Below are positions 1-64,000 of a stretch of DNA of 64,000 nt, piece by piece. The DNA comes from Neoechinorhynchus agilis (taxonomy: Eukaryota; Animalia; Acanthocephala), in contig CM121341.1 in assembly GCA_051530055.1 (NCBI GenBank), positions 12,192,784 to 12,256,783 of the forward strand, written 5' to 3'. Positions within the stretch are counted from its first letter, which is position 1, and every line of letters starts with the position of its first letter. The position numbers were made by a program, and so were the translations under genes. The notes beneath the pieces are model-generated. The model made no database searches and was not told the origin of the DNA. It was given only the letters and a program-made list of their open reading frames with translations.

Positions 1-26
1 GGGAAAAATCAATCATAAGGAAGTCG

Positions 27-1416
27 TTGCGTACCTGTACGTTGCCTGCAAACGGAAGCACAGACCGAGAAGTCTGTTCGAATTCTCCAAGGTTTGCGGG
101 ATACCACGAGCAGAACTTCATCAAAAGGTTTCTATCATCCTTGAGGCCTTGGGCAATAAATTTCCCTGTTCAAACGAAATGGATTATCTCAAAGAAGGTT
201 GCATTCGATTAAGACTGAACACCAAAATTGAGGAAAAAGTTCAAAGATGGAGGATCGAGCTTTCGAAATTTCCATTTCGAGATTCGATACCGACCTGGAC
301 AGTACAACATTTGTACTGATGCTATTTCCAGACTTGATTGCAAAGCCTTACAGATTGACGAACTGAAAAGGATACATGAGAAACTAGCACATCCTGGAAT
401 CACGAGACTTGTGCATTTCGTGAAAACGAGAAATCTACCTTATTCTACCTACGAAGTAAGAAAAGTGTGCCAGGAATGCACAGTGTGTTCCGAATTTTAA
501 GCCTTGCTTGCACAAACCAGAAAATCTACATCTCGTGAAAGCGGCGAAACCCTTCGAACGGCTGGTAGTCGATTTCAAAGGCCCACTGCCAAGTTCCTCA
601 ACCAATAGATACATCTCTCTGGCCGTAGACGAATACTCGCGATTTCCTTTCGCTTTTGCTCGTAAAGATACTACGAGTTATACGGTACAGAAGTGTCTGG
701 AACAACTGTTAATATTGTTCGGCATACCTCAATATCTTCACAGTGATAATGGATTCTGTTTTCGCTCAGAAGAGACAAGGAAATTCTATATCTATCTTGG
801 AATTCCCACGAGCTATACAACACCGTACAACCCGATAGGGAACCGGCAATGTGAATGATATGTAGGTGTACTCCGGAGGAACATCCTAATGCTACTCAGG
901 GAAAAGTCGCTCCCGGTTACAGAACGGGAATCTGTGTTGCCGTGTGCTTTATACTAGATCAGATCGTAACTTGGCACTTTGACAAATTCGACTCGGCATC
1001 AGCGACTATACATCCATTCTAGAAATCTAAGTTATACACAAAAGCTACCTTCCTGGTTATGTGGACCGAAACATGCGTGGTGCAAGAAGCCTATTTGTGA
1101 CTTCAAATATGATGACAAGGTGGAAAAGATAGAAGTGCTAAACGCCAATCATGGAAATGCGAGTATACGGGATGTACATGGCTTAATAATGAATGTTTCA
1201 AATAAGAGCCTCGCCCCTTATCCTGATCAAGAACAAGCGTCGAACAATGAAGCATCTTCAAAGGAGACATCAAGAATCACGCCTATCAATGAAGATGATG
1301 ATGAAGACGGTCTAAATAAAGAATCGAATTACATCACGCAAGGACTGACTCACGATCAGATCGACGAGATAACTAGAACACAATTCAAAAGAAATAGAAG
1401 ACCGCCCGATACCTAG
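27..1416 (+). mobile_element. Ty3/Gypsy LTR retrotransposon pol 3' half (RNase H end plus integrase), frameshifted
   Basis: RNase H end VQRWRIELS/FEIRYRPGQYNICTDAISR; integrase HHCC (HEKLAHPG..CQECTVC); core RLVVDFKGPLP, AVDEYSRFPFAF, YLHSDNG, YNPIGNRQCE; split over several frames. Confidence 0.88.
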
Positions 1417-1433
1417 TGGAAAGCTACGATTTC

Positions 1434-1537
1434 GGTGGGAGAGAATGACGCAAAAAGTCAATGTTAAAATAATCGATATGTGCGCATTGAACCCAGCATA
1501 TTAGGTTGCGTTATACTTTTCTACGCGAACATCGTTG
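1434..1537 (+). mobile_element. Possible polypurine tract and start of 3' LTR
   Basis: GGTGGGAGAGAA (1434-1445) followed by TG just after the integrase stop; no second LTR in the window to confirm it. Confidence 0.3.
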
Positions 1538-1941
1538 TAGCTTTTAAGGAACAGCGACTAATAGAATTTCCAAAATGAACGTCTTTTTGGTGTGGGCGTT
1601 TCGGTTAGAGTCGAGATGCTAAAAGAGCTATCCATCGGAATATAATGCCAAATATCACTCCGTCAGAAGTATTCAAAATATATTTGAAGTTTTAAAGGAT
1701 GTTAATTATATAGATACGCTCAATTCCGATTGGGTTTTAGTTGAATGTCGAAAATCCACTAGAAAGTAAGTCCGTTAGCAATAAGGCCTCCAATTGTAGA
1801 GGAAATTATAGAACTGATTAACTCTTCGCTGTTACACTCGCGTATCAATAAGGCAAATTATTTTCGAATAAAAGAAAACAAATTGCTTGCAATCCAATGA
1901 TTTAAGATTCTGTTCAAGATGTGAGTTATGCCGGGACGAAG

Positions 1942-2551
1942 TCAAGTAGAGATATGTGTGGAAATATTACTGAATTCACCAATAATGATAATATGTTCAA
2001 GACCAAGAGAGTGCAGATTTTCTACTTGTGAATCGATCTCCTGTGATGCCATCTGTAGATTGGCTGAGAGAGGACGATAGATACCGATAAATGTAAAATT
2101 TCGGCTGCCTGAGCGAAGTTTGAGAGAGAGCGTTGTGTGGATGTATTCTAAATATGGTGATTGGCAAGGAACTGAGGAGGAGCTCTCCGCAGGGAATGAA
2201 AATAGAGACTCCACCTCCTGTGTCATCGTCTTTGTACGTGTGTAAGGAAGTGTAGCCAAGAATTAAGGAGATGCCGGAATTGGAGGAGTGCAGCCATGTT
2301 TCCACAATTAACAAAAAGTCTGCGTTTGCAAAAGAGGCAAATGGCAAAACAGGATCTAGTTTAGGTAAAATACTTCTTTTGTTAGTGAAACGAACGGAGG
2401 AAAATGGTCGCTTGAAGGAACTTGAAAGGGGATGCAGTTTGCGAGAGTTGGCTGGTGGAAGAGTTCGATGGATACGTTTCTGAGCGGCTCTTGAGTTCCC
2501 GGTAATGTTTGATTCTGCTAACGTACGGCAAAGATTTTCGGAGGTATCCAA
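1942..2551 (-). mobile_element. APE endonuclease fragment of a CR1/L2-type LINE ORF2 (also 29521-30130)
   Basis: NKRSILPKLD, IVETWL, GGGVSIFI, IGIYRP, IIIIGEF motifs across two frames. Confidence 0.75.
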
Positions 2552-2618
2552 AAATTTACAGATGAATTCCGAAGGTATTTTTTGGCTGGTCTTAAGTAGA
2601 TATCAGGAGAGAGAAGAT

Positions 2619-3870
2619 TTGGCAAAATATTTGCAATAAAAGAAGAAAACCAAATGCTAATAATCGCATGACTTGGTCGCTATGACAACTTTTGATCAAT
2701 TTAATAAAATCAACCTTAGCTTTGAAAGTTTGGAAGAAGAAGCGACAAGTATAACTGCCCAAATTAATGCCTTTTCGGCGTGGTCGTCTTGGTTAAAACC
2801 GTGACGCGAAATGAGCGATTGCTGAAAAACATTGCCGAATGTCGCTCCGTCAGAAGTATTCAAATATATTTCAAGTTTTCAACTACACTAATTTAAAGCA
2901 GCTAACAATTGACTCCTACAGGTTTTAGTTCATTAGCGAATAACGAATCAGAGGAGATCGAAATCGTGATTGGAAGTTTTGAGTTTTATTAGGTAAGAAA
3001 ATGAGCGTTACTACTTCTCAAATATCTCTAAATTATATTATTTGCAAAGCAAATACATAACAATTTTAATGCTTTTAGTGCAAACCAAATGTTCGTCGAA
3101 GTATTCTCCTAAACATAGGATTTCTTGGGATGCCGTAAATGTGGTACACCCCCATTACATCGTTGGGTTATAGAAGGATTTCTCGGGATGCTGTAGTCTT
3201 TGTACAACCCAATCCTCAGTTGAAGGATTCTTTAAAACGAAGGATTTCTTGGGGCTTGAACGGTTAAATCGAACCTCGGATGCTATGCAAGCCTCTATTC
3301 AAAATGTCCACGCTAATTCGGAAAAGGGCGTAGACTCCATCTCGGACGTCACCGCAGGAAAATTTTATTTCTGACTAAAATTAAAAACAATTTCAGGTTT
3401 GAAACAATGGAGTCTGATTTTAACTATTCGGCAGCATAAATCTCCTAACTACTCAAAGAGATCATTGATAACACTAAATTTTCAACGATACAGAATTCCT
3501 CGAAAAGAAAATTAGTTGAAAAACGACGCATCCATTAATTTCCAAAAGAACACTCACGATCGTTGAGGCGCTAATACACTTCCACAATTCTTTGGGACGA
3601 ATGTAAAAATCAACCACCACCTCCGTAACCGCTCGATTCATCGGTCACAAAAAAAGAGCGATGCGAAAAACGTAAATGCAGCGATGTAAAGCAAACGACG
3701 ACTTGGAAGGCAAAAAAACGACAGAATTACAACTTTTTTTTGTTAATTTGGCGCGCGTTCAAATTTTTATCGTCATCTTTAATCGAAAAAATAAATTTGT
3801 GAAAAGTACTCATGTAATGTGCTTGGTCAGAGTGTTTTAAAATTAACATCAATTTTATTCTTTTCAAAAG
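2619..3870. repeat. Unclassified ~1.25-kb repeat module X (copies at ~13081-14348, ~30198-31449, ~47626-48893)
   Basis: Four near-identical copies, all ending TTCTTTTCAAAAGT; internal repeats of AGGATTTCTYGGG. Confidence 0.9.
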
Positions 3871-6800
3871 TGTCTGTTATTGTTTAGGTCGCATTTCGAA
3901 GAATGAGGGAGATCGTTAAAGACGAATGTATTTCGACCGATTGAGTCGGTCATTCTCAATTCAATCTAAAATAACATAGGGATTCGTCACAACACGTACA
4001 TGTGATTTTTTATTTGGACTTGGGACCCAGGAGAGCGCGAGCTTGTGATCCAATCGTTCGTTTTATCGTTTACTGCCTTCATATAGAAGCGAATCATTGT
4101 TTATTCTTAAATTTAAACTCAGTGACTGAATATATGAATTTTGTTGGTCTAATAATGCGATTAGAAAAAACCATCATTGAATCTTTTTTAACATCAAAAT
4201 GTTTGTTAAAGTACAAAACGTGCAATCACCACCGTCCGCAAAATTGGAGCTTCTCCCCTTCATCGGCTGTCGCTTTCACGCTAACAGCAGTGCCTCGTTG
4301 TACTGCGAGCGAGATATTTTGTCGCAGGAATACACCTGCTCGTGCGTCGCCCGTCGTTTCTCTCAATTTCTTCGAGATATCCTAGAGCAGGGTAAGTGCC
4401 GAGCTGCCAAGCGCTCCATACGTCTCTACTCCGATGGGGACAAAATAGTGGGCCTTTGCTAATTCTCTATATTTTCGTACCTTCCTGCCTTCCGCTGCAC
4501 TGGCTGCACCTCCAGGGATTTCGAGTTAGTAGGGAATGTTGCTTACTGCGAGGGTGTCCACAAACGTGGCGTCCCAGAGAAAACATTTGCTCACCCGCCA
4601 CGGAAAGACCGAAATGCCGTCAGGTCGACGACCGTCTAGCCGACAAAGATGGGCAGGATCCAAAATGTTGGGGAAGTTCGCCGTTCTCAACGCCCGAGAA
4701 ATTACGCTATTGATCTCAGAATGGCGTAAGAACCTTCCTCCTGACTTTCGGCAAACGAGACCGTGTCGCCCGAAAGCATCAACCAAAGACCCACATCGAC
4801 AGCGATGGGGTGTGCATATCGGGAGACCAAGTCTTAAGGACACTGCGATTCTCGTTACCTCATCAGTGAGAAGAGTTCCCACAGATGCCAAAGCAACAGC
4901 CTCCAACCACACCCCCGATTCTCGTGTCGAAACTGCTAACAATCTAGCTCGGACGACCCCATCGCGAGTACCTGAAAGTTGAGAGCTGTGAGCTCTCGCG
5001 ACGAGAGGTCTGTCCCAGATAGACTATCTGAAGCCATTCACGGGAACATGGTTAGCGCCTGTCTGCTTGCACCATTCTTCAACTGCCACCACAAAGTCTT
5101 GGTCAAGACAATACTTTCCCCTCAGAATTTTCTTTACAATTGGTTGACTCCCCTAATACGATCCAATAAAAGCGCCCTAATGTCCAATCCCCAAGATGAC
5201 ACAGGCATTGAAGCTTGTCGCCACGCCTCATCTGAGAGCTGGACATTTTAAATACGCTCGATACAAGCCTTCACCTTGCCGTCGAGCTTAGCCAATCCTT
5301 CCTTATGTTTGAAGAATGCTGCTGTTCGGGCCTTTTGTAATAATTTGGGGATAAAGAGTGCTTTCTTTATCAGAAATAACGCTTCTTGAACCGAGAGCGC
5401 GCTCACAGTATCGCACTCCAACGAAAGTTTTTGTTTGATACAGCGGATCTCATCTTCCACATTTGAATCAAAGACGCAACTACCCAGGAGGCTGAGTTGC
5501 TCTAGAGTCACGAGTTTCAGATCTGGAGCTACGGCCCGAACCCATCCATTAGCTCCTTTTCTTTGGCGGCATCTTCGATATTTAATAAAAGAATCTCACA
5601 CTTTCCAGGATTGAGCTCAATGCCCATTCTCGAAGTATCCCTAATCAGCGTCTCCAAATCGCGCAGTACAACGAAGGGATCATCTCCGAGCGTATCGTCA
5701 TGCAAGTACCAAGTGTTGAAGCTGGAATGGGGAGAGCGCGCTGTTGAATTTATTGTTAGGGTGAATGCGATTGGACCGAGAGGATCTCCTAGCTGCACTC
5801 CTCTTTTGACCCGTAAGCATTGAGAAAATACTGGAAGGCTTCTGGTGCGTGATCCCTAATTGTGCAGAACATGCTTTCTCTATTGAGAGAGTTAAAGGCA
5901 TTCTGAAAATCACACTTAAGAATCACGCATGGCTCTGAACTCCTCGTAGTAAAGTTTCGGAGCGTGTTGACAATAACTTGCGCCCCGCAGGATGTGCAGC
6001 AACCCAGTTGGACTGGGCGAAGTTGCTGCCCGGTTTTCTCTGTGATACGTTTACAGAGAATTTTTCCTGCAAGTCGGTTTATCGTCGAAGATACGGCGAT
6101 GGGTCGAGTCCCAATTTTTTTGAGGGCACATAATGATGCTCCGAAAAATAGGTTTTTTACAACGAGATTCAAATCCTCTCCAGTCAGGCGGTCGACTAAC
6201 CGAGATAGCGCATTTTTTAGGGAGAGTTGCTTCACCAGTTGTAAAGGACATCATGTCCTTAGGTGCTGAGACCTTAGCCCGTCAAGCCGATGACCCGAAC
6301 CATTTGCAAAAGATGATATGGCCTTTTTAATTCTGAAATTTGAGTGGGTGTCCTGTGTTGTATGGGAGGAGGTGGAATTTCAAAGCTACTACTGCATGGG
6401 TGTTTTGACCGGAGTATTTGTTGTGTCGCGTCGTCTCCTTGTGAAAAACTGTCAGATGATGACAATAACCGAACAGCCTCCCCGAACATCTCCGTTAACA
6501 AGCTTCGAAGAGACACGTTCAGTCTGGGATCGCTTTGAAAAACGGCAACGAAACCCTTCCTTCGTGCATCCCTTAAGAACCTCGCGAAATTTCATTTCGA
6601 AATTGTTAAATATCCGATCGAAGGAGGCCACTCTTTCTTTGATTGTTGATGTCAAAGACACCCCAGAATCATCACTGGTGCAAAGGACTAAGCGCGGGAA
6701 TGCGAAGAGCCGTGTCCATGATGGCGTACATTTTTTTTGGAGGCAATCGTTGAGCCCTTAAATGCTTTGGCGACCTGATATCGTGCGCCCTTTGGAATCC

Positions 6801-7491
6801 GTATCATGACGTTCCTGGGCAGTAACCGCACGATATCAGGTAATGAAATAGAGTCCGTGGTGATCTGAGAGGTCTTAGGAATAATCAGATCGGTTGATTG
6901 TGGTGGAGAACCAGACACCGCTACAGCGGAGATCCCGGAGACCATGGGCAAACAAAAACCCCAAATTGGTTAATTTAAAAGATTTACCGCAAACCGAACA
7001 CACCAGTAGAGACGCGTGGGAGCCTGGCAGCGTTGGTATTCTCAGGTTGAGCGCGATCGATAAGTGGCGCTTTCAAGGTGTCTACGTCATTGATTTGATG
7101 AATATAATTTAGGCCTGGTGTCCCGGTAGTCTTGGGCGTTTCCTTGGTCTTTTCACTTGGCTAATTTTGGACGGGCAAATTTCCGTCTTCATATTATTGT
7201 CTAGCGTCCAGGTTCCGGGCGAAGCGAGGAACGTGTCGTCCCCGAGCGAGGCGAGGTGACGGCATCGGTGCCGTCGGTGGTGGAGGCGTCGTCGGCGCTG
7301 GGGGCGGCATCAGTGTCGTCGGTGGCGGAGGCGGCATCGGTTTCGTCGATGGTGGAAAGCGACCATGACTATTCTCATTTTACAGCCTCCCTGAGTGTGT
7401 TTAGGCCGACAACCGGTCGGTTCAATTGGTCGAAATATATTCGTCCTTAACGATCCCCCTCGGGTGTCGACAAGCGACCTAAACAATGACA
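3871..7491 (-). mobile_element. CRE-like RLE non-LTR retrotransposon (family 1), near full length, frameshifted
   Basis: N-terminal CSVCGKSF..AHG..RC zinc finger; IRIPKGAR; TRPIAVS; ILKCDFQNAFNS; GDPLGP; WYLHD (degenerate YLDD); CRCGSLVDAFGRHGLVC knuckle; RRPDG..DAT..DT RLE; ends CGRW-TGA at 4228-4226. Confidence 0.9.
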
Positions 7492-7885
7492 TATCCCATT
7501 ACCCGGATGCAATCCTCAACCTCAAAAGTGTTCTGCAAACATGGCCGAAACCGCTGCCGAAGGACCATTAAGAGTCTTTCACCATTTTATGGGTCAGAAA
7601 TACTACAAACTTAGCCGAAGTCGCAAGCGTAATCAATTAATTTTTGACTGAACGAACAAATAATTACTTTTTCAATTGTCAATCAAGGAAAAACAAAATA
7701 ATTGACAGTATAAAGCGTACGCCGATTTCGTTATATATCCAACGGTACTGCTAACAATTATCGGCTGATTTCGCACGAGAACAGAAAACGACTGTATCCT
7801 GTTCGGCCGTTCGTGGTGCTTCAGCTTTTTCTTTGATGAATGCGAAAACATGTGAAATCCATAACGTTTTTACAATAAAGTCATT

Positions 7886-10800
7886 GATACATTCGCCGCT
7901 TACTCTTTTCGTGTCAATGTTTTCACAACCACAGAGTACTGTGGCGGAGGGTGGCAAACGGCCACCCACAAAGCTTCAATTCTCGTCTTCAAAAGACGAC
8001 ATGTTTGAGATTAGATACTATGATCGTCCTTTCAAAAAAGACAATTACGTATCTAAAATAACTGCTATCCCAATCTCAACCAAAGAGGCCACTTGGGGAC
8101 TTGTCCTAAACCATGGTTAAATACCAAAAAAGATAATATAATAAGAGTTAAATCTACGTCATTTTGGAACGGTACCTCGAAAATAGTCTTTACAAACAAA
8201 ATGGAAAAGGAGGACTGCGAAGCCTTCATAAAAGAACGTTTCGATGATCGGCATTTCAATCTACTATCCTTCAGAAACAAATAAACTTTCATTGCACACA
8301 ACGTCGAGAATTTATCCTCGCCTGAAACGATTAAAGAATTCGAGGAACAATTTCAGCTCAAGTTTAAATTCTTTTTTAAATCCAGGAAGACGGGAAAGAC
8401 GATTCCAGTGGGAGTAGTGGAAACCGACACTGACCATATGGATACTCTATGCTCACGCAAATGGATCTTTCAATGTATGGAGATTAGTTTCTCAAAAAAT
8501 TCCAATACAGATTCTAACCTCGTGTACCCACAATGTAATGTATGCTTAAAGTGGGGGCACTGGAATCAAAGCTGCCCCAATAAAATCCAAAAGTGCTGTT
8601 TCTGTGCCGAGGAACATCATATGTCAACATTCACTAATAAAACGAGTAAGTGTGCCAACTGTGGTGGATCTCACAGGAGCTACTATAAAGGTTGCCCGTG
8701 TTTTAAGGCTTATGTGGATGCCTGGAAGGCGGATATCGAAATGAAAAAAATCAGAGCAGTCAAAAGACAATCCTTTCATCACCGTCCTATCAGACAGGAA
8801 CGATTGCTACTACAAAGGATACAGTTCAACCAACCCAACCCATCTACAATGAAGGGGAGTTATTTCAATGAATCTTCGATAAAGTACTACACGAAGTAAT
8901 ACATAGCATATCGACACTCCTCAACAGCCTTCAGAATCAAATTGCACAGCAAATTCAAAGTATGCTTTCGATCACGATTCCGAAGACCATTATTAACCCG
9001 ACACCGAATAACGGGAACCAAGTACAATCAGGACTGAATAAGAGGCAAAGAATACCCGCCAAAGACAATAAAACAAGCGGCAGAAATTCACGACGCTCGA
9101 ACAATGTATCAAACAATAGACATATCACTAGCGACTCTGACGCTGCGATGGACGTTATAGAATGACAATGAGTGGGTCCTCGCCCGCGCCGCTCAATTTA
9201 CACTGCTTACAATGGAATTCGGGTGGAGCCGCGGCTCTAAACAGGTTAGATATTTTTAACTACGTTACCGAAGATATTATTTGTATACAAGAGGCCAAAA
9301 AGGCAGCAGTAGGTTTTTATGTTTTACCACAAAAGTTTACATTTGAATACGATGTATTCCCAGCATTTCCCTGGAATGCACATTCAAGTGGTCTCTTAAC
9401 AATTTTCAAAAAACACCTTTCAGCCTCGCTTATCCACAATTATATTAGTGAAAATCTATCATATGCTATCTTCAAAATTCACTCTAATGGGAAGGAGTTA
9501 ATGTTAGTTGGAAATGTTTATGTACGTCCGAAGTTCATAAATAAAAAAGATACGAAGGACATTATTAGTGACCTTCTAAGTTTAGGCAATATCGTTTTAT
9601 TTGGCGATTTTAATGACCCGTCAGGAAAATGGACGAAAGCAATAGTCAATAGAGAAAGCACTCATGTGTTTTTAACTCCCACCCAGCCCACATTTCACAG
9701 GGTATCAAGTAATGTTCATTCTTGGTTGGATGGATGCTATGCTCCTTCCAACAGACAGGAAAGCACTACGGTTGTGAAACAGTGTGCTTTATCGGAAGCA
9801 TGCTATCACGATATCATAACCTGGTATTTATCCAACGACAAGTCCCTAACTCGCAGATTCCGATTTTTCGCCAATTAATGTAGCCTTCTTTAACTTCGCC
9901 ATCAAAAGTTCTCTTTTCGTACATCGGAGTTTCTATGACTGGAATTCTTTACTTTTAAATCTTTCAAATAACTGTCTCTCGCCCCAATCATTCATCAAGA
10001 GGAGCAGTTTCCTCTAATTATCTGAGGTACTGCGCCTCTCAAATTAAAATAACCAATATAAACCAGGATGCCCCAATGCAGAGACTGTGGTCAAACAAAT
10101 ATTGGACCTGCAATTACAATCTACATTTGAAGCAGCATCGTAAAGTAATGAGGAATCTATCTTTTTCGATAAAATCCTTTTGGCGCATCCTAGAGAACAC
10201 GACATTTATCAAATGGAAAGACAAAGCGTTGAGGTGGATCAGGTCTGTATCCTATAAGATGGTATTGGATTTTATCACAAGGAAACTCTCTTTTGGAGCA
10301 ACAAATGATTTACCGTCTGATAATTGGTTAAACCTCCCATTACTCAGATCATTGAATGAAGGACATTTACGTGAGGAGGATATTTTAGAAGCCTGGAGTG
10401 GTACGACAACGTTTTCATCGAATAACGTAAGTGCCCCTAGTAAATGTCTAAGGTTTATAGAACCTTCAATTCGTCCTTTAATCGCTTCTTGCATGCTTAA
10501 AGCATCAAAGGAAGATTGGTTGCGTATTAATTTCGCACGAAGAATTTTTCGAAAATTTGGAGCATTAAGAAATTAAAAACACCCATTTTTCGTTTGATAA
10601 AAATCTCAAAAAAAGAAGCAAATATTGGGCCTATGCGGATAATTAATGTTTCTTAATTTTCAATAAAAAAAGGGAAAAGTTTATTAATCTTATTGGAGAT
10701 CTTATTAACTTAGATTGCATTAAAAGAGAGCAAATATCGCTGTAAATAGACAAAAAAAACCTTAATTATCCCCTTAACAAAGACGCCGGGTGTGAGAGCA

Positions 10801-11240
10801 AAACTCACTACGCTACTATGTGAAAATGATTTAATTAATGCTTGCTCTATTAAAAACTGTTCCAGGGTCTTAGGGATCAACTTTCCGGCTAGCAGCAAAA
10901 GAACGATTCTAAACTCCAATCTGGCCTCCTTTTTATAATCAAAAGACGGCGCTGGAGATCAATTAGACTTAACATGCCACATTAAAATCATCTACCTATC
11001 TTTAAAACCCTTTTGGGCGGTTCTTTCTGTTTTTTTGGCAGAGGTGGACCACCGAATATTAGGCTAACTTTTGCCAAAAAATTTATTAAAAAAGTAAATT
11101 ATATCTATAGTAACAAACGTAGAACCATTTGTAATAAAACTTTTAGTGTGAAAGAGCGATTGGAGTCTTTCCTATGGAAAAAAATTTTTAATTTTAAACT
11201 AACTGAGTTTCTTAACACCTGTAAGCCTAATCCTTCTAGG
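7886..11240 (+). mobile_element. APE-type LINE family A (I/Jockey-like architecture), degenerate
   Basis: ORF1 from ATG 7917 with three knuckles (CNVCLKWGHWNQSC, CCFCAEEH, CANCGGSH); ORF2 APE at 9162 (LQWNSGG, ICIQE, GNVY, GDFND, WLD, YHD); RT region decayed or deleted. Confidence 0.85.
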
Positions 11241-11245
11241 GCCTA

Positions 11246-12280
11246 GTTTGTTAACAGAATGTCTCGTGTTGACTACGAGAAATAATGTCAGCAGTATTAT
11301 TGCTTCTTTGTTTAATGGGCCTGAATATACTTGTATCGAATTCGTTGCCGCCATCTTTTCGGTATGGCATTGCTTATTTGAGTGTTTGTTTATCGTTGCG
11401 CATTTCAATGTTTTCTGAACTTTTCGAAATTAATTTATCGCCTTGTCGTAATTTTATTCTACGCGTGAGGAACCCAATTTTTCCTTGAAAAGATTGTCGT
11501 TTACGTCGTTTTGAAGCATTATAAAGGTGTTCTAGTAAACATGTTTGCTTATTAGTTTTCGAGTTGTTGAGCAAACTTTGAACGCCCGTGTACTATTTTG
11601 GTGCTATGTTTACCATTAATAGTCTCCGTTTGTGCACCCGTTAAAGTCTACTTGGTTCGAGCGTCACTCCGTTTTCGAACCAAAGAACCATCTTCATCAC
11701 TCATCCTTGAAACGAAATGTACACGGCCCTTGAACTTGCCTGGATCTACAACGATTTCCAATACGAAATCACTTGGTTGACTCAGGTGTATCAGTACCAC
11801 TATGCGCTCTATGGAGATCGGTATACCGACTATTTTAAAAAGTACCACTGGGTTCAATACTGGAACCACATAGCTTTGTGGGCCATGAGCAGAGGCATAA
11901 CCGAGTAGCTGCCTCTGCTAATGAAGGTCGGCTAAAATCGCAAACTGACCCCTATGTCATAGTCATTGCGATATTTTCAATAAAGTGTTATCTTTATTGC
12001 TTGATCGAATTCTTGTGTTACGCAAACTATGTTCGATGCGAAAATGACTATCAAGAATATTTATTGCTACCAATAATCCAATATAGAAGCAAATCGCGAG
12101 CATTATAATTGGGCCGATAATGTTGTGATTGCATGCAATGCGTTCCCTTAAAAAAACTAGTACCATTCAGCAGATAGAATTTTCGGAATCTTATGGAGGC
12201 TGATATTTAAGAACATTGACTTGCGAGATAAATGAAAGTAATGTTTAATTTGAACATTTTATTTTGCGTTCACGAAATAC
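11246..12280. repeat. Unclassified repeat module Y (partial copies at 26630-27160, 34726-35510, 41925-42605)
   Basis: Near-identical copies sharing short ORFs (for example YNDFQYEITWLTQVYQY..); no recognisable family. Confidence 0.9.
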
Positions 12281-12289
12281 AAAAACGTC

Positions 12290-13070
12290 CCCGCTAAAAA
12301 TTATAATGTTCTTGCGGTTCACTGTTCTCTTTTTCAATGCTCATAGTTGAGCGGTGAATCAATAATTGTTCACGCCTCGCACGAATGATCATCGAGTCGA
12401 TTTCCTAGGAACGTCGTATTGGGTGAAGCATTTCCATTCATTGAATACCACTGCCTTTTTACTGTCGATATCCACAGAATCTCCAACAATGCAAATATTT
12501 TGGATTACCCTTTTCTATCATAAATTTTATCAATCAAAATTAGATTTTAAGGATCTTCAAGAGATTAATATTGTAAAGAAAATTTTTATTCCGAAAGCTA
12601 AAGGTGCCATTAGCAAGCCAAATCACATTAGAATCATTGCCATTCAAAATCCTATAATATCCTGTGTAGAGAAAATAGTCAATAACTCTCTTCTAAATTT
12701 TTTATACTCGAAAACTAATCCCTCCATATTTTCACGGATTTGTAGGCAAAAGAGGTGTGCACTCACTTTTAAATGACTTGAATAATCTTAATCTTCCAAT
12801 ACGCACAAATAAATTGTTAATCCAATTAGACCTAAATAAGGCTTTCGATGCTTTGGATAGGAATTTCCTTTACAAGGTTTTTGTTGAATTAAAGTTGCTT
12901 TTAAAGCTCATTCATAAGAGTCAACACCTTATTAAATCCAAATCCTATTATTATGAGGTGGATCCTTCGTGCACTAGATTTTACTCTAAATTCGGAGTTC
13001 CTCAAGGCTCGCCTTTATCTCCCACCCTCTTTTTTATTGTAACTATTTTTATATTCAAATCAATGAAGGG
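12290..13070 (+). mobile_element. LINE family D reverse transcriptase fragment
   Basis: KIFIPKAKG..IRIIAIQN, LDLNKAFDALD, GVPQGSPLSPTLF; truncated at AAGGCCTCCA. Confidence 0.85.
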
Positions 13071-14348
13071 AAGGCCTCCAATTGTACAGGAAAATCTCTT
13101 TGGCAAAATATTTGCAATAAAAGAAAACCAATTGCTAATAATCGCATGACTTAGTCGTTATGACAACTTTTGATCAATTTAATAAAATCAACCTTAGCTT
13201 TGAAAGTTTGGAAGAAGAAGCGACAAGTATAACTGCCCAAATTAATGCCTTTTCGGCGTGGTCGTCTTGGTTAAAACCGTGACGCGAAATGAGCGATTGC
13301 TGAAAAACATTGCCGAATGTCGCTCCGTCAGAAGTATTCAAATATATTTCAAGTTTTCAACTACACTAATTTAAAGCAGCTAACAATTGACTCCTACAGG
13401 TTTTAGTTCATTAGCGAATAACGAATCAGAGGAGATCGAAATCGTGATTGGAAGTTTTGAGTTTTATTAGGTAAGAAAATGAGCGTTACTACTTCTCAAA
13501 TATCTCTAAATTATATTATTTGCAAAGCAAATACATAACAATTTTAATGCTTTTAGTGCAAACCAAATGTTCGTCGAAGTATTCTCCTAAACATAGGATT
13601 TCTTGGGATGCCGTAAATGTGGTACACCCCCATTACATCGTTGGGTTATAGAAGGATTTCTCGGGATGCTGTAGTCTTTGTACAACCCAATCCTCAGTTG
13701 AAGGATTCTTTAAAACGAAGGATTTCTTGGGGCTTGAACGGTTAAATCGAACCTCGGATGCTATGCAAGCCTCTATTCAAAATGTCCACGCTAATTCGGA
13801 AAAGGGCGTAGACTCCATCTCGGACGTCACCGCAGGAAAATTTTATTTCTGACTAAAATTAAAAACAATTTCAGGTTTGAAACAATGGAGTCTGATTTTA
13901 ACTATTCGGCAGCATAAATCTCCTAACTACTCAAAGAGATCATTGATAACACTAAATTTTCAACGATACAGAATTCCTCGAAAAGAAAATTAGTTGATAA
14001 ACGACGCATCCATTAATTTCCAAAAGAACACTCACGATCGTTGAGGCGCTAATACACTTCCACTATTCTTTGGGACGAATGTAAAAAATCAACCACCACC
14101 TCCGTAACCGCTCGATTCATCGGTCACAAAAAAAGAGCGATGCGATAAACGTAAATGCAGCGATGTAAAGCAAACGACGACTTGGAAGGCAAAAAAACGA
14201 CAGAATTACAACTTTTTTTGTTAATTTGGCGCGCGTTCAAATTTTTATCGTCATTTTTAATCGAAAAAATTAATTCGTGAAAAGTACTCATGTAATGTGC
14301 TTGTTCGGAGTGTTTTAAAATTAACATCAATTTTATTCTTTTCAAAAG

Positions 14349-14932
14349 TGTCTGTTATTGTTTAGGTCGCATTTCGAAGAATGAGGGAGATCGTTAAAGA
14401 CGAATGTATTTCGACCGATTGAGTCGGTCATTCTCAATTCAATCTAAAATAACATAGGGATTCGTCACAACACGTACATGTGATTTTTTATTTGGACTTG
14501 GGACCCAGGAGAGCGCGAGCTTGTGATCCAATCGTTCGTTTTATCGTTTACTGCCTTCATATAGAAGCGAATCATTGTTTATTCTTAAATTTAAACTCAG
14601 TGACTGAATATATGAATTTTGTTGGTCTAATAATGCGATTAGAAAAAACCATCATTGAATCTTTTTTAACATCAAAATGTTTGTTAAAGTACAAAACGTG
14701 CAATCACCACCGTCCGCAAAATTGGAGCTTCTCCCCTTCATCGGCTGTCGCTTTCACGCTAACAGCAGTGCCTCGTTGTACTGCGAGCGAGATATTTTGT
14801 CGCAGGAATACACCTGCTCGTGCGTCGCCCGTCGTTTCTCCCAATTTCTTCGAGATATCCTGGAGCAGGGTAATTGCCGAGCTGCCAAGCGCTCCATACG
14901 TCTCTACTCCGATGGGGACAAAATAGTGGGCC
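14349..14932 (-). mobile_element. 3' end of CRE-like family 1
   Basis: Matches 3871-4454 (offset 10478); HYFVPIGVETYG..QRGTAVSV..CGRW. Confidence 0.9.
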
Positions 14933-16850
14933 AAACTATATAGTGTTTGTCCCCTTTTGGAATACATAATACATTCCTTCTTCATATCGAGTTGTTTGAC
15001 CAATGTTTCTATATTGTAATTCCACCTATCATTTATGCAAGGAATTTCTATATATCGTGTGTCTGCATTCGTTGAAGATCCGATATCCCGATTTTTTGTA
15101 GGTTCCCTTCCGATCATTTGTTGAGTATCTTTCAATGTTCTTAACATTAATTTCTTTGGATAGCCACCACTTTTAAATATATTCCATAATCTATCGAGTT
15201 CGTTATTGAGGCAATTCAAGTTTGAGCTATATCGGTATGCTCTGATGACTAGTGATCGGAATCTCGATAATTTGTATTTGTGTGGTTGAGCTGAGATCCA
15301 AGGTACTATTCGATGCGGGACACCCTGTTTGATATAGACCGATGTGGAGAAAGTGTTATCATAGTTTCTTTTGACTTGTACATCGAGAAATGGTAAAAAA
15401 CCACAATCTTCTTTTTCGCATGTCCATTGAATATGGGAATCCTCTTCGTTTAGTTCCTGTTGAAGTTGGACAGCTGTCCATCTGTCTTGGTCCAATGTGA
15501 TAATGGTGTCGTCTACATATCGACACCAGAATTCTATGCCTCTTAACTTGGTCAAATTTGACTCCTCCCAATGTCTCATGTAAAGTTCAGCAAGAACTGG
15601 CTAAAGTGGGCTTCCCATTGTCAGCCCATCTATTTGATCATAGTTCTGTCCTTCGAACTCAAAATTAGAAAATTTTGTGCAGAAGAGAAGTAATTTCCGC
15701 CAGTCGGTAGCTGACAACTTCCATAGCTTATCATTCTCCATAAGTAGTGGGATGGCAAGTTCGATGGTATCTTCCATCGGTATTCTCGTGAACAGAGATA
15801 CAACATCCGCTGTTACCATGATACATGAATCGTTAATTGTCATTCTATTCAGCCGATTGATGAAGTCCAGCCCAGAGATGATAACATTGTCTGAGTTGGG
15901 TAGGAGTATTTTTAGAAAACTAGCAATCGCTTTGGATAGTTTATAATTGTAGGCTGAATGTGCTGCTACGATTGGTCTAGCTTTCATTACATCTTAGGTG
16001 TTCTCGCATTCACAGATCTTAAATTCTTAGTTTATCTCAGGTATGAGCTTCTGTTTCATCAATCTGGGCATGAAATCATTAAGTTCCTTTTCACGTTTCG
16101 CTGTTGGAGAGTTGTCGAGTATCTTGAATTCTTGTCCTTTCAATATATCCTCTCCTAGATAGCGAAATTGATCGAGATTGACAATATAAAAACCATAGCC
16201 CTTGTCAATTTTCATTATTCGTAAGTTACTGTAACGTTTTAAGTTGACTGCCCAATCGATAATCCTCTTCGTTATATTAGAATCAAGTTAACTTTTATTT
16301 TGTACTGCACTTGTATATCCTCTCTCAAATTTCCACATTGGTAAGTTGTCAATCTTCTTGGATAAATCATAGACCATCTCTTCCGTCTTCACTCTACATC
16401 GAAGTTTGTTGACTCTATTGGTCGGGACAAAATCTGGACCAAAAGAAAGAAATCCCAGTACGGATTTTTGTAGCAGGATGCCCGAAACATTGATAACATT
16501 AGTTAAATTGTTTGTAGGAACGAAAAAATAGCCTTACGTAAGGTTCACCAGTTTCTTGACATGACGATTCTCAATAGTCATTCGTTCTGTTTGTTGAGTA
16601 TTGTTTTCTATCTCGAGTGTCACTATGTTTGACCATTCATAATCTGTAAGGGAACGTAAATTATTCGTGCATATATCATATTGGTCTTTTAAACATTTGT
16701 TCTCGTTGGATAGTTCTCTTAGTGTGTTGTTTAGTAGCCATTTTTGCATGGACTTCTGGGTTCTTGAATTGTCAAATCCCAGTGCTGTTGACCTTAATTT
16801 CATAAAGGACGGTGACACATCATGCAGATTCGCCATAAATCTGCTTTGTT
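14933..16850 (-). mobile_element. Penelope-like element RT, 3' end (GIY-YIG region) missing
   Basis: DKGYGFYIV, ARPIVAA..YKLSK, TADVVSLFTRIP, QIDGLTMGSPL*PVLAELYM, WCRYVDD, LPFLDV; one in-frame TAG at 15603-15601; N-terminal part frameshifted. Confidence 0.9.
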
Positions 16851-17389
16851 ATTGAATATATATCTGCCATTGTTAAATTGATATTTGGCGCAATTAAGGA
16901 ATTAAAGATTAATTTAATTAATTTTAGTTTCAGTCGCACATTTACTAAATGGCAAAATGTTTTAGGTTCGATTGCGAAATGTAGCTTTACTTGGCAAATA
17001 TTAGGTACCAAAATATTCGTGATTACTCACATGGATTTGATATAGATATCGGCTAGGTTCGATTTCATTGTATTTGAACACAGTAGTCTCCATCTTAGCG
17101 ATCGTATTGTTTTATCTGATTTCTCTCTTAGAAAATTTAATGAACAAATTACGCTCTTAATCGATAGAAAGACTTCAGCCTCTTTATTAGATTTTAATAA
17201 AATTATCTTAGACGCTTCTAACTCATGCTTGGTAAAGAAAGCTTTTATGCGTAGAGAAATCAATTCTGAAAAGGCTAATTTGATCTTCAAACTCTAATCG
17301 CAAACCTTTGTAACAGGGCAGAAATGAACAAATATTATGTGTCAAAATTTTTCATTACATTATATAACGAGGAATCGAGAAGGGACAAG

Positions 17390-17865
17390 AAATCTCCTTT
17401 TTTTATGTCAACCCTACTCTAAACCCTTCTGGGACATTATTTTAAAAAATAAATCCATTAGCTGGAAAGCTAAAGCTGCAAGTTGAATTAGTTCGGTATC
17501 ATATCCGTTGGTCGTCGAATATATTCTTAACGCCTATAACTTTAGTGCATTTACTAAACATTTAATTCCCATATTACAAGAAAAGAATTTTAGTTGGAAT
17601 TTGAGCGAGGAAGAGCTACTAAGGGCTTTGGAATACAATTCATCCCGTGCAAATGTGAATGAATAGAACAAATTACTATTTTTAAAGCATTTTTATAGTA
17701 GAATCAACATTGATGAATTAATAGAACTAAATATTGTAAAGAAGATCTTCATCCCGAAAAATAAAAGAAGCTTAAATCACTAATGCCTCCCATATTCGAA
17801 TTATTGCAATGCAAAACTATATAATTTCGGTACTTGGACCAGTAATTGAACATAGATTAATGAGT
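17390..17865 (+). mobile_element. Diverged paralog of LINE family D, pre-RT/RT start fragment
   Basis: FYSRINIDELIELNIVKKIFIPK..HIRIIAMQN aligns with LQEINIVKKIFIPK..HIRIIAIQN of family D. Confidence 0.7.
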
Positions 17866-17899
17866 ATCAATGTGCGGCCTTTTCCCACGGCTGATAATT

Positions 17900-18390
17900 T
17901 TCCTTGGGCACACAGCCGTGGAAAAAGCGCCCAAGTAGAGAGATACGATTGTTCCCATCGCGTGACTTGCTCCAACGAGGCCCATGTGGGTCGATCTTTC
18001 TTTATGTGGAAACCAAGCGGTTGCTACACTGTACAGCGAAGGCCACGCAAGAGCTTGGTCAATCCCAGCCACAATGCAAGATGCCATCATTGTGCCGACG
18101 AATTTGTTAGCGGCAAAAGACAAATCAGGGTCGAAATTGTTAACATTGTCAAAAATATCGACATTGTTCTATGGGCCTCAGTAGTGGCAACGACATAGCC
18201 GCAAAGGAATTGAAGGAGCGCGTATCCAATATAGAAGGATCCCTGAATTATGCCGGTTCGGGTTTTCCAATCGTAGTAACTGTTTCCCTGTTATTTAAAT
18301 TGGAAAATTCCTTCACCATCCCGGTTATTGCTGAGCTTACTGCGTTTCTTTGAGCGTAGCAGGAGAATATTGCGAAGTTGAGTGGAACTG
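17900..18390 (-). pseudogene. SLC17-like (anion:cation symporter, MFS) N-terminal fragment with two frameshifts
   Basis: YAQRNAVSSAITGMV; YDW..GIIQGSFYIGYALLQFLCGYV; GIDQALAWPSL..WFPHKERS..G...GTIV; no intron seen over ~490 nt. Confidence 0.75.
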
Positions 18391-18559
18391 TTATTCTTAA
18401 CGGATGCAAGTTAAGAAATAAAACTTAAGGAAACATTTATTTGGTATTATTAAGCAATAAAATATGTACTCTATTTTGGCTTCGAAACGTCAATTCGGTA
18501 AAGCTTCGGTTCGAGTTTTGATTCAGCGTTGATTGTTCCGTCGAAAATTTCACAAGAAA

Positions 18560-18900
18560 CTGCCCAGATTATCGGAAGTACCTGAATTTATCTACCCTTG
18601 GAGATGCGCCACATGGATTCGAATTGTGTTTAACCTGTGTACGAGCACAGTCAACAAAATCCATCTATATTTGTCAATATATATCACAGTAAACAAATAA
18701 TCTGCCGATAATTTTGTTGGTGCTTCTAAAATCGCATAACCATCCATAATTCAAGCCAGAAGAGTCCAATGAATCTTAGATTATTACTTTTCTTGTATAT
18801 AATTATTAGCATTGCTTGGCGATGTTCCTTTGAGCAATGCGCGATGTCAGTCTCCGCATTCTTGGCACCCAGAGCACCTCGGTAACTTGAAGCCGCCTAT
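18560..18900 (-). mobile_element. Heavily decayed LINE relic
   Basis: PRCSGCQECGD* resembles the family B ORF1 knuckle PRCSGCQCWGHW; VDKFRY resembles late RT motif; very fragmentary. Confidence 0.3.
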
Positions 18901-19499
18901 CCTGAAGATTTCATTGGAAGAAAAATTAATTTAAATCCAATTGAAAAGTATCTTTAAATGATTTATGTTGATTTCGACTGGACAAAATTATGATTTTGCG
19001 CTACTTGACGCCATTCACTTAACTTATACACTAATCAGAAGAAAAATAGTCTTTTTAACGTAGTAGAAAATCAGGAAATAATGCAAAGATAAGTAATTGA
19101 TGCTTCAAGACCTGTTAATTTATGCAAAAATTTAAGCGCAAATTATAGACTTCATTGTTATCTCTAGCTTCATATTTCCACTTCGGCTACAAAAAAAGAA
19201 TATATTGTTCCTTCCTCTTCGACTGCTCACGGCTAATTGTACAAAATCACCAATCTCATACTGGGAAGGTTCCAATCATTGACGTTAATGATAAATCAGC
19301 AAAGACCCTTGTATCAGTTCCGAAATAGAGAGAACGAAGTGCAATTTAACGTATTTACTTTCATCCATGGCAACTTTTATCACCTCAAAATGCTTCTGCA
19401 TTGATTTTACCTTCAACTTTTTGATTTGCCACATCGATTTCATGCAAGACCTTTATTAAAGCCGATCGTTCATTCTCTTTTGAGGGCCACAAAATACTG

Positions 19500-19960
19500 T
19501 CGAAAATAGAATCCGGGATTCACCGGCAAATTGGGAAGTATATTTATCCTCCTCCTCCTCAAACCACGAACGAGCGCATTGTCCGCATAGACAATGCTCG
19601 AAACAGTCCATAATTGCAAAGAACGTATTGCTCCGAATCAGTAACAGTTTCCAAGCACACGCAACAATCTGCGTCTTTGCTGAAATCGCATCGTAAATTG
19701 GATGTCTTTTAAAGGTTTTCGTAACATTCGAAGTAGTGCGATTTTTTTTGGTTTGAATCATCGGAATCCAGTGCATAAGAAAAGCAAATCAAACAAACAA
19801 GTCCGTGCTTTAATGAGCAATTTTGATCGCATGAACTGTTTGCGGTATAATTTGGGCAAATTCCATCGGAGATTAACATTGGAGGTCTCATTATATCACA
19901 AAATTTTGAATCATTGGGTATTCTGCGGGCCATTGAAGTTTCTTGGAATGTTGCGCTCAT
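19500..19960 (-). pseudogene. Makorin-like RING/C3H zinc-finger E3 ligase fragment
   Basis: CPNY..C..NC..KHG then Cys-His motif CLIC..LD..D..Q..H..C, then SKDADCCVCLE, DCFEHCLCGQCARSW and PICR, in makorin order; one in-frame TAA and two frameshifts. Confidence 0.75.
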
Positions 19961-20001
19961 TGTTGAAATGTCAAATTAAGGGACCGGCAATTCTCTTTTT
20001 C

Positions 20002-21060
20002 AGCGTTCAACTTCTGATGAGACAAGCTTCTTTGCCTGTGTCATCTGGGGGATTGGGAATTCGGGCACTAGTCGACCTTGCTTTGCCGGCCTTTCTTGGA
20101 TCGTTTGAGGGGAGCCTACCAGTCTCGAAGAACATTTTGAAAGAAAAGTTTTGTCTTGACCGGGATTTCGTGGTGGCGGTTGAGGAATGGTGCCAGCAGA
20201 CAGGCGCTAACCAAGTTCCCGTGAATGGCCTCAGACAGTCGATCTGGGACGGACCTCTTGTCGCGAGAGCTCACAGCTCTCTTCTTTCAGGTTCTCGCGA
20301 TGGGGTCGTCCGAGCTAGACTGTTGGCAGTTTCAACACGAGAATCTGGGGCGTGGTTGGAGGCTGTTCCTCTGGCATCTGTGGGAACTCTTCTTACTGAC
20401 GAGGTGACGAGGATCGCAGTATCCTTAAGACTCGGTCTCCCGATATGCACGCCCCATCGCTGTCGATGTGGGTCTTTGGTTGATGCTTTCGGGCGACACG
20501 GTCTCGTCTGCAGAAGGTCAGCAGGAAGGTTTTCACGCCATTCTGAAATCAATAACGTAATTTCTCGGGCGTTGAGAACGGCGAACTTCCCGAACATCCT
20601 GGAACCCGCCCACCTCTGCAGACTAGACGGCCGTAGGCCCGATGGAATTTCGGTCTTCCCGTGGCGGGAGGGCAAATGCCTTCTCTGGGACGCCACGTGT
20701 GTGGACACCCTCGCAGCCAGCAACATCCCCTACTCCCTCGAAATCGCCGGTGGTGCCGCCAGTGCAGCGGAAGGGAGGAAGGTACGAAAATATATGCAGC
20801 TATCGAGGGCTCACTATTTTGTCCCCTTTGGGGTAGAGACGTATGGAGCGCTCGGCAGCTCGGCACTCTCTCTGCTCAAGGATCTCTCGAAGAAATTGAG
20901 AGAGGCAACCGGAGACTCAAGAGCAGGCTTATTTCTTCGACAAAATATCTCGCTGGCAGTACAACGGGGCAATGCTGCCAGCGTGATGGCGACGGTCGAG
21001 GAAGGACAAAAGCTGGAATTTGGTGGGAGGTGGTGAATGTAAAGAAAAGTAACCAAATAT
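20002..21060 (+). mobile_element. CRE-like family 2, 5'-truncated (RT C-terminal region plus intact RLE)
   Basis: QASLPVSSGGLGIR, CRCG..RHGLVC, SRHSEIN, RRPDG, LWDATCVDT, AEGRKVRKY, FVPFGVETYG, QRGNAAS, GGRW-TGA at 21036. Confidence 0.9.
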
Positions 21061-21739
21061 ACTGGCCATTGGAAGTCTTAAACCAAAAATTCCGTGATAA
21101 AAAACGGTTCTTTTTCCTTTTGGCAACATTGAATGTTGATATGAAGTAGTGAGTGTTTAACTATTTTCTAATATATAAAGAAGAAACCGTAGGTGTTACC
21201 TGGGATAAGGAGAACGGACACGCTACGTCGCGGGTTCATAAACAACATGGCGTATACTTTTACTATTCAAATAGTCAAATATTGTCTCTTAGGATAAAGT
21301 ACAGGTTTCGATCCTTGGGAATTTCGGGTTAAGGTTTCCGATGACTATTTGCTTTGTTTGGAATTTAAAAGTCTGCTTTGGTTATTGACGCGATCTTCAA
21401 ACCAATTAGTAATAAATATATCTGTAATGAAGATCAACAGAAAAGTAATATCGATAATGAAAGTTACCTTTTTTCCCTACCCGGCTTATTAACTGTCGAA
21501 AATCGTCTTTATTTGTGCAAACAATTAAAACATCGGAAAATATTGTCATTTCAGTAAAAAGAAGTGCAATGCGAAGTAAAGTTGCACTTATGAACTTGCA
21601 AAGTGAAATTAAAATCATTTAACTTATCATTTGATAATTCATTCGAATTGGAAGAGATTTTTCACTTAGTTGTGTACGTAATTCAAGTTTGTAAAAAGGA
21701 TTCCTTCGCCCGCGGATAGCGAACTAATCGTTGTTATCT

Positions 21740-22200
21740 GCACGGAACATAAGAATGGCGGAGGCTAATTTTGAATTGGTCAAAGTATAGTTGAAGTTCC
21801 TATGTTTTTAATTTGCGCAGTTTTTGATCGTGCCTCAATTCTAGAATACTGATTATACATCGTCGATTAAGCTCCTCCGAGCAATGTCAAACGATAATCC
21901 GTTTTATAAAGGTTAGATCGTGTTAATTAAGGGAGCCAACCATATTACTAGAAGTATTAAAAGTTACTAAGACGAAAGTTTCGAATTCCATGCAAATTAT
22001 TGCGAACGCTGCTAAAAATGGTTTAAGCGACTTTATTTATGCATTATGATTGAAGGAAAAACTTCTGTACCTTTCCAAAGGATAAATGACGACGATTAAA
22101 GATCTCACAATTAGAATTTTTGAGACCCTACATTTTTGAAATTTAGCAAATTAATCACCACCTTAAATTGTTCCTAATAATTCTGAACTTTAAACTTAGT
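21740..22200. repeat. Diverged inverted copy of ~33110-33590 (and ~63120-63600)
   Basis: For example CCCTACATTTTTGAAATTTAGCAAATTAATCA at ~22125 is the reverse complement of TGATTAATTTGCTAAATTTCAAAAATGTAGGG at ~33143. Confidence 0.75.
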
Positions 22201-22959
22201 CCGTTGAGAAATAAGGTTACTAAACAATGGGGGGGGTGATTTCGGAATAAAATATTCGAGATATTTGCCTTTAGAGGCTCTCTATTTTTATCTCGTAGTC
22301 TTTGGTGACTTGTTTTCTTCAAAATATATTAACTGCGACAGGTTTATCATCCGTGTTCGAAAAAGCTTTGACGCCGCAAACAATCAGCTGCTACAGATTA
22401 TTCAATTCTTTTCGTTGCGCAGGATTTAACTTTACACTGCTTATAAAAAAGATTAAAATCGTTGTTCTGAAAGTTATTTTGAACTTCCAAGTAACCAAGA
22501 ATGTACTCGTGATTGATGCCGGCTCTTCAAGTTTGCGGCTAAGGCCACTTGCGCCAAACAAACAGCAATGTGGTACTAAAACGATATTTTAAGCCTTCAA
22601 ACTGATCTACTGGATGTTTGATTCGATTCAGAAAAATCAATACCGAATTTTTTTTGTCCGTTCACAAGATATTCTTGAGATTTTCTGTGTATTGTCCGTT
22701 GCTGATCGATGAACGTGAAATTACAACGATTTAATTGGACAATATAATTATTTATTATCGCTGACCATTGATCAAATCTCAACAATATGTGACTACTCAT
22801 ATTTCTCTGTGTATACTCAAGCATTTTGTTTTACCAACGCCGTGAAGATAAATAACAATGAAAAATCAAGTGAACGCAAGTAATATTGTAAGCTGGAATG
22901 ATCCGACTGTTCACTAAAGGAATGCTCAAATAAATCACAACAATTTGAGAAAACATATC

Positions 22960-25683
22960 TGACATTTGCTGTGCTTTTAAGCTGTTCAATGCGAAAGTGT
23001 AAATTCTCTAATGAAGGGAACCTACAAATCCGGCAACTGTCCTCTTGGTGTATTTACTACCCTGTTTCTATTTATTTACTGAAGATTTTGGTTATATTAC
23101 TAATCGAAGAAGATGAGGAAAACGAGCCACTGGACTCCGCTGATGCTCTACAAAAATATTACAAAAAATTTCGACTAATTTTGATTGTTTCGTTCGCTGA
23201 TTGGATGCAGCTTTTATCTGTTTTCCGTCTCACAGTAGTCCTAAATAATCAAAAAGCCCCTTGCCATTGATGACGACTCCTCAAACGTGCGTATTACTTC
23301 AATTCGAAATTTATTTTAATCAAAGTAACTCACGATAGCTCATTTTTTTCATGGTGCAAATAAAAACTGTAAGTAAATTCAAAATGTAATCCTGTTTGCT
23401 TTGTTCTCCAAGTGAACAAGTCGAGGAAAATGAGCAATAGAGAGAAATCAAATACTATGTATGCCGATGATCTTTCGGTTGTAATTAAGGAGGCAAATTA
23501 TATACGAGCACGAGAGAAAATGTGGTGAGTTACAAATCGATACGGTATTTAAATGTTTAGCGGAGATCGATAACACCATTACTATATATCGCATTTGATA
23601 TAAGTAAGGCATTCGATACCATTGATATTGATTTTGTTGTGAATATTTTAAGATTTTTTATTTTCCTGTTAATCTGATAGCTAGGGTAAATAATACATTA
23701 AAATCTAATCGTTTCTACTTTTCGGATGATCCTTCTAGAACCATATTCTATCAGCAGAAAGAGGTACCACAAGGATCCCCTCTATCGCCCATCTTGTTTT
23801 GCATAGCCACTCAATATATTGTTAAAAACTGCAATGTTTGCAAATCGATTTAGATACGTTAGATTTCAAAAAATGTGTACGCAACAAGCTGTTGCGGTGG
23901 AGGGTGGCGAACGGCCACCCAATGTTTTGAGAATTCCCGTGCCTCCGGACATTCGGAGTCAACTTCTCAGCAATCAAAATAGTAAGCATTTCGTGGACGT
24001 GCTTTCTAAAAGATGTCCCAATACGATAAGAATCGAAGCAAATCCAATACAACCCAGAGAAGAGCTACACAGACGTTATCTGGCTCCGTGGCTCAAATCC
24101 TTTAAGGATGATATCCATCGTATTTCATCTATCAGCTATTTCGGATGAATATTGAAAATCAGGTTTATAGCAACGGATTTTATGAAGGCTTATCTGGCTT
24201 TCATCAAGAAAAACTGCAACTTTGCAGGTGTGACAATTTCGAACACAAGTTATGAATCAACCTTTATCGTTTCTGGGCTCTCTCCAGATATTGATGATGC
24301 AGATAAGATAGCGTTCGAGGAAAAATTCGGAGTCAAATTGCTCTTTTTGCTCAAGTCATCAAGAACGGGGAAGTTTATTCCCAAAGCTATTGTAAAAGCT
24401 GCGGTCGAACGGAGGGACGCACTATGCACTGAGCGATCCTTCTTCCAATCCATGGAGGTTAAATTTACTTCAAACGAGATTTCGCGTTACGACGACTATT
24501 ACTTTCCTCGGTGCAGTGGGTGTCAATGTTGGGGACATTGGGAGCAGAGGTGCCCGTCCAAGGTCACGCGATGCGCTTTTTGTGGCCAAGACCACCACAG
24601 TACCAAATGTGAGAAAAAGAAAAGCCACTGCTCAAACTGCGATCGAGATGGACATTGTGCGTTCTCAAAGAATTGTAAAGCATTTAAGGAATATGTTGTG
24701 TGGGCGAGACTGCTAGTATCCAAGGTAAATAATTCATCCGACACTCGAGTTGCCCAGAATAGTTGGAATACGACAAAGGACAAACCCATAAGAGGATCTG
24801 CAACAACCAATACAACCAAAAAAACATACCCAAGGCAACAACTGGGTACATCCAAAGATGTTAATAATCTACGGACGACTTATGATGACACCTTGGAAAA
24901 GAAGTTTGCTGATTTCTCCGCTAAAATCCTCGACATGGTCGATCTACGAATCACCGCGGCCATTCAGGGTCTTGAGAGGAGACTGCCCAGTTAAACGGTC
25001 TCATCGAAACTCTCTCGACAAAATTCATAGATATTCAGATCGCGACCGGGGTAGCTCCAGCACCCTGCAAACGCAGTCGAGCACTGGTTTCAAGTAGCAA
25101 CGGTGTAGACGATGTGGATATGTACGAGGCCGAGGAGTTCGTGAGCAACATCATAAGCGACTGACGGGGTCCGCGCAGTGGAACGCAGGCGGGCTTCTGG
25201 GTATTCCTGGCCTTTTGTCTGAAGCACAGAGAAGTGATATTACTTTTGTGCAAGAAACTAAGTCGCTGTACTCTCTTAACAACCTCCCGAATGGTTTTAA
25301 TATTTTATCTAGTGAATATTATTTATTTTGCACAAAACCCCTTTTAAACTACTCAAGGTTTATTATCCATTTTTAAAACTTGCCTCCAACCAACCCTGAT
25401 TTCAGTTTACTTCCTCGGATTTGTCTTACGCTTTATTTTCAATACGTTTCTTGGGGAGGAAATTGCTCTTAGGTAATTTCTATATTAAACCTAGGAAAAT
25501 ACACCTCACTCGTAATAAAGATCTTATAAAAATGTTTTAGCATCCGGAATTGACTTTTGCTTCGGAGATTTCAACGACCCTTCTCACAAATGGATAAAGG
25601 CCATTTTACATTCGGATAATACCCGTGACCTTATTGTTTCTGCGGATCACACGCTTACCGACGGCAGGTCTCATTCTTTTCTA
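22960..25683. repeat. Segmental duplication with 35670-38396 (offset 12710); continues 25684-26629 = 39990-40938 after a ~1.6-kb deletion
   Basis: Identical ORFs 22971/35681, 24152/36862, 26035/40341. Confidence 0.93.
23440..23850 (+). mobile_element. Scrambled RT fragments of a family-B-like LINE (also ~36150-36560)
   Basis: MYADDLSVVIKE precedes AFDISKAFD and VPQGSPLSPILF, which is not the canonical motif order. Confidence 0.75.
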
Positions 25684-25918
25684 AGGCGAGACGTGCCGCT
25701 CGTATTGGGCTTAGCGCCAAGATATGCAAAGTAATATGATGCTTTTGGGCTATTTCAGGCCTAGTTTTTTATTCCAGAGGAAGGCCTCCAGAACAAAACC
25801 TAAAATTCCGCTGTGTATTCTTGAAAACCTGTCGAGACTACCCTTTGAGTGGATTTCCTCAGCAGACTGGACCAACAAATCCATGCAGTGGATCGGATTG
25901 TGACCTAAAATAAAAAAA
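23849..25918 (+). mobile_element. LINE family B, internally deleted copy
   Basis: ORF1 ATG 23873 with one in-frame TGA at 24146; knuckles CSGCQCWGHWEQRC, CAFCGQDH, CSNCDRDGHC; APE QWNAGG..QET..GDFND; joins the C-terminal region at 25684; A-rich tail 25907-25918. Confidence 0.85.
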
Positions 25919-25919
25919 C

Positions 25920-26629
25920 GGATACTTAACTATAGAATGTTGCTTTGGTTATTCAGCGACAGCGGTCGATCCATGGTTTGCCTTTGACGAATAATTTTTT
26001 TTAGATACGTTCGTGCAATACTAAAACGCGCTCATTGCTCCGATCAACAGCGATGGATAATGCGTTGTTATCGTTGAGCGCTGCAGCGGAGGGTGGCAAA
26101 CGGCCACCCACTTCTCTGAGAATTCGGGTGTCTCTGGAGGTCCGGAATAGTATTCTAGGGGATATGAAGCTATTTCCCAATGACAATAACTCCATGGATA
26201 AACCCAAACTTCTCGAAATAAAATCAGTTGAAAAACCAACGGATCTTATCTACTTATCCCCTCCATTACAAAAATGGCCACATTCGTCTCGAACCCGATT
26301 CAAAATGTATCTCGTTTCATGGCTTCGTTCTTTCAACGATGATTGCCAGAGAATCATGAAAGTCACATACAAACCATGGAACAGAGAATGCAATTTCCTG
26401 TTCTCAACTCAACGGAATTGTTGGTTGTGTACGCAAGAAGTGATCAGGACAAGCGAAGCAACATCCGAAAAACTCCAACCCGAGTTAATTGAGCCCACCC
26501 TTCCTATTTGGTAGCACCATCGAAATCAATGGCCTTATACGATATCAATTACATCGAATCCAATACAACCGAGAGAGTCTATGCACAAATAATATCTCAC
26601 TCCTTGGGCGAGATTGTTCGAGGATCTAC
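25920..26629 (+). mobile_element. LINE family C, 5' part of ORF1
   Basis: MDNAL..AEGGKRPPTSLRI; truncated at TTGTTCGA where module Y begins. Confidence 0.7.
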
Positions 26630-27159
26630 AACGATTTCCAATACGAAATCACTTGGTTGACTCAGGTGTATCAGTACCACTATGCGCTCTATGGAGATCG
26701 GTATACCGACTATTTTAAAAAGTACCACTGGGTTCAATACTGGAACCACATAGCTTTGTGGGCCATGAGCAGAGGCATAACCGAGTAGCTGCCTCTGCTC
26801 ATGAAGGTCGGCTAAAATCGCAAACTGACCCCTATGTCATAGTCATTGCGATATTTTCAATAAAGTGTTATCTTTATTGCTTGATCGAATTCTTGTGTTA
26901 CGCAAACTATGTTCGATGCGAAAATGACTATCAAGAATATTTATTGCTACCAATAATCCAATATAGAAGCAAATCGCGAGCATTATAATTGGGCCGATAA
27001 TGTTGTGATTGCATGCAATGCGTTCCCTTAAAAAAACTAGTACCATTCAGCAGATAGAATTTTCGGAATCTTATGGAGGCTGATATTTAAGAACATTGAC
27101 TTGCGAGATAAATGAAAGTAATGTTTAATTTGAACATTTTATTTTGCGTTCACGAAATA

Positions 27160-28786
27160 CAAAAACGTCCCCGCTAAAAATTATAATGTTCTTGCGGTTC
27201 ACTGTTCTCTTTTTCAATGCTCATAGTTGAGCGGTGAATCAATAATTGTTCACGCCTCGCACGAATGATCATCGAGTCGATTTCCTAGGAACGTCGTATT
27301 GGGTGAAGCATTTCCATTCATTGAATACCACTGCCCTTTTACTGTCGATATCCACAGAATCTCCAACAATGCAAATATTTTGGATTACCCTTTTCTATCA
27401 TAAATTTTATCAATCAAAATTAGATTTTAAGGATCTTCAAGAGATTAATATTGTAAAGAAAATTTTTATTCCGAAAGCTAAAGGTGCCATTAGCAAGCCA
27501 AATCACATTAGAATCATTGCCATTCAAAATCCTATAATATCCTGTGTAGAGAAAATAGTCAATAACTCTCTTCTGAATTTTTTATACTCGAAAACTAATC
27601 CCTCCATATTTTCACGGATTTGTAGGCAAAAGAGGTGTGCACTCACTTTTAAATGACTTGAATAATCTTAATCTTCCAATACGCACAAATAAATTGTTAA
27701 TCCAATTAGACCTAAATAAGGCTTTCGATGCTTTGGGTAGGAATTTCCTTTACAAGGTTTTTGTTGAATTAAAGTTGCTTTTAAAGCTCATTCATAAGAG
27801 TCAACACCTTATTAAATCCAAATCCTATTATTATGAGGTGGATCCTTCGTGCACTAGATTTTACTCTAAATTCGGAGTTCCTCAAGGCTCGCCTTTATCT
27901 CCCACCCTCTTTCTTATTGTAACTATTTTTATATTCAAATCAATGAAGGGTGCTAGAAGCATACATCCACTAGTCCACGCGGATGATATTTTTTATTTTG
28001 TTCTGCTTGGCGTAGAAGGAATCTTCTGAATTCTATGTGTTTGTATCTTAATAAACTATCTACGTCTCTTAGAGAAGCCAATTTAATTATTAATGTAAAT
28101 AAGACTTTTATAATACCATTGACTAAATCCCGTCTTCCAAGACGATCCAAGTCAATCTTTTAAATTCTTCGCCCTTTTATAAAGGCGTTACAACTAAAAT
28201 GCATACGCGACTATTAGGCATTAATTGCCCCTCGTCCGCTAACAGATTCTTTATAAATACTCATTTTAAATCTACTTTTAATAAAATTAAAGAGATCATT
28301 AAGAGGTATCGGCATGTTTCGCAGGACAAGGGTGTTCTCTACAACATTCTTAAAACTCTTATGGGAGGTCTGTCTTTTTCTTCGCTAGGGACCGTCCTCC
28401 TGAAATGAGGCATGATTTTTTCAATAAGTTTTATCCCCATCTTAACAACTGTAAGTTTGTTAGGATGAGTTCCTTTGTATATAGACTCAAATGTGACTTG
28501 CAAACATTCAAAGATAACAATGATGAATTATGCAATAATATTACTAAACTTAAGACACAAGAAGTTACAATTTTTAATCAGCTAAGTAAAAATTTGCCTT
28601 CAAAATACTACCATAAATATATTTTAGAGAAAAATAACTGATGAACACTGATTGAGGGATTTGATCAATCCGACACTCGATCGGTGTTAATTATCAGTTT
28701 TGTTAATTGACAATACAATTAAGGAAAAGAGTATCGATATTAAATCTTATAAAATTGAACTTGTATTGGGCCAGAAATAAATAAAT
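27160..28786 (+). mobile_element. LINE family D RT and C-terminal region (copy at ~42605-44230)
   Basis: KAFD, GVPQGSPLSP, LVHADD; ends near (AAAT)3. Confidence 0.8.
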
Positions 28787-28914
28787 GATAATTGCGCAGA
28801 GACACAAAGGTGTGCGCAATTACGACTAAATCTCAAGCGATTGTAGAAAAGGATTGTAATGGAGGTTCTTAAACAATGAATGATCGTAACCAGTATGAGT
28901 TAATAAATAAATAA
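28787..28914 (+). mobile_element. ~130-bp internal-deletion remnant of CRE-like family 3
   Basis: Matches 44231-44348 joined directly to the tail at ~47156; ORF start ATGAATGAT retained. Confidence 0.8.
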
Positions 28915-29257
28915 TTCGGTCGTTATTTTTTCGTTGAATAAAACGAACATCGTTGTCTACCCACTACAGCTATGACAACTTTTGATCAATTCATTAAAAT
29001 CACCCTAAGTTTCCATAGCTTTTAAGGAACAGCGACTAATGGAACTTCCAAAATGAACATCTTTTCGATGTGGGCGTTTCGGTTAGAGTCGAGATGCGAA
29101 AAGAGCTATCCATCGGAATATAATGTCAAATATCACTCCGTCAGAAGTATTCAAATGTAGATCAACACAAAAAGCAACGCGCTCTGTTTTCTAGTTGTAC
29201 TCCATGCACCATGCGTGCAAATCGATTGGTGGACCTCTGACGTACTCGCCACACAAA

Positions 29258-32200
29258 TATATTTGAAGTTTTAAAGGATGTTAATTATATAGATACGCTC
29301 AATTCCGATTGGGTTTTAGTTGAATGTCGAAAATCCACTAGAAAGTAAGTCCGTTAGCAATAAGGCCTCCAATTGTAGAGGAAATTATAGAACTGATTAA
29401 CTCTTCGCTGTTACACTCGCGTATCAATAAGGCAAATTATTTTCGAATAAAAGAAAACAAATTGCTTGCAATCCAATGATTTAAGATTCTGTTCAAGATG
29501 TGAGTTATGCCGGGACGAAGTCAAGTAGAGATATGTGTGGAAATATTACTGAATTCACCAATAATGATAATATGTTCAAGACCAAGAGAGTGCAGATTTT
29601 CTACTTGTGAATCGATCTCCTGTGATGCCATCTGTAGATTGGCTGAGAGAGGACGATAGATACCGATAAATGTAAAATTTCGGCTGCCTGAGCGAAGTTT
29701 GAGAGAGAGCGTTGTGTGGATGTATTCTAAATATGGTGATTGGCAAGGAACTGAGGAGGAGCTCTCCGCAGGGAATGAAAATAGAGACTCCACCTCCTGT
29801 GTCATCGTCTTTGTACGTGTGTAAGGAAGTGTAGCCAAGAATTAAGGAGATGCCGGAATTGGAGGAGTGCAGCCATGTTTCCACAATTAACAAAAAGTCT
29901 GCGTTTGCAAAAGAGGCAAATGGCAAAACAGGATCTAGTTTAGGTAAAATACTTCTTTTGTTAGTGAAACGAACGGAGGAAAATGGTCGCTTGAAGGAAC
30001 TTGAAAGGGGATGCAGTTTGCGAGAGTTGGCTGGTGGAAGAGTTCGATGGATACGTTTCTGAGCGGCTCTTGAGTTCCCGGTAATGTTTGATTCTGCTAA
30101 CGTACGGCAAAGATTTTCGGAGGTATCCAAAAATTTACAGATGAATTCCGAAGGTATTTTTTGGCTGGTCTTAAGTAGATATCAGGAGAGAGAAGATTTG
30201 GCAAAATATTTGCAATAAAAGAAGAAAACCAAATGCTAATAATCGCATGACTTGGTCGCTATGACAACTTTTGATCAATTTAATAAAATCAACCTTAGCT
30301 TTGAAAGTTTGGAAGAAGAAGCGACAAGTATAACTGCCCAAATTAATGCCTTTTCGGCGTGGTCGTCTTGGTTAAAACCGTGACGCGAAATGAGCGATTG
30401 CTGAAAAACATTGCCGAATGTCGCTCCGTCAGAAGTATTCAAATATATTTCAAGTTTTCAACTACACTAATTTAAAGCAGCTAACAATTGACTCCTACAG
30501 GTTTTAGTTCATTAGCGAATAACGAATCAGAGGAGATCGAAATCGTGATTGGAAGTTTTGAGTTTTATTAGGTAAGAAAATGAGCGTTACTACTTCTCAA
30601 ATATCTCTAAATTATATTATTTGCAAAGCAAATACATAACAATTTTAATGCTTTTAGTGCAAACCAAATGTTCGTCGAAGTATTCTCCTAAACATAGGAT
30701 TTCTTGGGATGCCGTAAATGTGGTACACCCCCATTACATCGTTGGGTTATAGAAGGATTTCTCGGGATGCTGTAGTCTTTGTACAACCCAATCCTCAGTT
30801 GAAGGATTCTTTAAAACGAAGGATTTCTTGGGGCTTGAACGGTTAAATCGAACCTCGGATGCTATGCAAGCCTCTATTCAAAATGTCCACGCTAATTCGG
30901 AAAAGGGCGTAGACTCCATCTCGGACGTCACCGCAGGAAAATTTTATTTCTGACTAAAATTAAAAACAATTTCAGGTTTGAAACAATGGAGTCTGATTTT
31001 AACTATTCGGCAGCATAAATCTCCTAACTACTCAAAGAGATCATTGATAACACTAAATTTTCAACGATACAGAATTCCTCGAAAAGAAAATTAGTTGAAA
31101 AACGACGCATCCATTAATTTCCAAAAGAACACTCACGATCGTTGAGGCGCTAATACACTTCCACAATTCTTTGGGACGAATGTAAAAATCAACCACCACC
31201 TCCGTAACCGCTCGATTCATCGGTCACAAAAAAAGAGCGATGCGAAAAACGTAAATGCAGCGATGTAAAGCAAACGACGACTTGGAAGGCAAAAAAACGA
31301 CAGAATTACAACTTTTTTTTGTTAATTTGGCGCGCGTTCAAATTTTTATCGTCATCTTTAATCGAAAAAATAAATTTGTGAAAAGTACTCATGTAATGTG
31401 CTTGGTCAGAGTGTTTTAAAATTAACATCAATTTTATTCTTTTCAAAAGTGTCTGTTATTGTTTAGGTCGCATTTCGAAGAATGAGGGAGATCGTTAAAG
31501 ACGAATGTATTTCGACCGATTGAGTCGGTCATTCTCAATTCAATCTAAAATAACATAGGGATTCGTCACAACACGTACATGTGATTTTTTATTTGGACTT
31601 GGGACCCAGGAGAGCGCGAGCTTGTGATCCAATCGTTCGTTTTATCGTTTACTGCCTTCATATAGAAGCGAATCATTGTTTATTCTTAAATTTAAACTCA
31701 GTGACTGAATATATGAATTTTGTTGGTCTAATAATGCGATTAGAAAAAACCATCATTGAATCTTTTTTAACATCAAAATGTTTGTTAAAGTACAAAACGT
31801 GCAATCACCACCGTCCGCAAAATTGGAGCTTCTCCCCTTCATCGGCTGTCGCTTTCACGCTAACAGCAGTGCCTCGTTGTACTGCGAGCGAGATATTTTG
31901 TCGCAGGAATACACCTGCTCGTGCGTCGCCCGTCGTTTCTCTCAATTTCTTCGAGATATCCTAGAGCAGGGTAAGTGCCGAGCTGCCAAGCGCTCCATAC
32001 GTCTCTACTCCGAAGGGGACAAAATAGTGGGCCTTTGCTAATTCTCTATATTTTCGTACCTTCCTGCCTTCCGCTGCACTGGCTGCACCTCCAGGGATTT
32101 CGAGTTAGTAGGGAATGTTGCTTACTGCGAGGGTGTCCACAAACGTGGCGTCCCAGAGAAAACATTTGCTCACCCGCCACGGAAAGACCGAAATTCCGTC

Positions 32201-32869
32201 AGGTCGACGACCGTCTAGCCGACAAAGATGGGCAGGATCCAAAATGTTGGGGAAGTTCGCCGTTCTCAACGCCCGAGAAATTACGCTATTGATCTCAGAA
32301 TGGCGTAAGAACCTTCCTCCTGACTTTCGGCAAACGAGACCGTGTCGCCCGAAAGCATCAACCAAAGACCCACATCGACAGCGATGGGGTGTGCATATCG
32401 GGAGACCAAGTCTTAAGGACACTGCGATTCTCGTTACCTCATCAGTGAGAAGAGTTCCCACAGATGCCAAAGCAACAGCCTCCAACCACGCCCCCGATTC
32501 TCGTGTCGAAACTGCTAACAATCTAGCTCGGACGACCCCATCGCGAGTACCTGAAAGTTGAGAGCTGTGAGCTCTCGCGACGAGAGGTCTGTCCCAGATA
32601 GACTATCTGAAGCCATTCACGGGAACATGGTTAGCGCCTGTCTGCTTGCACCATTCTTCAACTGCCACCACAAAGTCTTGGTCAAGACAATACTTTCCCC
32701 TCAGAATTTTCTTTACAATTGGTTGACTCCCCTAATACGATCCAATAAAAGCGCCCTAATGTCCAATCCCCAAGATGACACAGGCATTGAAGCTTGTCGC
32801 CACGCCTCATCTGAGAGCTGGACATTTAAAATACGCTCGATACAAGCCTTCACCTTGTCGTCGAGCTTA
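29258..32869. repeat. Segmental duplication copy 2 (APE fragment, module X, CRE family 1 3' 1.4 kb)
   Basis: Matches 1679-5290. Confidence 0.95.
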
Positions 32870-33860
32870 ACCACGACGAACGACGCAATCGAAGTTAACT
32901 TGATTGAGGAGCATACCGTGACGAATATGGAATTCACGGGAATATTAAATGCAACTTCACAACCAATGAAAGGATGCTCTTTCATGAAATAGATACTAGG
33001 GATTTTGATCGATTTGTTATTAACAATATTCAGCTTATAAATAAAATTATAGGTCACGTAAAAATTTATCATTGTTCAGTAACTTTATTTCTCATCGGAT
33101 TAAGTTTGAAGTTCAGAATTATTAGGAAGAATTAAAGGTGTTGATTAATTTGCTAAATTTCAAAAATGTAGGGCCCAACTTTTATAAAAATCTAGTACAA
33201 CCTTTCAAAAATGCTAATTGTGAGATCTTTAATTGTCGTCATTTATCCTTTGGAAAGGTATAGAAGATTTTCCGTCGGCTATTACGCTTATTTAAAGTCG
33301 CTTAAACCGTTTTGAGCAGCATGCGTAATAATTTGCACGGAATTCGAAACTTTCGTCTTAGTAACTTTTAATACTTCTTGCAATATGGTTGGCTCCCTGA
33401 ATTAACACGATCTAACCTTTATAAAACAGATTACCGTTTGGCATTGCTCGGGGAAGCTTAATCGAGGATGATCACTATTCAAAAACTAAGACATGATCAA
33501 AAGTTATGCAAATTAAAAACATACGAACTTTAGCTATACTTTGACCAATTCAAAAGTCGCCTCGTTATTATTATGCTCCGTAGGCATTAAGATCAACGGA
33601 AACTTCTTTGCGGTTTTCGATTTCATTTGATTAAATGTCAGAGACAAAATCAATTTATGACCTAGAAAGTTTACAAAAACTTTCCAAAAATCTACATGCA
33701 GACTTTATTTTATTTTTAACACTCCCTGCCGGTCAAAATTTTAACGATCTTTTATCCGTCTTAAACTTTTCGCTCAATCCGATTCGAGTGCGGAATTAAC
33801 ACTTTAATAACCTAAAAAAGTTCGACGAAAAGGATCAAATATTGAGTGCAATGAAACTAA

Positions 33861-34310
33861 AAAACTGACTATAATTCGCGAATCAGAAGACGACAATTCA
33901 TCATCTCCTTAAATCGGATGTCACTGTCTTTTGTTCATCATTTTCGCAGTTAAGAAATATTTTAAAGAAATTGCACAAATTCTGTGTTGCAAAGCAATTA
34001 AAAAACTGATTACAATAATTAACGAATCAGAAGAAGACAAATCATCACCTCGTTAAATCGGACGTCCCTATATTTTGTTCATCATTTTCGCTCTTAAGAA
34101 ACATATTAAAGAAATTGAATAAATTCTGTGTTGCGAAGAAACTGAAAAGCTGACCACAATAATTTTCGAATCAGAAGACAAATCATCATCTCTAAATCGG
34201 ATGCCCTTTTTTTCATTATTTCCGTACTTAAGAAATATTTTAAAGAAATTGAATTAATTCTGCGTTGTAAAGAAATCAAAAATCTGACTACAATAATTTT
34301 AGAATCAGAA
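33861..34310. repeat. Diverged ~140-bp tandem repeat, ~3.3 units (first unit also at 63871-64000)
   Basis: Units start AAAA(A/G)CTGA at ~33861, 34001, 34145, 34278; shared AATCAGAAGA, TAAATCGGA, TTAAGAAA, AAAGAAATTG. Confidence 0.8.
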
Positions 34311-34311
34311 G

Positions 34312-34660
34312 GCCTCCAGCACGAATGTTTTTCGCTTCTGGCGCTTGCGGCAGAAACTTTTCCAGGGGAAGAAGTCTTCTTGGATCGATAGAAAGCTGTT
34401 TTTCCTTGTTGAATGAATTCGCCTACATATTATCCATCATTGTTACTGAAAAATAGAATTCTTTGATTGGTCCGAAAATCTCATCGACTTTTCGGATTTA
34501 TTCTTTATTTTCCAAGTTGATTTGAGCATTGAAATAGGGGACGTGTGACTTCATCTCTGATCTGAGAACGAGTTGTCCCTCGCAAGGGTGTAGAAATTCA
34601 CCGGCATGTTGGACGCTTTGAGGTGTTCCCAGGTCAAAATCGCGCCCGCCTTTTTAAGAT
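34312..34660 (-). pseudogene. GAR1: H/ACA RNP subunit GAR1 core domain, two in-frame stops, no intron
   Basis: [80 protein letters not shown]; TAA 34500-34498, TAG 34425-34423; C-terminal RGG region cut off. Confidence 0.9.
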
Positions 34661-36558
34661 TACGCCTCTGTGGTTCTAGCTGCTGTTGTGCTTATTTTGT
34701 TAGTTCGCAATTTTCCGAAATTGTAGTTTGTTAACAGAATGTCTCGTGTTGACTACGAGAAATAATGTCAGCCGCATTATTGCTTCTTTGTTTAATGGGC
34801 CTGAATATACTTGTATAGAATTCGTTGCCGCCATCTCTTCGGTATGGCATTGCTTATTTGAGTGTTTGTTTATCGTTGCGCATTTCAATGTTTTCTGAAC
34901 TTTTCGAAATTAATTTATCCCCTGGTCGTAATTTTATTCTACGCGTGAGGAACCCAATTTTTCCTTGAAAAGATTGTCGTTTACGTCGTTTTGAAGCATT
35001 ATAAAGGTGTTCTAGTAAACATGTTTGCTTATTAGTTTTCGAGTTGTTGAGCAAACTTTGAACGCCCGTGTACTATTTTGGTGCTATGTTTACCATTAAT
35101 AGTCTCCGTTTGTGCACCCGTTAAAGTCTACTTGGTTCGAGCGTCACTCCGTTTTCGAACCAAAGAACCATCTTCATCACTCATCCTTGAAACGAAATGT
35201 ACACGGCCTTTGAACTTGCCTGGATCTACAACGATTTCCAATACGAAATCACTTGGTTGACTCAGGTGTATCAGTACCACTATGCGCTCTATGGAGATCG
35301 GTATACCGACTATTTTAAAAAGTACCACTGGGTTCAATACTGGAACCACATAGCTTTGTGGGCCATGAGCAGAGGCATAACCGAGTAGCTGCCTCTGCTA
35401 ATGAAGGTCGGCTAAAATCGCAAACTGACCCCTATGTCATAGTCATTGCGATATTTTCAATAAAGTGTTATCTTTATTGCTTGATCGAATTCTTGTGTTA
35501 CGCAAACTATAGAATCCAGGACATTCGCTTTTCACTAATTTTAATATAATCTTTTTAGCGCAAGTTTTTTTGTGATTCTTATATCTAACTTTTTGTTCGA
35601 TGAGCGTTCTCATCTATACCAATCGATGTGTCCATTTTGTACATTTGCACACCAAATTACGTTCGTCGCAGACATTTGCTGTGCTTTTAAGCTGTTCAAT
35701 GCGAAAGTGTAAATTCTCTAATGAAGGGAACCTACAAATCCGGCAACTGTCCTCTTGGTGTATTTACTACCCTGTTTCTATTTATTTACTGAAGATTTTG
35801 GTTATATTACTAATCGAAGAAGATGAGGAAAACGAGCCACTGGACTCCGCTGATGCTCTACAAAAATATTACAAAAAATTTCGACTAATTTTGATTGTTT
35901 CGTTCGCTGATTGGATGCAGCTTTTATCTGTTTTCCGTCTCACAGTAGTCCTAAATAATCAAAAAGCCCCTTGCCATTGATGACGACTCCTCAAACGTGC
36001 GTATTACTTCAATTCGAAATTTATTTTAATCAAAGTAACTCACGATAGCTCATTTTTTTCATGGTGCAAATAAAAACTGTAAGTAAATTCAAAATGTAAT
36101 CCTGTTTGCTTTGTTCTCCAAGTGAACAAGTCGAGGAAAATGAGCAATAGAGAGAAATCAAATACTATGTATGCCGATGATCTTTCGGTTGTAATTAAGG
36201 AGGCAAATTATATACGAGCACGAGAGAAAATGTGGTGAGTTACAAATCGATACGGTATTTAAATGTTTAGCGGAGATCGATAACACCATTACTATATATC
36301 GCATTTGATATAAGTAAGGCATTCGATACCATTGATATTGATTTTGTTGTGAATATTTTAAGATTTTTTATTTTCCTGTTAATCTGATAGCTAGGGTAAA
36401 TAATACATTAAAATCTAATCGTTTCTACTTTTCGGATGATCCTTCTAGAACCATATTCTATCAGCAGAAAGAGGTACCACAAGGATCCCCTCTATCGCCC
36501 ATCTTGTTTTGCATAGCCACTCAATATATTGTTAAAAACTGCAATGTTTGCAAATCGA

Positions 36559-39500
36559 TTTAGATACGTTAGATTTCAAAAAATGTGTACGCAACAAGCT
36601 GTTGCGGTGGAGGGTGGCGAACGGCCACCCAATGTTTTGAGAATTCCCGTGCCTCCGGACATTCGGAGTCAACTTCTCAGCAATCAAAATAGTAAGCATT
36701 TCGTGGACGTGCTTTCTAAAAGATGTCCCAATACGATAAGAATCGAAGCAAATCCAATACAACCCAGAGAAGAGCTACACAGACGTTATCTGGCTCCGTG
36801 GCTCAAATCCTTTAAGGATGATATCCATCGTATTTCATCTATCAGCTATTTCGGATGAATATTGAAAATCAGGTTTATAGCAACGGATTTTATGAAGGCT
36901 TATCTGGCTTTCATCAAGAAAAACTGCAACTTTGCAGGTGTGACAATTTCGAACACAAGTTATGAATCAACCTTTATCGTTTCTGGGCTCTCTCCAGATA
37001 TTGATGATGCAGATAAGATAGCGTTCGAGGAAAAATTCGGAGTCAAATTGCTCTTTTTGCTCAAGTCATCAAGAACGGGGAAGTTTATTCCCAAAGCTAT
37101 TGTAAAAGCTGCGGTCGAACGGAGGGACGCACTATGCACTGAGCGATCCTTCTTCCAATCCATGGAGGTTAAATTTACTTCAAACGAGATTTCGCGTTAC
37201 GACGACTATTACTTTCCTCGGTGCAGTGGGTGTCAATGTTGGGGACATTGGGAGCAGAGGTGCCCGTCCAAGGTCACGCGATGCGCTTTTTGTGGCCAAG
37301 ACCACCACAGTACCAAATGTGAGAAAAAGAAAAGCCACTGCTCAAACTGCGATCGAGATGGACATTGTGCGTTCTCAAAGAATTGTAAAGCATTTAAGGA
37401 ATATGTTGTGTGGGCGAGACTGCTAGTATCCAAGGTAAATAATTCATCCGACACTCGAGTTGCCCAGAATAGTTGGAATACGACAAAGGACAAACCCATA
37501 AGAGGATCTGCAACAACCAATACAACCAAAAAAACATACCCAAGGCAACAACTGGGTACATCCAAAGATGTTAATAATCTACGGACGACTTATGATGACA
37601 CCTTGGAAAAGAAGTTTGCTGATTTCTCCGCTAAAATCCTCGACATGGTCGATCTACGAATCACCGCGGCCATTCAGGGTCTTGAGAGGAGACTGCCCAG
37701 TTAAACGGTCTCATCGAAACTCTCTCGACAAAATTCATAGATATTCAGATCGCGACCGGGGTAGCTCCAGCACCCTGCAAACGCAGTCGAGCACTGGTTT
37801 CAAGTAGCAACGGTGTAGACGATGTGGATATGTACGAGGCCGAGGAGTTCGTGAGCAACATCATAAGCGACTGACGGGGTCCGCGCAGTGGAACGCAGGT
37901 GGGCTTTTGGGTATTCATGGCCTTTTGTCTGAAGCACAGAGAAGTGATATTACTTTTATCCAAGAAACTAAGTCGCTGTACTCTCTTAACAACCTCCCGA
38001 ATAGTTTTAATATTTTATCTAGTGAATATTCTTTATTTTGTACAAAACCCTTTTTAAACTACTCTCCAGGCTTATTATCCATTTTTAAAACTTGCCTCCA
38101 ACCAACCCTAATTTCCGAGTTTACTTCCCCAGATTTGTCTTACGCTTTATTTTCAATACGTTTCTTGGGAAGGAAATTGCTCTTAGGTAATTTCTATATT
38201 AAACCTAGAAAAATACACCTCACTCATAATAAAGATTTTATAAAAAATGTTTTAGCATCCGGAATTGACTTTTGCTTCGGAGATTTCAACGACCCTTCTT
38301 ACAAACGGATAAAGGCCATTTTACGTTCGGATGATACCCATGACCTTATTGTCCCTGCGGATCCTACGTTTACCGACGGCTGGTCTCATTCTTTTCTAGA
38401 CTTGTGTCTTGCTCGAAGTAACTCATTTGTTAAACCCAAACTGGTTCTCAATCATCAATTTTCCGTATTGCTGGACACGATATCTTAGTGTGGGAATTGG
38501 GACGGAATATTCTTTTGTGCCGTAAATTTAAGTTTAGTGCACTTAACATCAACATCTTTAACGCTGCCATAAATTTGGCTTTCACTTTTGGCGCTTTTGA
38601 TCAGTTAAAGGACTTAAATGAATTTGTGGTTACAGCTAGTGACTCGATTTTGACAACGGTCACGAGAAGTATCGGGTCGAAAATGCAGAAACCAAAAGTA
38701 CTCTCCCTGTATGGCAGACAACTTTTTATGGCTAAGGCAATCGATGATCGGGGGTCGGCGACAGTAAGCGAATTAGCTTTTTATGCCTTATTCCTCTCCT
38801 TGGTGGCATGTCGTTGCACCAAAAAGATTTTGTCCCTGGAAAAGGGCCGCATCGAGTTGGAATAAAACCTCGGGGTGGGGCAATGTTATTAGCGCTCTTT
38901 GCATTGAACATTGCAATGGAGCAAGTAATGTCCCGGTCTTCAATAATTTTATTCAAATTAAGCCTCGTCGTTTTGATTTACGCCGGAATGATTTTATCAT
39001 TTGGCGGGGTTCAAGAAATCTTACATCCAACAATGGTTCTTCCCCCTGTTTCAAAGCCACCAACGTTCTCAATCAATCAAATATCACTTCCTTCGCTGAG
39101 CACATGTTGGCAGCGTCCCCTGATGAATGGTCTCAGATAAACATAGCGAAGAGAATATTTCTCTGTAAAAAAAGGTAGGGCTGTTTCTTCACCTAGTGAT
39201 GTGAGACCTATCTCCATTCAGAATTCGTTTGTTTCCATATACGAGCGACTTCTGGCCAAAATTATAATGGATTTTTCTTTTAAACGTCACCTTATTGATG
39301 AACGCTGTCATGGTTTCCTCCCAGGGAAATCTGTTCATACTGCAATTGCTAAAATAATAGATAACCTTTTTAGTCACCCCAAGTCAACAAACATTCTTAT
39401 CTCGTTCGACATATCTAAAGCTTTTGATAATATTGGCATTGCTTTTATGGTGAATATTTTGAGATTTTTTGTTTTCCTTTTAAAATAATTGCTAGAGTGA

Positions 39501-40224
39501 ACAACATCCTGAAATGTAAACGATTTTTCTTTGCAGATGATCCATCAAGGTCTATATTCTATCAATTCAAGGGGTTCCTCAAGGCTCACCTTTATCACCC
39601 ATACTTTTTTTGCTTGGCAACTCAATTTTTGATTAAAAATTGCACGATTTTGTAGTAGCGTCACTATGCACGCCGATGACCTTACCGTAGTTATCAAAGA
39701 GTTAAATTATTTGAGAGCACGTGCGAAACTGGCTGCCGTGCTGAACTTTTTAAAATCCCACCTACCTCAAATGGGTCTCTCTTTGAATGAAAAGAAGACG
39801 AAATTTTTAATCAAATCTAAATCTTGAGTGGGTAAGAAGAACATCCGGGATTATATCAAGGATTTTTTGGGTTAGATTTCAACCCTGCTTATAAGAAGCT
39901 TGATATTTTAGGTTATACTTTCACTAATAACCTCTCGCCCGCCTCCGATATACACAAGATGAAAAAACTTTTAAAGACAGCCAGAGTTAAGGCGAGACGT
40001 GCCGCTCGTATTGGGCTTAGCGCCAAGATATGCAAAGTAATATGATGCTTTTGGGCTATTTCAGGCCTAGTTTTTTATTCCAGAGGAAGGCCTCCAGAAC
40101 AAAACCTAAAATTCCGCTGTGTATTCTTGAAAACCTGTCGAGACTACCCTTTGAGTGGATTTCCTCAGCAGACTGGACCAACAAATCCATGCAGTGGATC
40201 GGATTGTGACCTCAAATAAAAAAA
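36559..40224 (+). mobile_element. LINE family B, longest copy (ORF1, APE, RT; frameshifted)
   Basis: ORF1 36583-37704; APE QWNAGG, FIQET, GNFY, GDFND, FLD; RT RPISIQN, HGFLPGKS, SFDISKAFD, PQGSPLSP, MHADD, LGYTF; A-rich end 40214-40224. Confidence 0.9.
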
Positions 40225-41925
40225 CGGATACTTAACTATAGAATGTTGCTTTGGTTATTCAGCGACAGCGGTCGATCCATGGTTTGCCTTTGACGAATAA
40301 ATTTTTTTAGATACGTTCGTGCAATACTAAAACGCGCTCATTGCTCCGATCAACAGCGATGGATAATGCGTTGTTATCGTTGAGCGCTGCAGCGGAGGGT
40401 GGCAAACGGCCACCCACTTCTCTGAGAATTCGGGTGTCTCTGGAGGTCCGGAATAGTATTCTAGGAGATATGAAGCTATTTCTCAATGACAAAAACTCCA
40501 TGGATAAACCCAAACTTCTCGAAATAAAATCAGTTGAAAAACCAACGGATCCTATCTACTTATCCCCTCCATTACAAAAATGGCCACATTCCATCTCGAT
40601 TGTCTCGAACCCGATTCAAAATGTATCTCGTTTCATGGCTTCGTTCTTTCAACGATGATTGCCAGAGAATCATGAAAGTCACATACAAACCATGGAACAG
40701 AGAATGCAATTTCCTGTTCTCAACTCAACGGAATTGTTGGTTGTGTACGCAAGAAGTGATCAGGACAAGCGAAGCAACATCCGAAAAACTCCAACCCGAG
40801 TTAATTGAGCCCACCCTTCCTATTTGGTAGCACCATCGAAAACAATGGCCTTATACGATATCAATTACATCGAATCCAATACAACCGAGAGAGTCTATGC
40901 ACAAAGAATATCTCACTCCTTGGGCGAGATTGTTCGACGACAACGTTGAACGGATTTCCAGAGTATCGTACTACGGTGGCAGTCTAAAAGTTTATCTTTT
41001 GACCGATACATTTCGTAAAAGCTATGAAAAATTCCTGGAAAAATGCGATCAATCGAAAGTTAAAATTCACTCGACATCTTACGACACTACGTTTGTTGAC
41101 TGTGAATTATCCCCAGACATCGATAATGAAGACAAAATAGCCTTTGAAGAGAAATTCCATGTCAAAATTTTGTTTTTCCAAAAAACCCGGAAGGACCGGC
41201 AAGCCCATTCCGAGGGCAATCGTGGAAGCAGATATCGGAACCAGGAATCACTTGACGGAACGGAAAAGCTATTTTCAATCTATGGAGATGATCCGACCAA
41301 GATGCGCCATGGGCACAACAATGCCCAAGTAAAAGGATTATTTGCGCCTACTGCGCCGAGGAGCATGGGAGTGGTCAATGCGAGCGCCGAACCAAGAAAT
41401 GCGCAAATTGTGGACAAGTAGGCCACTGCGCCTTCGCAAAATCGTGCACCAGTTTAAAAGCCTACATGTTCTGGGCTAGCGATGTGGACAATCAGAAGAG
41501 GTTAATTAATACTGAATGGTATGGGAGGAAATCGGTTAAGAATGTGATAGAGAACAACCCAGATATTACCGAAGTGTGCAATCCTAACAATTCATCAATG
41601 GAAGAACCTCCATTACGCAAACTATGAAGAATATGGAGGCATTATCAAGGACGCAGGAGTTTCAATATCCCAACAAGAGAGGGAGAACAGAACATGACAG
41701 TTGCCAATTAGATAAGGGCGCATACGACGATCCTATCGAGGGCAATGCGGCCTATTTACAACAAATAATAAACGAACAACAAGCGTTCTGCGATGGCTGT
41801 TTTGCTGATATCGTCAAAAAAGGAAAAAGAAGATGACCAGCGTAAGGTTGGTGCAGTGGAATTCCTGAGGTAAGTTCGGGTTACCTAGATTATGTGGCGA
41901 AGCGCTGAAGAGTGATATTATACTG
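40225..41925 (+). mobile_element. LINE family C, ORF1 and start of APE
   Basis: AEGGKRPP start; CPSKRIICAYCAEEH..CANCGQVGHC knuckles; MTSVRLVQWNS APE start at ~41832, then truncated by module Y. Confidence 0.8.
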
Positions 41926-44230
41926 GTGCTATATTTACCATTAATAGTCTCCGTTTGTGCACTCGTTAGTCTACTTGGTTCGAGCGTCACTCCGTTTTCG
42001 AACCAAAGAACCATCTTCATCACTCATCCTTGAAACGAAATGTACACGGCCCTTGAACTTGCCTGAATCTACAACGATTTCCAATACGAAATCACTTGGT
42101 TGACTCAGGTGTATCAGTACCACTATGCGCTCTATGGAGATCGGTATACCGACTATTTTAAAAAGTACCACTGGGTTCAATACTGGAACCACATAGCTTT
42201 GTGGGCCATGAGCAGAGGCATAACCGAGTAGCTGCCTCTGCTAATGAAGGTCGGCTAAAATCGCAAACTGACCCCTATGTCATAGTCATTGCGATATTTT
42301 CAATAAAGTGTTATCTTTATTGCTTGATCGAATTCTTGTGTTACGCAAACTATGTTCGATGCGAAAATGACTATCAAGAATATTTATTGCTACCAATAAT
42401 CCAATATAGAAGCAAATCGCGAGCATTATAATTGGGCCGATAATGTTGTGATTGCATGCAATGCGTTCCCTTAAAAAAAACTAGTACCATTCAGCAGATA
42501 GAATTTTCGGAATCTTATGGAGGCTGATATTTAAGAACATTGACTTGTGAGATAAATGAAAGTAATGTTTAATTTGAACATTTTATTTTGCGTTCACGAA
42601 ATACAAAAACGTCCCCGCTAAAAATTATAATGTTCTTGCGGTTCACTGTTCTCTTTTTCAATGCTCATAGTTGAGCGATGAATCAATAATTGTTCACGCC
42701 TCGCACGAATGATCATCGAGTCGATTTCCTAGGAACGTCGTATTGGGTGAAGCATTTCCATTCATTGAATACCACTGCCCTTTTACTGTCGATATCCACA
42801 GAATCTCCAACAATGCAAATATTTTGGATTACCCTTTTCTATCATAAATTTTATCAATCAAAATTAGATTTTAAGGATCTTCAAGAGATTAATATTGTAA
42901 AGAAAATTTTTATTCCGAAAGCTAAAGGTGCCATTAGCAAGCCAAATCACATTAGAATCATTGCCATTCAAAATCCTATAATATCCTGTGTAGAGAAAAT
43001 AGTCAATAACTCTCTTCTGAATTTTTTATACTCGAAAACTAATCCCTCCATATTTTCACGGATTTGTAGGCAAAAGAGGTGTGCACTCACTTTTAAATGA
43101 CTTGAATAATCTTAATCTTCCAATACGCACAAATAAATTGTTAATCCAATTAGACCTAAATAAGGCTTTCGATGCTTTGGATAGGAATTTCCTTTACAAG
43201 GTTTTTGTTGAATTAAAGTTGCTTTTAAAGCTCATTCATAAGAGTCAACACCTTATTAAATCCAAATCCTATTATTATGAGGTGGATCCTTCGTGCACTA
43301 GATTTTACTCTAAATTCGGAGTTCCTCAAGGCTCGCCTTTATCTCCCACCCTCTTTCTTATTGTAACTATTTTTATATTCAAATCAATGAAGGGTGCTAG
43401 AAGCATACATCCACTAGTCCACGCGGATGATATTTTTTATTTTGTTCTGCTTGGCGTAGAAGGAATCTTCTGAATTCTATGTGTTTGTATCTTAATAAAC
43501 TATCTACGTCTCTTAGAGAAGCCAATTTAATTATTAATGTAAATAAGACTTTTATAATACCATTGACTAAATCCCGTCTTCCAAGACGATCCAAGTCAAT
43601 CTTTTAAATTCTTCGCCCTTTTATAAAGGCGTTACAACTAAAATGCATACGCGACTATTAGGCATTAATTGCCCCTCGTCCGCTAACAGATTCTTTATAA
43701 ATACTCATTTTAAATCTACTTTTAATAAAATTAAAGCAATCATTAAGAGGTATCGGCATGTTTCGCAGGACAAGGGTGTTCTCTACAACATTCTTAAAAC
43801 TCTTATGGGAGGTCTGTCTTTTTCTTCGCTAGGGACCGTCCTCCTGAAATGAGGCATGATTTTTTCAATAAGTTTTATCCCCATCTTAACAACTGTAAGT
43901 TTGTTAGGATGGGTTCCTTTGTATATAGACTCAAATGTGACTTGCAAACATTCAAAGATAACAATGATGAATTATGCAATAATATTACTAAACTTAAGAC
44001 ACAAGAAGTTACAATTTTTAATCAGCTAAGTAAAAATTTGCCTTCAAAATACTACCATAAATATATTTTAGAGAAAAATAACTGATGAACACTGATTGAG
44101 GGATTTGATCAATCCGACACTCGATCGGTGTTAATTATCAGTTTTGTTAATTGACAATACAATTAAGGAAAAGAGTATCGATATTAAATCTTATAAAATT
44201 GAACTTGTATTGGGCCAGAAATAAATAAAT

Positions 44231-47168
44231 GATAATTGCGCAGAGACACAAAGGTGTGCGCAATTACGACTAAATCTCAAGCGATTGTAGAAAAGGATTG
44301 TAATGGAGGTTCTTAAACAATGAATGATTGTAACCAGTATGAGTTAATATCTTCCCTTCCACCTTTACCTCCACAATCCTTCAGTGGTGGCCAATCTGAC
44401 TCAGTATCTCCAATCGTCTCCCTGATCGGCACCTTACCACAAAACATATTAAAAAGGATCCCAAAAGGCGCGAGATACCAATGTGCGAGGTTCTATTCGA
44501 CACTGCTCTCGAAGTGCGTCTCTGAGCCGATCGAAGCTAACTACTTGCGGGTATTCGCCTTTCCTCGAATAATCTTGAACACAAACCGCGACTCGGACAG
44601 TAATCTCACCTGTACGATCAAAAAGCGACTCACGGATTATGACAATTTATTTGGGATAAGCTTGAGTAGATCTATGGAGTCGCCTTCAATCGAAGCTAAA
44701 CGCCCAAAATGCTCAGGCCAACGTTCTCTCCTTGCCAAGAGAGTCTCTGCAAAACTGGCTGACTTCGATGTACGAGGTGCAGTTCAGTTGCTAAGTTCGA
44801 CGGACTCATTTGCTAGAAGTGATCAGTGCACACTTGATGCACTTAGAGGTAAACACCCCGTCGGCAATCCCCCTTCCTTACCTGATGTCCCTACTGAGGC
44901 CAGTTTCCAATGCGATATCTCAGAGTTAAGAAAAGCAATCGCCTCCTTCCCGAACGGCTCTGGACATGGTCCCGATGGTCTTCGCCCTCAACATTTGAAA
45001 GACATGCTCAGTTTAGGAGCAGCAGCTGCTGGATCAACTCTTGAAGCATCCCTAAGGGATTTCACGGAACAAATCATCAACGGTATCCCACCTCCCGAGG
45101 CGACAAGCTTCCTCTTCTCAGCCACACTATGCGCCTTATCCAAAACGAATGGTGACATTCGTCCGATTGCTGTGGGATGTACAATACGACGTTTGGCTGC
45201 TAAATTATTGTGCAAAAGATTTTACGATGACGTTGGACGTCAACTCCGTCCCTTTCAACTAGGGTGCTGCACTCCATGTGGAGCTGAATCGATCGTCCAT
45301 GCGACAAGATCTTTCACAGACAATCGAGCACATTGAACGCAGTGCTTAAGGTGGATTTCAGCAACGCCTTTAATTCAGTCGATCGCTCAGCCCTACTGAA
45401 AACAGTAGCTGTTAGCCTTCCTGGAGCATATCGTTATTTTCAGATCGCATATGGCACCAAGACCCCTCTATTCTTCGACCACCACACCATTTGGTCAGAA
45501 ACCGGTGTACAACAGGGATATCATCTGGGTCCGATTGGGTTTGCTTTGATAACGAACGATATCATCCGAATGCTTAACTCAAAACTAAACGTGTGGTATC
45601 TAGACGATGCGACAATTGGTGGAGATCCGGCAGTGGTCCTAGATGATTTGAAGAGGCTGATCATCGCCACATCGAAAATCGTATTAACTGTGAACTCGTC
45701 GAAATGTGAGCTAATGCTAATCAATGCAAACCAATCGGATAGAGATGCAATTTACAGCTCCTTTCTTGATATCGCTCCGGGAATACGACTCATTGAACCG
45801 GATCGTTTCTCTCTTCTTGGTAGCTGTGTCCTTAGTTCGAACGTTGAGAGGGAAATCGATGAAGTATTGCCTGATTTGGAACGTTTGTGCAGTCGAACGT
45901 GTGAGCTTGGCTCTCATGAAGCCCTATTCCTTTTGAGGAATTGTTTATGCATGCCAAAAATGCTGTATAAGTTAAGAGCGGCTCCATACTTCGAGCACTC
46001 ACATAAGCTTCGACAGATTGATTTAATGCTGAGGAGACAACTACAACGCATCACGAACTCCCAGCTTTCAAATGAGGCATGGCAACAAGCAATACTGCCT
46101 ATAGAATACGGTGGATTGGGCCTTCGGAGCGTAGTCGAATTAGCACTTCCAGCTTTCCTCGCATCGGTCACCAAAACAAAAAATATAACCAATGTTATAT
46201 CGCAGCAGACCGATATGTCGGCGGATGATGTCGAACGTCGTGGAGTTTCCTCGTGGCTCATCAAGACCGATCTAGATCAAGTTCCAAAAAATGGCCACGA
46301 ACAGCCTGTTTGGGATAAACCCCTCGTAGAGAGAGCCTATAATAAATTGAAAGGGCATCTCGATTCGGTGTCTCAAACACGGCTAGTGGCGAGCTCTTCT
46401 AAGGAGTCTGGCGCTTGGTTAAATGCGCTGCCAATCAGACCTTTAGGCACACACCTTGACGACGAGTCGGTGAGGGTGGCTATCGGGTTGAGGCTTGGCA
46501 TACCTCTATGCATACCCCACAAATGTCGATGTGGTTCAGCAGTTGACGAGTCAGGTAGACATGGCCTTCTTTGTAAACGATCTGGTGGTCGATTGGCGAG
46601 ACACGAGAAGTTAAACAACATTATTAGCAGGACGCTCCACTCATTAAATGTCCCGACTCTATTAGAGCCGAACCACCTGTGTCGCTCAGATGGCAAACGT
46701 CCCGATGGGATGACCATATTCCCGTGGAAAGAGGGAAAATGCCTTATCTGGGACGCCACATGCGTCGATTCGTTAGCACCCTCCAACCGAAGTGATGCAA
46801 TATCAGGACCGGGAGGAGCTGCGACGGCGGCCGAGAGGAGGAAGACAGCGAAATACGCTGAGCTGGAAAAGACACCTATTTCTTCCTTTCGGTGTGGAGA
46901 CAAATGGGGCGTTTGGAGTTTCGGCAAACAAATTTTGCGCGGAGATAGGCCGACTACTCATAAAAGCCAGCGGAGATCACAGAATAAGGAACTACCTCAT
47001 CCAACGCTTGAGTGTGGCTATTCAACGGGGCAACACGGCAAGCGTGATAACAACGGCCCAATGGGTGGCGCGTAATGAGGGATATAATGAAAACAAAAAG
47101 ATTGAATTATAAATTTGTTAGAGCTGCTTAATAGTTCTTTTCGTAGACAAAAATAAATAAATAAATAA
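44231..47168 (+). mobile_element. CRE-like family 3, near-intact ORF with two frameshifts
   Basis: 44320-47112: KRIPKGAR, SGHGPDGLRPQHL, IRPIAVG, LKVDFSNAFNS, GVQQGYHLGP, WYLDD, GGLGLR, CRCG..RHGLLC, KRPDG, DATCVDS, K..KY; frameshifts at ~45333 and ~46876; (AAAT)n at both ends. Confidence 0.92.
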
Positions 47169-48899
47169 TTCGCTCGTTATTTTTTCGTTGAATAAAACGA
47201 ACATCGTTGTCTACCCGCTACAGCTATGACAACTTTTGATCAATTCATTAAAATCACCCTAAGTTTCCATAGCTTTTAAGGAACAGCGACTAATAGAACT
47301 TCCAAAATGAACATCTTTTCGATGTGGGCGTTTCGGTTAGAGTCGAGATGCGAAAAGAGCTATCCATCGGAATATAATGTCAAATATCACTCCGTCAGAA
47401 GTATTCAAATGTAGTTCAACACAAAAAGCAACGCGCTCTGTTTTCTAGTTGTACTCCATGCACCATGCGTGCAAATCGATTGGTGGACCCCTGACGTACT
47501 CGCCACACAAATATGTTTGAAGTTTTAAAGGATGTTAATTATATAGATACGCTCAATTCCGATTGGGTTTTAGTTGAATGCCAAAAATCCACTAGAAAGC
47601 AAGTCCGTTAGCAATAAGGCCTCCAATTGTACAGGAATATCTCTTTGGCAAAATATTTGCAATAAAAGAAAACCATTTGCTAATAATCGCATGACTTGGT
47701 CGTTATGACAACTTTTGATCAATTTAATAAAATCAACCTTAGCTTTGAACGTTTGGAAGAAGAAGCGACAAGTATAACTGCCCAAATTAATGCCTTTTTG
47801 GCGTGGTCGTCTTGGTTAAAACCGTGACGCGAAATGAGCGATTGCTGAAAAACATTGCCGAATGTCGCTCCGTCAGAAGTATTCAAATATATTTCAAGTT
47901 TTCAACTACACTAATTTAAAGCAGCTAACAATTGACTCCGATAGGTTTTAGTTCATTAGCGAATAACGAATCAGAGGAGATCGAAATCGTGATTGGAAGT
48001 TTTGAGTTTTATTAGGTAAGAAAATGAGCGTTACTACTTCTCAAATATCTCTAAATTATATTATTTGCAAAGCAAATACATAACAATTTTAATGCTTTTA
48101 GTGCAAACCAAATGTTCGTCGAAGTATTCTCCTAAACATAGGATTTCTTGGGATGCCGTAAATGTGGTACACCCCCATTACATCGTTGGGTTATAGAAGG
48201 ATTTCTCGGGATGCTGTAGTCTTTGTACAACCCAATCCTCAGTTGAAGGATTCTTTAAAACGAAGGATTTCTTGGGGCTTGAACGGTTAAATCGAACCTC
48301 GGATGCTATGCAAGCCTCTATTCAAAATGTCCACGCTAATTCGGAAAAGGGCGTAGACTCCATCTCGGACGTCACCGCAGGAAAATTTTATTTCTGACTA
48401 AAATTAAAAACAATTTCAGGTTTGAAACAATGGAGTCTGATTTTAACTATTCGGCAGCATAAATCTCCTAACTACTCAAAGAGATCATTGATAACACTAA
48501 ATTTTCAACGATACAGAATTCCTCGAAAAGAAAATTAGTTGATAAACGACGCATCCATTAATTTCCAAAAGAACACTCACGAGCATTGAGGCGCTAATAC
48601 ACTTCCACTATTCTTTGGGACGAATGTAAAAAATCAACCACCACCTCCGTAACCGCTCGATTCATCGGTCACAAAAAAAGAGCGATGCGAAAAACGTAAA
48701 TGCAGCGATGTAAAGCAAACGACGACTTGGAAGGCAAAAAAACGACAGAATTACAACTTTTTTTTGTTAATTTGGCGCGCGTTCAAATTTTTATCGTCAT
48801 CTTTAATCGAAAAAATTAATTTGTGAAAAGTACTCATGTAATGTGCTTGTTCGGAGTGTTTTAAAATTAACATCAATTTTATTCTTTTCAAAAGTTTTT

Positions 48900-49300
48900 T
48901 TTTTAAATAAGCAACTGTTTATTAGTCCCTTCACAAAGCCGCCAGTGTGTCCTGCAGTGTTCCAATCGTCTTCAAAGTCTCTTCTTGGCTTTTCTAATAG
49001 ATTAGAGATTGTGAGTTTGGAAGGACGAGCTGTTCGATTGGCTGCAACGGTTGAGACTAACTTAATTGGTGGCTTTGTTTCCGAAGCGTCAAAGAAATGG
49101 AGAGAAAAGTCACCGTCGACTCTTATTGGTGGTCAGCAAAACCGATATCCGTCCGTAACTGGCCTCTATGCTCACCAAGTTCTTCCCATTGTCGGAATCG
49201 TGGCTGATGGTGGTTGCTTGTCTGTATATGGCAATATAGAGCGAATTGGAGTGTCTTGACAAATCGAAGTGTATATGCATGCGAGATGGAATCGGGATGA
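48900..49300 (-). other. Possible decayed coding relic of unknown identity
   Basis: One minus frame is largely open (RFHLACI.. to ..GGFVKGLINSC, three stops); no confident family. Confidence 0.2.
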
Positions 49301-49460
49301 TGATTGGAACATACTTTTATATCCTATTATTTTATCACTCAAAAGCTAGCCTCTTAAGCCACTAACCCTTAGGGTTTCATTTTTTGTTTTAAAAAGAACA
49401 CTTCACCGGAATATCGTAAAGATTTTGTTTTTCCATTTCGCCAAAGTGTCTAATTTTTAC

Positions 49461-52400
49461 AGAAACAAAATTTGATAAATCATGCGGCCAAAAAAATCAA
49501 GTAGAATTCGCACAAGAATTTAGGTCTTAAAGATTTTGTTATTGAAAATGGACACCTGGGCGGAATGTTGTAATAATAAAGAAAAAGATCTTTATTTCTG
49601 AGAGTTTTACCCGCGCTAAAAGCTAACAAGCAATTCCCAAGGAAGCCGTAAAACAGCGGAAGCTCTCGCATATAAAGATTTTCGTTTTATCATTACAACA
49701 TCCCGCCAATTGTCCATTTTTTAAAACAAAGTTTGATAAATCATGCGGCAAAAAAAATCAAGTAGAATTCGCACAAGAATTTAGGTCTTAAAGATTTTGT
49801 TATCGAAAATGGACACTTGGACGGAATGTTGTAATGGAAAAAAGATCTTTATTTCTGAGAGTTTTACCCGTGCTAAAAGCTAACAAGCAATTCCCAAGGA
49901 AGCCGTAAAACAGCGGAAGCTCTCGCATATAAAGATTTTCTTTTTATCATTACAACATTTCGCACAATTGTCCATTTTTTAAAAAAATTTGACAAATCAT
50001 GCGGCCAAAAAAATCAAGTAGAATTCGCACAAGAATTTAGGTCTTAAAGATTTTGTTATCGAAAATGGACACTTGGACGGAATGTTGTAATGGAAAAAAA
50101 GATCTTTATTTCTGAGAGTTTTACCCGTGCTAAAAGCTAACAAGCAATTCCCAAGGAAGCTGTAAAACAGCGGAAGCTCTCGCATATAAAGATTTTCTTT
50201 TTATCATTACAACATTTCGCACAATTGTCCATTTTTTAAAACAAAATTTGATAAATCATGCGGCCAAAAAAATCAAGTAGAATTCGCACAAGAATTTAGG
50301 TCTTAAAGATTTTGTTATCGAAAATGGACACTTGGACGGAATGTTGCAATGGAAAAAAAGATCTTTATTTCTGAGAGTTTTACCCGTGCTAAAAACTAAC
50401 AAGCAATTCCCAAGGAAGCCGTAAAACAGCGGAAGCTCTCGCATATAAAAATTTTCTTTTTATCATTACAACATCCCGATCAATTGTCCATTTTTTAAAA
50501 CAAAATTTGATAAATCATGCGGCCAAAAAAATCAAGTAGAATTCGCACAAGAATTTAGGTCTTAAAGATTTTGTTATCGAAAAAATGGAAACTCATGGAA
50601 TGTTGTAATGATAAAGAAAAAGATCTTTATTTCTGAGAGTTTTACCCGTGCTAAAAACTAACAAGCAATTCCCAAGGAAGCCGTAAAACAGCGGAAGCTC
50701 TCGCATATAAAGATTTTCTTTATCATAACAACATCCCGATCAATTGTTCATTTTTTAAAACAAAATTTGATAAATCATGCGGCCAAAAAATCAAGTAGAA
50801 TTCGCACAAGAATTTAGGTCTTAAAGATTTTGTTATCGAAAATGGACACTTGGATTTGAATGTTGTAATGGAAAAAAAGATCTTTATTTCCGGGAGTTTT
50901 ACCCGTGCTAAAAGCTAACAAGCAATTCCCAAGGAAGCCGTAAAAACAGCGGAAGCTCTCGCATATAAAGATTTTCTTTTTATCATTACAACATTTCGCA
51001 CAATTGTCCATTTTTTAAAACAAAATTTGATAAATCATGCGGCAAAAAAATCAAGTAGAATTCGCACAAGAATTTAGGTCTTAAAGATTTTGTTATCGAA
51101 AATGGAAACCTGGGCGGAATGTTGTAATGATAAAGAAAAAATCTTCATTTCCGGGAGTTTTACCCGTGCTAAAAGCTAACAAGCAATTCCCAAGGAAATA
51201 AAATGAAGTGCTCTTTTATAAAGATTTTCTTTATCATTACAACATCCCGATCAATTGTCCATTTTTTAAAACAAAATTTGATAAATCATGCGGCCAAAAA
51301 TCAAGTAGAATTCGCAGAAGAATTTAGGTCTTAAAGATTTTGTTATCGAAAATGGACACTTGGACGGAATGTTGTGGCATTGGAAAAAAAGATCTTTATT
51401 TCTAAGAGTTTTACCCGTGCTAAAAACTAACAAGCAATTCCCAAGGAAGCCTTAAGACAGCGGAAGCTCTCGCATATAAAGATTTTCTTTTTATCATTAC
51501 AACATTTCGCACAATTGTCCATTTTTTAAAACAAAATTTGATAAATCATGCGGCCAAAAAATCAAGTAGAATTCGCACAAGAATTAGGTCTTAAAGATTT
51601 TGTTATCGAAATGGACACTGGACGGAATGTTGTAATGGAAAAAAAAGATCTTTATTTCCGAGAGTTTTTTACCTGTGCTAAAAGCCGGAGCATTGCACCC
51701 AAGGAAGCTGTAAACAGCGGAAGCTCTCGCATATAAAGATTTTCTTTATCATTACAACATTTCGCACAATTGTCCATTTTTAAAACAAAATTTGATAAAT
51801 CATGCGGCCAAAAATCAAGTAGAATTCGCACAAGAATTTAGGTCTTAAAGATTTTGTTATCGAAAATGGACACTTGGACGGAATGTTGTAATGGAAAAAA
51901 AGATCTTTATTTCCGAGAGTTTTAGCCGTGCAAAAAACTAACAAGCAATTCCCAAGGAAGCCGTAAAACAGCGGAAGCTCTCGCATATAAAGATTTTCTT
52001 TTTATCATAACAACATCCTGATCAATTGTCCATTTTTTAAAACAAAATTTGATAAATCATGCGGCCAAAAAAATCAAGTAGAATTCGCACAAGAATTTAG
52101 GTCTTAAAGATTTTGTTATCGAAAATGGACATTTGGGCGGAATGTTGTAATGATAAAGAAAAAATCTTCAATTCCGAGAGTTTTAGCCGTGCAAAAAACT
52201 AACAAGCAATTCCCAAGGAAGCCGTAAAACAGCGGAAGCTCTCGCATATAAGGATTTTCTTTTTATCATTACAACATCCCGATCAATTGTCCATTTTTTA
52301 AAACAAAATTTGATAAATCACGCGGCCAAAAAAATCAAGTAGAATTCGCACAAGAATTTAGGTCTTAAAGATTTTGTTATCGAAAATGGACACCTGGGCG

Positions 52401-55023
52401 GAATGTTGTAATGGAAAAAAAGATCTTTATTTCCGGGAGTTTTACCCGTGCTAAAAGCTAACAAGCAATTCCCAAGGAAGCCTTAAGACAGCGGAAGCTC
52501 TCGCATATAAAGATTTTCTTTTTATCATTACAACATTTCGCACAATTGTCCATTTTTTAAAAAAAATTGATAAATCATGCGGCCAAAAAATCAAGTAGAA
52601 TTCGCACAAGAATTTAGGTCTTAAAGATTTTGTTATCGAAAATGGACACTTGGACGGAATGTTGTAATGGAAAAAAAGATCTTTATTTCCGGGAGTTTTA
52701 CCCGTGCTAAAAGCTAACAAGCAATTCCCAAGGAAGCCGTAAAACAGCGGAAGCTCTCGCATATAAAGATTTTCTTTTTATCATTACAACATCCCGATCA
52801 ATTGTCCATTTTTTAAAACAAAATTTGATAAATCATGCGGCCAAAAAAATCAAGTAGAATTCGCAGAAGAATTTAGGTCTTAAAGATTTTGTTATCGAAA
52901 ATGGACACTTGGACGGAATGTTGTAATGGAAAAAAAGATCTTTATTTCTGAGAGTTTTACCCGTGCTAAAAACTAACAAGCAATTCCCAAGGAAGCCGTA
53001 AAACAGCGGAAGCTCTCGCATATAAAGATTTTCTTTATCATTACAACATTTCGCACAATTGTCCATTTTTTAAAAAAAATTGATAAATCATGCGGCCAAA
53101 AAAATCAAGTAGAATTCGCACAAGAATTTAGGTCTTAAAGATTTTGTTATCGAAAATGGACAGTTGGACGGAATGTTGTAATGGAAAAAAAGATCTTTAT
53201 TTCTGAGAGTTTTACCCGTGCTAAAAACTAACAAGCAATTCCCAAGAAAGCCGTAAAACAGCGGAAGCTCTCGCATATAAGGATTTTCTTTTTATCATTA
53301 CAACATCCCGATCAATTGTCCATTTTTTAAAACAAAATTTGATAAATCATGCGGCCAAAAAAATCAAGTAGAATTCGCACAAGAATTTAGGTCTTAAAGA
53401 TTTTGTTATCGAAAATGGAAACCTGGGCGGAATGTTGTAATGATAAAGAAAAAGATCTTTATTTCTGAGAGTTTTACCCGTGCTAAAAACTAACAAGCAA
53501 TTCCCAAGGAAGCCGTAAAACAGCGGAAGCTCTCGCATATAAAGATTTTCTTTTTATCATAACAACATCCCGATCAATTGTCCATTTTTTAAAACAAAAT
53601 TTGATAAATCATGCGGCCAAAAAAATCAAGTAGAATTCGCACAAGAATTTAGGTCTTAAAGATTTTGTTATCGAAAATGGACACTTGGACGGAATGTTGT
53701 AATGGAAAAAAAGATCTTTATTTATGAGAGTTTTACCCGTGCTAAAAACTAACAAGCAATTCCCAAGGAAGCTGTAAAACAGCGGAAGCTCTCGCATATA
53801 AAGATTTTTTTTTATCATTACAACATTTCGCACAATTGTCCATTTTTTAAAAAAATTTAAAAATTGATAAATCATGCGGCCAAAAAATCAAGTAGAATTC
53901 GCACAATAATTTAGGTCTTAAAGATAGATTTTGTTATCGAAAAGGACACAATTTGACGAATGTTGTAATGGAAAAAAGATCTTTATTTCCGGGAGTTTTA
54001 CCCGTGCTAAAAGCTAACAAGCAATTCCCAAGGAAGCCGTAAAACAGCGGAAGCTCTCGCATATAAGGATTTTCTTTTTATCATTACAACATCCCGATCA
54101 ATTGTCCATTTTTTAAAAAAATTTGACAAATCATGCGGCCAAAAAAATCAAGTAGAATTCGCACAAGAATTTAGGTCTTAAAGATTTTGTTATCGAAAAT
54201 GGACACTTGGACGGAATGTTGTAATGGAAAAAAAGATCTTTATTTCCGGGAGTTTTACCCGTGCTAAAAGCTAACAAGCAATTCCCAAGGAAGCCGTAAA
54301 ACAGCGGAAGCTCTCGCATATAAGGATTTTCTTTTTATCATTACAACATCCCGATCAATTGTCCATTTTTTAAAAAAATTTGACAAATCATGCGGCCAAA
54401 AAAATCAAGTAGAATTCGCACAAGAATTTAGGTCTTAAAGATTTTGTTATCGAAAAATGGACACTTGGACGGAATGTTGCAATGGAAAAAAAGATCTTTA
54501 TTTCTGAGAGTTTTACCGGTGCTAAAAACTAACAAGAATTCCTACAAGTTGGGAACAGTAGCTCTCGCATATAAAGATTTTTTTTATCATTACAACATCC
54601 CGATCAATTGTCCATTTTTAAAAACAAAATTATAAATCATGCGGCCAAAAATCAAGTAGAATTCGCACAAGAATTTAGGTCTTAAAGATTTTGTTATCGA
54701 AAATGGACACTTGGACGGAATGTTGTAATGGAAAAAAAGATCTTTATTTCTGAGAGTATTACCCGTGCTAAAAACTAACAAGCAATTCCCAAGAAAGCCG
54801 TAAAACAGCGGAAGCTCTCGCATATAAGGATTTTCTTTTTATCATTACAACATCCCGATCAATTGTCCATTTTTTAAAACAAAATTTGATAAATCATGCG
54901 GCCAAAAAAATCAAGTAGAATTCGCACAAGAATTTAGGTCTTAAAGATTTTGTTATCGAAAATGGACACTTGGACGGAATGTTGTAATGGAAAAAAAGAT
55001 CTTTATATCCGAGAGTTTTAGCC
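49461..55023. repeat. Satellite array, ~258-bp monomer, 21 full copies plus one half
   Basis: CA(T/C)GCGGC unit starts at 49481, 49742, 49998, 50257 ... 54638, 54894 (22 starts; mean period 257.8 bp); variants include CTTGGACGG/CCTGGGCGG and TTCGCAC/CCCGATC. Confidence 0.97.
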
Positions 55024-55201
55024 TTGTGCTTTTTGAAAATCGAGCGCCGAAATACGTCCAAAATTAAGATATGACCACGATTTCGTGCCATTCCGAGTCG
55101 ATACGCGACGTTGGCCTCGCGCCGAATTCGCGATAGAAAATTGAAAAACGAAAAGGTGACAACAAATAAAATATATTTTATTGCTATATTTCGCGAGGTG
55201 C

Positions 55202-55798
55202 AGAAAGTCGAGATTCAAACTCTAGAAATGTTCGCTCTGGAGCAGCATTTTAGGATGATGAATAATAAACGAAGGCTTCCTCTTTCTAAAAAAATTTATT
55301 AAGGGATGTTAAAAGCAGAGAGAGCGACGAGGCTATTTAAATGCTTAAAACCGTTGTAGTTTTAAAAAAACAAGAAAGTTCTTTTTCAAGAAAAAGATGT
55401 GACGTCACTAACCGTGCCGATCTGGGCTAAAAAGTAGGACACGAACGAATTATTTTTCATTGTTTGATCACTTCGTTTATTGCCGATCATCGGATTTGTT
55501 GTTTGACTTTGTCCATTATTCAGTTAGCGTCATTGGTGATTTGCGATTCGTTTCGTTAATTGTTCGTATTGTGGAGAAAGTCGAGATTCAAACTCTAGAA
55601 ATGTTCGCTCTGGAGCAGCATTTTAAGCTGATGAAAAATAAGCGAAGGCTTCCTCTTTCCGACTAAATTTACTCGGGGATGTTAAAAACAGAGAGAGAGA
55701 GCGACGAGGCTATTTAAATGCTTAAAACCGCAGTAGTTTTAAAAAAATAAGAAAGTTCTTTTTCAAGAAAAAGACGTGACGTCACCTACTGTGCCGAT
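55202..55798. repeat. ~220-bp direct repeat pair (55202-55421, 55575-55798)
   Basis: Both run AGAAAGTCGAGATTCAAAC..GTGACGTCAC..GTGCCGAT. Confidence 0.9.
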
Positions 55799-56114
55799 GT
55801 AATTGGTTTGGCTTTATGCCTAAAAATAGGCCGGACAAGAAGGGACAAATAAAAATTTATTGATGAAAACGAAACCGGCTTGTCAGTAAAGCTTAAAATA
55901 GGTTATTTTTGCGATTCGTCTGGTCATTTGTTCGTATTCTGCCAGTGGAACTATATTTTCGGTGAGGAGCTCCTTTAATTTTTTCCCACAATTTCAATCG
56001 GCTATTCGACATGATCGGTCTTTTCATTTTTTCCTGTACGATAGTCTCCCTTTTTCCACGTCATTGATTAGTTAATGAATTTCATCAACGTCTAACTTGA
56101 CGTTTTCTTTATGG

Positions 56115-56898
56115 TACGAAATATCAGTTTTAACGTTTCGCCACGATCAAAGGTTTGCGAATTAATCGATAATAAACCATCATATTTAAAGGATACGATA
56201 GCTAGCGATTGTAGGACGGACAGGCTCTGGAAAAAGCTCAATTCTGAACATGATAGAAAGAATGGGTATCGTGGAAGGGATCGTTATTTTGGATGGAGTG
56301 GATACATCGCTGTTAAATTTAAGAGAACTGCGACGGAAAATATGTATAATTCCTCAGGTGATCTTTTCAAACACCAAATTCGAGACAAGGTCGCTAATAA
56401 TATTTTAGAAACCAATATTCATCAGTGGAACCTTAAGAGACAATCTTGACACTTTCAAAGAGGTCAGTGATGAATACATATGGACTATTCTTAAAAGCGT
56501 ATGGATCAAAAAACGAAGTTCGAATCCATTTCTCCGCGCTTAGGTACAAATGGACGAAGTAATAAAGCGAATTGTTGGCGACGAAGGATTGGACGGTTTT
56601 GTGCGTGGATCCGGTTTCGGGGAACGCTTCAGTTTCGGACAACTTCAACTTCTCAGTATGGCTCGTGCAATCATTCGAAAAAGAAAACTTGTTATCATGG
56701 ACGAGGCCACATCTAATCTGGAAGCTGAAACCGAAAAAATAATTCAAAGAGTTATTAGACACGAATTAGGTCATTGATGAAGGTCGAATCGTGGAAATCG
56801 GAAATCCTGTCGAATTAGCAATGAACAAAGCGTCGAGGTTCAGAATGTTAGTCATCGAGGACGGTCTTCGTCCAGAAAGACTGTATCAATCCTTCTGA
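56115..56898 (+). pseudogene. Inverted partial copy of ABCC NBD2 including the terminal exon but lacking the H-loop segment
   Basis: Introns of 49, 51 and 45 nt restore SK-LAIVGRTGSGKS, IPQ-KPIFISGTLRDNLD, FSFGQ, MDEATS; deletion at 56767/56768; last exon VIDEGRIVEIGNP..TGA 56770-56898. Confidence 0.85.
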
Positions 56899-57063
56899 AA
56901 GCTCAAACGCCATAAAAACTAAAGTACCACCGCTGTTCATTATTTTTCTTAAGCATCACATTTTGTTCTTTAAAAGTAAGCAGTCCATGTTTATTAGAAG
57001 GATGAGATTAGCTTTCAGTTTTACGGAGACGTTACACACTTCATCCACAAAAAAATCACTGAC

Positions 57064-58020
57064 CATAACATCGTCATAATCGATTATTGTTTTTATGTGA
57101 TGAGCGATTGTTATGACGGTACATTCAGAGAATTCGTGTCTAATAACTCTTTGAATTATTTTTTCTGTTTCAGCTTCCAGATTAGATGTGGCTTCGTCCA
57201 TGATAACAAGTTTTCTTTTTCGAATGATTGCACGAGCCATACTGAGAAGTTGAAGTTGTCCGAAACTGAAGTGTTCCTCGAAACCGGATCCACGCACAAA
57301 ACCGTCCAATCCTTCGTCGCCAACAATTCGCTTTATTACTTCGTCCATTTGTACCTAAGCGCGGAGAAATGGATTCGAACTTCGTTTTTTAGATCCATAC
57401 GCTTTTAAGAATAGTCCATATGTATTCATCGCTGACCTCTTTGAAAGTGTCAAGATTGTCTCTTAAGGTTCCACTGATGAATATTGGTTTCTAAAATATT
57501 ATTAGCGACTTTGTCTCGAATTTGGTGTTTGAAAAGATCACCTGAGGAATTATACATATTCTCCGTCGCAATTCTCTTAAATTTAACAGCGATGTATCCA
57601 CTCCATCCAAAATAACGATCCCTTCCACGATACCCATTCTTTCTATCATGTTCAGAATGGAGCTTTTTCCAGAGCCTGTCCGTCCTACAATCGCTAGCTA
57701 TCGTATCCTTTAAATATGATGGTTTATTATCGATTAATTCGCAAACCTTTGATCGTGGCGAAACGTTAAAACTAATATTTCGTAGAACATATTCCTTATT
57801 TAAAGAATACTTGAACGAGACTTTTTCAACGTGCAAATCTCCGTCCGTCGGCCAAGAAGGATCCACGCTTTCCTTCTCGCTTAATTGGTTTTCGTTCGGT
57901 TTTAAGGTTAAGAAGTCTGCCATTTGTTCAAAAGAAACCAACTGGAGAATAGGAAATGTTATAAGCAAAAGAATAGCTATTTTACAGACTCACCATGTTT
58001 ACTGCATTCGTTGCCGCCGC
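57064..58020 (-). CDS. ABCC linker and NBD2 exons (57941-57747, 57697-57542, 57490-57401, 57354-57064), no terminal exon on this strand
   Basis: LVSFEQ..SWPTDG..VLRNISF; GRTGSGKS; FSFGQLQLLSMARA; IMDEATS; TVITIAH; all phase-0 GT-AG introns of 46-52 nt; no lesions in the exons. Confidence 0.85.
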
Positions 58021-58106
58021 TCCACAGCCGGTCCGTCCTACAATCGCTAGCTATCGTATCCTTTAAATATGATGGTTTATTATCGATTAATTCGCAAACC
58101 TTTGAT
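58021..58106 (-). pseudogene. Third short copy of the NBD2 intron and Walker A start
   Basis: ATCAAAG-GTTTGCG..GATAG-CTAGCGATTGTAGGACGGAC duplicates the segment at ~57678-57753. Confidence 0.85.
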
Positions 58107-58424
58107 ACTCCGAACCTCTACCAAAGTTTTTCTCATAAAAAAGCAGATCTTCGCCTAAAAAGATGACGATCTTGGGTTCCCGAGTCAAATGAAAACTCAT
58201 ATTGTGTGTGCGTGAGTTTGTGACCTTTTTTTACATTCAAATTGATAATGACTGATTTAATCAGTTCAAATATATATGATTGACTTTAACGATCCCCTCA
58301 AAATAATAAATTTTAATGATCTATTTTTCACTCGTGTTACTTTAGCTAAATCAAAATTAAGAAACAATTCATAAGAACCATTTTGTAAAAAACGAGAATT
58401 CTATTTCCATTATTTTTATCATAC

Positions 58425-60562
58425 CTTTCCGTTTCCATTCTCTCCAGTGATCACGACAAACTCATTCTTGGACACTGTCAGGTCGAAAATATATTTTTCG
58501 TCCTTAATGAATAGGACTTTAATAGCTAAAAAAAGACATATTAAGTATGTACATCATCCCACGCCGCACAGACGGCTTTCATCTCTAGACTGTATTTGAT
58601 TTCCGATTGAAGACGGTGAAATTTCTTTTCAATTGCTTCTTTGTATATTATTGGCTGTAGCACAATTAAACGTAATGTAATTTTTACTTTAAATGACTAA
58701 CCTTGATTCTTGAATCGAATGCTAGGAGCTTGTTAATACTCGCGAATGCATTTTGGGAATCATTCAACAGTCCACTATCAAGCTCGCGAATAGCCGAAAT
58801 CAAACTGAAGATTGACGCTGAACTCGGCAATCTCGAGTAAGCCTTGTGAAAAACTATTATAACTATTAAAATCCCGAATCGGGATAATATGTTTCGACAT
58901 GCTGGTATTGGCGATAGGATCATAGTAAGTAAAAGAATCAATCGAAGTTCCTTCCTGTAGATTAAAAAGCAATGTATGAAAAATTGTAATAAAATTAAGA
59001 TTACCTTCGTAGCGATTCAATTATTTTAACCATAATATTATCCAGTGCAGTGCTCTTGAGCGTATCAATAGAGGATACAAAATTAGCTACTTCTTTTGTT
59101 CGAATATCGCTTTTATATCTAATTTTAAGGCTGAAATGATTTTTAAGCATATTTTCTACTAAGGAAAGTGAACAAAAGAAATTTTTAAACAAAATCGCGA
59201 TGCTCAAACATGATGTTTTTCACAATAAATATAATTGCACTGATAATAGGGAAGGAGGACAATCTAAAGAAACCTAGAACTTCTGAATTTCAGGACTCTT
59301 TCAGATTATAAGTTCTGTGAGATTTAATATTATTGGATGAATCCAAAGCCACAGTTTCGAATTCACTGAAAATTTTTGTGAGCGATATTAAGCAGGTCCA
59401 TCTCAATTTATCTAAGATTCCATCTAGTGGCTTAGTAGATGAGAAACTAAAAAAATAACCACCTTCGATTTTAAGTGCAGTTGAAATTGAATAATTTTTT
59501 CATAAATGCTTCGACCTTATTGAGTTCAACGATTATAGTGCACTAGTAATTTTACGCAACCACTCAGATGAGATGTTCAATGAGGTTTGTCTTTATGATA
59601 TTTAATTCGAACTTCAATTAATAGAGAGTACTTACACAATATGGTTTACCAGTCGTCCAATCAGCGGTGAAAGTGATCCAATTAAGAAAATAAACGATAC
59701 TGCAATTAGACCGATAGAACCCATAATCGCATAGCATGTTCCAAGAGTTACGCCAATGATCAACGGTACAATGACTAGCAGCGCCGAATAGTAGATTGAT
59801 CTATCGATAACGTTGCTTTCATTGCTTATCATGTTGAATATTCGATTGTACGATTTTTGTTTGAAGTTGCTATTAAGTAACTATACGGTCCATTCTTAAA
59901 TTATGAACGAAAAAACTGGGGTACCTTCAGAAAAACCCGATTCCAAGTGTACACACGTAAAGATATTCCCATTTTTTGAAGTTCGAAAGCCGCAAATAAG
60001 TATGAAAAGGCGTAGAAAAACCTTATGCCAAAAATCGAGATGTTAAAGACGTTGGCCAACATTTTCGAGGTTTTCATCGCAACCAAGAGTTTCTTGACGA
60101 GGATTGCTTCGGTAACACTCATTGCTTTCTGAAGTTCAGGAAAGTTTTAAATGAAATGCACAATAAAAAAAATGAAGCACAAACCACAATGCACAATGAT
60201 ATTGATAACAGGGTGTATTTCAGCCAATAACCTCTACAGTAAGACCATAGAATTCCATTTCTACTCTCGCTTGAAAGCGTCCTAAAGGAATTTCATATTT
60301 CGTATCTGTTTGTTTCTAACATACGTTCGTAATTTTTCGCATATAAATTCAGACGAGACTTTTCTAGTGACTTTTGGGATATCATCGCTAGACAAACCCG
60401 GTTTCCTGGCTTTCTTGACAAGATTGTTCACGTAGCTAAACGACGAGATTAGTTTGCACCAGTAAAAATTCGGTTTCTAAAATCAAACCTGTACGTAAGT
60501 TTCGATGCAAAACCCGAATGATCGTCAGGATTCGCTTCACGTAATCTCGATATCGGGAGCAT
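58425..60562 (-). CDS. ABCC4-like (short ABCC, no TMD0) transporter 5' half: lasso, TMD1, NBD1 to Walker A; 9 exons, 430 codons
   Basis: Exons 60562-60489, 60435-60325, 60281-60185, 60128-59925, 59880-59636, 59130-59005, 58954-58702, 58654-58553, 58502-58425 splice in frame without stops (introns 53, 43, 56, 44, 505, 50, 47, 50 nt): NPDDHSGFASKLTYSYVNNLV, YWLKY, GISLR, NMISNE, SDIRTK..IESLRRKEL, AWDD..VITGENGNGK. Confidence 0.85.
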
Positions 60563-60850
60563 TATTAACGCGCTCGTCTTGATCGTGTTCCTTTCAACTG
60601 ATCCGCCTTCATAGCTCGACTTTTATACCTTGAGTATATTTTGTAGACAATCATCGATGAACTAAACTAAGCGAGTATCGAAAACAAGCCCAAAAAGAGA
60701 CGAACAAAGTGTGATGGTTCAAAACATCTACCCTGTATTGGTAAAGCTCGGTTCAGACGTATGATTTCGGCGTAGTATCGCTTAAATCAAGTATTAAGGC
60801 GAATTGTTTTCATATAGTGGAAAAATTAACGAAATTCATTAGGTTCGATC

Positions 60851-61259
60851 GATATTTTTTATTATTCCATACACGGCCGAATGGGTACCCGCAGTCCACC
60901 GATTTCGGTCTGGGAAGCGCTGGTCTGCGCTCAATGCCCCCCAAGACCGTACGGTAAAAATGTTTGTAAGAATCCCTCTGGATTCTCAGATACCTATCAC
61001 GGAGGCGATACTCATCAGCGAATTTCCTCCCTTCCGCGAGGTATTTCGTCCCCTTTAATTGTGGCGTCATCGGTGGCAACGGATTCGAAACCGTTGACCC
61101 TTAACTGGGACTCGGAGCATTAGTCCACTTAATCCAGAGGGATTCTTACAAACTTATAACCGTGCGGTTTTGGGGCACTAAGCGTCGACCAGCGTTTCCC
61201 AGACCGAAATCGGTGGACCTTGTGTCCATTCGGCCGTGTATGGAATAATAAAAAATATC
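60851..61259. repeat. Fold-back element: ~130-bp imperfect inverted repeats (60851-60984 / 61131-61259) around a 146-bp core
   Basis: GATATTTTTTATTATTCCATACACGGCCGAATGG and GTTTGTAAGAATCCCTCTGGATT are perfectly mirrored. Confidence 0.92.
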
Positions 61260-61279
61260 TATAAAAAGACTACCGGCTG

Positions 61280-61342
61280 ATGTGGCGGTGGGGAAAAAAT
61301 TATATCAAAGAATGAGATATAATTTTTTTCCCACCGCCACAT
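61280..61342. repeat. 63-nt hairpin, 26/27-bp stem, 9-nt loop
   Basis: ATGTGGCGGTGGGGAAAAAATTATATC-AAAGAATGA-GATATAATTTTTTTCCCACCGCCACAT. Confidence 0.92.
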
Positions 61343-61398
61343 ACTTATGGATTTTATCTTTAACTACCGACTGAGCTACATATAAAAATTCTTTATAA

Positions 61399-61474
61399 GG
61401 TTCGATATTTCGACACAATCTTGTGCATAAAACAACCTTGATAAACGTGAAATATTGTGCCGAAATGTCGAACC
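61399..61474. mobile_element. 76-bp Tourist-like (PIF/Harbinger) MITE
   Basis: 21-bp TIRs GGTTCGATATTTCGACACAAT / ATTGTGCCGAAATGTCGAACC (19/21 match) flanked by TAA (61396-61398, 61475-61477). Confidence 0.6.
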
Positions 61475-61555
61475 TAATTAATTACTTTAATTTTTTGCGA
61501 TATAAAAACATGAATAATTAATCATAGATGGAAAATAATACGGGATAACCTAGCT

Positions 61556-62505
61556 CTGCTGTTAGCGTGAAAGCGACAGCCGAGGAAGGGGAGAAGCTCC
61601 AATTTTGCGGACGGTGGTGATTGCACGTTTTGTACTTTAACAAACATTTTGATGTTAAAAAAGATTCAATGATGGTTTTTTCTAATCGCATTATTAGACC
61701 AACAAAATTCATATATTCAGTCACTGAGTTTAAATTTAAGAATAAACAATGATTCGCTTCTATATGAAGGCAGTAAACGATAAAACGAACGATTGGATCA
61801 CAAGCTCGCGCTCTCCTGGGTCCCGAGTCCAAATAAAAAATCACATGTACGTGTTGTGACGAATCCCTATGTTATTTTAGATTGAATTGAGAATGACCGA
61901 CTCAATCGGTCGAAATACATTCGTCTTTAACGATCTCCCTCATTCTTCGAAATGCGACCTAAACAATAACAGACACTTTTGAAACGGGGCAATGCTGCCA
62001 GCGTGATGGCGACGGTCGAGGAAGGACAAAAGCTGGAATTTGGTGGGAGGTGGTGAATGTAATATCGAAATTTGGTTACTTTTCTTGTCTGTTATTGTTT
62101 AGGTCGCATTTCGAAGAATGAGGGAGATCGTTAAAGACGAATGTATTTCGACCGATTGAGTCGGTCATTCTCAATTCAATCTAAAATAACATAGGGATTC
62201 GTCACAACACGTACATGTGATTTTTTATTTGGACTCGGGACCCAGGAGAGCGCGAGCTTGTGATCCAATCGTTCGTTTTATCGTTTACTGCCTTCATATA
62301 GAAGCGAATCATTGTTTATTCTTAAATTTAAACTCAGTGACTGAATATATGAATTTTGTTGGTCTAATAATGCGATTAGAAAAAACCATCATTGAATCTT
62401 TTTTAACATCAAAATGTTTGTTAAAGTACAAAACGTGCAATCACCACCGTCCGCAAAATTGGAGCTTCTCCCCTTCATCGGCTGTCGCTTTCACGCTAAC
62501 AGCAG
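61556..62505. repeat. 420-bp inverted repeat of the CRE family 1 3' end (61556-61975 / 62086-62505), 110-bp spacer
   Basis: The arms are near-perfect reverse complements; the spacer contains the CRE family 2 3' end (matches ~20964-21041). Confidence 0.93.
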
Positions 62506-62879
62506 TGCCTCGTTGTACTGCGAGCGAGATATTTTGTCGCAGGAATACACCTGCTCGTGCGTCGCCCGTCGTTTCTCTCAATTTCTTCGAGAGATCCTGG
62601 AGCAGGGTAAGTGCCGAGCTGCCAAGCGCTCCATACGTCTCTACTCCGAAGGGGACAAAATAGTGGGCCTTTGCTAATTCTCTATATTTCCGTACCTTCC
62701 TGCCTTCCGCTGCACTGGCTACACCTCCAGGGATTTCGAGTGAGTAGGGAATGTTGCTTGCTGCAAGGGTGGCCAAATCTCCCAGATGACACAGGCATTG
62801 AAGCTTGTCGCCACGCCTCATCTGAGAGCTGGACATTTAAAATACGCTCGATACAAGTCTTCACCTTGTCGTCGAGCTT
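62086..62879 (-). mobile_element. CRE family 1 3' fragment with a ~640-bp internal deletion; 62785-64000 duplicates 32775-33990
   Basis: Matches 3871-4555 then jumps to 5181-5290 at a short GTCCA-like homology. Confidence 0.85.
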
Positions 62880-64000
62880 AACCACGACGAACGACGCAAT
62901 CGAAGTTAACTTGATTGAGGAGCATACCGTGACGAATATGGAATTCACGGGAATATTAAATGCAACTTCACAACCAATGAAAGGATGCTCTTTCATGAAA
63001 TAGATACTAGGGATTTTGATCGATTTGTTATTAACAATATTCAGCTTATAAATAAAATTATAGGTCACGTAAAAATTTATCATTGTTCAGTAACTTTATT
63101 TCTCATCGGATTAAGTTTGAAGTTCAGAATTATTAGGAAGAATTTAAGGTGTTGATTAATTTGCTAAATTTCAAAAATGTAGGGCCCAACCTTTATAAAA
63201 ATCTAGTACAACCTTTCAAAAATGCTAACTGTTAGATCTTTGATTGTCGTCATTTATAATTTGGAAAGGTATAGAAGATTTTCCGTCGGCTATTACGCTT
63301 ATTTAAAGTCGCTTAAACCGTTTTGAGCAGCATGCGTAATAATTTGCACGGAATTCGAAACTTTCGTCTTAGTAACTTTTAATACTTCTTGCAATATGGT
63401 TGGCTCCCTGAATTAGCACGATCTAACCTTTATAAAACAGATTACCGTTTGGCATTGCTCGGGAAGCTTAATCGAGGATGATCACTATTCAAAAACTAAG
63501 ACATGATCAAAAGTTATGCAAATTAAAAACATACGAACTTTAGCTATACTTTGACCAATTCAAAAGTCGCCTCGTTATTATTATGCTCCGTAGGCATTAA
63601 GATCAACGGAAACTTCTTTGCGGTTTTCGATTTCATTTGATTAAATGTCAGAGACAAAATCAATTTATGACCTAGAAAGTTTACAAAAACTTTCCAAAAA
63701 TCTACATGCAGACTTTATTTTATTTTTAACACTCCCTGCCGGTCAAAATTTTAACGATCTTTTATCCGTCTTAAACTTTTCGCTCAATCCGATTCGAGTG
63801 CGGAATTAACACTTTAATAACCTAAAAAAGTTCGACGAAAAGGATCAAATATTGAGTGCAATGAAACTAAAAAACTGACTATAATTCGCGAATCAGAAGA
63901 CGACAATTCATCATCTCCTTAAATCGGATGTCACTGTCTTTTGTTCATCATTTTCGCAGTTAAGAAATATTTTAAAGAAATTGCACAAATTCTGTGTTGC

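Follow-up and report, generated by a model that had tools for sequence, protein, structure and literature searches.

A 64-kb stretch of the genome of Neoechinorhynchus agilis (64,000 nt; hereafter the window) holds a decayed reverse transcriptase (RT) element, E1, that is bracketed by two ~70-nt segments in inverted orientation, which raises the question of whether these segments are the termini of the element or belong to another repeat. A sequence-only reading of this DNA had reported the bracketing repeat as a match of 56/68 nt and had considered it a possible new end architecture for retroelements with a restriction-like endonuclease (RLE). The features that bear on the question are collected in Table 1.

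Table 1 Coordinates of the arms, E1, its comparators and the neighboring repeats in the window
Feature	Coordinates	Strand	Remark
Module X, separate repeat	2618..3870	+	Right end abuts Z in three copies
Repeat Z, 328 bp, non-coding	3871..4198	+	Adjoins E1 3' end; identity drop vs relatives at 4199-4207
Left arm	3875..3944	.	Outer end of repeat Z
E1 core, degenerate R2-like RLE non-LTR retroelement	4199..7341	-	ATG 7338-7336, stop 4228-4226
Tandem units, Pro/Thr-rich ORF start	7255..7367	-	Spacings 9/18/27 nt (repeat search)
54-nt stretch between coding repeats and right arm	7368..7421	-	E1 5' leader or host-repeat sequence
Right arm	7422..7491	.	Sole copy of that variant in window
Z copy (b)	14349..14676	+	X flank shared; E1 part cut at 14932
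E3, same-family comparator	19702..21059	+	84% nt identity to E1; ends 23 nt past stop, without Z
Z copy (a)	31450..31777	+	Inside 3619-bp duplicate of 1676-5294, 6 positions different
E4, comparator of more distant family	44350..47155	+	~40-50% aa identity; clean 5'-truncated insertion, no inverted repeat
Z3, diverged third Z-family member	58169..58303	-	Aligns to Z positions 33-162; no adjacent RLE element
Z copy (c)	61648..61975	-	9 nt of X flank kept; one arm of 423-nt palindrome
Z copy (d)	62086..62413	+	Other palindrome arm; only copy with different base directly outside arm

The two arms occur together at one locus

The 56/68 match was reproduced and becomes 58/70 when the full arms are compared without gaps. 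A repeat search delimits arms of 70 nt each that are 83% complementary and spaced by 3477 nt; inside the 64-kb window the pair has a BLAST E-value of 3e-16 and scores 80 by Smith-Waterman, where the background reaches ~31 at most. Seven of the 12 mismatches fall inside one 12-nt patch (arm positions 19-30), and the remaining five are all transitions. Similarity drops abruptly at the inner edges (3944 and 7422), the outer edges of the two arms agree to within 4 nt, and the outer edge of the repeated unit (3871) lies close to that of the inverted repeat (3875). By BLAST, the window contains five copies of the left motif that are 100% identical over 80 nt (plus strand: 3871, 14349, 31450 and 62086; minus strand: 61975) and one copy of the right motif, and only one locus in the window has both. 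The four additional left copies are those listed in the sequence-only reading, which had also correctly noted that the motif is missing from a module X copy, whose end lies at 48895; Z is absent there too.

In agreement with that reading, the composite has no convincing target-site duplication: its arms are bordered on the outside by TGTC and TATC (three of four bases equal), and TGTC, which is also found at copy (d), may be part of the repeated unit. Around E1 and around X, convincing target-site duplications were likewise not found. When the arms were folded, each on both strands, z-scores ranged from +0.4 to -1.35, with no sign of a structured RNA. In Rfam searches of both element ends (E<=10) and of the whole window (gathering thresholds), ribozymes of the HDV-like, hammerhead and twister types were not detected, nor was an R2 element. 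Metagenome contigs scanned for the motif gave 0 matches, and an exact look-up of ten window ORFs in a sequence collection found none. We rejected a derivation of the arms from an ABC-transporter exon, as frame-corrected peptides had no ABC_tran match and tblastn was empty. We also rejected a role for the arms as the target site of a site-specific element, as the right arm does not follow on copies that are cut at the 5' side and the flanks of the family lack a consensus. The best non-family match of the right arm in the window is to 30 nt of the ABC-transporter exon (58481-58510; score 33 vs a 99th percentile of 24.5), a weak similarity.

A decayed R2-like element lies between the arms

The enclosed ORF is that of a dead, R2-like non-LTR element with an RT and an RLE. 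The domain order of E1 is N-terminal zinc finger, RT, and CCHC plus RLE, and the element is heavily decayed, with ~15 frameshifts or stops. The genome was put together with an assembler intended for error-prone long reads, and some of the frameshifts may not be genuine; assembly artefacts may likewise affect the palindrome (61553-62508) and the X|Z junctions. Pfam RVT_1 matches E1 fragments weakly and an intact paralogue (45333-47075) at E=3e-11; no domain beyond RT was found by Pfam on the E1 ORF pieces, and the APE domain Exo_endo_phos had no match in the scanned E-family ORFs (E1 pieces, E3 and E4). The E-family profile matches R2 and LINE-1 RTs in the PDB; its positions 3-675 can be aligned to 419-1131 and 640-1352 of R2 chains, with the RLE domain included (E=3e-23), in support of the earlier assignment of this ORF to the RLE type. 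Across the family alignment, the motifs CRCG..H....C and RPDG..WD hardly vary. The closest database relatives are unnamed proteins of Lepidoptera, tardigrades and metagenomes at ~50% identity.

The ORF common to E1 and its relatives opens at the ATG at 7338-7336 (MPPPPPTT...), 84 nt downstream of the inner edge of the right arm and in a different frame with stops between, so that the right arm does not lie at the 5' end of the ORF, where the sequence-only reading had placed it. Because one degenerate unit of the coding tandem repeat sits upstream of this ATG, the true 5' edge of E1 must be somewhere within 7367-7491. The 54-nt stretch next to the right arm (7368-7421) does not significantly resemble what lies upstream of the element in relatives. 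The 5' leaders of LINE subfamilies are often unrelated to each other, and the right arm could be part of an E1-specific leader.

Relatives of E1 end without the arms

The stitched E1 N-terminus matches four N. agilis proteins at 49-80% identity, the loci of these proteins (L002-L005) contain copies of the same family, and repeats of the window are 95-100% identical to pieces of these loci. Six other 3' ends of the family at N. agilis loci lie ~5-40 nt past the stop codon, as do two inside the window. Three of E1 type (L004 13594, L003 19333 and L005 15523) end ~20-27 nt past the stop without Z; they match E1 at 53-56/60 up to window 4207-4199 and at 12-20/60 beyond. The three closest copies are 88-93% identical to E1 and at background level from 4199-4207, and because identity collapses at this point we regard Z as a separate repeat. 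Ends of E3 type (window 21059 and L005 7957) have 23 nt after the stop in common and then diverge. At the 5' edge, the L004 copy matches E1 at 38/42 from CCGATG (7341) inward and at 14/60 upstream, and the L002 copy likewise begins at its ATG. By these alignments, E1 appears to be nearly devoid of UTRs, with an ORF that opens a few bases from the 5' edge and a 3' end ~25 nt past the stop.

Neither the left nor the right motif is present in L002-L005, apparent resemblances to the motifs ahead of the copies at L004 and L005 score within the null distribution, and no complex inverted repeat surrounds the element in eight relatives (L001-L004 and L006-L009). The same-family copies elsewhere thus lack both arm-bearing segments, which speaks against the RLE element having a new end architecture. 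Features of target-primed reverse transcription are present, namely 5'-truncated copies, a defined 3' end and an empty site: the sequence into which the comparator E4 is inserted runs unbroken at 28905, and each junction of E4 has AATA. Nine family 3' junctions have flanks without a consensus, and the family is apparently not site-specific.

Left-arm copies trace to one junction

Z has no ORF and no Rfam match, and when the RT middle, the N-terminus and six-frame translations of Z and the right-hand segment were joined into one protein query, the search returned nothing for Z and no additional N. agilis proteins. Among the five left-arm copies, the X flank is complete in three and reduced to 9 nt in a fourth; the fifth is the mirror arm of the 423-nt palindrome that it forms with the fourth. 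Given this shared flank, the copies are DNA duplicates rather than separate insertions, and all five trace to one X|Z junction copied as DNA. The copies stop at internal points equivalent to 5294, 4560, 4454 and 4293. Differences among them are patchy throughout, flank included, and do not respect the edges of Z, a pattern that DNA duplication with conversion would give; with differences patchy everywhere, constraint on Z relative to its neighbors is not inferable. The region is full of 98-99.8% identical segmental duplicates. The sequence-only reading, which took the left motif to travel with the element, had itself named a common outer flank as the mark of mere segmental duplication, and this is largely what the copies have. 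Copy (d) ends precisely at the arm with a differing flank, which weighs against a nested host.

Z is also found apart from E1. The diverged member Z3 aligns to Z with a Smith-Waterman score of 62 against a background maximum of 31, and the match extends past the 70-nt arm; no E-family protein match was found near it, which further loosens the proposed link between motif and retroelement. Z3 lacks the outer 32 nt and a partner arm. No intact solo Z with both arms was seen in the window and 84 kb of other N. agilis loci, and no Z of any kind was found in those 84 kb.

Discussion

Taken together, these data indicate that the arms are probably the outer ends of two opposed pieces of the separate, non-coding Z family and not termini of the RLE retroelement. 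The locus is best read as a dead retroelement that sits within, or between, inverted pieces of a repeat unrelated to it; it is an ordinary nested and duplicated transposon cluster and holds no new kind of element. In the simplest history that we can suggest, target-primed reverse transcription brought E1 into a Z element that by then bore ~70-bp inverted ends. This host would have been a small MITE-like or foldback-like unit of ~400-480 bp, and the insertion would have left 328 bp of it on the left side and 70-150 bp on the right. Repeated copying of the X|Z|E1 junction as DNA would have followed, and because of this copying the left arm seems to travel with the element. We infer that the two Z pieces were once a single inverted-repeat-bounded element: the arms of the proposed host, 70 nt long and 83% identical, lie at the outer edge of Z and at that of the right-hand piece, as expected for terminal inverted repeats. 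A DNA transposon or MITE should also have both arms at several loci, and in the window and 84 kb elsewhere Z has them at one.

It is rather unlikely that the pieces of the Z family are independent and never formed one inverted-repeat host, the right arm being a 70-bp Z fragment that adjoins the 5' end of E1. Such a fragment could be a severely truncated copy or could stem from twin-priming-like second-end priming on a Z-type 3' end. The similarity halts abruptly after 70 nt, as at a truncation point; very short 5'-truncated retro-copies exist in the genome, as exemplified by a 76-nt E1-type 3' fragment at L003 19258-19333; tail-to-tail or inverted arrangements recur in the window (X against Z; the palindrome at 61553-62508); and Z3, which shows no partner arm, fits as well. 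However, retro-copying of Z is an assumption, the outer edges of the arms agree to within 4 nt, and the chance that the sole right arm in the 64-kb window falls within <=~100 nt of the E1 5' end is well under 1%.

That the arms are genuine inverted termini is improbable. E1 would then represent a young subfamily with a 150-nt 5' leader and a 355-nt 3' trailer, complementary in their outermost 70 nt, that moves as 7491-3871, and the copies with a left arm only would be 5'-truncated retro-copies. The near-coincidence of unit edge and inverted-repeat edge, the internal stops of the copies, which resemble 5' truncation, and the latitude in the E1 5' edge all accommodate this idea, as does the differing outer flank of copy (d), which adjoins a 16-nt E3 3' tail, perhaps through a template jump onto the 3' end of an RNA. 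Still harder to credit is the fuller version, in which the complementary RNA ends of such a moving subfamily form a panhandle or a shared protein-binding site. Against genuine termini, the X flank, shared in full by three copies and over 9 nt by a fourth, marks them as DNA duplicates, the three nearest relatives (89-91% identical) end ~20-27 nt past the stop without Z, Z occurs apart from E1, both arms are present at one locus only and have neither RNA structure nor a family match, and E1 is heavily decayed. Very unlikely, finally, is a 3' transduction, in which an E1 master lay upstream of Z and read-through transcripts carried Z along, the right arm being unrelated to mobility. Z does start exactly where the elements of relatives stop, and it exists independently of E1; yet the common flank outside Z provides no evidence that an E1-Z unit ever retrotransposed, and neither the unit end at the inverted-repeat edge nor the inverted arm on the 5' side is explained.

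Like R2 (R2Bm and R2Tg; PDB 8gh6, 9dou and 9nl3), the E1 family has a single ORF with an N-terminal zinc finger, RT, CCHC and a C-terminal PD-(D/E)XK-type endonuclease, and it shares 5'-truncated copies and, in one insertion, an empty site; unlike R2, it lacks rDNA or another fixed target at its nine 3' junctions, its UTRs span only a few to ~40 nt, and no HDV-like ribozyme or R2 3' element was detected in the window. The CRE clade (CRE1/CRE2, SLACS and CZAR of trypanosomatids) has the same RLE-bearing single-ORF architecture. Targeting of spliced-leader RNA genes is a classic trait of canonical CRE members, whereas E-family copies have no spliced-leader gene context, and neither an SL RNA nor any other Rfam family was found at threshold anywhere in the window. 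In contrast to DIRS elements (tyrosine recombinase) and Penelope elements (GIY-YIG), the ORF between the arms combines RT and RLE and is collinear with R2.

In Xenopus, the LINE Tx1L lies inside the inverted-repeat element Tx1D, and a non-LTR retroelement within an inverted-repeat-bounded unit makes the composite look as if bounded by terminal inverted repeats, as here; unlike Tx1L/Tx1D, we have a single instance, no sign of site-specific targeting of Z and no intact empty Z. Of the options in the earlier proposal, that of a retro/DNA-transposon composite is close to our favored reading, and that of a new end architecture is not supported. The accompanying statement that inverted termini are unheard of in CRE/RLE elements was too strong, since Genie 2 of Giardia lamblia, an RLE-lineage non-LTR element, is reportedly flanked by inverted repeats of up to ~170 bp, said to be on all copies; here, the repeats are at one locus and relatives are without them. 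Twin priming of L1 offers an integration-time route to an inverted segment on the 5' side of a non-LTR insertion, but it inverts an internal upstream part of the same RNA and not a 3'-terminal 70-nt copy, and the two arms of this locus share only 83% identity.

Should the arms be true termini after all, complementary RNA ends would give RLE non-LTR elements an end architecture that has not been established for them and would suggest a new way to define or join ends in target-primed reverse transcription. On the favored reading of opposed Z pieces, the locus is cautionary, because in duplicated transposon-rich DNA a copied junction can mimic a motif that moves with an element. As by-products, the analysis yields Z, a small unclassified repeat family, and the first description of an R2-like, apparently not site-specific and nearly UTR-less retroelement family in an acanthocephalan.

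The inverted repeat and the element that it encloses

A repeat search of the window recovers two arms that are 83% complementary over 70 nt and stand 3477 nt apart. They match ungapped at 58/70 positions over their full length, and the similarity ends abruptly at inner and outer edges alike. The inverted repeat described in the sequence-only reading is therefore real, and its ungapped count of 56/68 was reproduced in place. The similarity is far above chance, with a BLAST E of 3e-16 for the match within the window and a Smith-Waterman score of 80 where the background peaks at ~31. A single 12-nt patch holds seven of the 12 mismatches; the remaining five are transitions. The left motif is present five times at 100% identity, the right motif once in the window, and neither arm was found to hold an RNA structure or known RNA family.

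The enclosed element, E1, is collinear at the protein level with two better-preserved window paralogues from ~7340 to 4226 on the minus strand. It comprises an N-terminal zinc finger (CxxC...H), a reverse transcriptase (RT) matching Pfam RVT_1, and a C-terminal region with a CCHC motif and a restriction-like endonuclease (RLE), and a family profile built from 28 sequences aligned to PDB R2 retrotransposon proteins over the span of RT to RLE domain (E=3e-23), bearing out the earlier identification of an RLE retrotransposon ORF between the arms. E1 has roughly 15 frameshifts or stops, part of which may be assembly errors because the source genome's assembler was for error-prone long reads. An Rfam search of the window found neither a spliced-leader gene nor any other Rfam family.

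The stitched N-terminal translation of E1 matched four N. agilis proteins (49-80% identity), and the loci of these proteins, L002-L005 of the same assembly (GCA_051530055.1), hold copies of this family; pieces of these loci are 95-100% identical to window repeats. A search with the C-terminal ORF returned nothing closer than ~50% identity, in proteins of Lepidoptera, tardigrades and metagenomes. One N. agilis gene model (P0124, L005 10001-11404) has SNF2/ResIII Pfam matches together with retroelement-derived sequence and is probably a chimeric prediction.

Features of the window
Feature	Positions	Strand	Remarks
Left arm	3875-3944
Right arm	7422-7491
Left motif copies	3871, 14349, 31450, 62086	plus
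Left motif copy	61975	minus
E1 paralogue	44320-47075		338 + 580 aa
E1 paralogue	19702-21036		444 aa
Z3, diverged Z copy	58169-58303	minus
ABC-transporter exon fragments	56115-58530	minus	One with Walker A motif and weak PF00005 match
Inverted duplication in ABC-transporter region	56115-56767 / 57131-57784
259-bp satellite	49463-55020		21.6 copies, 92% matches; directly after Z-less X copy and short A/T-tailed insert
Insertion of more distant R2-like family	44350-47155		Clean, 5'-truncated; AATA at both junctions; uninterrupted site kept in duplicate at 28905 (filled/empty pair)
Palindrome	61553-62508		110-nt spacer with C-terminal E3-type ORF fragment, then element's last 16 nt inverted
291-aa ORF	14704-15579	minus	Last ~77 residues E1-type (tblastn), in frame with C-terminal part of a different RT
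144-bp tandem repeat	33847-34311		3.3 copies, 80% matches; in module after cut E1 copy at 32873

Ends of the retroelement and the repeat Z

The loci yield six more 3' ends of the family, and three of these belong to the E1 type, with 89-91% identity close to the C-terminus. Identity to E1 at the relatives' 3' ends is 53-56/60 nt up to window 4207-4199 and then falls to 12-20/60. Two E3-type ends (window 21059 and L005 7957), set in different flanks, have exactly 23 nt in common beyond the stop codon before diverging. The family's 3' UTR thus measures just some 5-40 nt, and Z, the 328-bp left-arm carrier (4198 to 3871), lies outside the canonical element. The flanks of nine family 3' junctions show no common target.

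The 5' edge of E1 is less certain than the 3' edge. In L004, the closest relative, 38 of 42 positions agree with E1 from CCGATG (7341) inward and 14 of 60 on the upstream side, the L002 copy likewise starts at its own ATG, and the ORF common to all copies starts at ATG 7338-7336 (MPPPPPTT...). The right arm had been placed, wrongly, at the 5' end of this ORF; the 60-codon frame that crosses the arm is short and distinct from it. A degenerate unit of a coding tandem repeat extends to 7367, and nothing in the relatives significantly matches the 54 nt from there to the right arm. The family is almost without UTRs, with the ORF beginning within ~3 nt of the 5' boundary (L004 10018; L002 about 10000) and the element ending 5-40 nt past the stop (L002-L005, window 21059).

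When Z was slid along the entire window in a Smith-Waterman scan, one clear outlier emerged beyond the known Z copies. This is Z3, which scores 62 where the background peaks at 31 and aligns to Z positions 33-162, so that the similarity runs beyond the 70-nt arm. No E-family coding sequence lies near Z3, and Z is a repeat family of its own. Z3 is surrounded by ABC-transporter exon fragments. Apart from its own family, what the right arm matches best is 30 nt of one such exon (58481-58510); an exon origin of the right arm was unsupported by protein-level tests. Pieces of the ABC-transporter fragments recur at 98-100% identity in another chromosome locus (L005 12987-13436).

Duplication of the left junction

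Three left-arm copies have the entire upstream module X in common, one of them within a 3619-bp duplicate differing at only 6 positions; a fourth retains 9 nt of X and forms, with the fifth as its mirror arm, a near-perfect palindrome of 423 nt. The first three copies, and over 9 nt the fourth, share an outer flank, the pattern that the sequence-only reading had tied to segmental duplication. Differences between copies are patchy, flank included, and the window is rich in other duplicates at 98-99.8%. The left-arm copies are DNA-level duplications of one junction, not independent retrotranspositions, and the motif probably only seems to travel with the element. Neither motif occurs in L002-L005. 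X is a separate unit, with the same end base at 48895 followed by a T-run.

Differences are strongly clustered in several duplicates, including 1676-5294 versus 29255-32873, where all 6 differences of 3.6 kb fall within the last 860 nt, which suggests gene conversion or mosaic origin rather than uniform decay. The palindrome may have arisen by true fold-back duplication or by template jumping, or it may be an artefact of long-read assembly. The other RT in the 291-aa ORF has no Pfam match; by eye it shows a YVDD motif and may be Penelope-like.

Origin of the arms

Altogether, the dead retroelement is probably flanked by two pieces of the Z family in opposite orientation, with the arms as their outer ends. 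A small Z element already bearing ~70 bp inverted ends would have received E1 by insertion, and the E1-in-Z locus would afterwards have been duplicated; a single host element would be the simplest history. No intact solo Z, target-site duplication or second both-arm locus was seen. It is possible, at a distinctly lower probability, that the arms stem from two independent Z fragments or are an integration by-product. We consider it improbable that they are true inverted ends belonging to a young subfamily. In eight relatives (L001-L004, L006-L009) the element is not bracketed by any complex inverted repeat, and one pair of loci has inverted trinucleotide microsatellites only (distant relative, L008/L009 of ENA assemblies, (TAA)n upstream and (TTA)n downstream, 3360-3390 and 7268-7292), which may be chance in AT-rich DNA. 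Genie 2 of Giardia, an RLE-lineage element, reportedly has inverted flanking repeats, so even genuine inverted termini would have precedent. Least probable is 3' transduction of Z by the retroelement. Nested and duplicated transposons, as favoured here, are ordinary; the R2-like family appears to be undescribed so far and belongs to a known kind of element.

Follow-up and report, generated by a model that had tools for sequence, protein, structure and literature searches.

Within a 64,000-nucleotide stretch of the Neoechinorhynchus agilis genome (Acanthocephala), here called the window, LINE families of very different sequence carry the same short block of nucleotides just downstream of the ORF1 start codon. 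The question raised by this locus is what keeps such a block identical, and whether it is read as protein, as DNA or as RNA. LINEs must bring their own expression signals to each new site, and to our knowledge these signals are hardly known beyond L1, a few insect elements and the trypanosomatid L1Tc. All data presented are from one genome, that of N. agilis.

Occurrence of the 23-Nucleotide Block

A preliminary description of this DNA had listed five motif sites with one variable loop base, and an exact pattern scan recovered all of them. The pattern GGAGGGTGGC[A/G]AACGGCCACCCA is present at five places in the window, in three independent families (A, B and C), and exact matches to GGAGGGTGGCRAACGGCCACCCA (n = 5) start at 7946, 23899, 26088, 36609 and 40394, on the + strand only; the chance expectation was zero matches across 100 dinucleotide shuffles. 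When the five sites were aligned with MAFFT over 500 nt, the 23-nt block was the sole long invariant run. Since the pair of B sites and the pair of C sites stem from one segmental duplication (22961–25683 equals 35671–38398 at 98.8% for the B part, and 25682–26621 equals 39988–40937 at 98.1% for the C part), the window holds three independent instances and not five.

The family A element has its ORF1 AUG at 7917–7919, with the element 5′ end about 2 nt upstream (CA directly before ATG) and the translation MFSQPQSTVAEGGKRPP; its 23-mer lies at 7946–7968. The gag-like ORF1 with CCHC zinc knuckles (7917–8899) is frameshifted, and APE and RT pieces of ORF2 are found downstream of it, to about 10576. 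In family B, copy 1 spans 23873–23921, with the AUG at 23873 and the 23-mer at 23899–23921, and opens an ORF1 (23873–24994) with three CCHC knuckles and one in-frame stop. Copy 2, its segmental duplicate, spans 36583–36631 (AUG at 36583, 23-mer at 36609–36631), and the duplicated ORF1 (36583–37704) is followed by ORF2 at 37886–40206. Family C is present at 26053–26110 (AUG at 26053, 23-mer at 26088–26110) and, as a duplicate, at 40359–40416 (AUG at 40359, 23-mer at 40394–40416); the N-terminal 87 residues of this second copy match the beginning of the N. agilis gene model P0004 exactly. All these features lie on the + strand.

The same 23-nt block was found in three more families (D, E and G) at other chromosomal loci of the N. 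agilis genome, and it was decayed in dead or truncated copies elsewhere in it. Variation among near-intact families is limited to loop positions 11–13 (AAA, GAA or ATT), with the stem, the linker and the last two loop bases identical in at least six families. As far as folding predictions go, a hairpin-forming block is common to at least six otherwise very different LINE families of this species. ORF1p identity between these families is only 20–50%, its three CCHC knuckles being the best-conserved part, and a search with the ORF2 protein gave a closest match of 32% identity over 25% of the query. Exact 23-mer scans of metagenome and genome contigs returned chance matches in high-GC bacterial genes (L002–L005) and no relatives.

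Constraint beyond the Encoded Protein

Codon usage was compared at the 26 ORF1 positions where families B, D, E, H and C′ all have the same residue. The codon was identical at 5/5 motif codons and at 0/21 elsewhere (Fisher = 1/65780), and conservation of the protein alone is thereby excluded. Between families, columns with the same amino acid share the codon in a fraction of 0.18–0.50, with synonymous sites otherwise saturated, so that a recent shared origin does not explain the block. Directly 3′ of it, the codons for Leu, Ile and Pro vary. Stem-breaking third positions, which the preliminary description had named as the case that would speak against a nucleic-acid signal, were absent from near-intact families and appeared only in truncated or decayed copies; synonymous changes of this kind are CGG to CGT in H and CCC to CCA in G′. 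Since such changes do occur in truncated or otherwise dead copies, the block is not simply a mutational cold spot.

It could be argued that there is no nucleic-acid function, and that the block reflects codon bias on top of protein constraint on EGG(K/E)RPP, or else a recent exchange between families by recombination or gene conversion. The Gly-Gly...Pro-Pro codons automatically supply 4/7 of the pairs, and chimeric 5′ ends (family K in L015; P0021) indicate that 5′ modules move between lineages. However, two or more codons are used in all 21 other columns with an invariant amino acid, the palindrome is also completed by third positions, and the flanks differ directly on both sides, so that an exchange would require tracts of exactly 23 nt in each of six lineages. 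An origin of this kind is extremely improbable. On the codon evidence, the 23-mer is a control signal that is read as nucleic acid rather than as protein, and the proposal of a cis-acting element in a divergent LINE clade is borne out by the codon test, the saturated synonymous sites, the occurrence in families D, E and G and the second hairpin ahead of the block. The block was also considered as the target of a site-specific insertion, which was rejected since protein-level homology continues across both sides.

Location at the Element 5′ End

Comparison of independent copies of families A, D, G and C showed that similarity ends 0–4 nt before the ORF1 AUG. The sequence shared with a second family A copy (L014) starts at CAATG, and that shared with a C-like copy (L007) starts about 4 nt before the family C AUG. 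Judging by these boundaries, the elements start 0–4 nt before the ORF1 AUG, which is a new finding and would place the hairpin module at the 5′ terminus of the LINE RNA.

The upstream motif given in the preliminary description is present, as TTTAGATACGTT at 23849 and 26000 and as GATACATT at 7886, but it lies outside the elements, since similarity ends 0–4 nt before the AUG. GATAC(G/A)TT as a part of the element was rejected also because it opens a LINE 3′ UTR directly after an ORF2 stop codon. The elements are often arranged head-to-tail, directly behind the 3′ end of another LINE. No clear target-site duplications were found around family G in L009.

Predicted RNA Structures

The 23-mer folds into a hairpin, HP2, with a 7-bp GC stem (GGGTGGC/GCCACCC), as previously noted, and a 5-nt loop. 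Its calculated energy is −14.8 to −15.8 kcal/mol and its pair probability is about 1.0 within a 150 nt context. In family A, the stem is at 7949–7955/7961–7967 with loop AAACG (−14.8 kcal/mol), and in copy 1 of family B the loop is GAACG. The earlier stem distances were confirmed: counted from the A of the AUG, the stem begins at 32 nt in A, 29 nt in B and 38 nt in C. Across families it starts 24–39 nt after this base, mostly at 30, and the distance from AUG to block is 21–36 nt (27 nt in four families).

A second hairpin, HP1, is family-specific. It starts about 8–13 nt after the AUG and ends 4–5 nt upstream of HP2, the linker being (G)CGGA, or GUGGA in B. HP1 is the MFE structure in A, B, D, G, J and K, and the combined Fisher p is about 4e-5 with one sequence per hairpin type, the individual empirical p values being obtained against same-length windows from LINE coding sequence. 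The upstream stems described earlier for A (CCACAG-AGTA-CTGTGG, 7929–7944, p = 0.021) and B (CGCAACA-AGC-TGTTGCG, 23880–23896 in copy 1, p = 0.007, and 36590–36606 in copy 2) are both MFE structures, whereas the palindrome described for C is weak (p = 0.18). HP1 is weak in E and L too.

Signs of compensatory change are few. When HP1 of G is set against that of J/E, all cells (100%) are paired, and the differences comprise a single compensatory pair (U-A to C-G) and a single G.U change. Pair counting on G/J/E/G′ rests on this one compensatory pair in a tiny sample, with a shuffle control that was not significant (94/500). Among the families compared, HP2 showed no informative covariation, the stem being either invariant or broken. 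Family L has lost both TGGC/GCCA half-sites. Its four central pairs are retained by a single double change, T-A to C-G, but three further pairs are broken in that copy, and chance could account for the change. HP2 is missing from the sister F-group, where the AUG is instead sequestered within a strong hairpin (−12 kcal/mol; p about 0.006 each). Between the three F copies this hairpin carries three distinct G.U-preserving changes, and it is about 3–7 kcal/mol weaker on the opposite strand, which points to the + strand RNA.

Known RNA classes were searched as well. Rfam covariance models, including HDV, CPEB3 and drz, gave no match at gathering score in the window and none at E ≤ 10 when the 5′ regions of D and A were searched, and ARAGORN found no tRNA, tmRNA or tRNA-like gene. 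Base-pair probabilities assign no consistent partner to the first 7–8 nt in any of A, B, C, D, E and G, so that an HDV-like P1 cannot form, and the two local hairpins (6–7 bp) fill the space where P2/P3 would lie. An HDV-like fold, threaded by eye on these probabilities, was rejected for want of a consistent P1. A hammerhead fold was rejected because a CUGANGA-like string is present in only two families, and a tRNA-like or three-way-junction closing helix because the 7-bp pairing of nt 2–8 with GAAAAUA is found only in family D.

Proposed Role of the 5′ Module

The explanation that we favor, with a probability of roughly 0.4, is that of a 5′-terminal RNA module that is read sequence-specifically by a factor common to all families and acts on the expression of an almost leaderless ORF1. 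The 23-mer would be the invariant half (HP2) of a two-hairpin module within the first ~50 nt of the LINE RNA, in a set of divergent APE-type LINEs of N. agilis with a CCHC-knuckle ORF1. Since bases are fixed including unpaired ones, and the letters are identical in competing families of one host, HP2 is probably a recognition site and not merely a stable stem; the recogniser would be a single trans-acting factor shared by the families, either the ribosome or a protein of the host. Most likely, the module would govern ORF1 expression from a nearly leaderless mRNA. A cap-proximal AUG is normally skipped, and a stable hairpin ~30 nt downstream, held by the factor or by the 40S subunit, may fix the initiation complex on it. 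The module may also switch the RNA between translation and RNP assembly, and the same DNA may also serve within an internal promoter. In scanning-dependent systems, a hairpin as close to the AUG as HP1, which starts only 4–9 nt behind it, inhibits initiation (PMC4872096; PMC3177215), which makes a simple “enhancer” role doubtful for a module with HP1 at that place.

Alternative Explanations

The 23-mer might instead act as DNA, as the downstream element of an internal RNA polymerase II promoter, namely a palindromic host-factor site with initiation ~30–40 bp upstream at the element's first base. In LINEs without a 5′ UTR, the promoter must overlap ORF1 codons, and synonymous sites would be frozen for that reason. 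With element 5′ ends 0–4 nt before the AUG, any internal promoter lies in this coding stretch, where the 23-mer is the only block conserved at the nucleotide level; it is found within ~50 bp of the first base in otherwise unalignable LINE families of the host, and its identity across competing families suits a host factor. All HP2 pairs are Watson–Crick, which makes a perfect DNA palindrome. As an observation in its own right, which counts against the RNA reading, such a palindrome would suit a dimeric DNA-binding protein equally well. The TGGC-N5-GCCA core of the canonical block has what we take to be the arrangement of nuclear factor I half-sites, and each arm contains what is presumably a CACCC box; both matches were noticed post hoc, which weighs against them. 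The Drosophila jockey, I, F and Doc elements, with an Inr plus downstream elements in common, offer a precedent. Further precedents are Pr77 and TISU (PMC5814959; PMC3177215). On the other hand, the distance from the element 5′ end to the block ranges from ~27 to 42 nt, unlike that of strict-spacing core elements, the F-group is entirely without the block, and family L lost both half-sites yet kept the four central pairs. A DNA site also leaves unexplained why HP1 and the F-group hairpin are kept as + strand structures with G.U pairs. A promoter element of this kind is a serious rival, though somewhat less probable than the RNA module.

If the module is RNA, it could be bound by the element's own proteins (CCHC-knuckle ORF1p or ORF2p), either to mark the RNA for packaging or cis preference or to stop ORF1 initiation, as a translational operator, when enough protein has been made. 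Like the operators of phage coat proteins, the module overlaps the region of initiation; its conserved single-stranded G-rich linker with a hairpin resembles zinc-knuckle protein targets, and three CCHC knuckles are the best-conserved part of ORF1p across families. R2 provides a precedent in a 5′ protein-binding RNA structure that overlaps the ORF start (PMC5814959). However, a self-recognition signal would be expected to diverge, and here 23 identical bases are set against 20–50% identity in ORF1p; moreover, the F-group has homologous knuckles and lacks HP2, and binding by the element's own proteins is doubtful. A 5′ processing signal, that is, a new self-cleaving RNA or a host-nuclease substrate that frees the LINE RNA from read-through transcripts at the AUG, would resemble the HDV-like ribozymes that cut R2, RTE and L1Tc RNA from such transcripts. 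It would account for 5′ ends that are precise and common to the families and for an invariant GC helix with invariant unpaired bases, and the head-to-tail placement after another LINE's 3′ end makes co-transcription likely. Against this, there is no Rfam match, no consistent P1 partner and a CUGANGA-like string in only two families, and processing is very unlikely. Finally, RNA and DNA functions could coincide in a dual-use 5′ terminus new to metazoan retrotransposons, in which an RNA device (first-codon translation of an essentially leaderless Pol II transcript, or 5′ end definition by a new processing or self-cleaving activity) would be combined with internal promoter DNA read by one host factor needed by all the competing LINE families of the worm. 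Such a combination is unlikely, slightly more so than the binding of the element's own proteins.

Implications

One codon-embedded 23-nt signal is common to at least six deeply diverged families, on an RNA that appears to start at its own start codon. It presents a clean and testable case of overlapping protein and nucleic-acid constraint, in which several competing transposons may depend on one host factor. If the RNA reading is true, it is relevant to the ability of eukaryotic ribosomes to start at a cap-proximal AUG; should the DNA reading be true, a promoter element has been identified in a phylum without promoter biology. For practical use, the motif precisely marks the full-length members of this LINE clade in genomes of acanthocephalans.

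Comparison with Known Systems

One close comparison is Pr77 of trypanosomatid LINEs and SINEs, which functions both as RNA and as DNA, in the latter form as an internal promoter for Pol II whose DPE lies at +25 to +28 (PMC5814959). Pr77 (in L1Tc, NARTc, ingi and SIDER) and the 23-mer are alike in being short, located at the element 5′ end, conserved at the nucleotide level across the LINE/SINE families of one host group, and in travelling with the element. Their sequences are unrelated, and Pr77 folds as an HDV-like ribozyme with P1 from +1, whereas here there is no such fold and no Rfam ribozyme match, and the block lies inside ORF1 codons with only 23 nt fixed.

HP2 had been likened in the preliminary description to the alphavirus DLP, a type of element for which eIF2-independent initiation is one criterion. 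The active window of the DLP is 25–40 nt, hairpins 13–16 nt after the AUG inhibit, and its function needs scanning along the leader, its sequences not being conserved (PMC4872096). The analogy stands for position and stability, as in the Kozak downstream-hairpin effect, with a stable GC-based hairpin ~24–39 nt after the AUG. It fails in that the DLP is conserved as a structure with a scanned leader, whereas here the leader is only 0–4 nt, the sequence is invariant without stem covariation, and an extra hairpin, HP1, is present at +8, an inhibitory position in DLP-type systems.

The human L1 YY1 site and the Drosophila LINE internal promoters are short motifs that bind the host transcription machinery. 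Like the 23-mer, they occur within the first ~50 bp and are common to otherwise unalignable LINE families. They differ in being located in 5′ UTRs, without hairpins and with strict spacing from +1, whereas the 23-mer has a spacing with a spread of ~15 nt and is accompanied by a variable RNA hairpin that is likewise kept.

TISU, a 12-nt motif (SAASATGGCGGC) around the AUG of mRNAs whose leaders are very short, acts in transcription and translation; it draws on nucleotides 3′ of the AUG and is inhibited by downstream hairpins (PMC3177215). Very short leaders are common to TISU mRNAs and the LINE module, and the LINE AUG contexts do not match SAASATGGCGGC.

The 5′ RNA structure of R2 is bound by the element's own protein. 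This protein-binding structure is located at the 5′ end and overlaps the ORF start (PMC5814959), and a structured 5′ RNA with this overlap is what R2 and the LINE module have in common. R2 is an RLE-type, site-specific element with a single ORF and a pseudoknot, whereas the LINEs described here are APE-type, with two ORFs and two simple hairpins.

The Block and the LINE Clade Carrying It

Five exact plus-strand matches to GGAGGGTGGCRAACGGCCACCCA were found in the window (7946, 23899, 26088, 36609 and 40394; chance expectation none), at the sites where a conserved hairpin had been described. This 23-mer, the block, is the sole long invariant run when the five sites are aligned over 500 nt. Self-comparison of the window showed 98.8% identity between 22961-25683 and 35671-38398, and 98.1% between 25682-26621 and 39988-40937, so the two sites of family B and the two of family C trace to one segmental duplication, leaving three independent instances. 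In families A, B and C (3/3), the block lies in frame shortly 3' of the ATG, the N-termini being MFSQPQSTVAEGGKRPP, MCTQQAVAVEGGERPP and MDNALLSLSAAAEGGKRPP, respectively.

Downstream follow ORF1, gag-like and bearing CCHC knuckles, and ORF2, which has Exo_endo_phos endonuclease and RVT_1 domains; the carriers are APE-type LINEs. A search with the B ORF1 and then with a profile of several ORF1s matched, among 5.8 billion proteins, only Neoechinorhynchus agilis hypothetical proteins, and in one of them (P0004) the N-terminal 87 residues are identical to ORF1 of the second C copy. When 1.84 billion cluster representatives were scanned in full with HMMER, only 61 matches came back; ten were looked up, every named one belonging to N. 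agilis (Acanthocephala), and two distant matches lack the motif. The ORF2 search found no relative above 32% identity over a quarter of the length. The clade is thus very divergent, and it is visible here in one genome only. The sample comprises about a dozen copies from that genome, with some six to eight truly independent lineages. None of the examined copies is fully intact, each having at least one stop or frameshift; their low decay suggests an active status.

A different LINE occupies 44320-47075 (+), with ORFs of 338 and 580 aa and RVT_1; by eye, a Cys/His motif at the C-terminus precedes a restriction-like endonuclease signature, RPDG...D. It is repeated in the window, a 184-aa antisense ORF recurring at 1997-2551, 29576-30130 and 46373-46927 (-). 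In addition, a tandem satellite spans 49458-55026 (unit about 259 bp, about 21 copies, 60-100% identity).

Occurrence in Further Families

The genomic loci of the matched ORF1 proteins were retrieved. The block is unchanged in three more families, D and E (locus L001) and G (L009), the loop of G being ATTCG vs. AAACG. Single changes occur in C' (L007/L008, loop CGG>TGG), G' (L010, CCC>CCA) and the 5'-truncated H (L012, CGG>CGT). J (L013) carries G5>A and G16>A, A' and L (both L014) two and eight changes, and D' (L011) a block disrupted through an internal deletion, while two decayed modules stand in tandem in the chimera K (L015). The block is confined to ORF1 starts throughout 324 kb from N. 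agilis. Exact chance matches to the 23-mer also lie within high-GC bacterial genes (L002-L005: a Pseudomonas MAG and three metagenome contigs that are nearly identical), the peptide encoded there being EEGGKRPPS.

In dead copies, the block has decayed mostly through plus-strand G>A changes (L013 3027; L014 4077 and 10548; L015 10030 and 10111), and both G5 and G16 are altered in the unrelated families J and L. At the K 5' end (L015 10001-10135), a D/B-like module (AUG, upstream hairpin, decayed block and third hairpin) is joined ahead of an A-like element, which begins at its own block. Because the K-related proteins P0030 and P0041 carry these altered peptides too, the chimera may have been amplified; P0021 (MCTQQPS+MFSQPVV...) resembles a further 5' fusion. 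A gene model at the edge of L010 (21521-21944) matches Pfam RdRP_4, a viral RNA-dependent RNA polymerase, and may be an endogenous viral element.

Constraint on Nucleotides

To compare codon usage, the B, D, E, H and C' ORF1s were aligned by codon under the guidance of their protein sequences, and M and W columns were excluded. All five share an amino acid in 26 columns; its codon is identical as well in five of these, all within the motif (GAG, GGT, GGC, CCA and CCC), and in 0/21 elsewhere (Fisher probability 1/65780). Between families, identical amino acids share codons in a fraction of 0.18-0.50, the close pairs C/C' and D/G' excepted, which indicates saturation of synonymous sites. Several codons are used for the conserved Leu, Ile and Pro directly 3' of the block. 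Since the GAG third base is fixed though unpaired, and the Ala codon preceding the block is GCG in 5/6 families and also unpaired, the constraint acts on nucleotides and reaches past the stem. These results bear out the proposed synonymous-site conservation and, with it, the proposed cis-acting RNA/DNA element: the block is a cis element constrained at the nucleotide level at the 5' terminus, alongside maintained RNA hairpins.

Element 5' End

Copies D (L001) and D' (L011) are identical from the ATG on and unrelated upstream. Similarity begins at ACATG between G and G', at CAATG between A and A', and about 4 nt before the ATG between C and C'. These limits place the probable start of the LINE RNA 0-4 nt before the ORF1 AUG, and two hairpins would fill its first ~50 nt. 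The shared upstream motif of the preliminary description, 24-53 nt before the AUG, falls outside the element; GATACGTT also opens the family G 3' UTR, directly 3' of the ORF2 stop.

LINE 3' ends read ...GCGAATAAATT(T)n. In the window and in L001, L006, L011 and L012, an ORF1 start follows the ORF2 end and short 3' UTR of another LINE, and this head-to-tail order explains the 3' UTR sequence upstream of B and C. The junctions lie at 25680-26053 and 39863-40359 of the window, L001 13300-13724, L006 9560-10001, L011 9090-9510 and L012 9250-9700, and the next ORF1 AUG comes at once or after a short spacer, at times slightly 5'-truncated. This arrangement suggests that the hairpin-clade LINEs inserted in the A/T-rich 3' tails of earlier copies. 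In family I (L011 9510-9541), (ATG)4 replaces the 5' half of the block directly after the GCGAATAAATTGT end of the upstream LINE; the junction resembles a 5'-truncated insertion with a microsatellite-like joint.

Hairpins at the Start Codon

The block hairpin, HP2, is GGGUGGC-NNNCG-GCCACCC (-14.8 to -15.8 kcal/mol), with pair probabilities of about 1.0 in all families when folded in 150 nt of native sequence; loop positions 11-13 are the only ones to differ between near-intact families. A 4-5 nt linker, (G)CGGA or, in B, GUGGA, separates it from the family-specific HP1: CCACAG/CUGUGG in A, CGCAAC(A)/(U)GUUGCG in B, D and K, CUAACG/CGUUAG in G, CCAAUG/CGUUGG in J and CCAA/UUGG in E, with weak pairing only in C and L. 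When the minimum free energy from AUG to block was compared with all equal-length LINE coding windows, p was 0.007-0.05 in A, B, D, G, J and K and 0.12-0.18 in E, C and L; with one sequence per hairpin type and the F-group (sister families lacking HP2) included, Fisher's method gave a combined p of 4e-5. The preceding second stem proposed for A, B and C therefore holds for A and B and is weak in C. A third hairpin was seen 3' of HP2 in several families (window 23930-23955; L001 13785-13805 and 10080-10100). In B and E it is CUCCGG/UCGGAG, the nucleotides being almost the same in both; in D and G it is AGAGAGC/GCUCUCU.

The suggested covariation was sought in G, G', J and E. All HP1 cells (100%) are paired; one change is compensatory (U-A to C-G) and another replaces C-G by U.G. 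The shuffle control (94/500) was not significant with these four sequences. HP2 showed no covariation in this alignment, which does not separate a hairpin from a DNA palindrome.

In family F (L006) and its L016 and L017 relatives, the N-terminus is longer by about 35 codons, the peptides at the position homologous to the block are degenerate (e.g., SKKPISLKI), and HP2 is absent. At their AUG lies a hairpin of -11.6 to -12.4 kcal/mol (p = 0.005-0.009), whose 3' arm (ACGAAGA, ACGGAAA or AUGAAAA) carries three different changes, pairing being kept each time via G.U; the reverse complement reaches only -5.7 to -8.2 kcal/mol. The clade as a whole thus appears to have a plus-strand RNA hairpin at the start codon, to which one branch has added HP2, and the evidence for RNA structure comes mainly from HP1 and the F-group.

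Possible Function

Competing families that share a host are identical at 23/23 bases, so the block is probably recognised by one common factor and not by the fast-diverging protein of each family. The reading we favour, with a probability of about 0.4, is an RNA-level role, in which the module would act on how ORF1 is expressed from an mRNA with almost no leader. The part of PMC3177215 citing Kozak 1991 puts the leader needed for faithful AUG recognition at roughly 20 nt. In alphaviruses, the downstream loop (DLP) acts from a window of 25-40 nt, making the 40S subunit stall at the AUG (PMC4872096). The position of HP2 within that window agrees with the DLP-like enhancer put forward earlier; DLP function, however, requires scanning, DLP sequences vary freely, and hairpins as AUG-proximal as HP1 inhibit initiation in such systems, so a switch or repressor is no less plausible than an enhancer.

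An internal promoter element acting as DNA, the main rival, is possible and somewhat less likely than the RNA-level role. The palindrome contains TGGC-N5-GCCA, a candidate nuclear factor I site, and two CACCC boxes, and with no 5' UTR any promoter must share its sequence with codons; trypanosomatid LINEs provide a precedent in their Pr77 hallmark, a conserved 5' block serving as promoter and in RNA (PMC5814959). Variable spacing speaks against a purely DNA reading, as do the F-group and the hairpins with G.U pairs. That ORF1p or ORF2p binds the block is unlikely given its cross-family identity, and a processing signal or ribozyme is quite improbable, neither Rfam nor pairing of the 5' nucleotides lending support. 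That protein constraint or recombination alone fixed the block is hardly credible with 5/5 motif codons fixed vs. 0/21, saturated synonymous sites and varying codons 3' of it.

Comparison with Known Systems

No description of this module was found in the literature searched. The Pr77 hallmark is the closest concept to the two-hairpin arrangement, the DLP the closest positional analogue, and the shared Inr/downstream elements of insect LINEs the closest family-level precedent; where membership was testable, the module departs from each in at least one defining feature. As read from sequence, it would be a LINE 5' cis-regulatory module, placed here within codons at a leaderless start.
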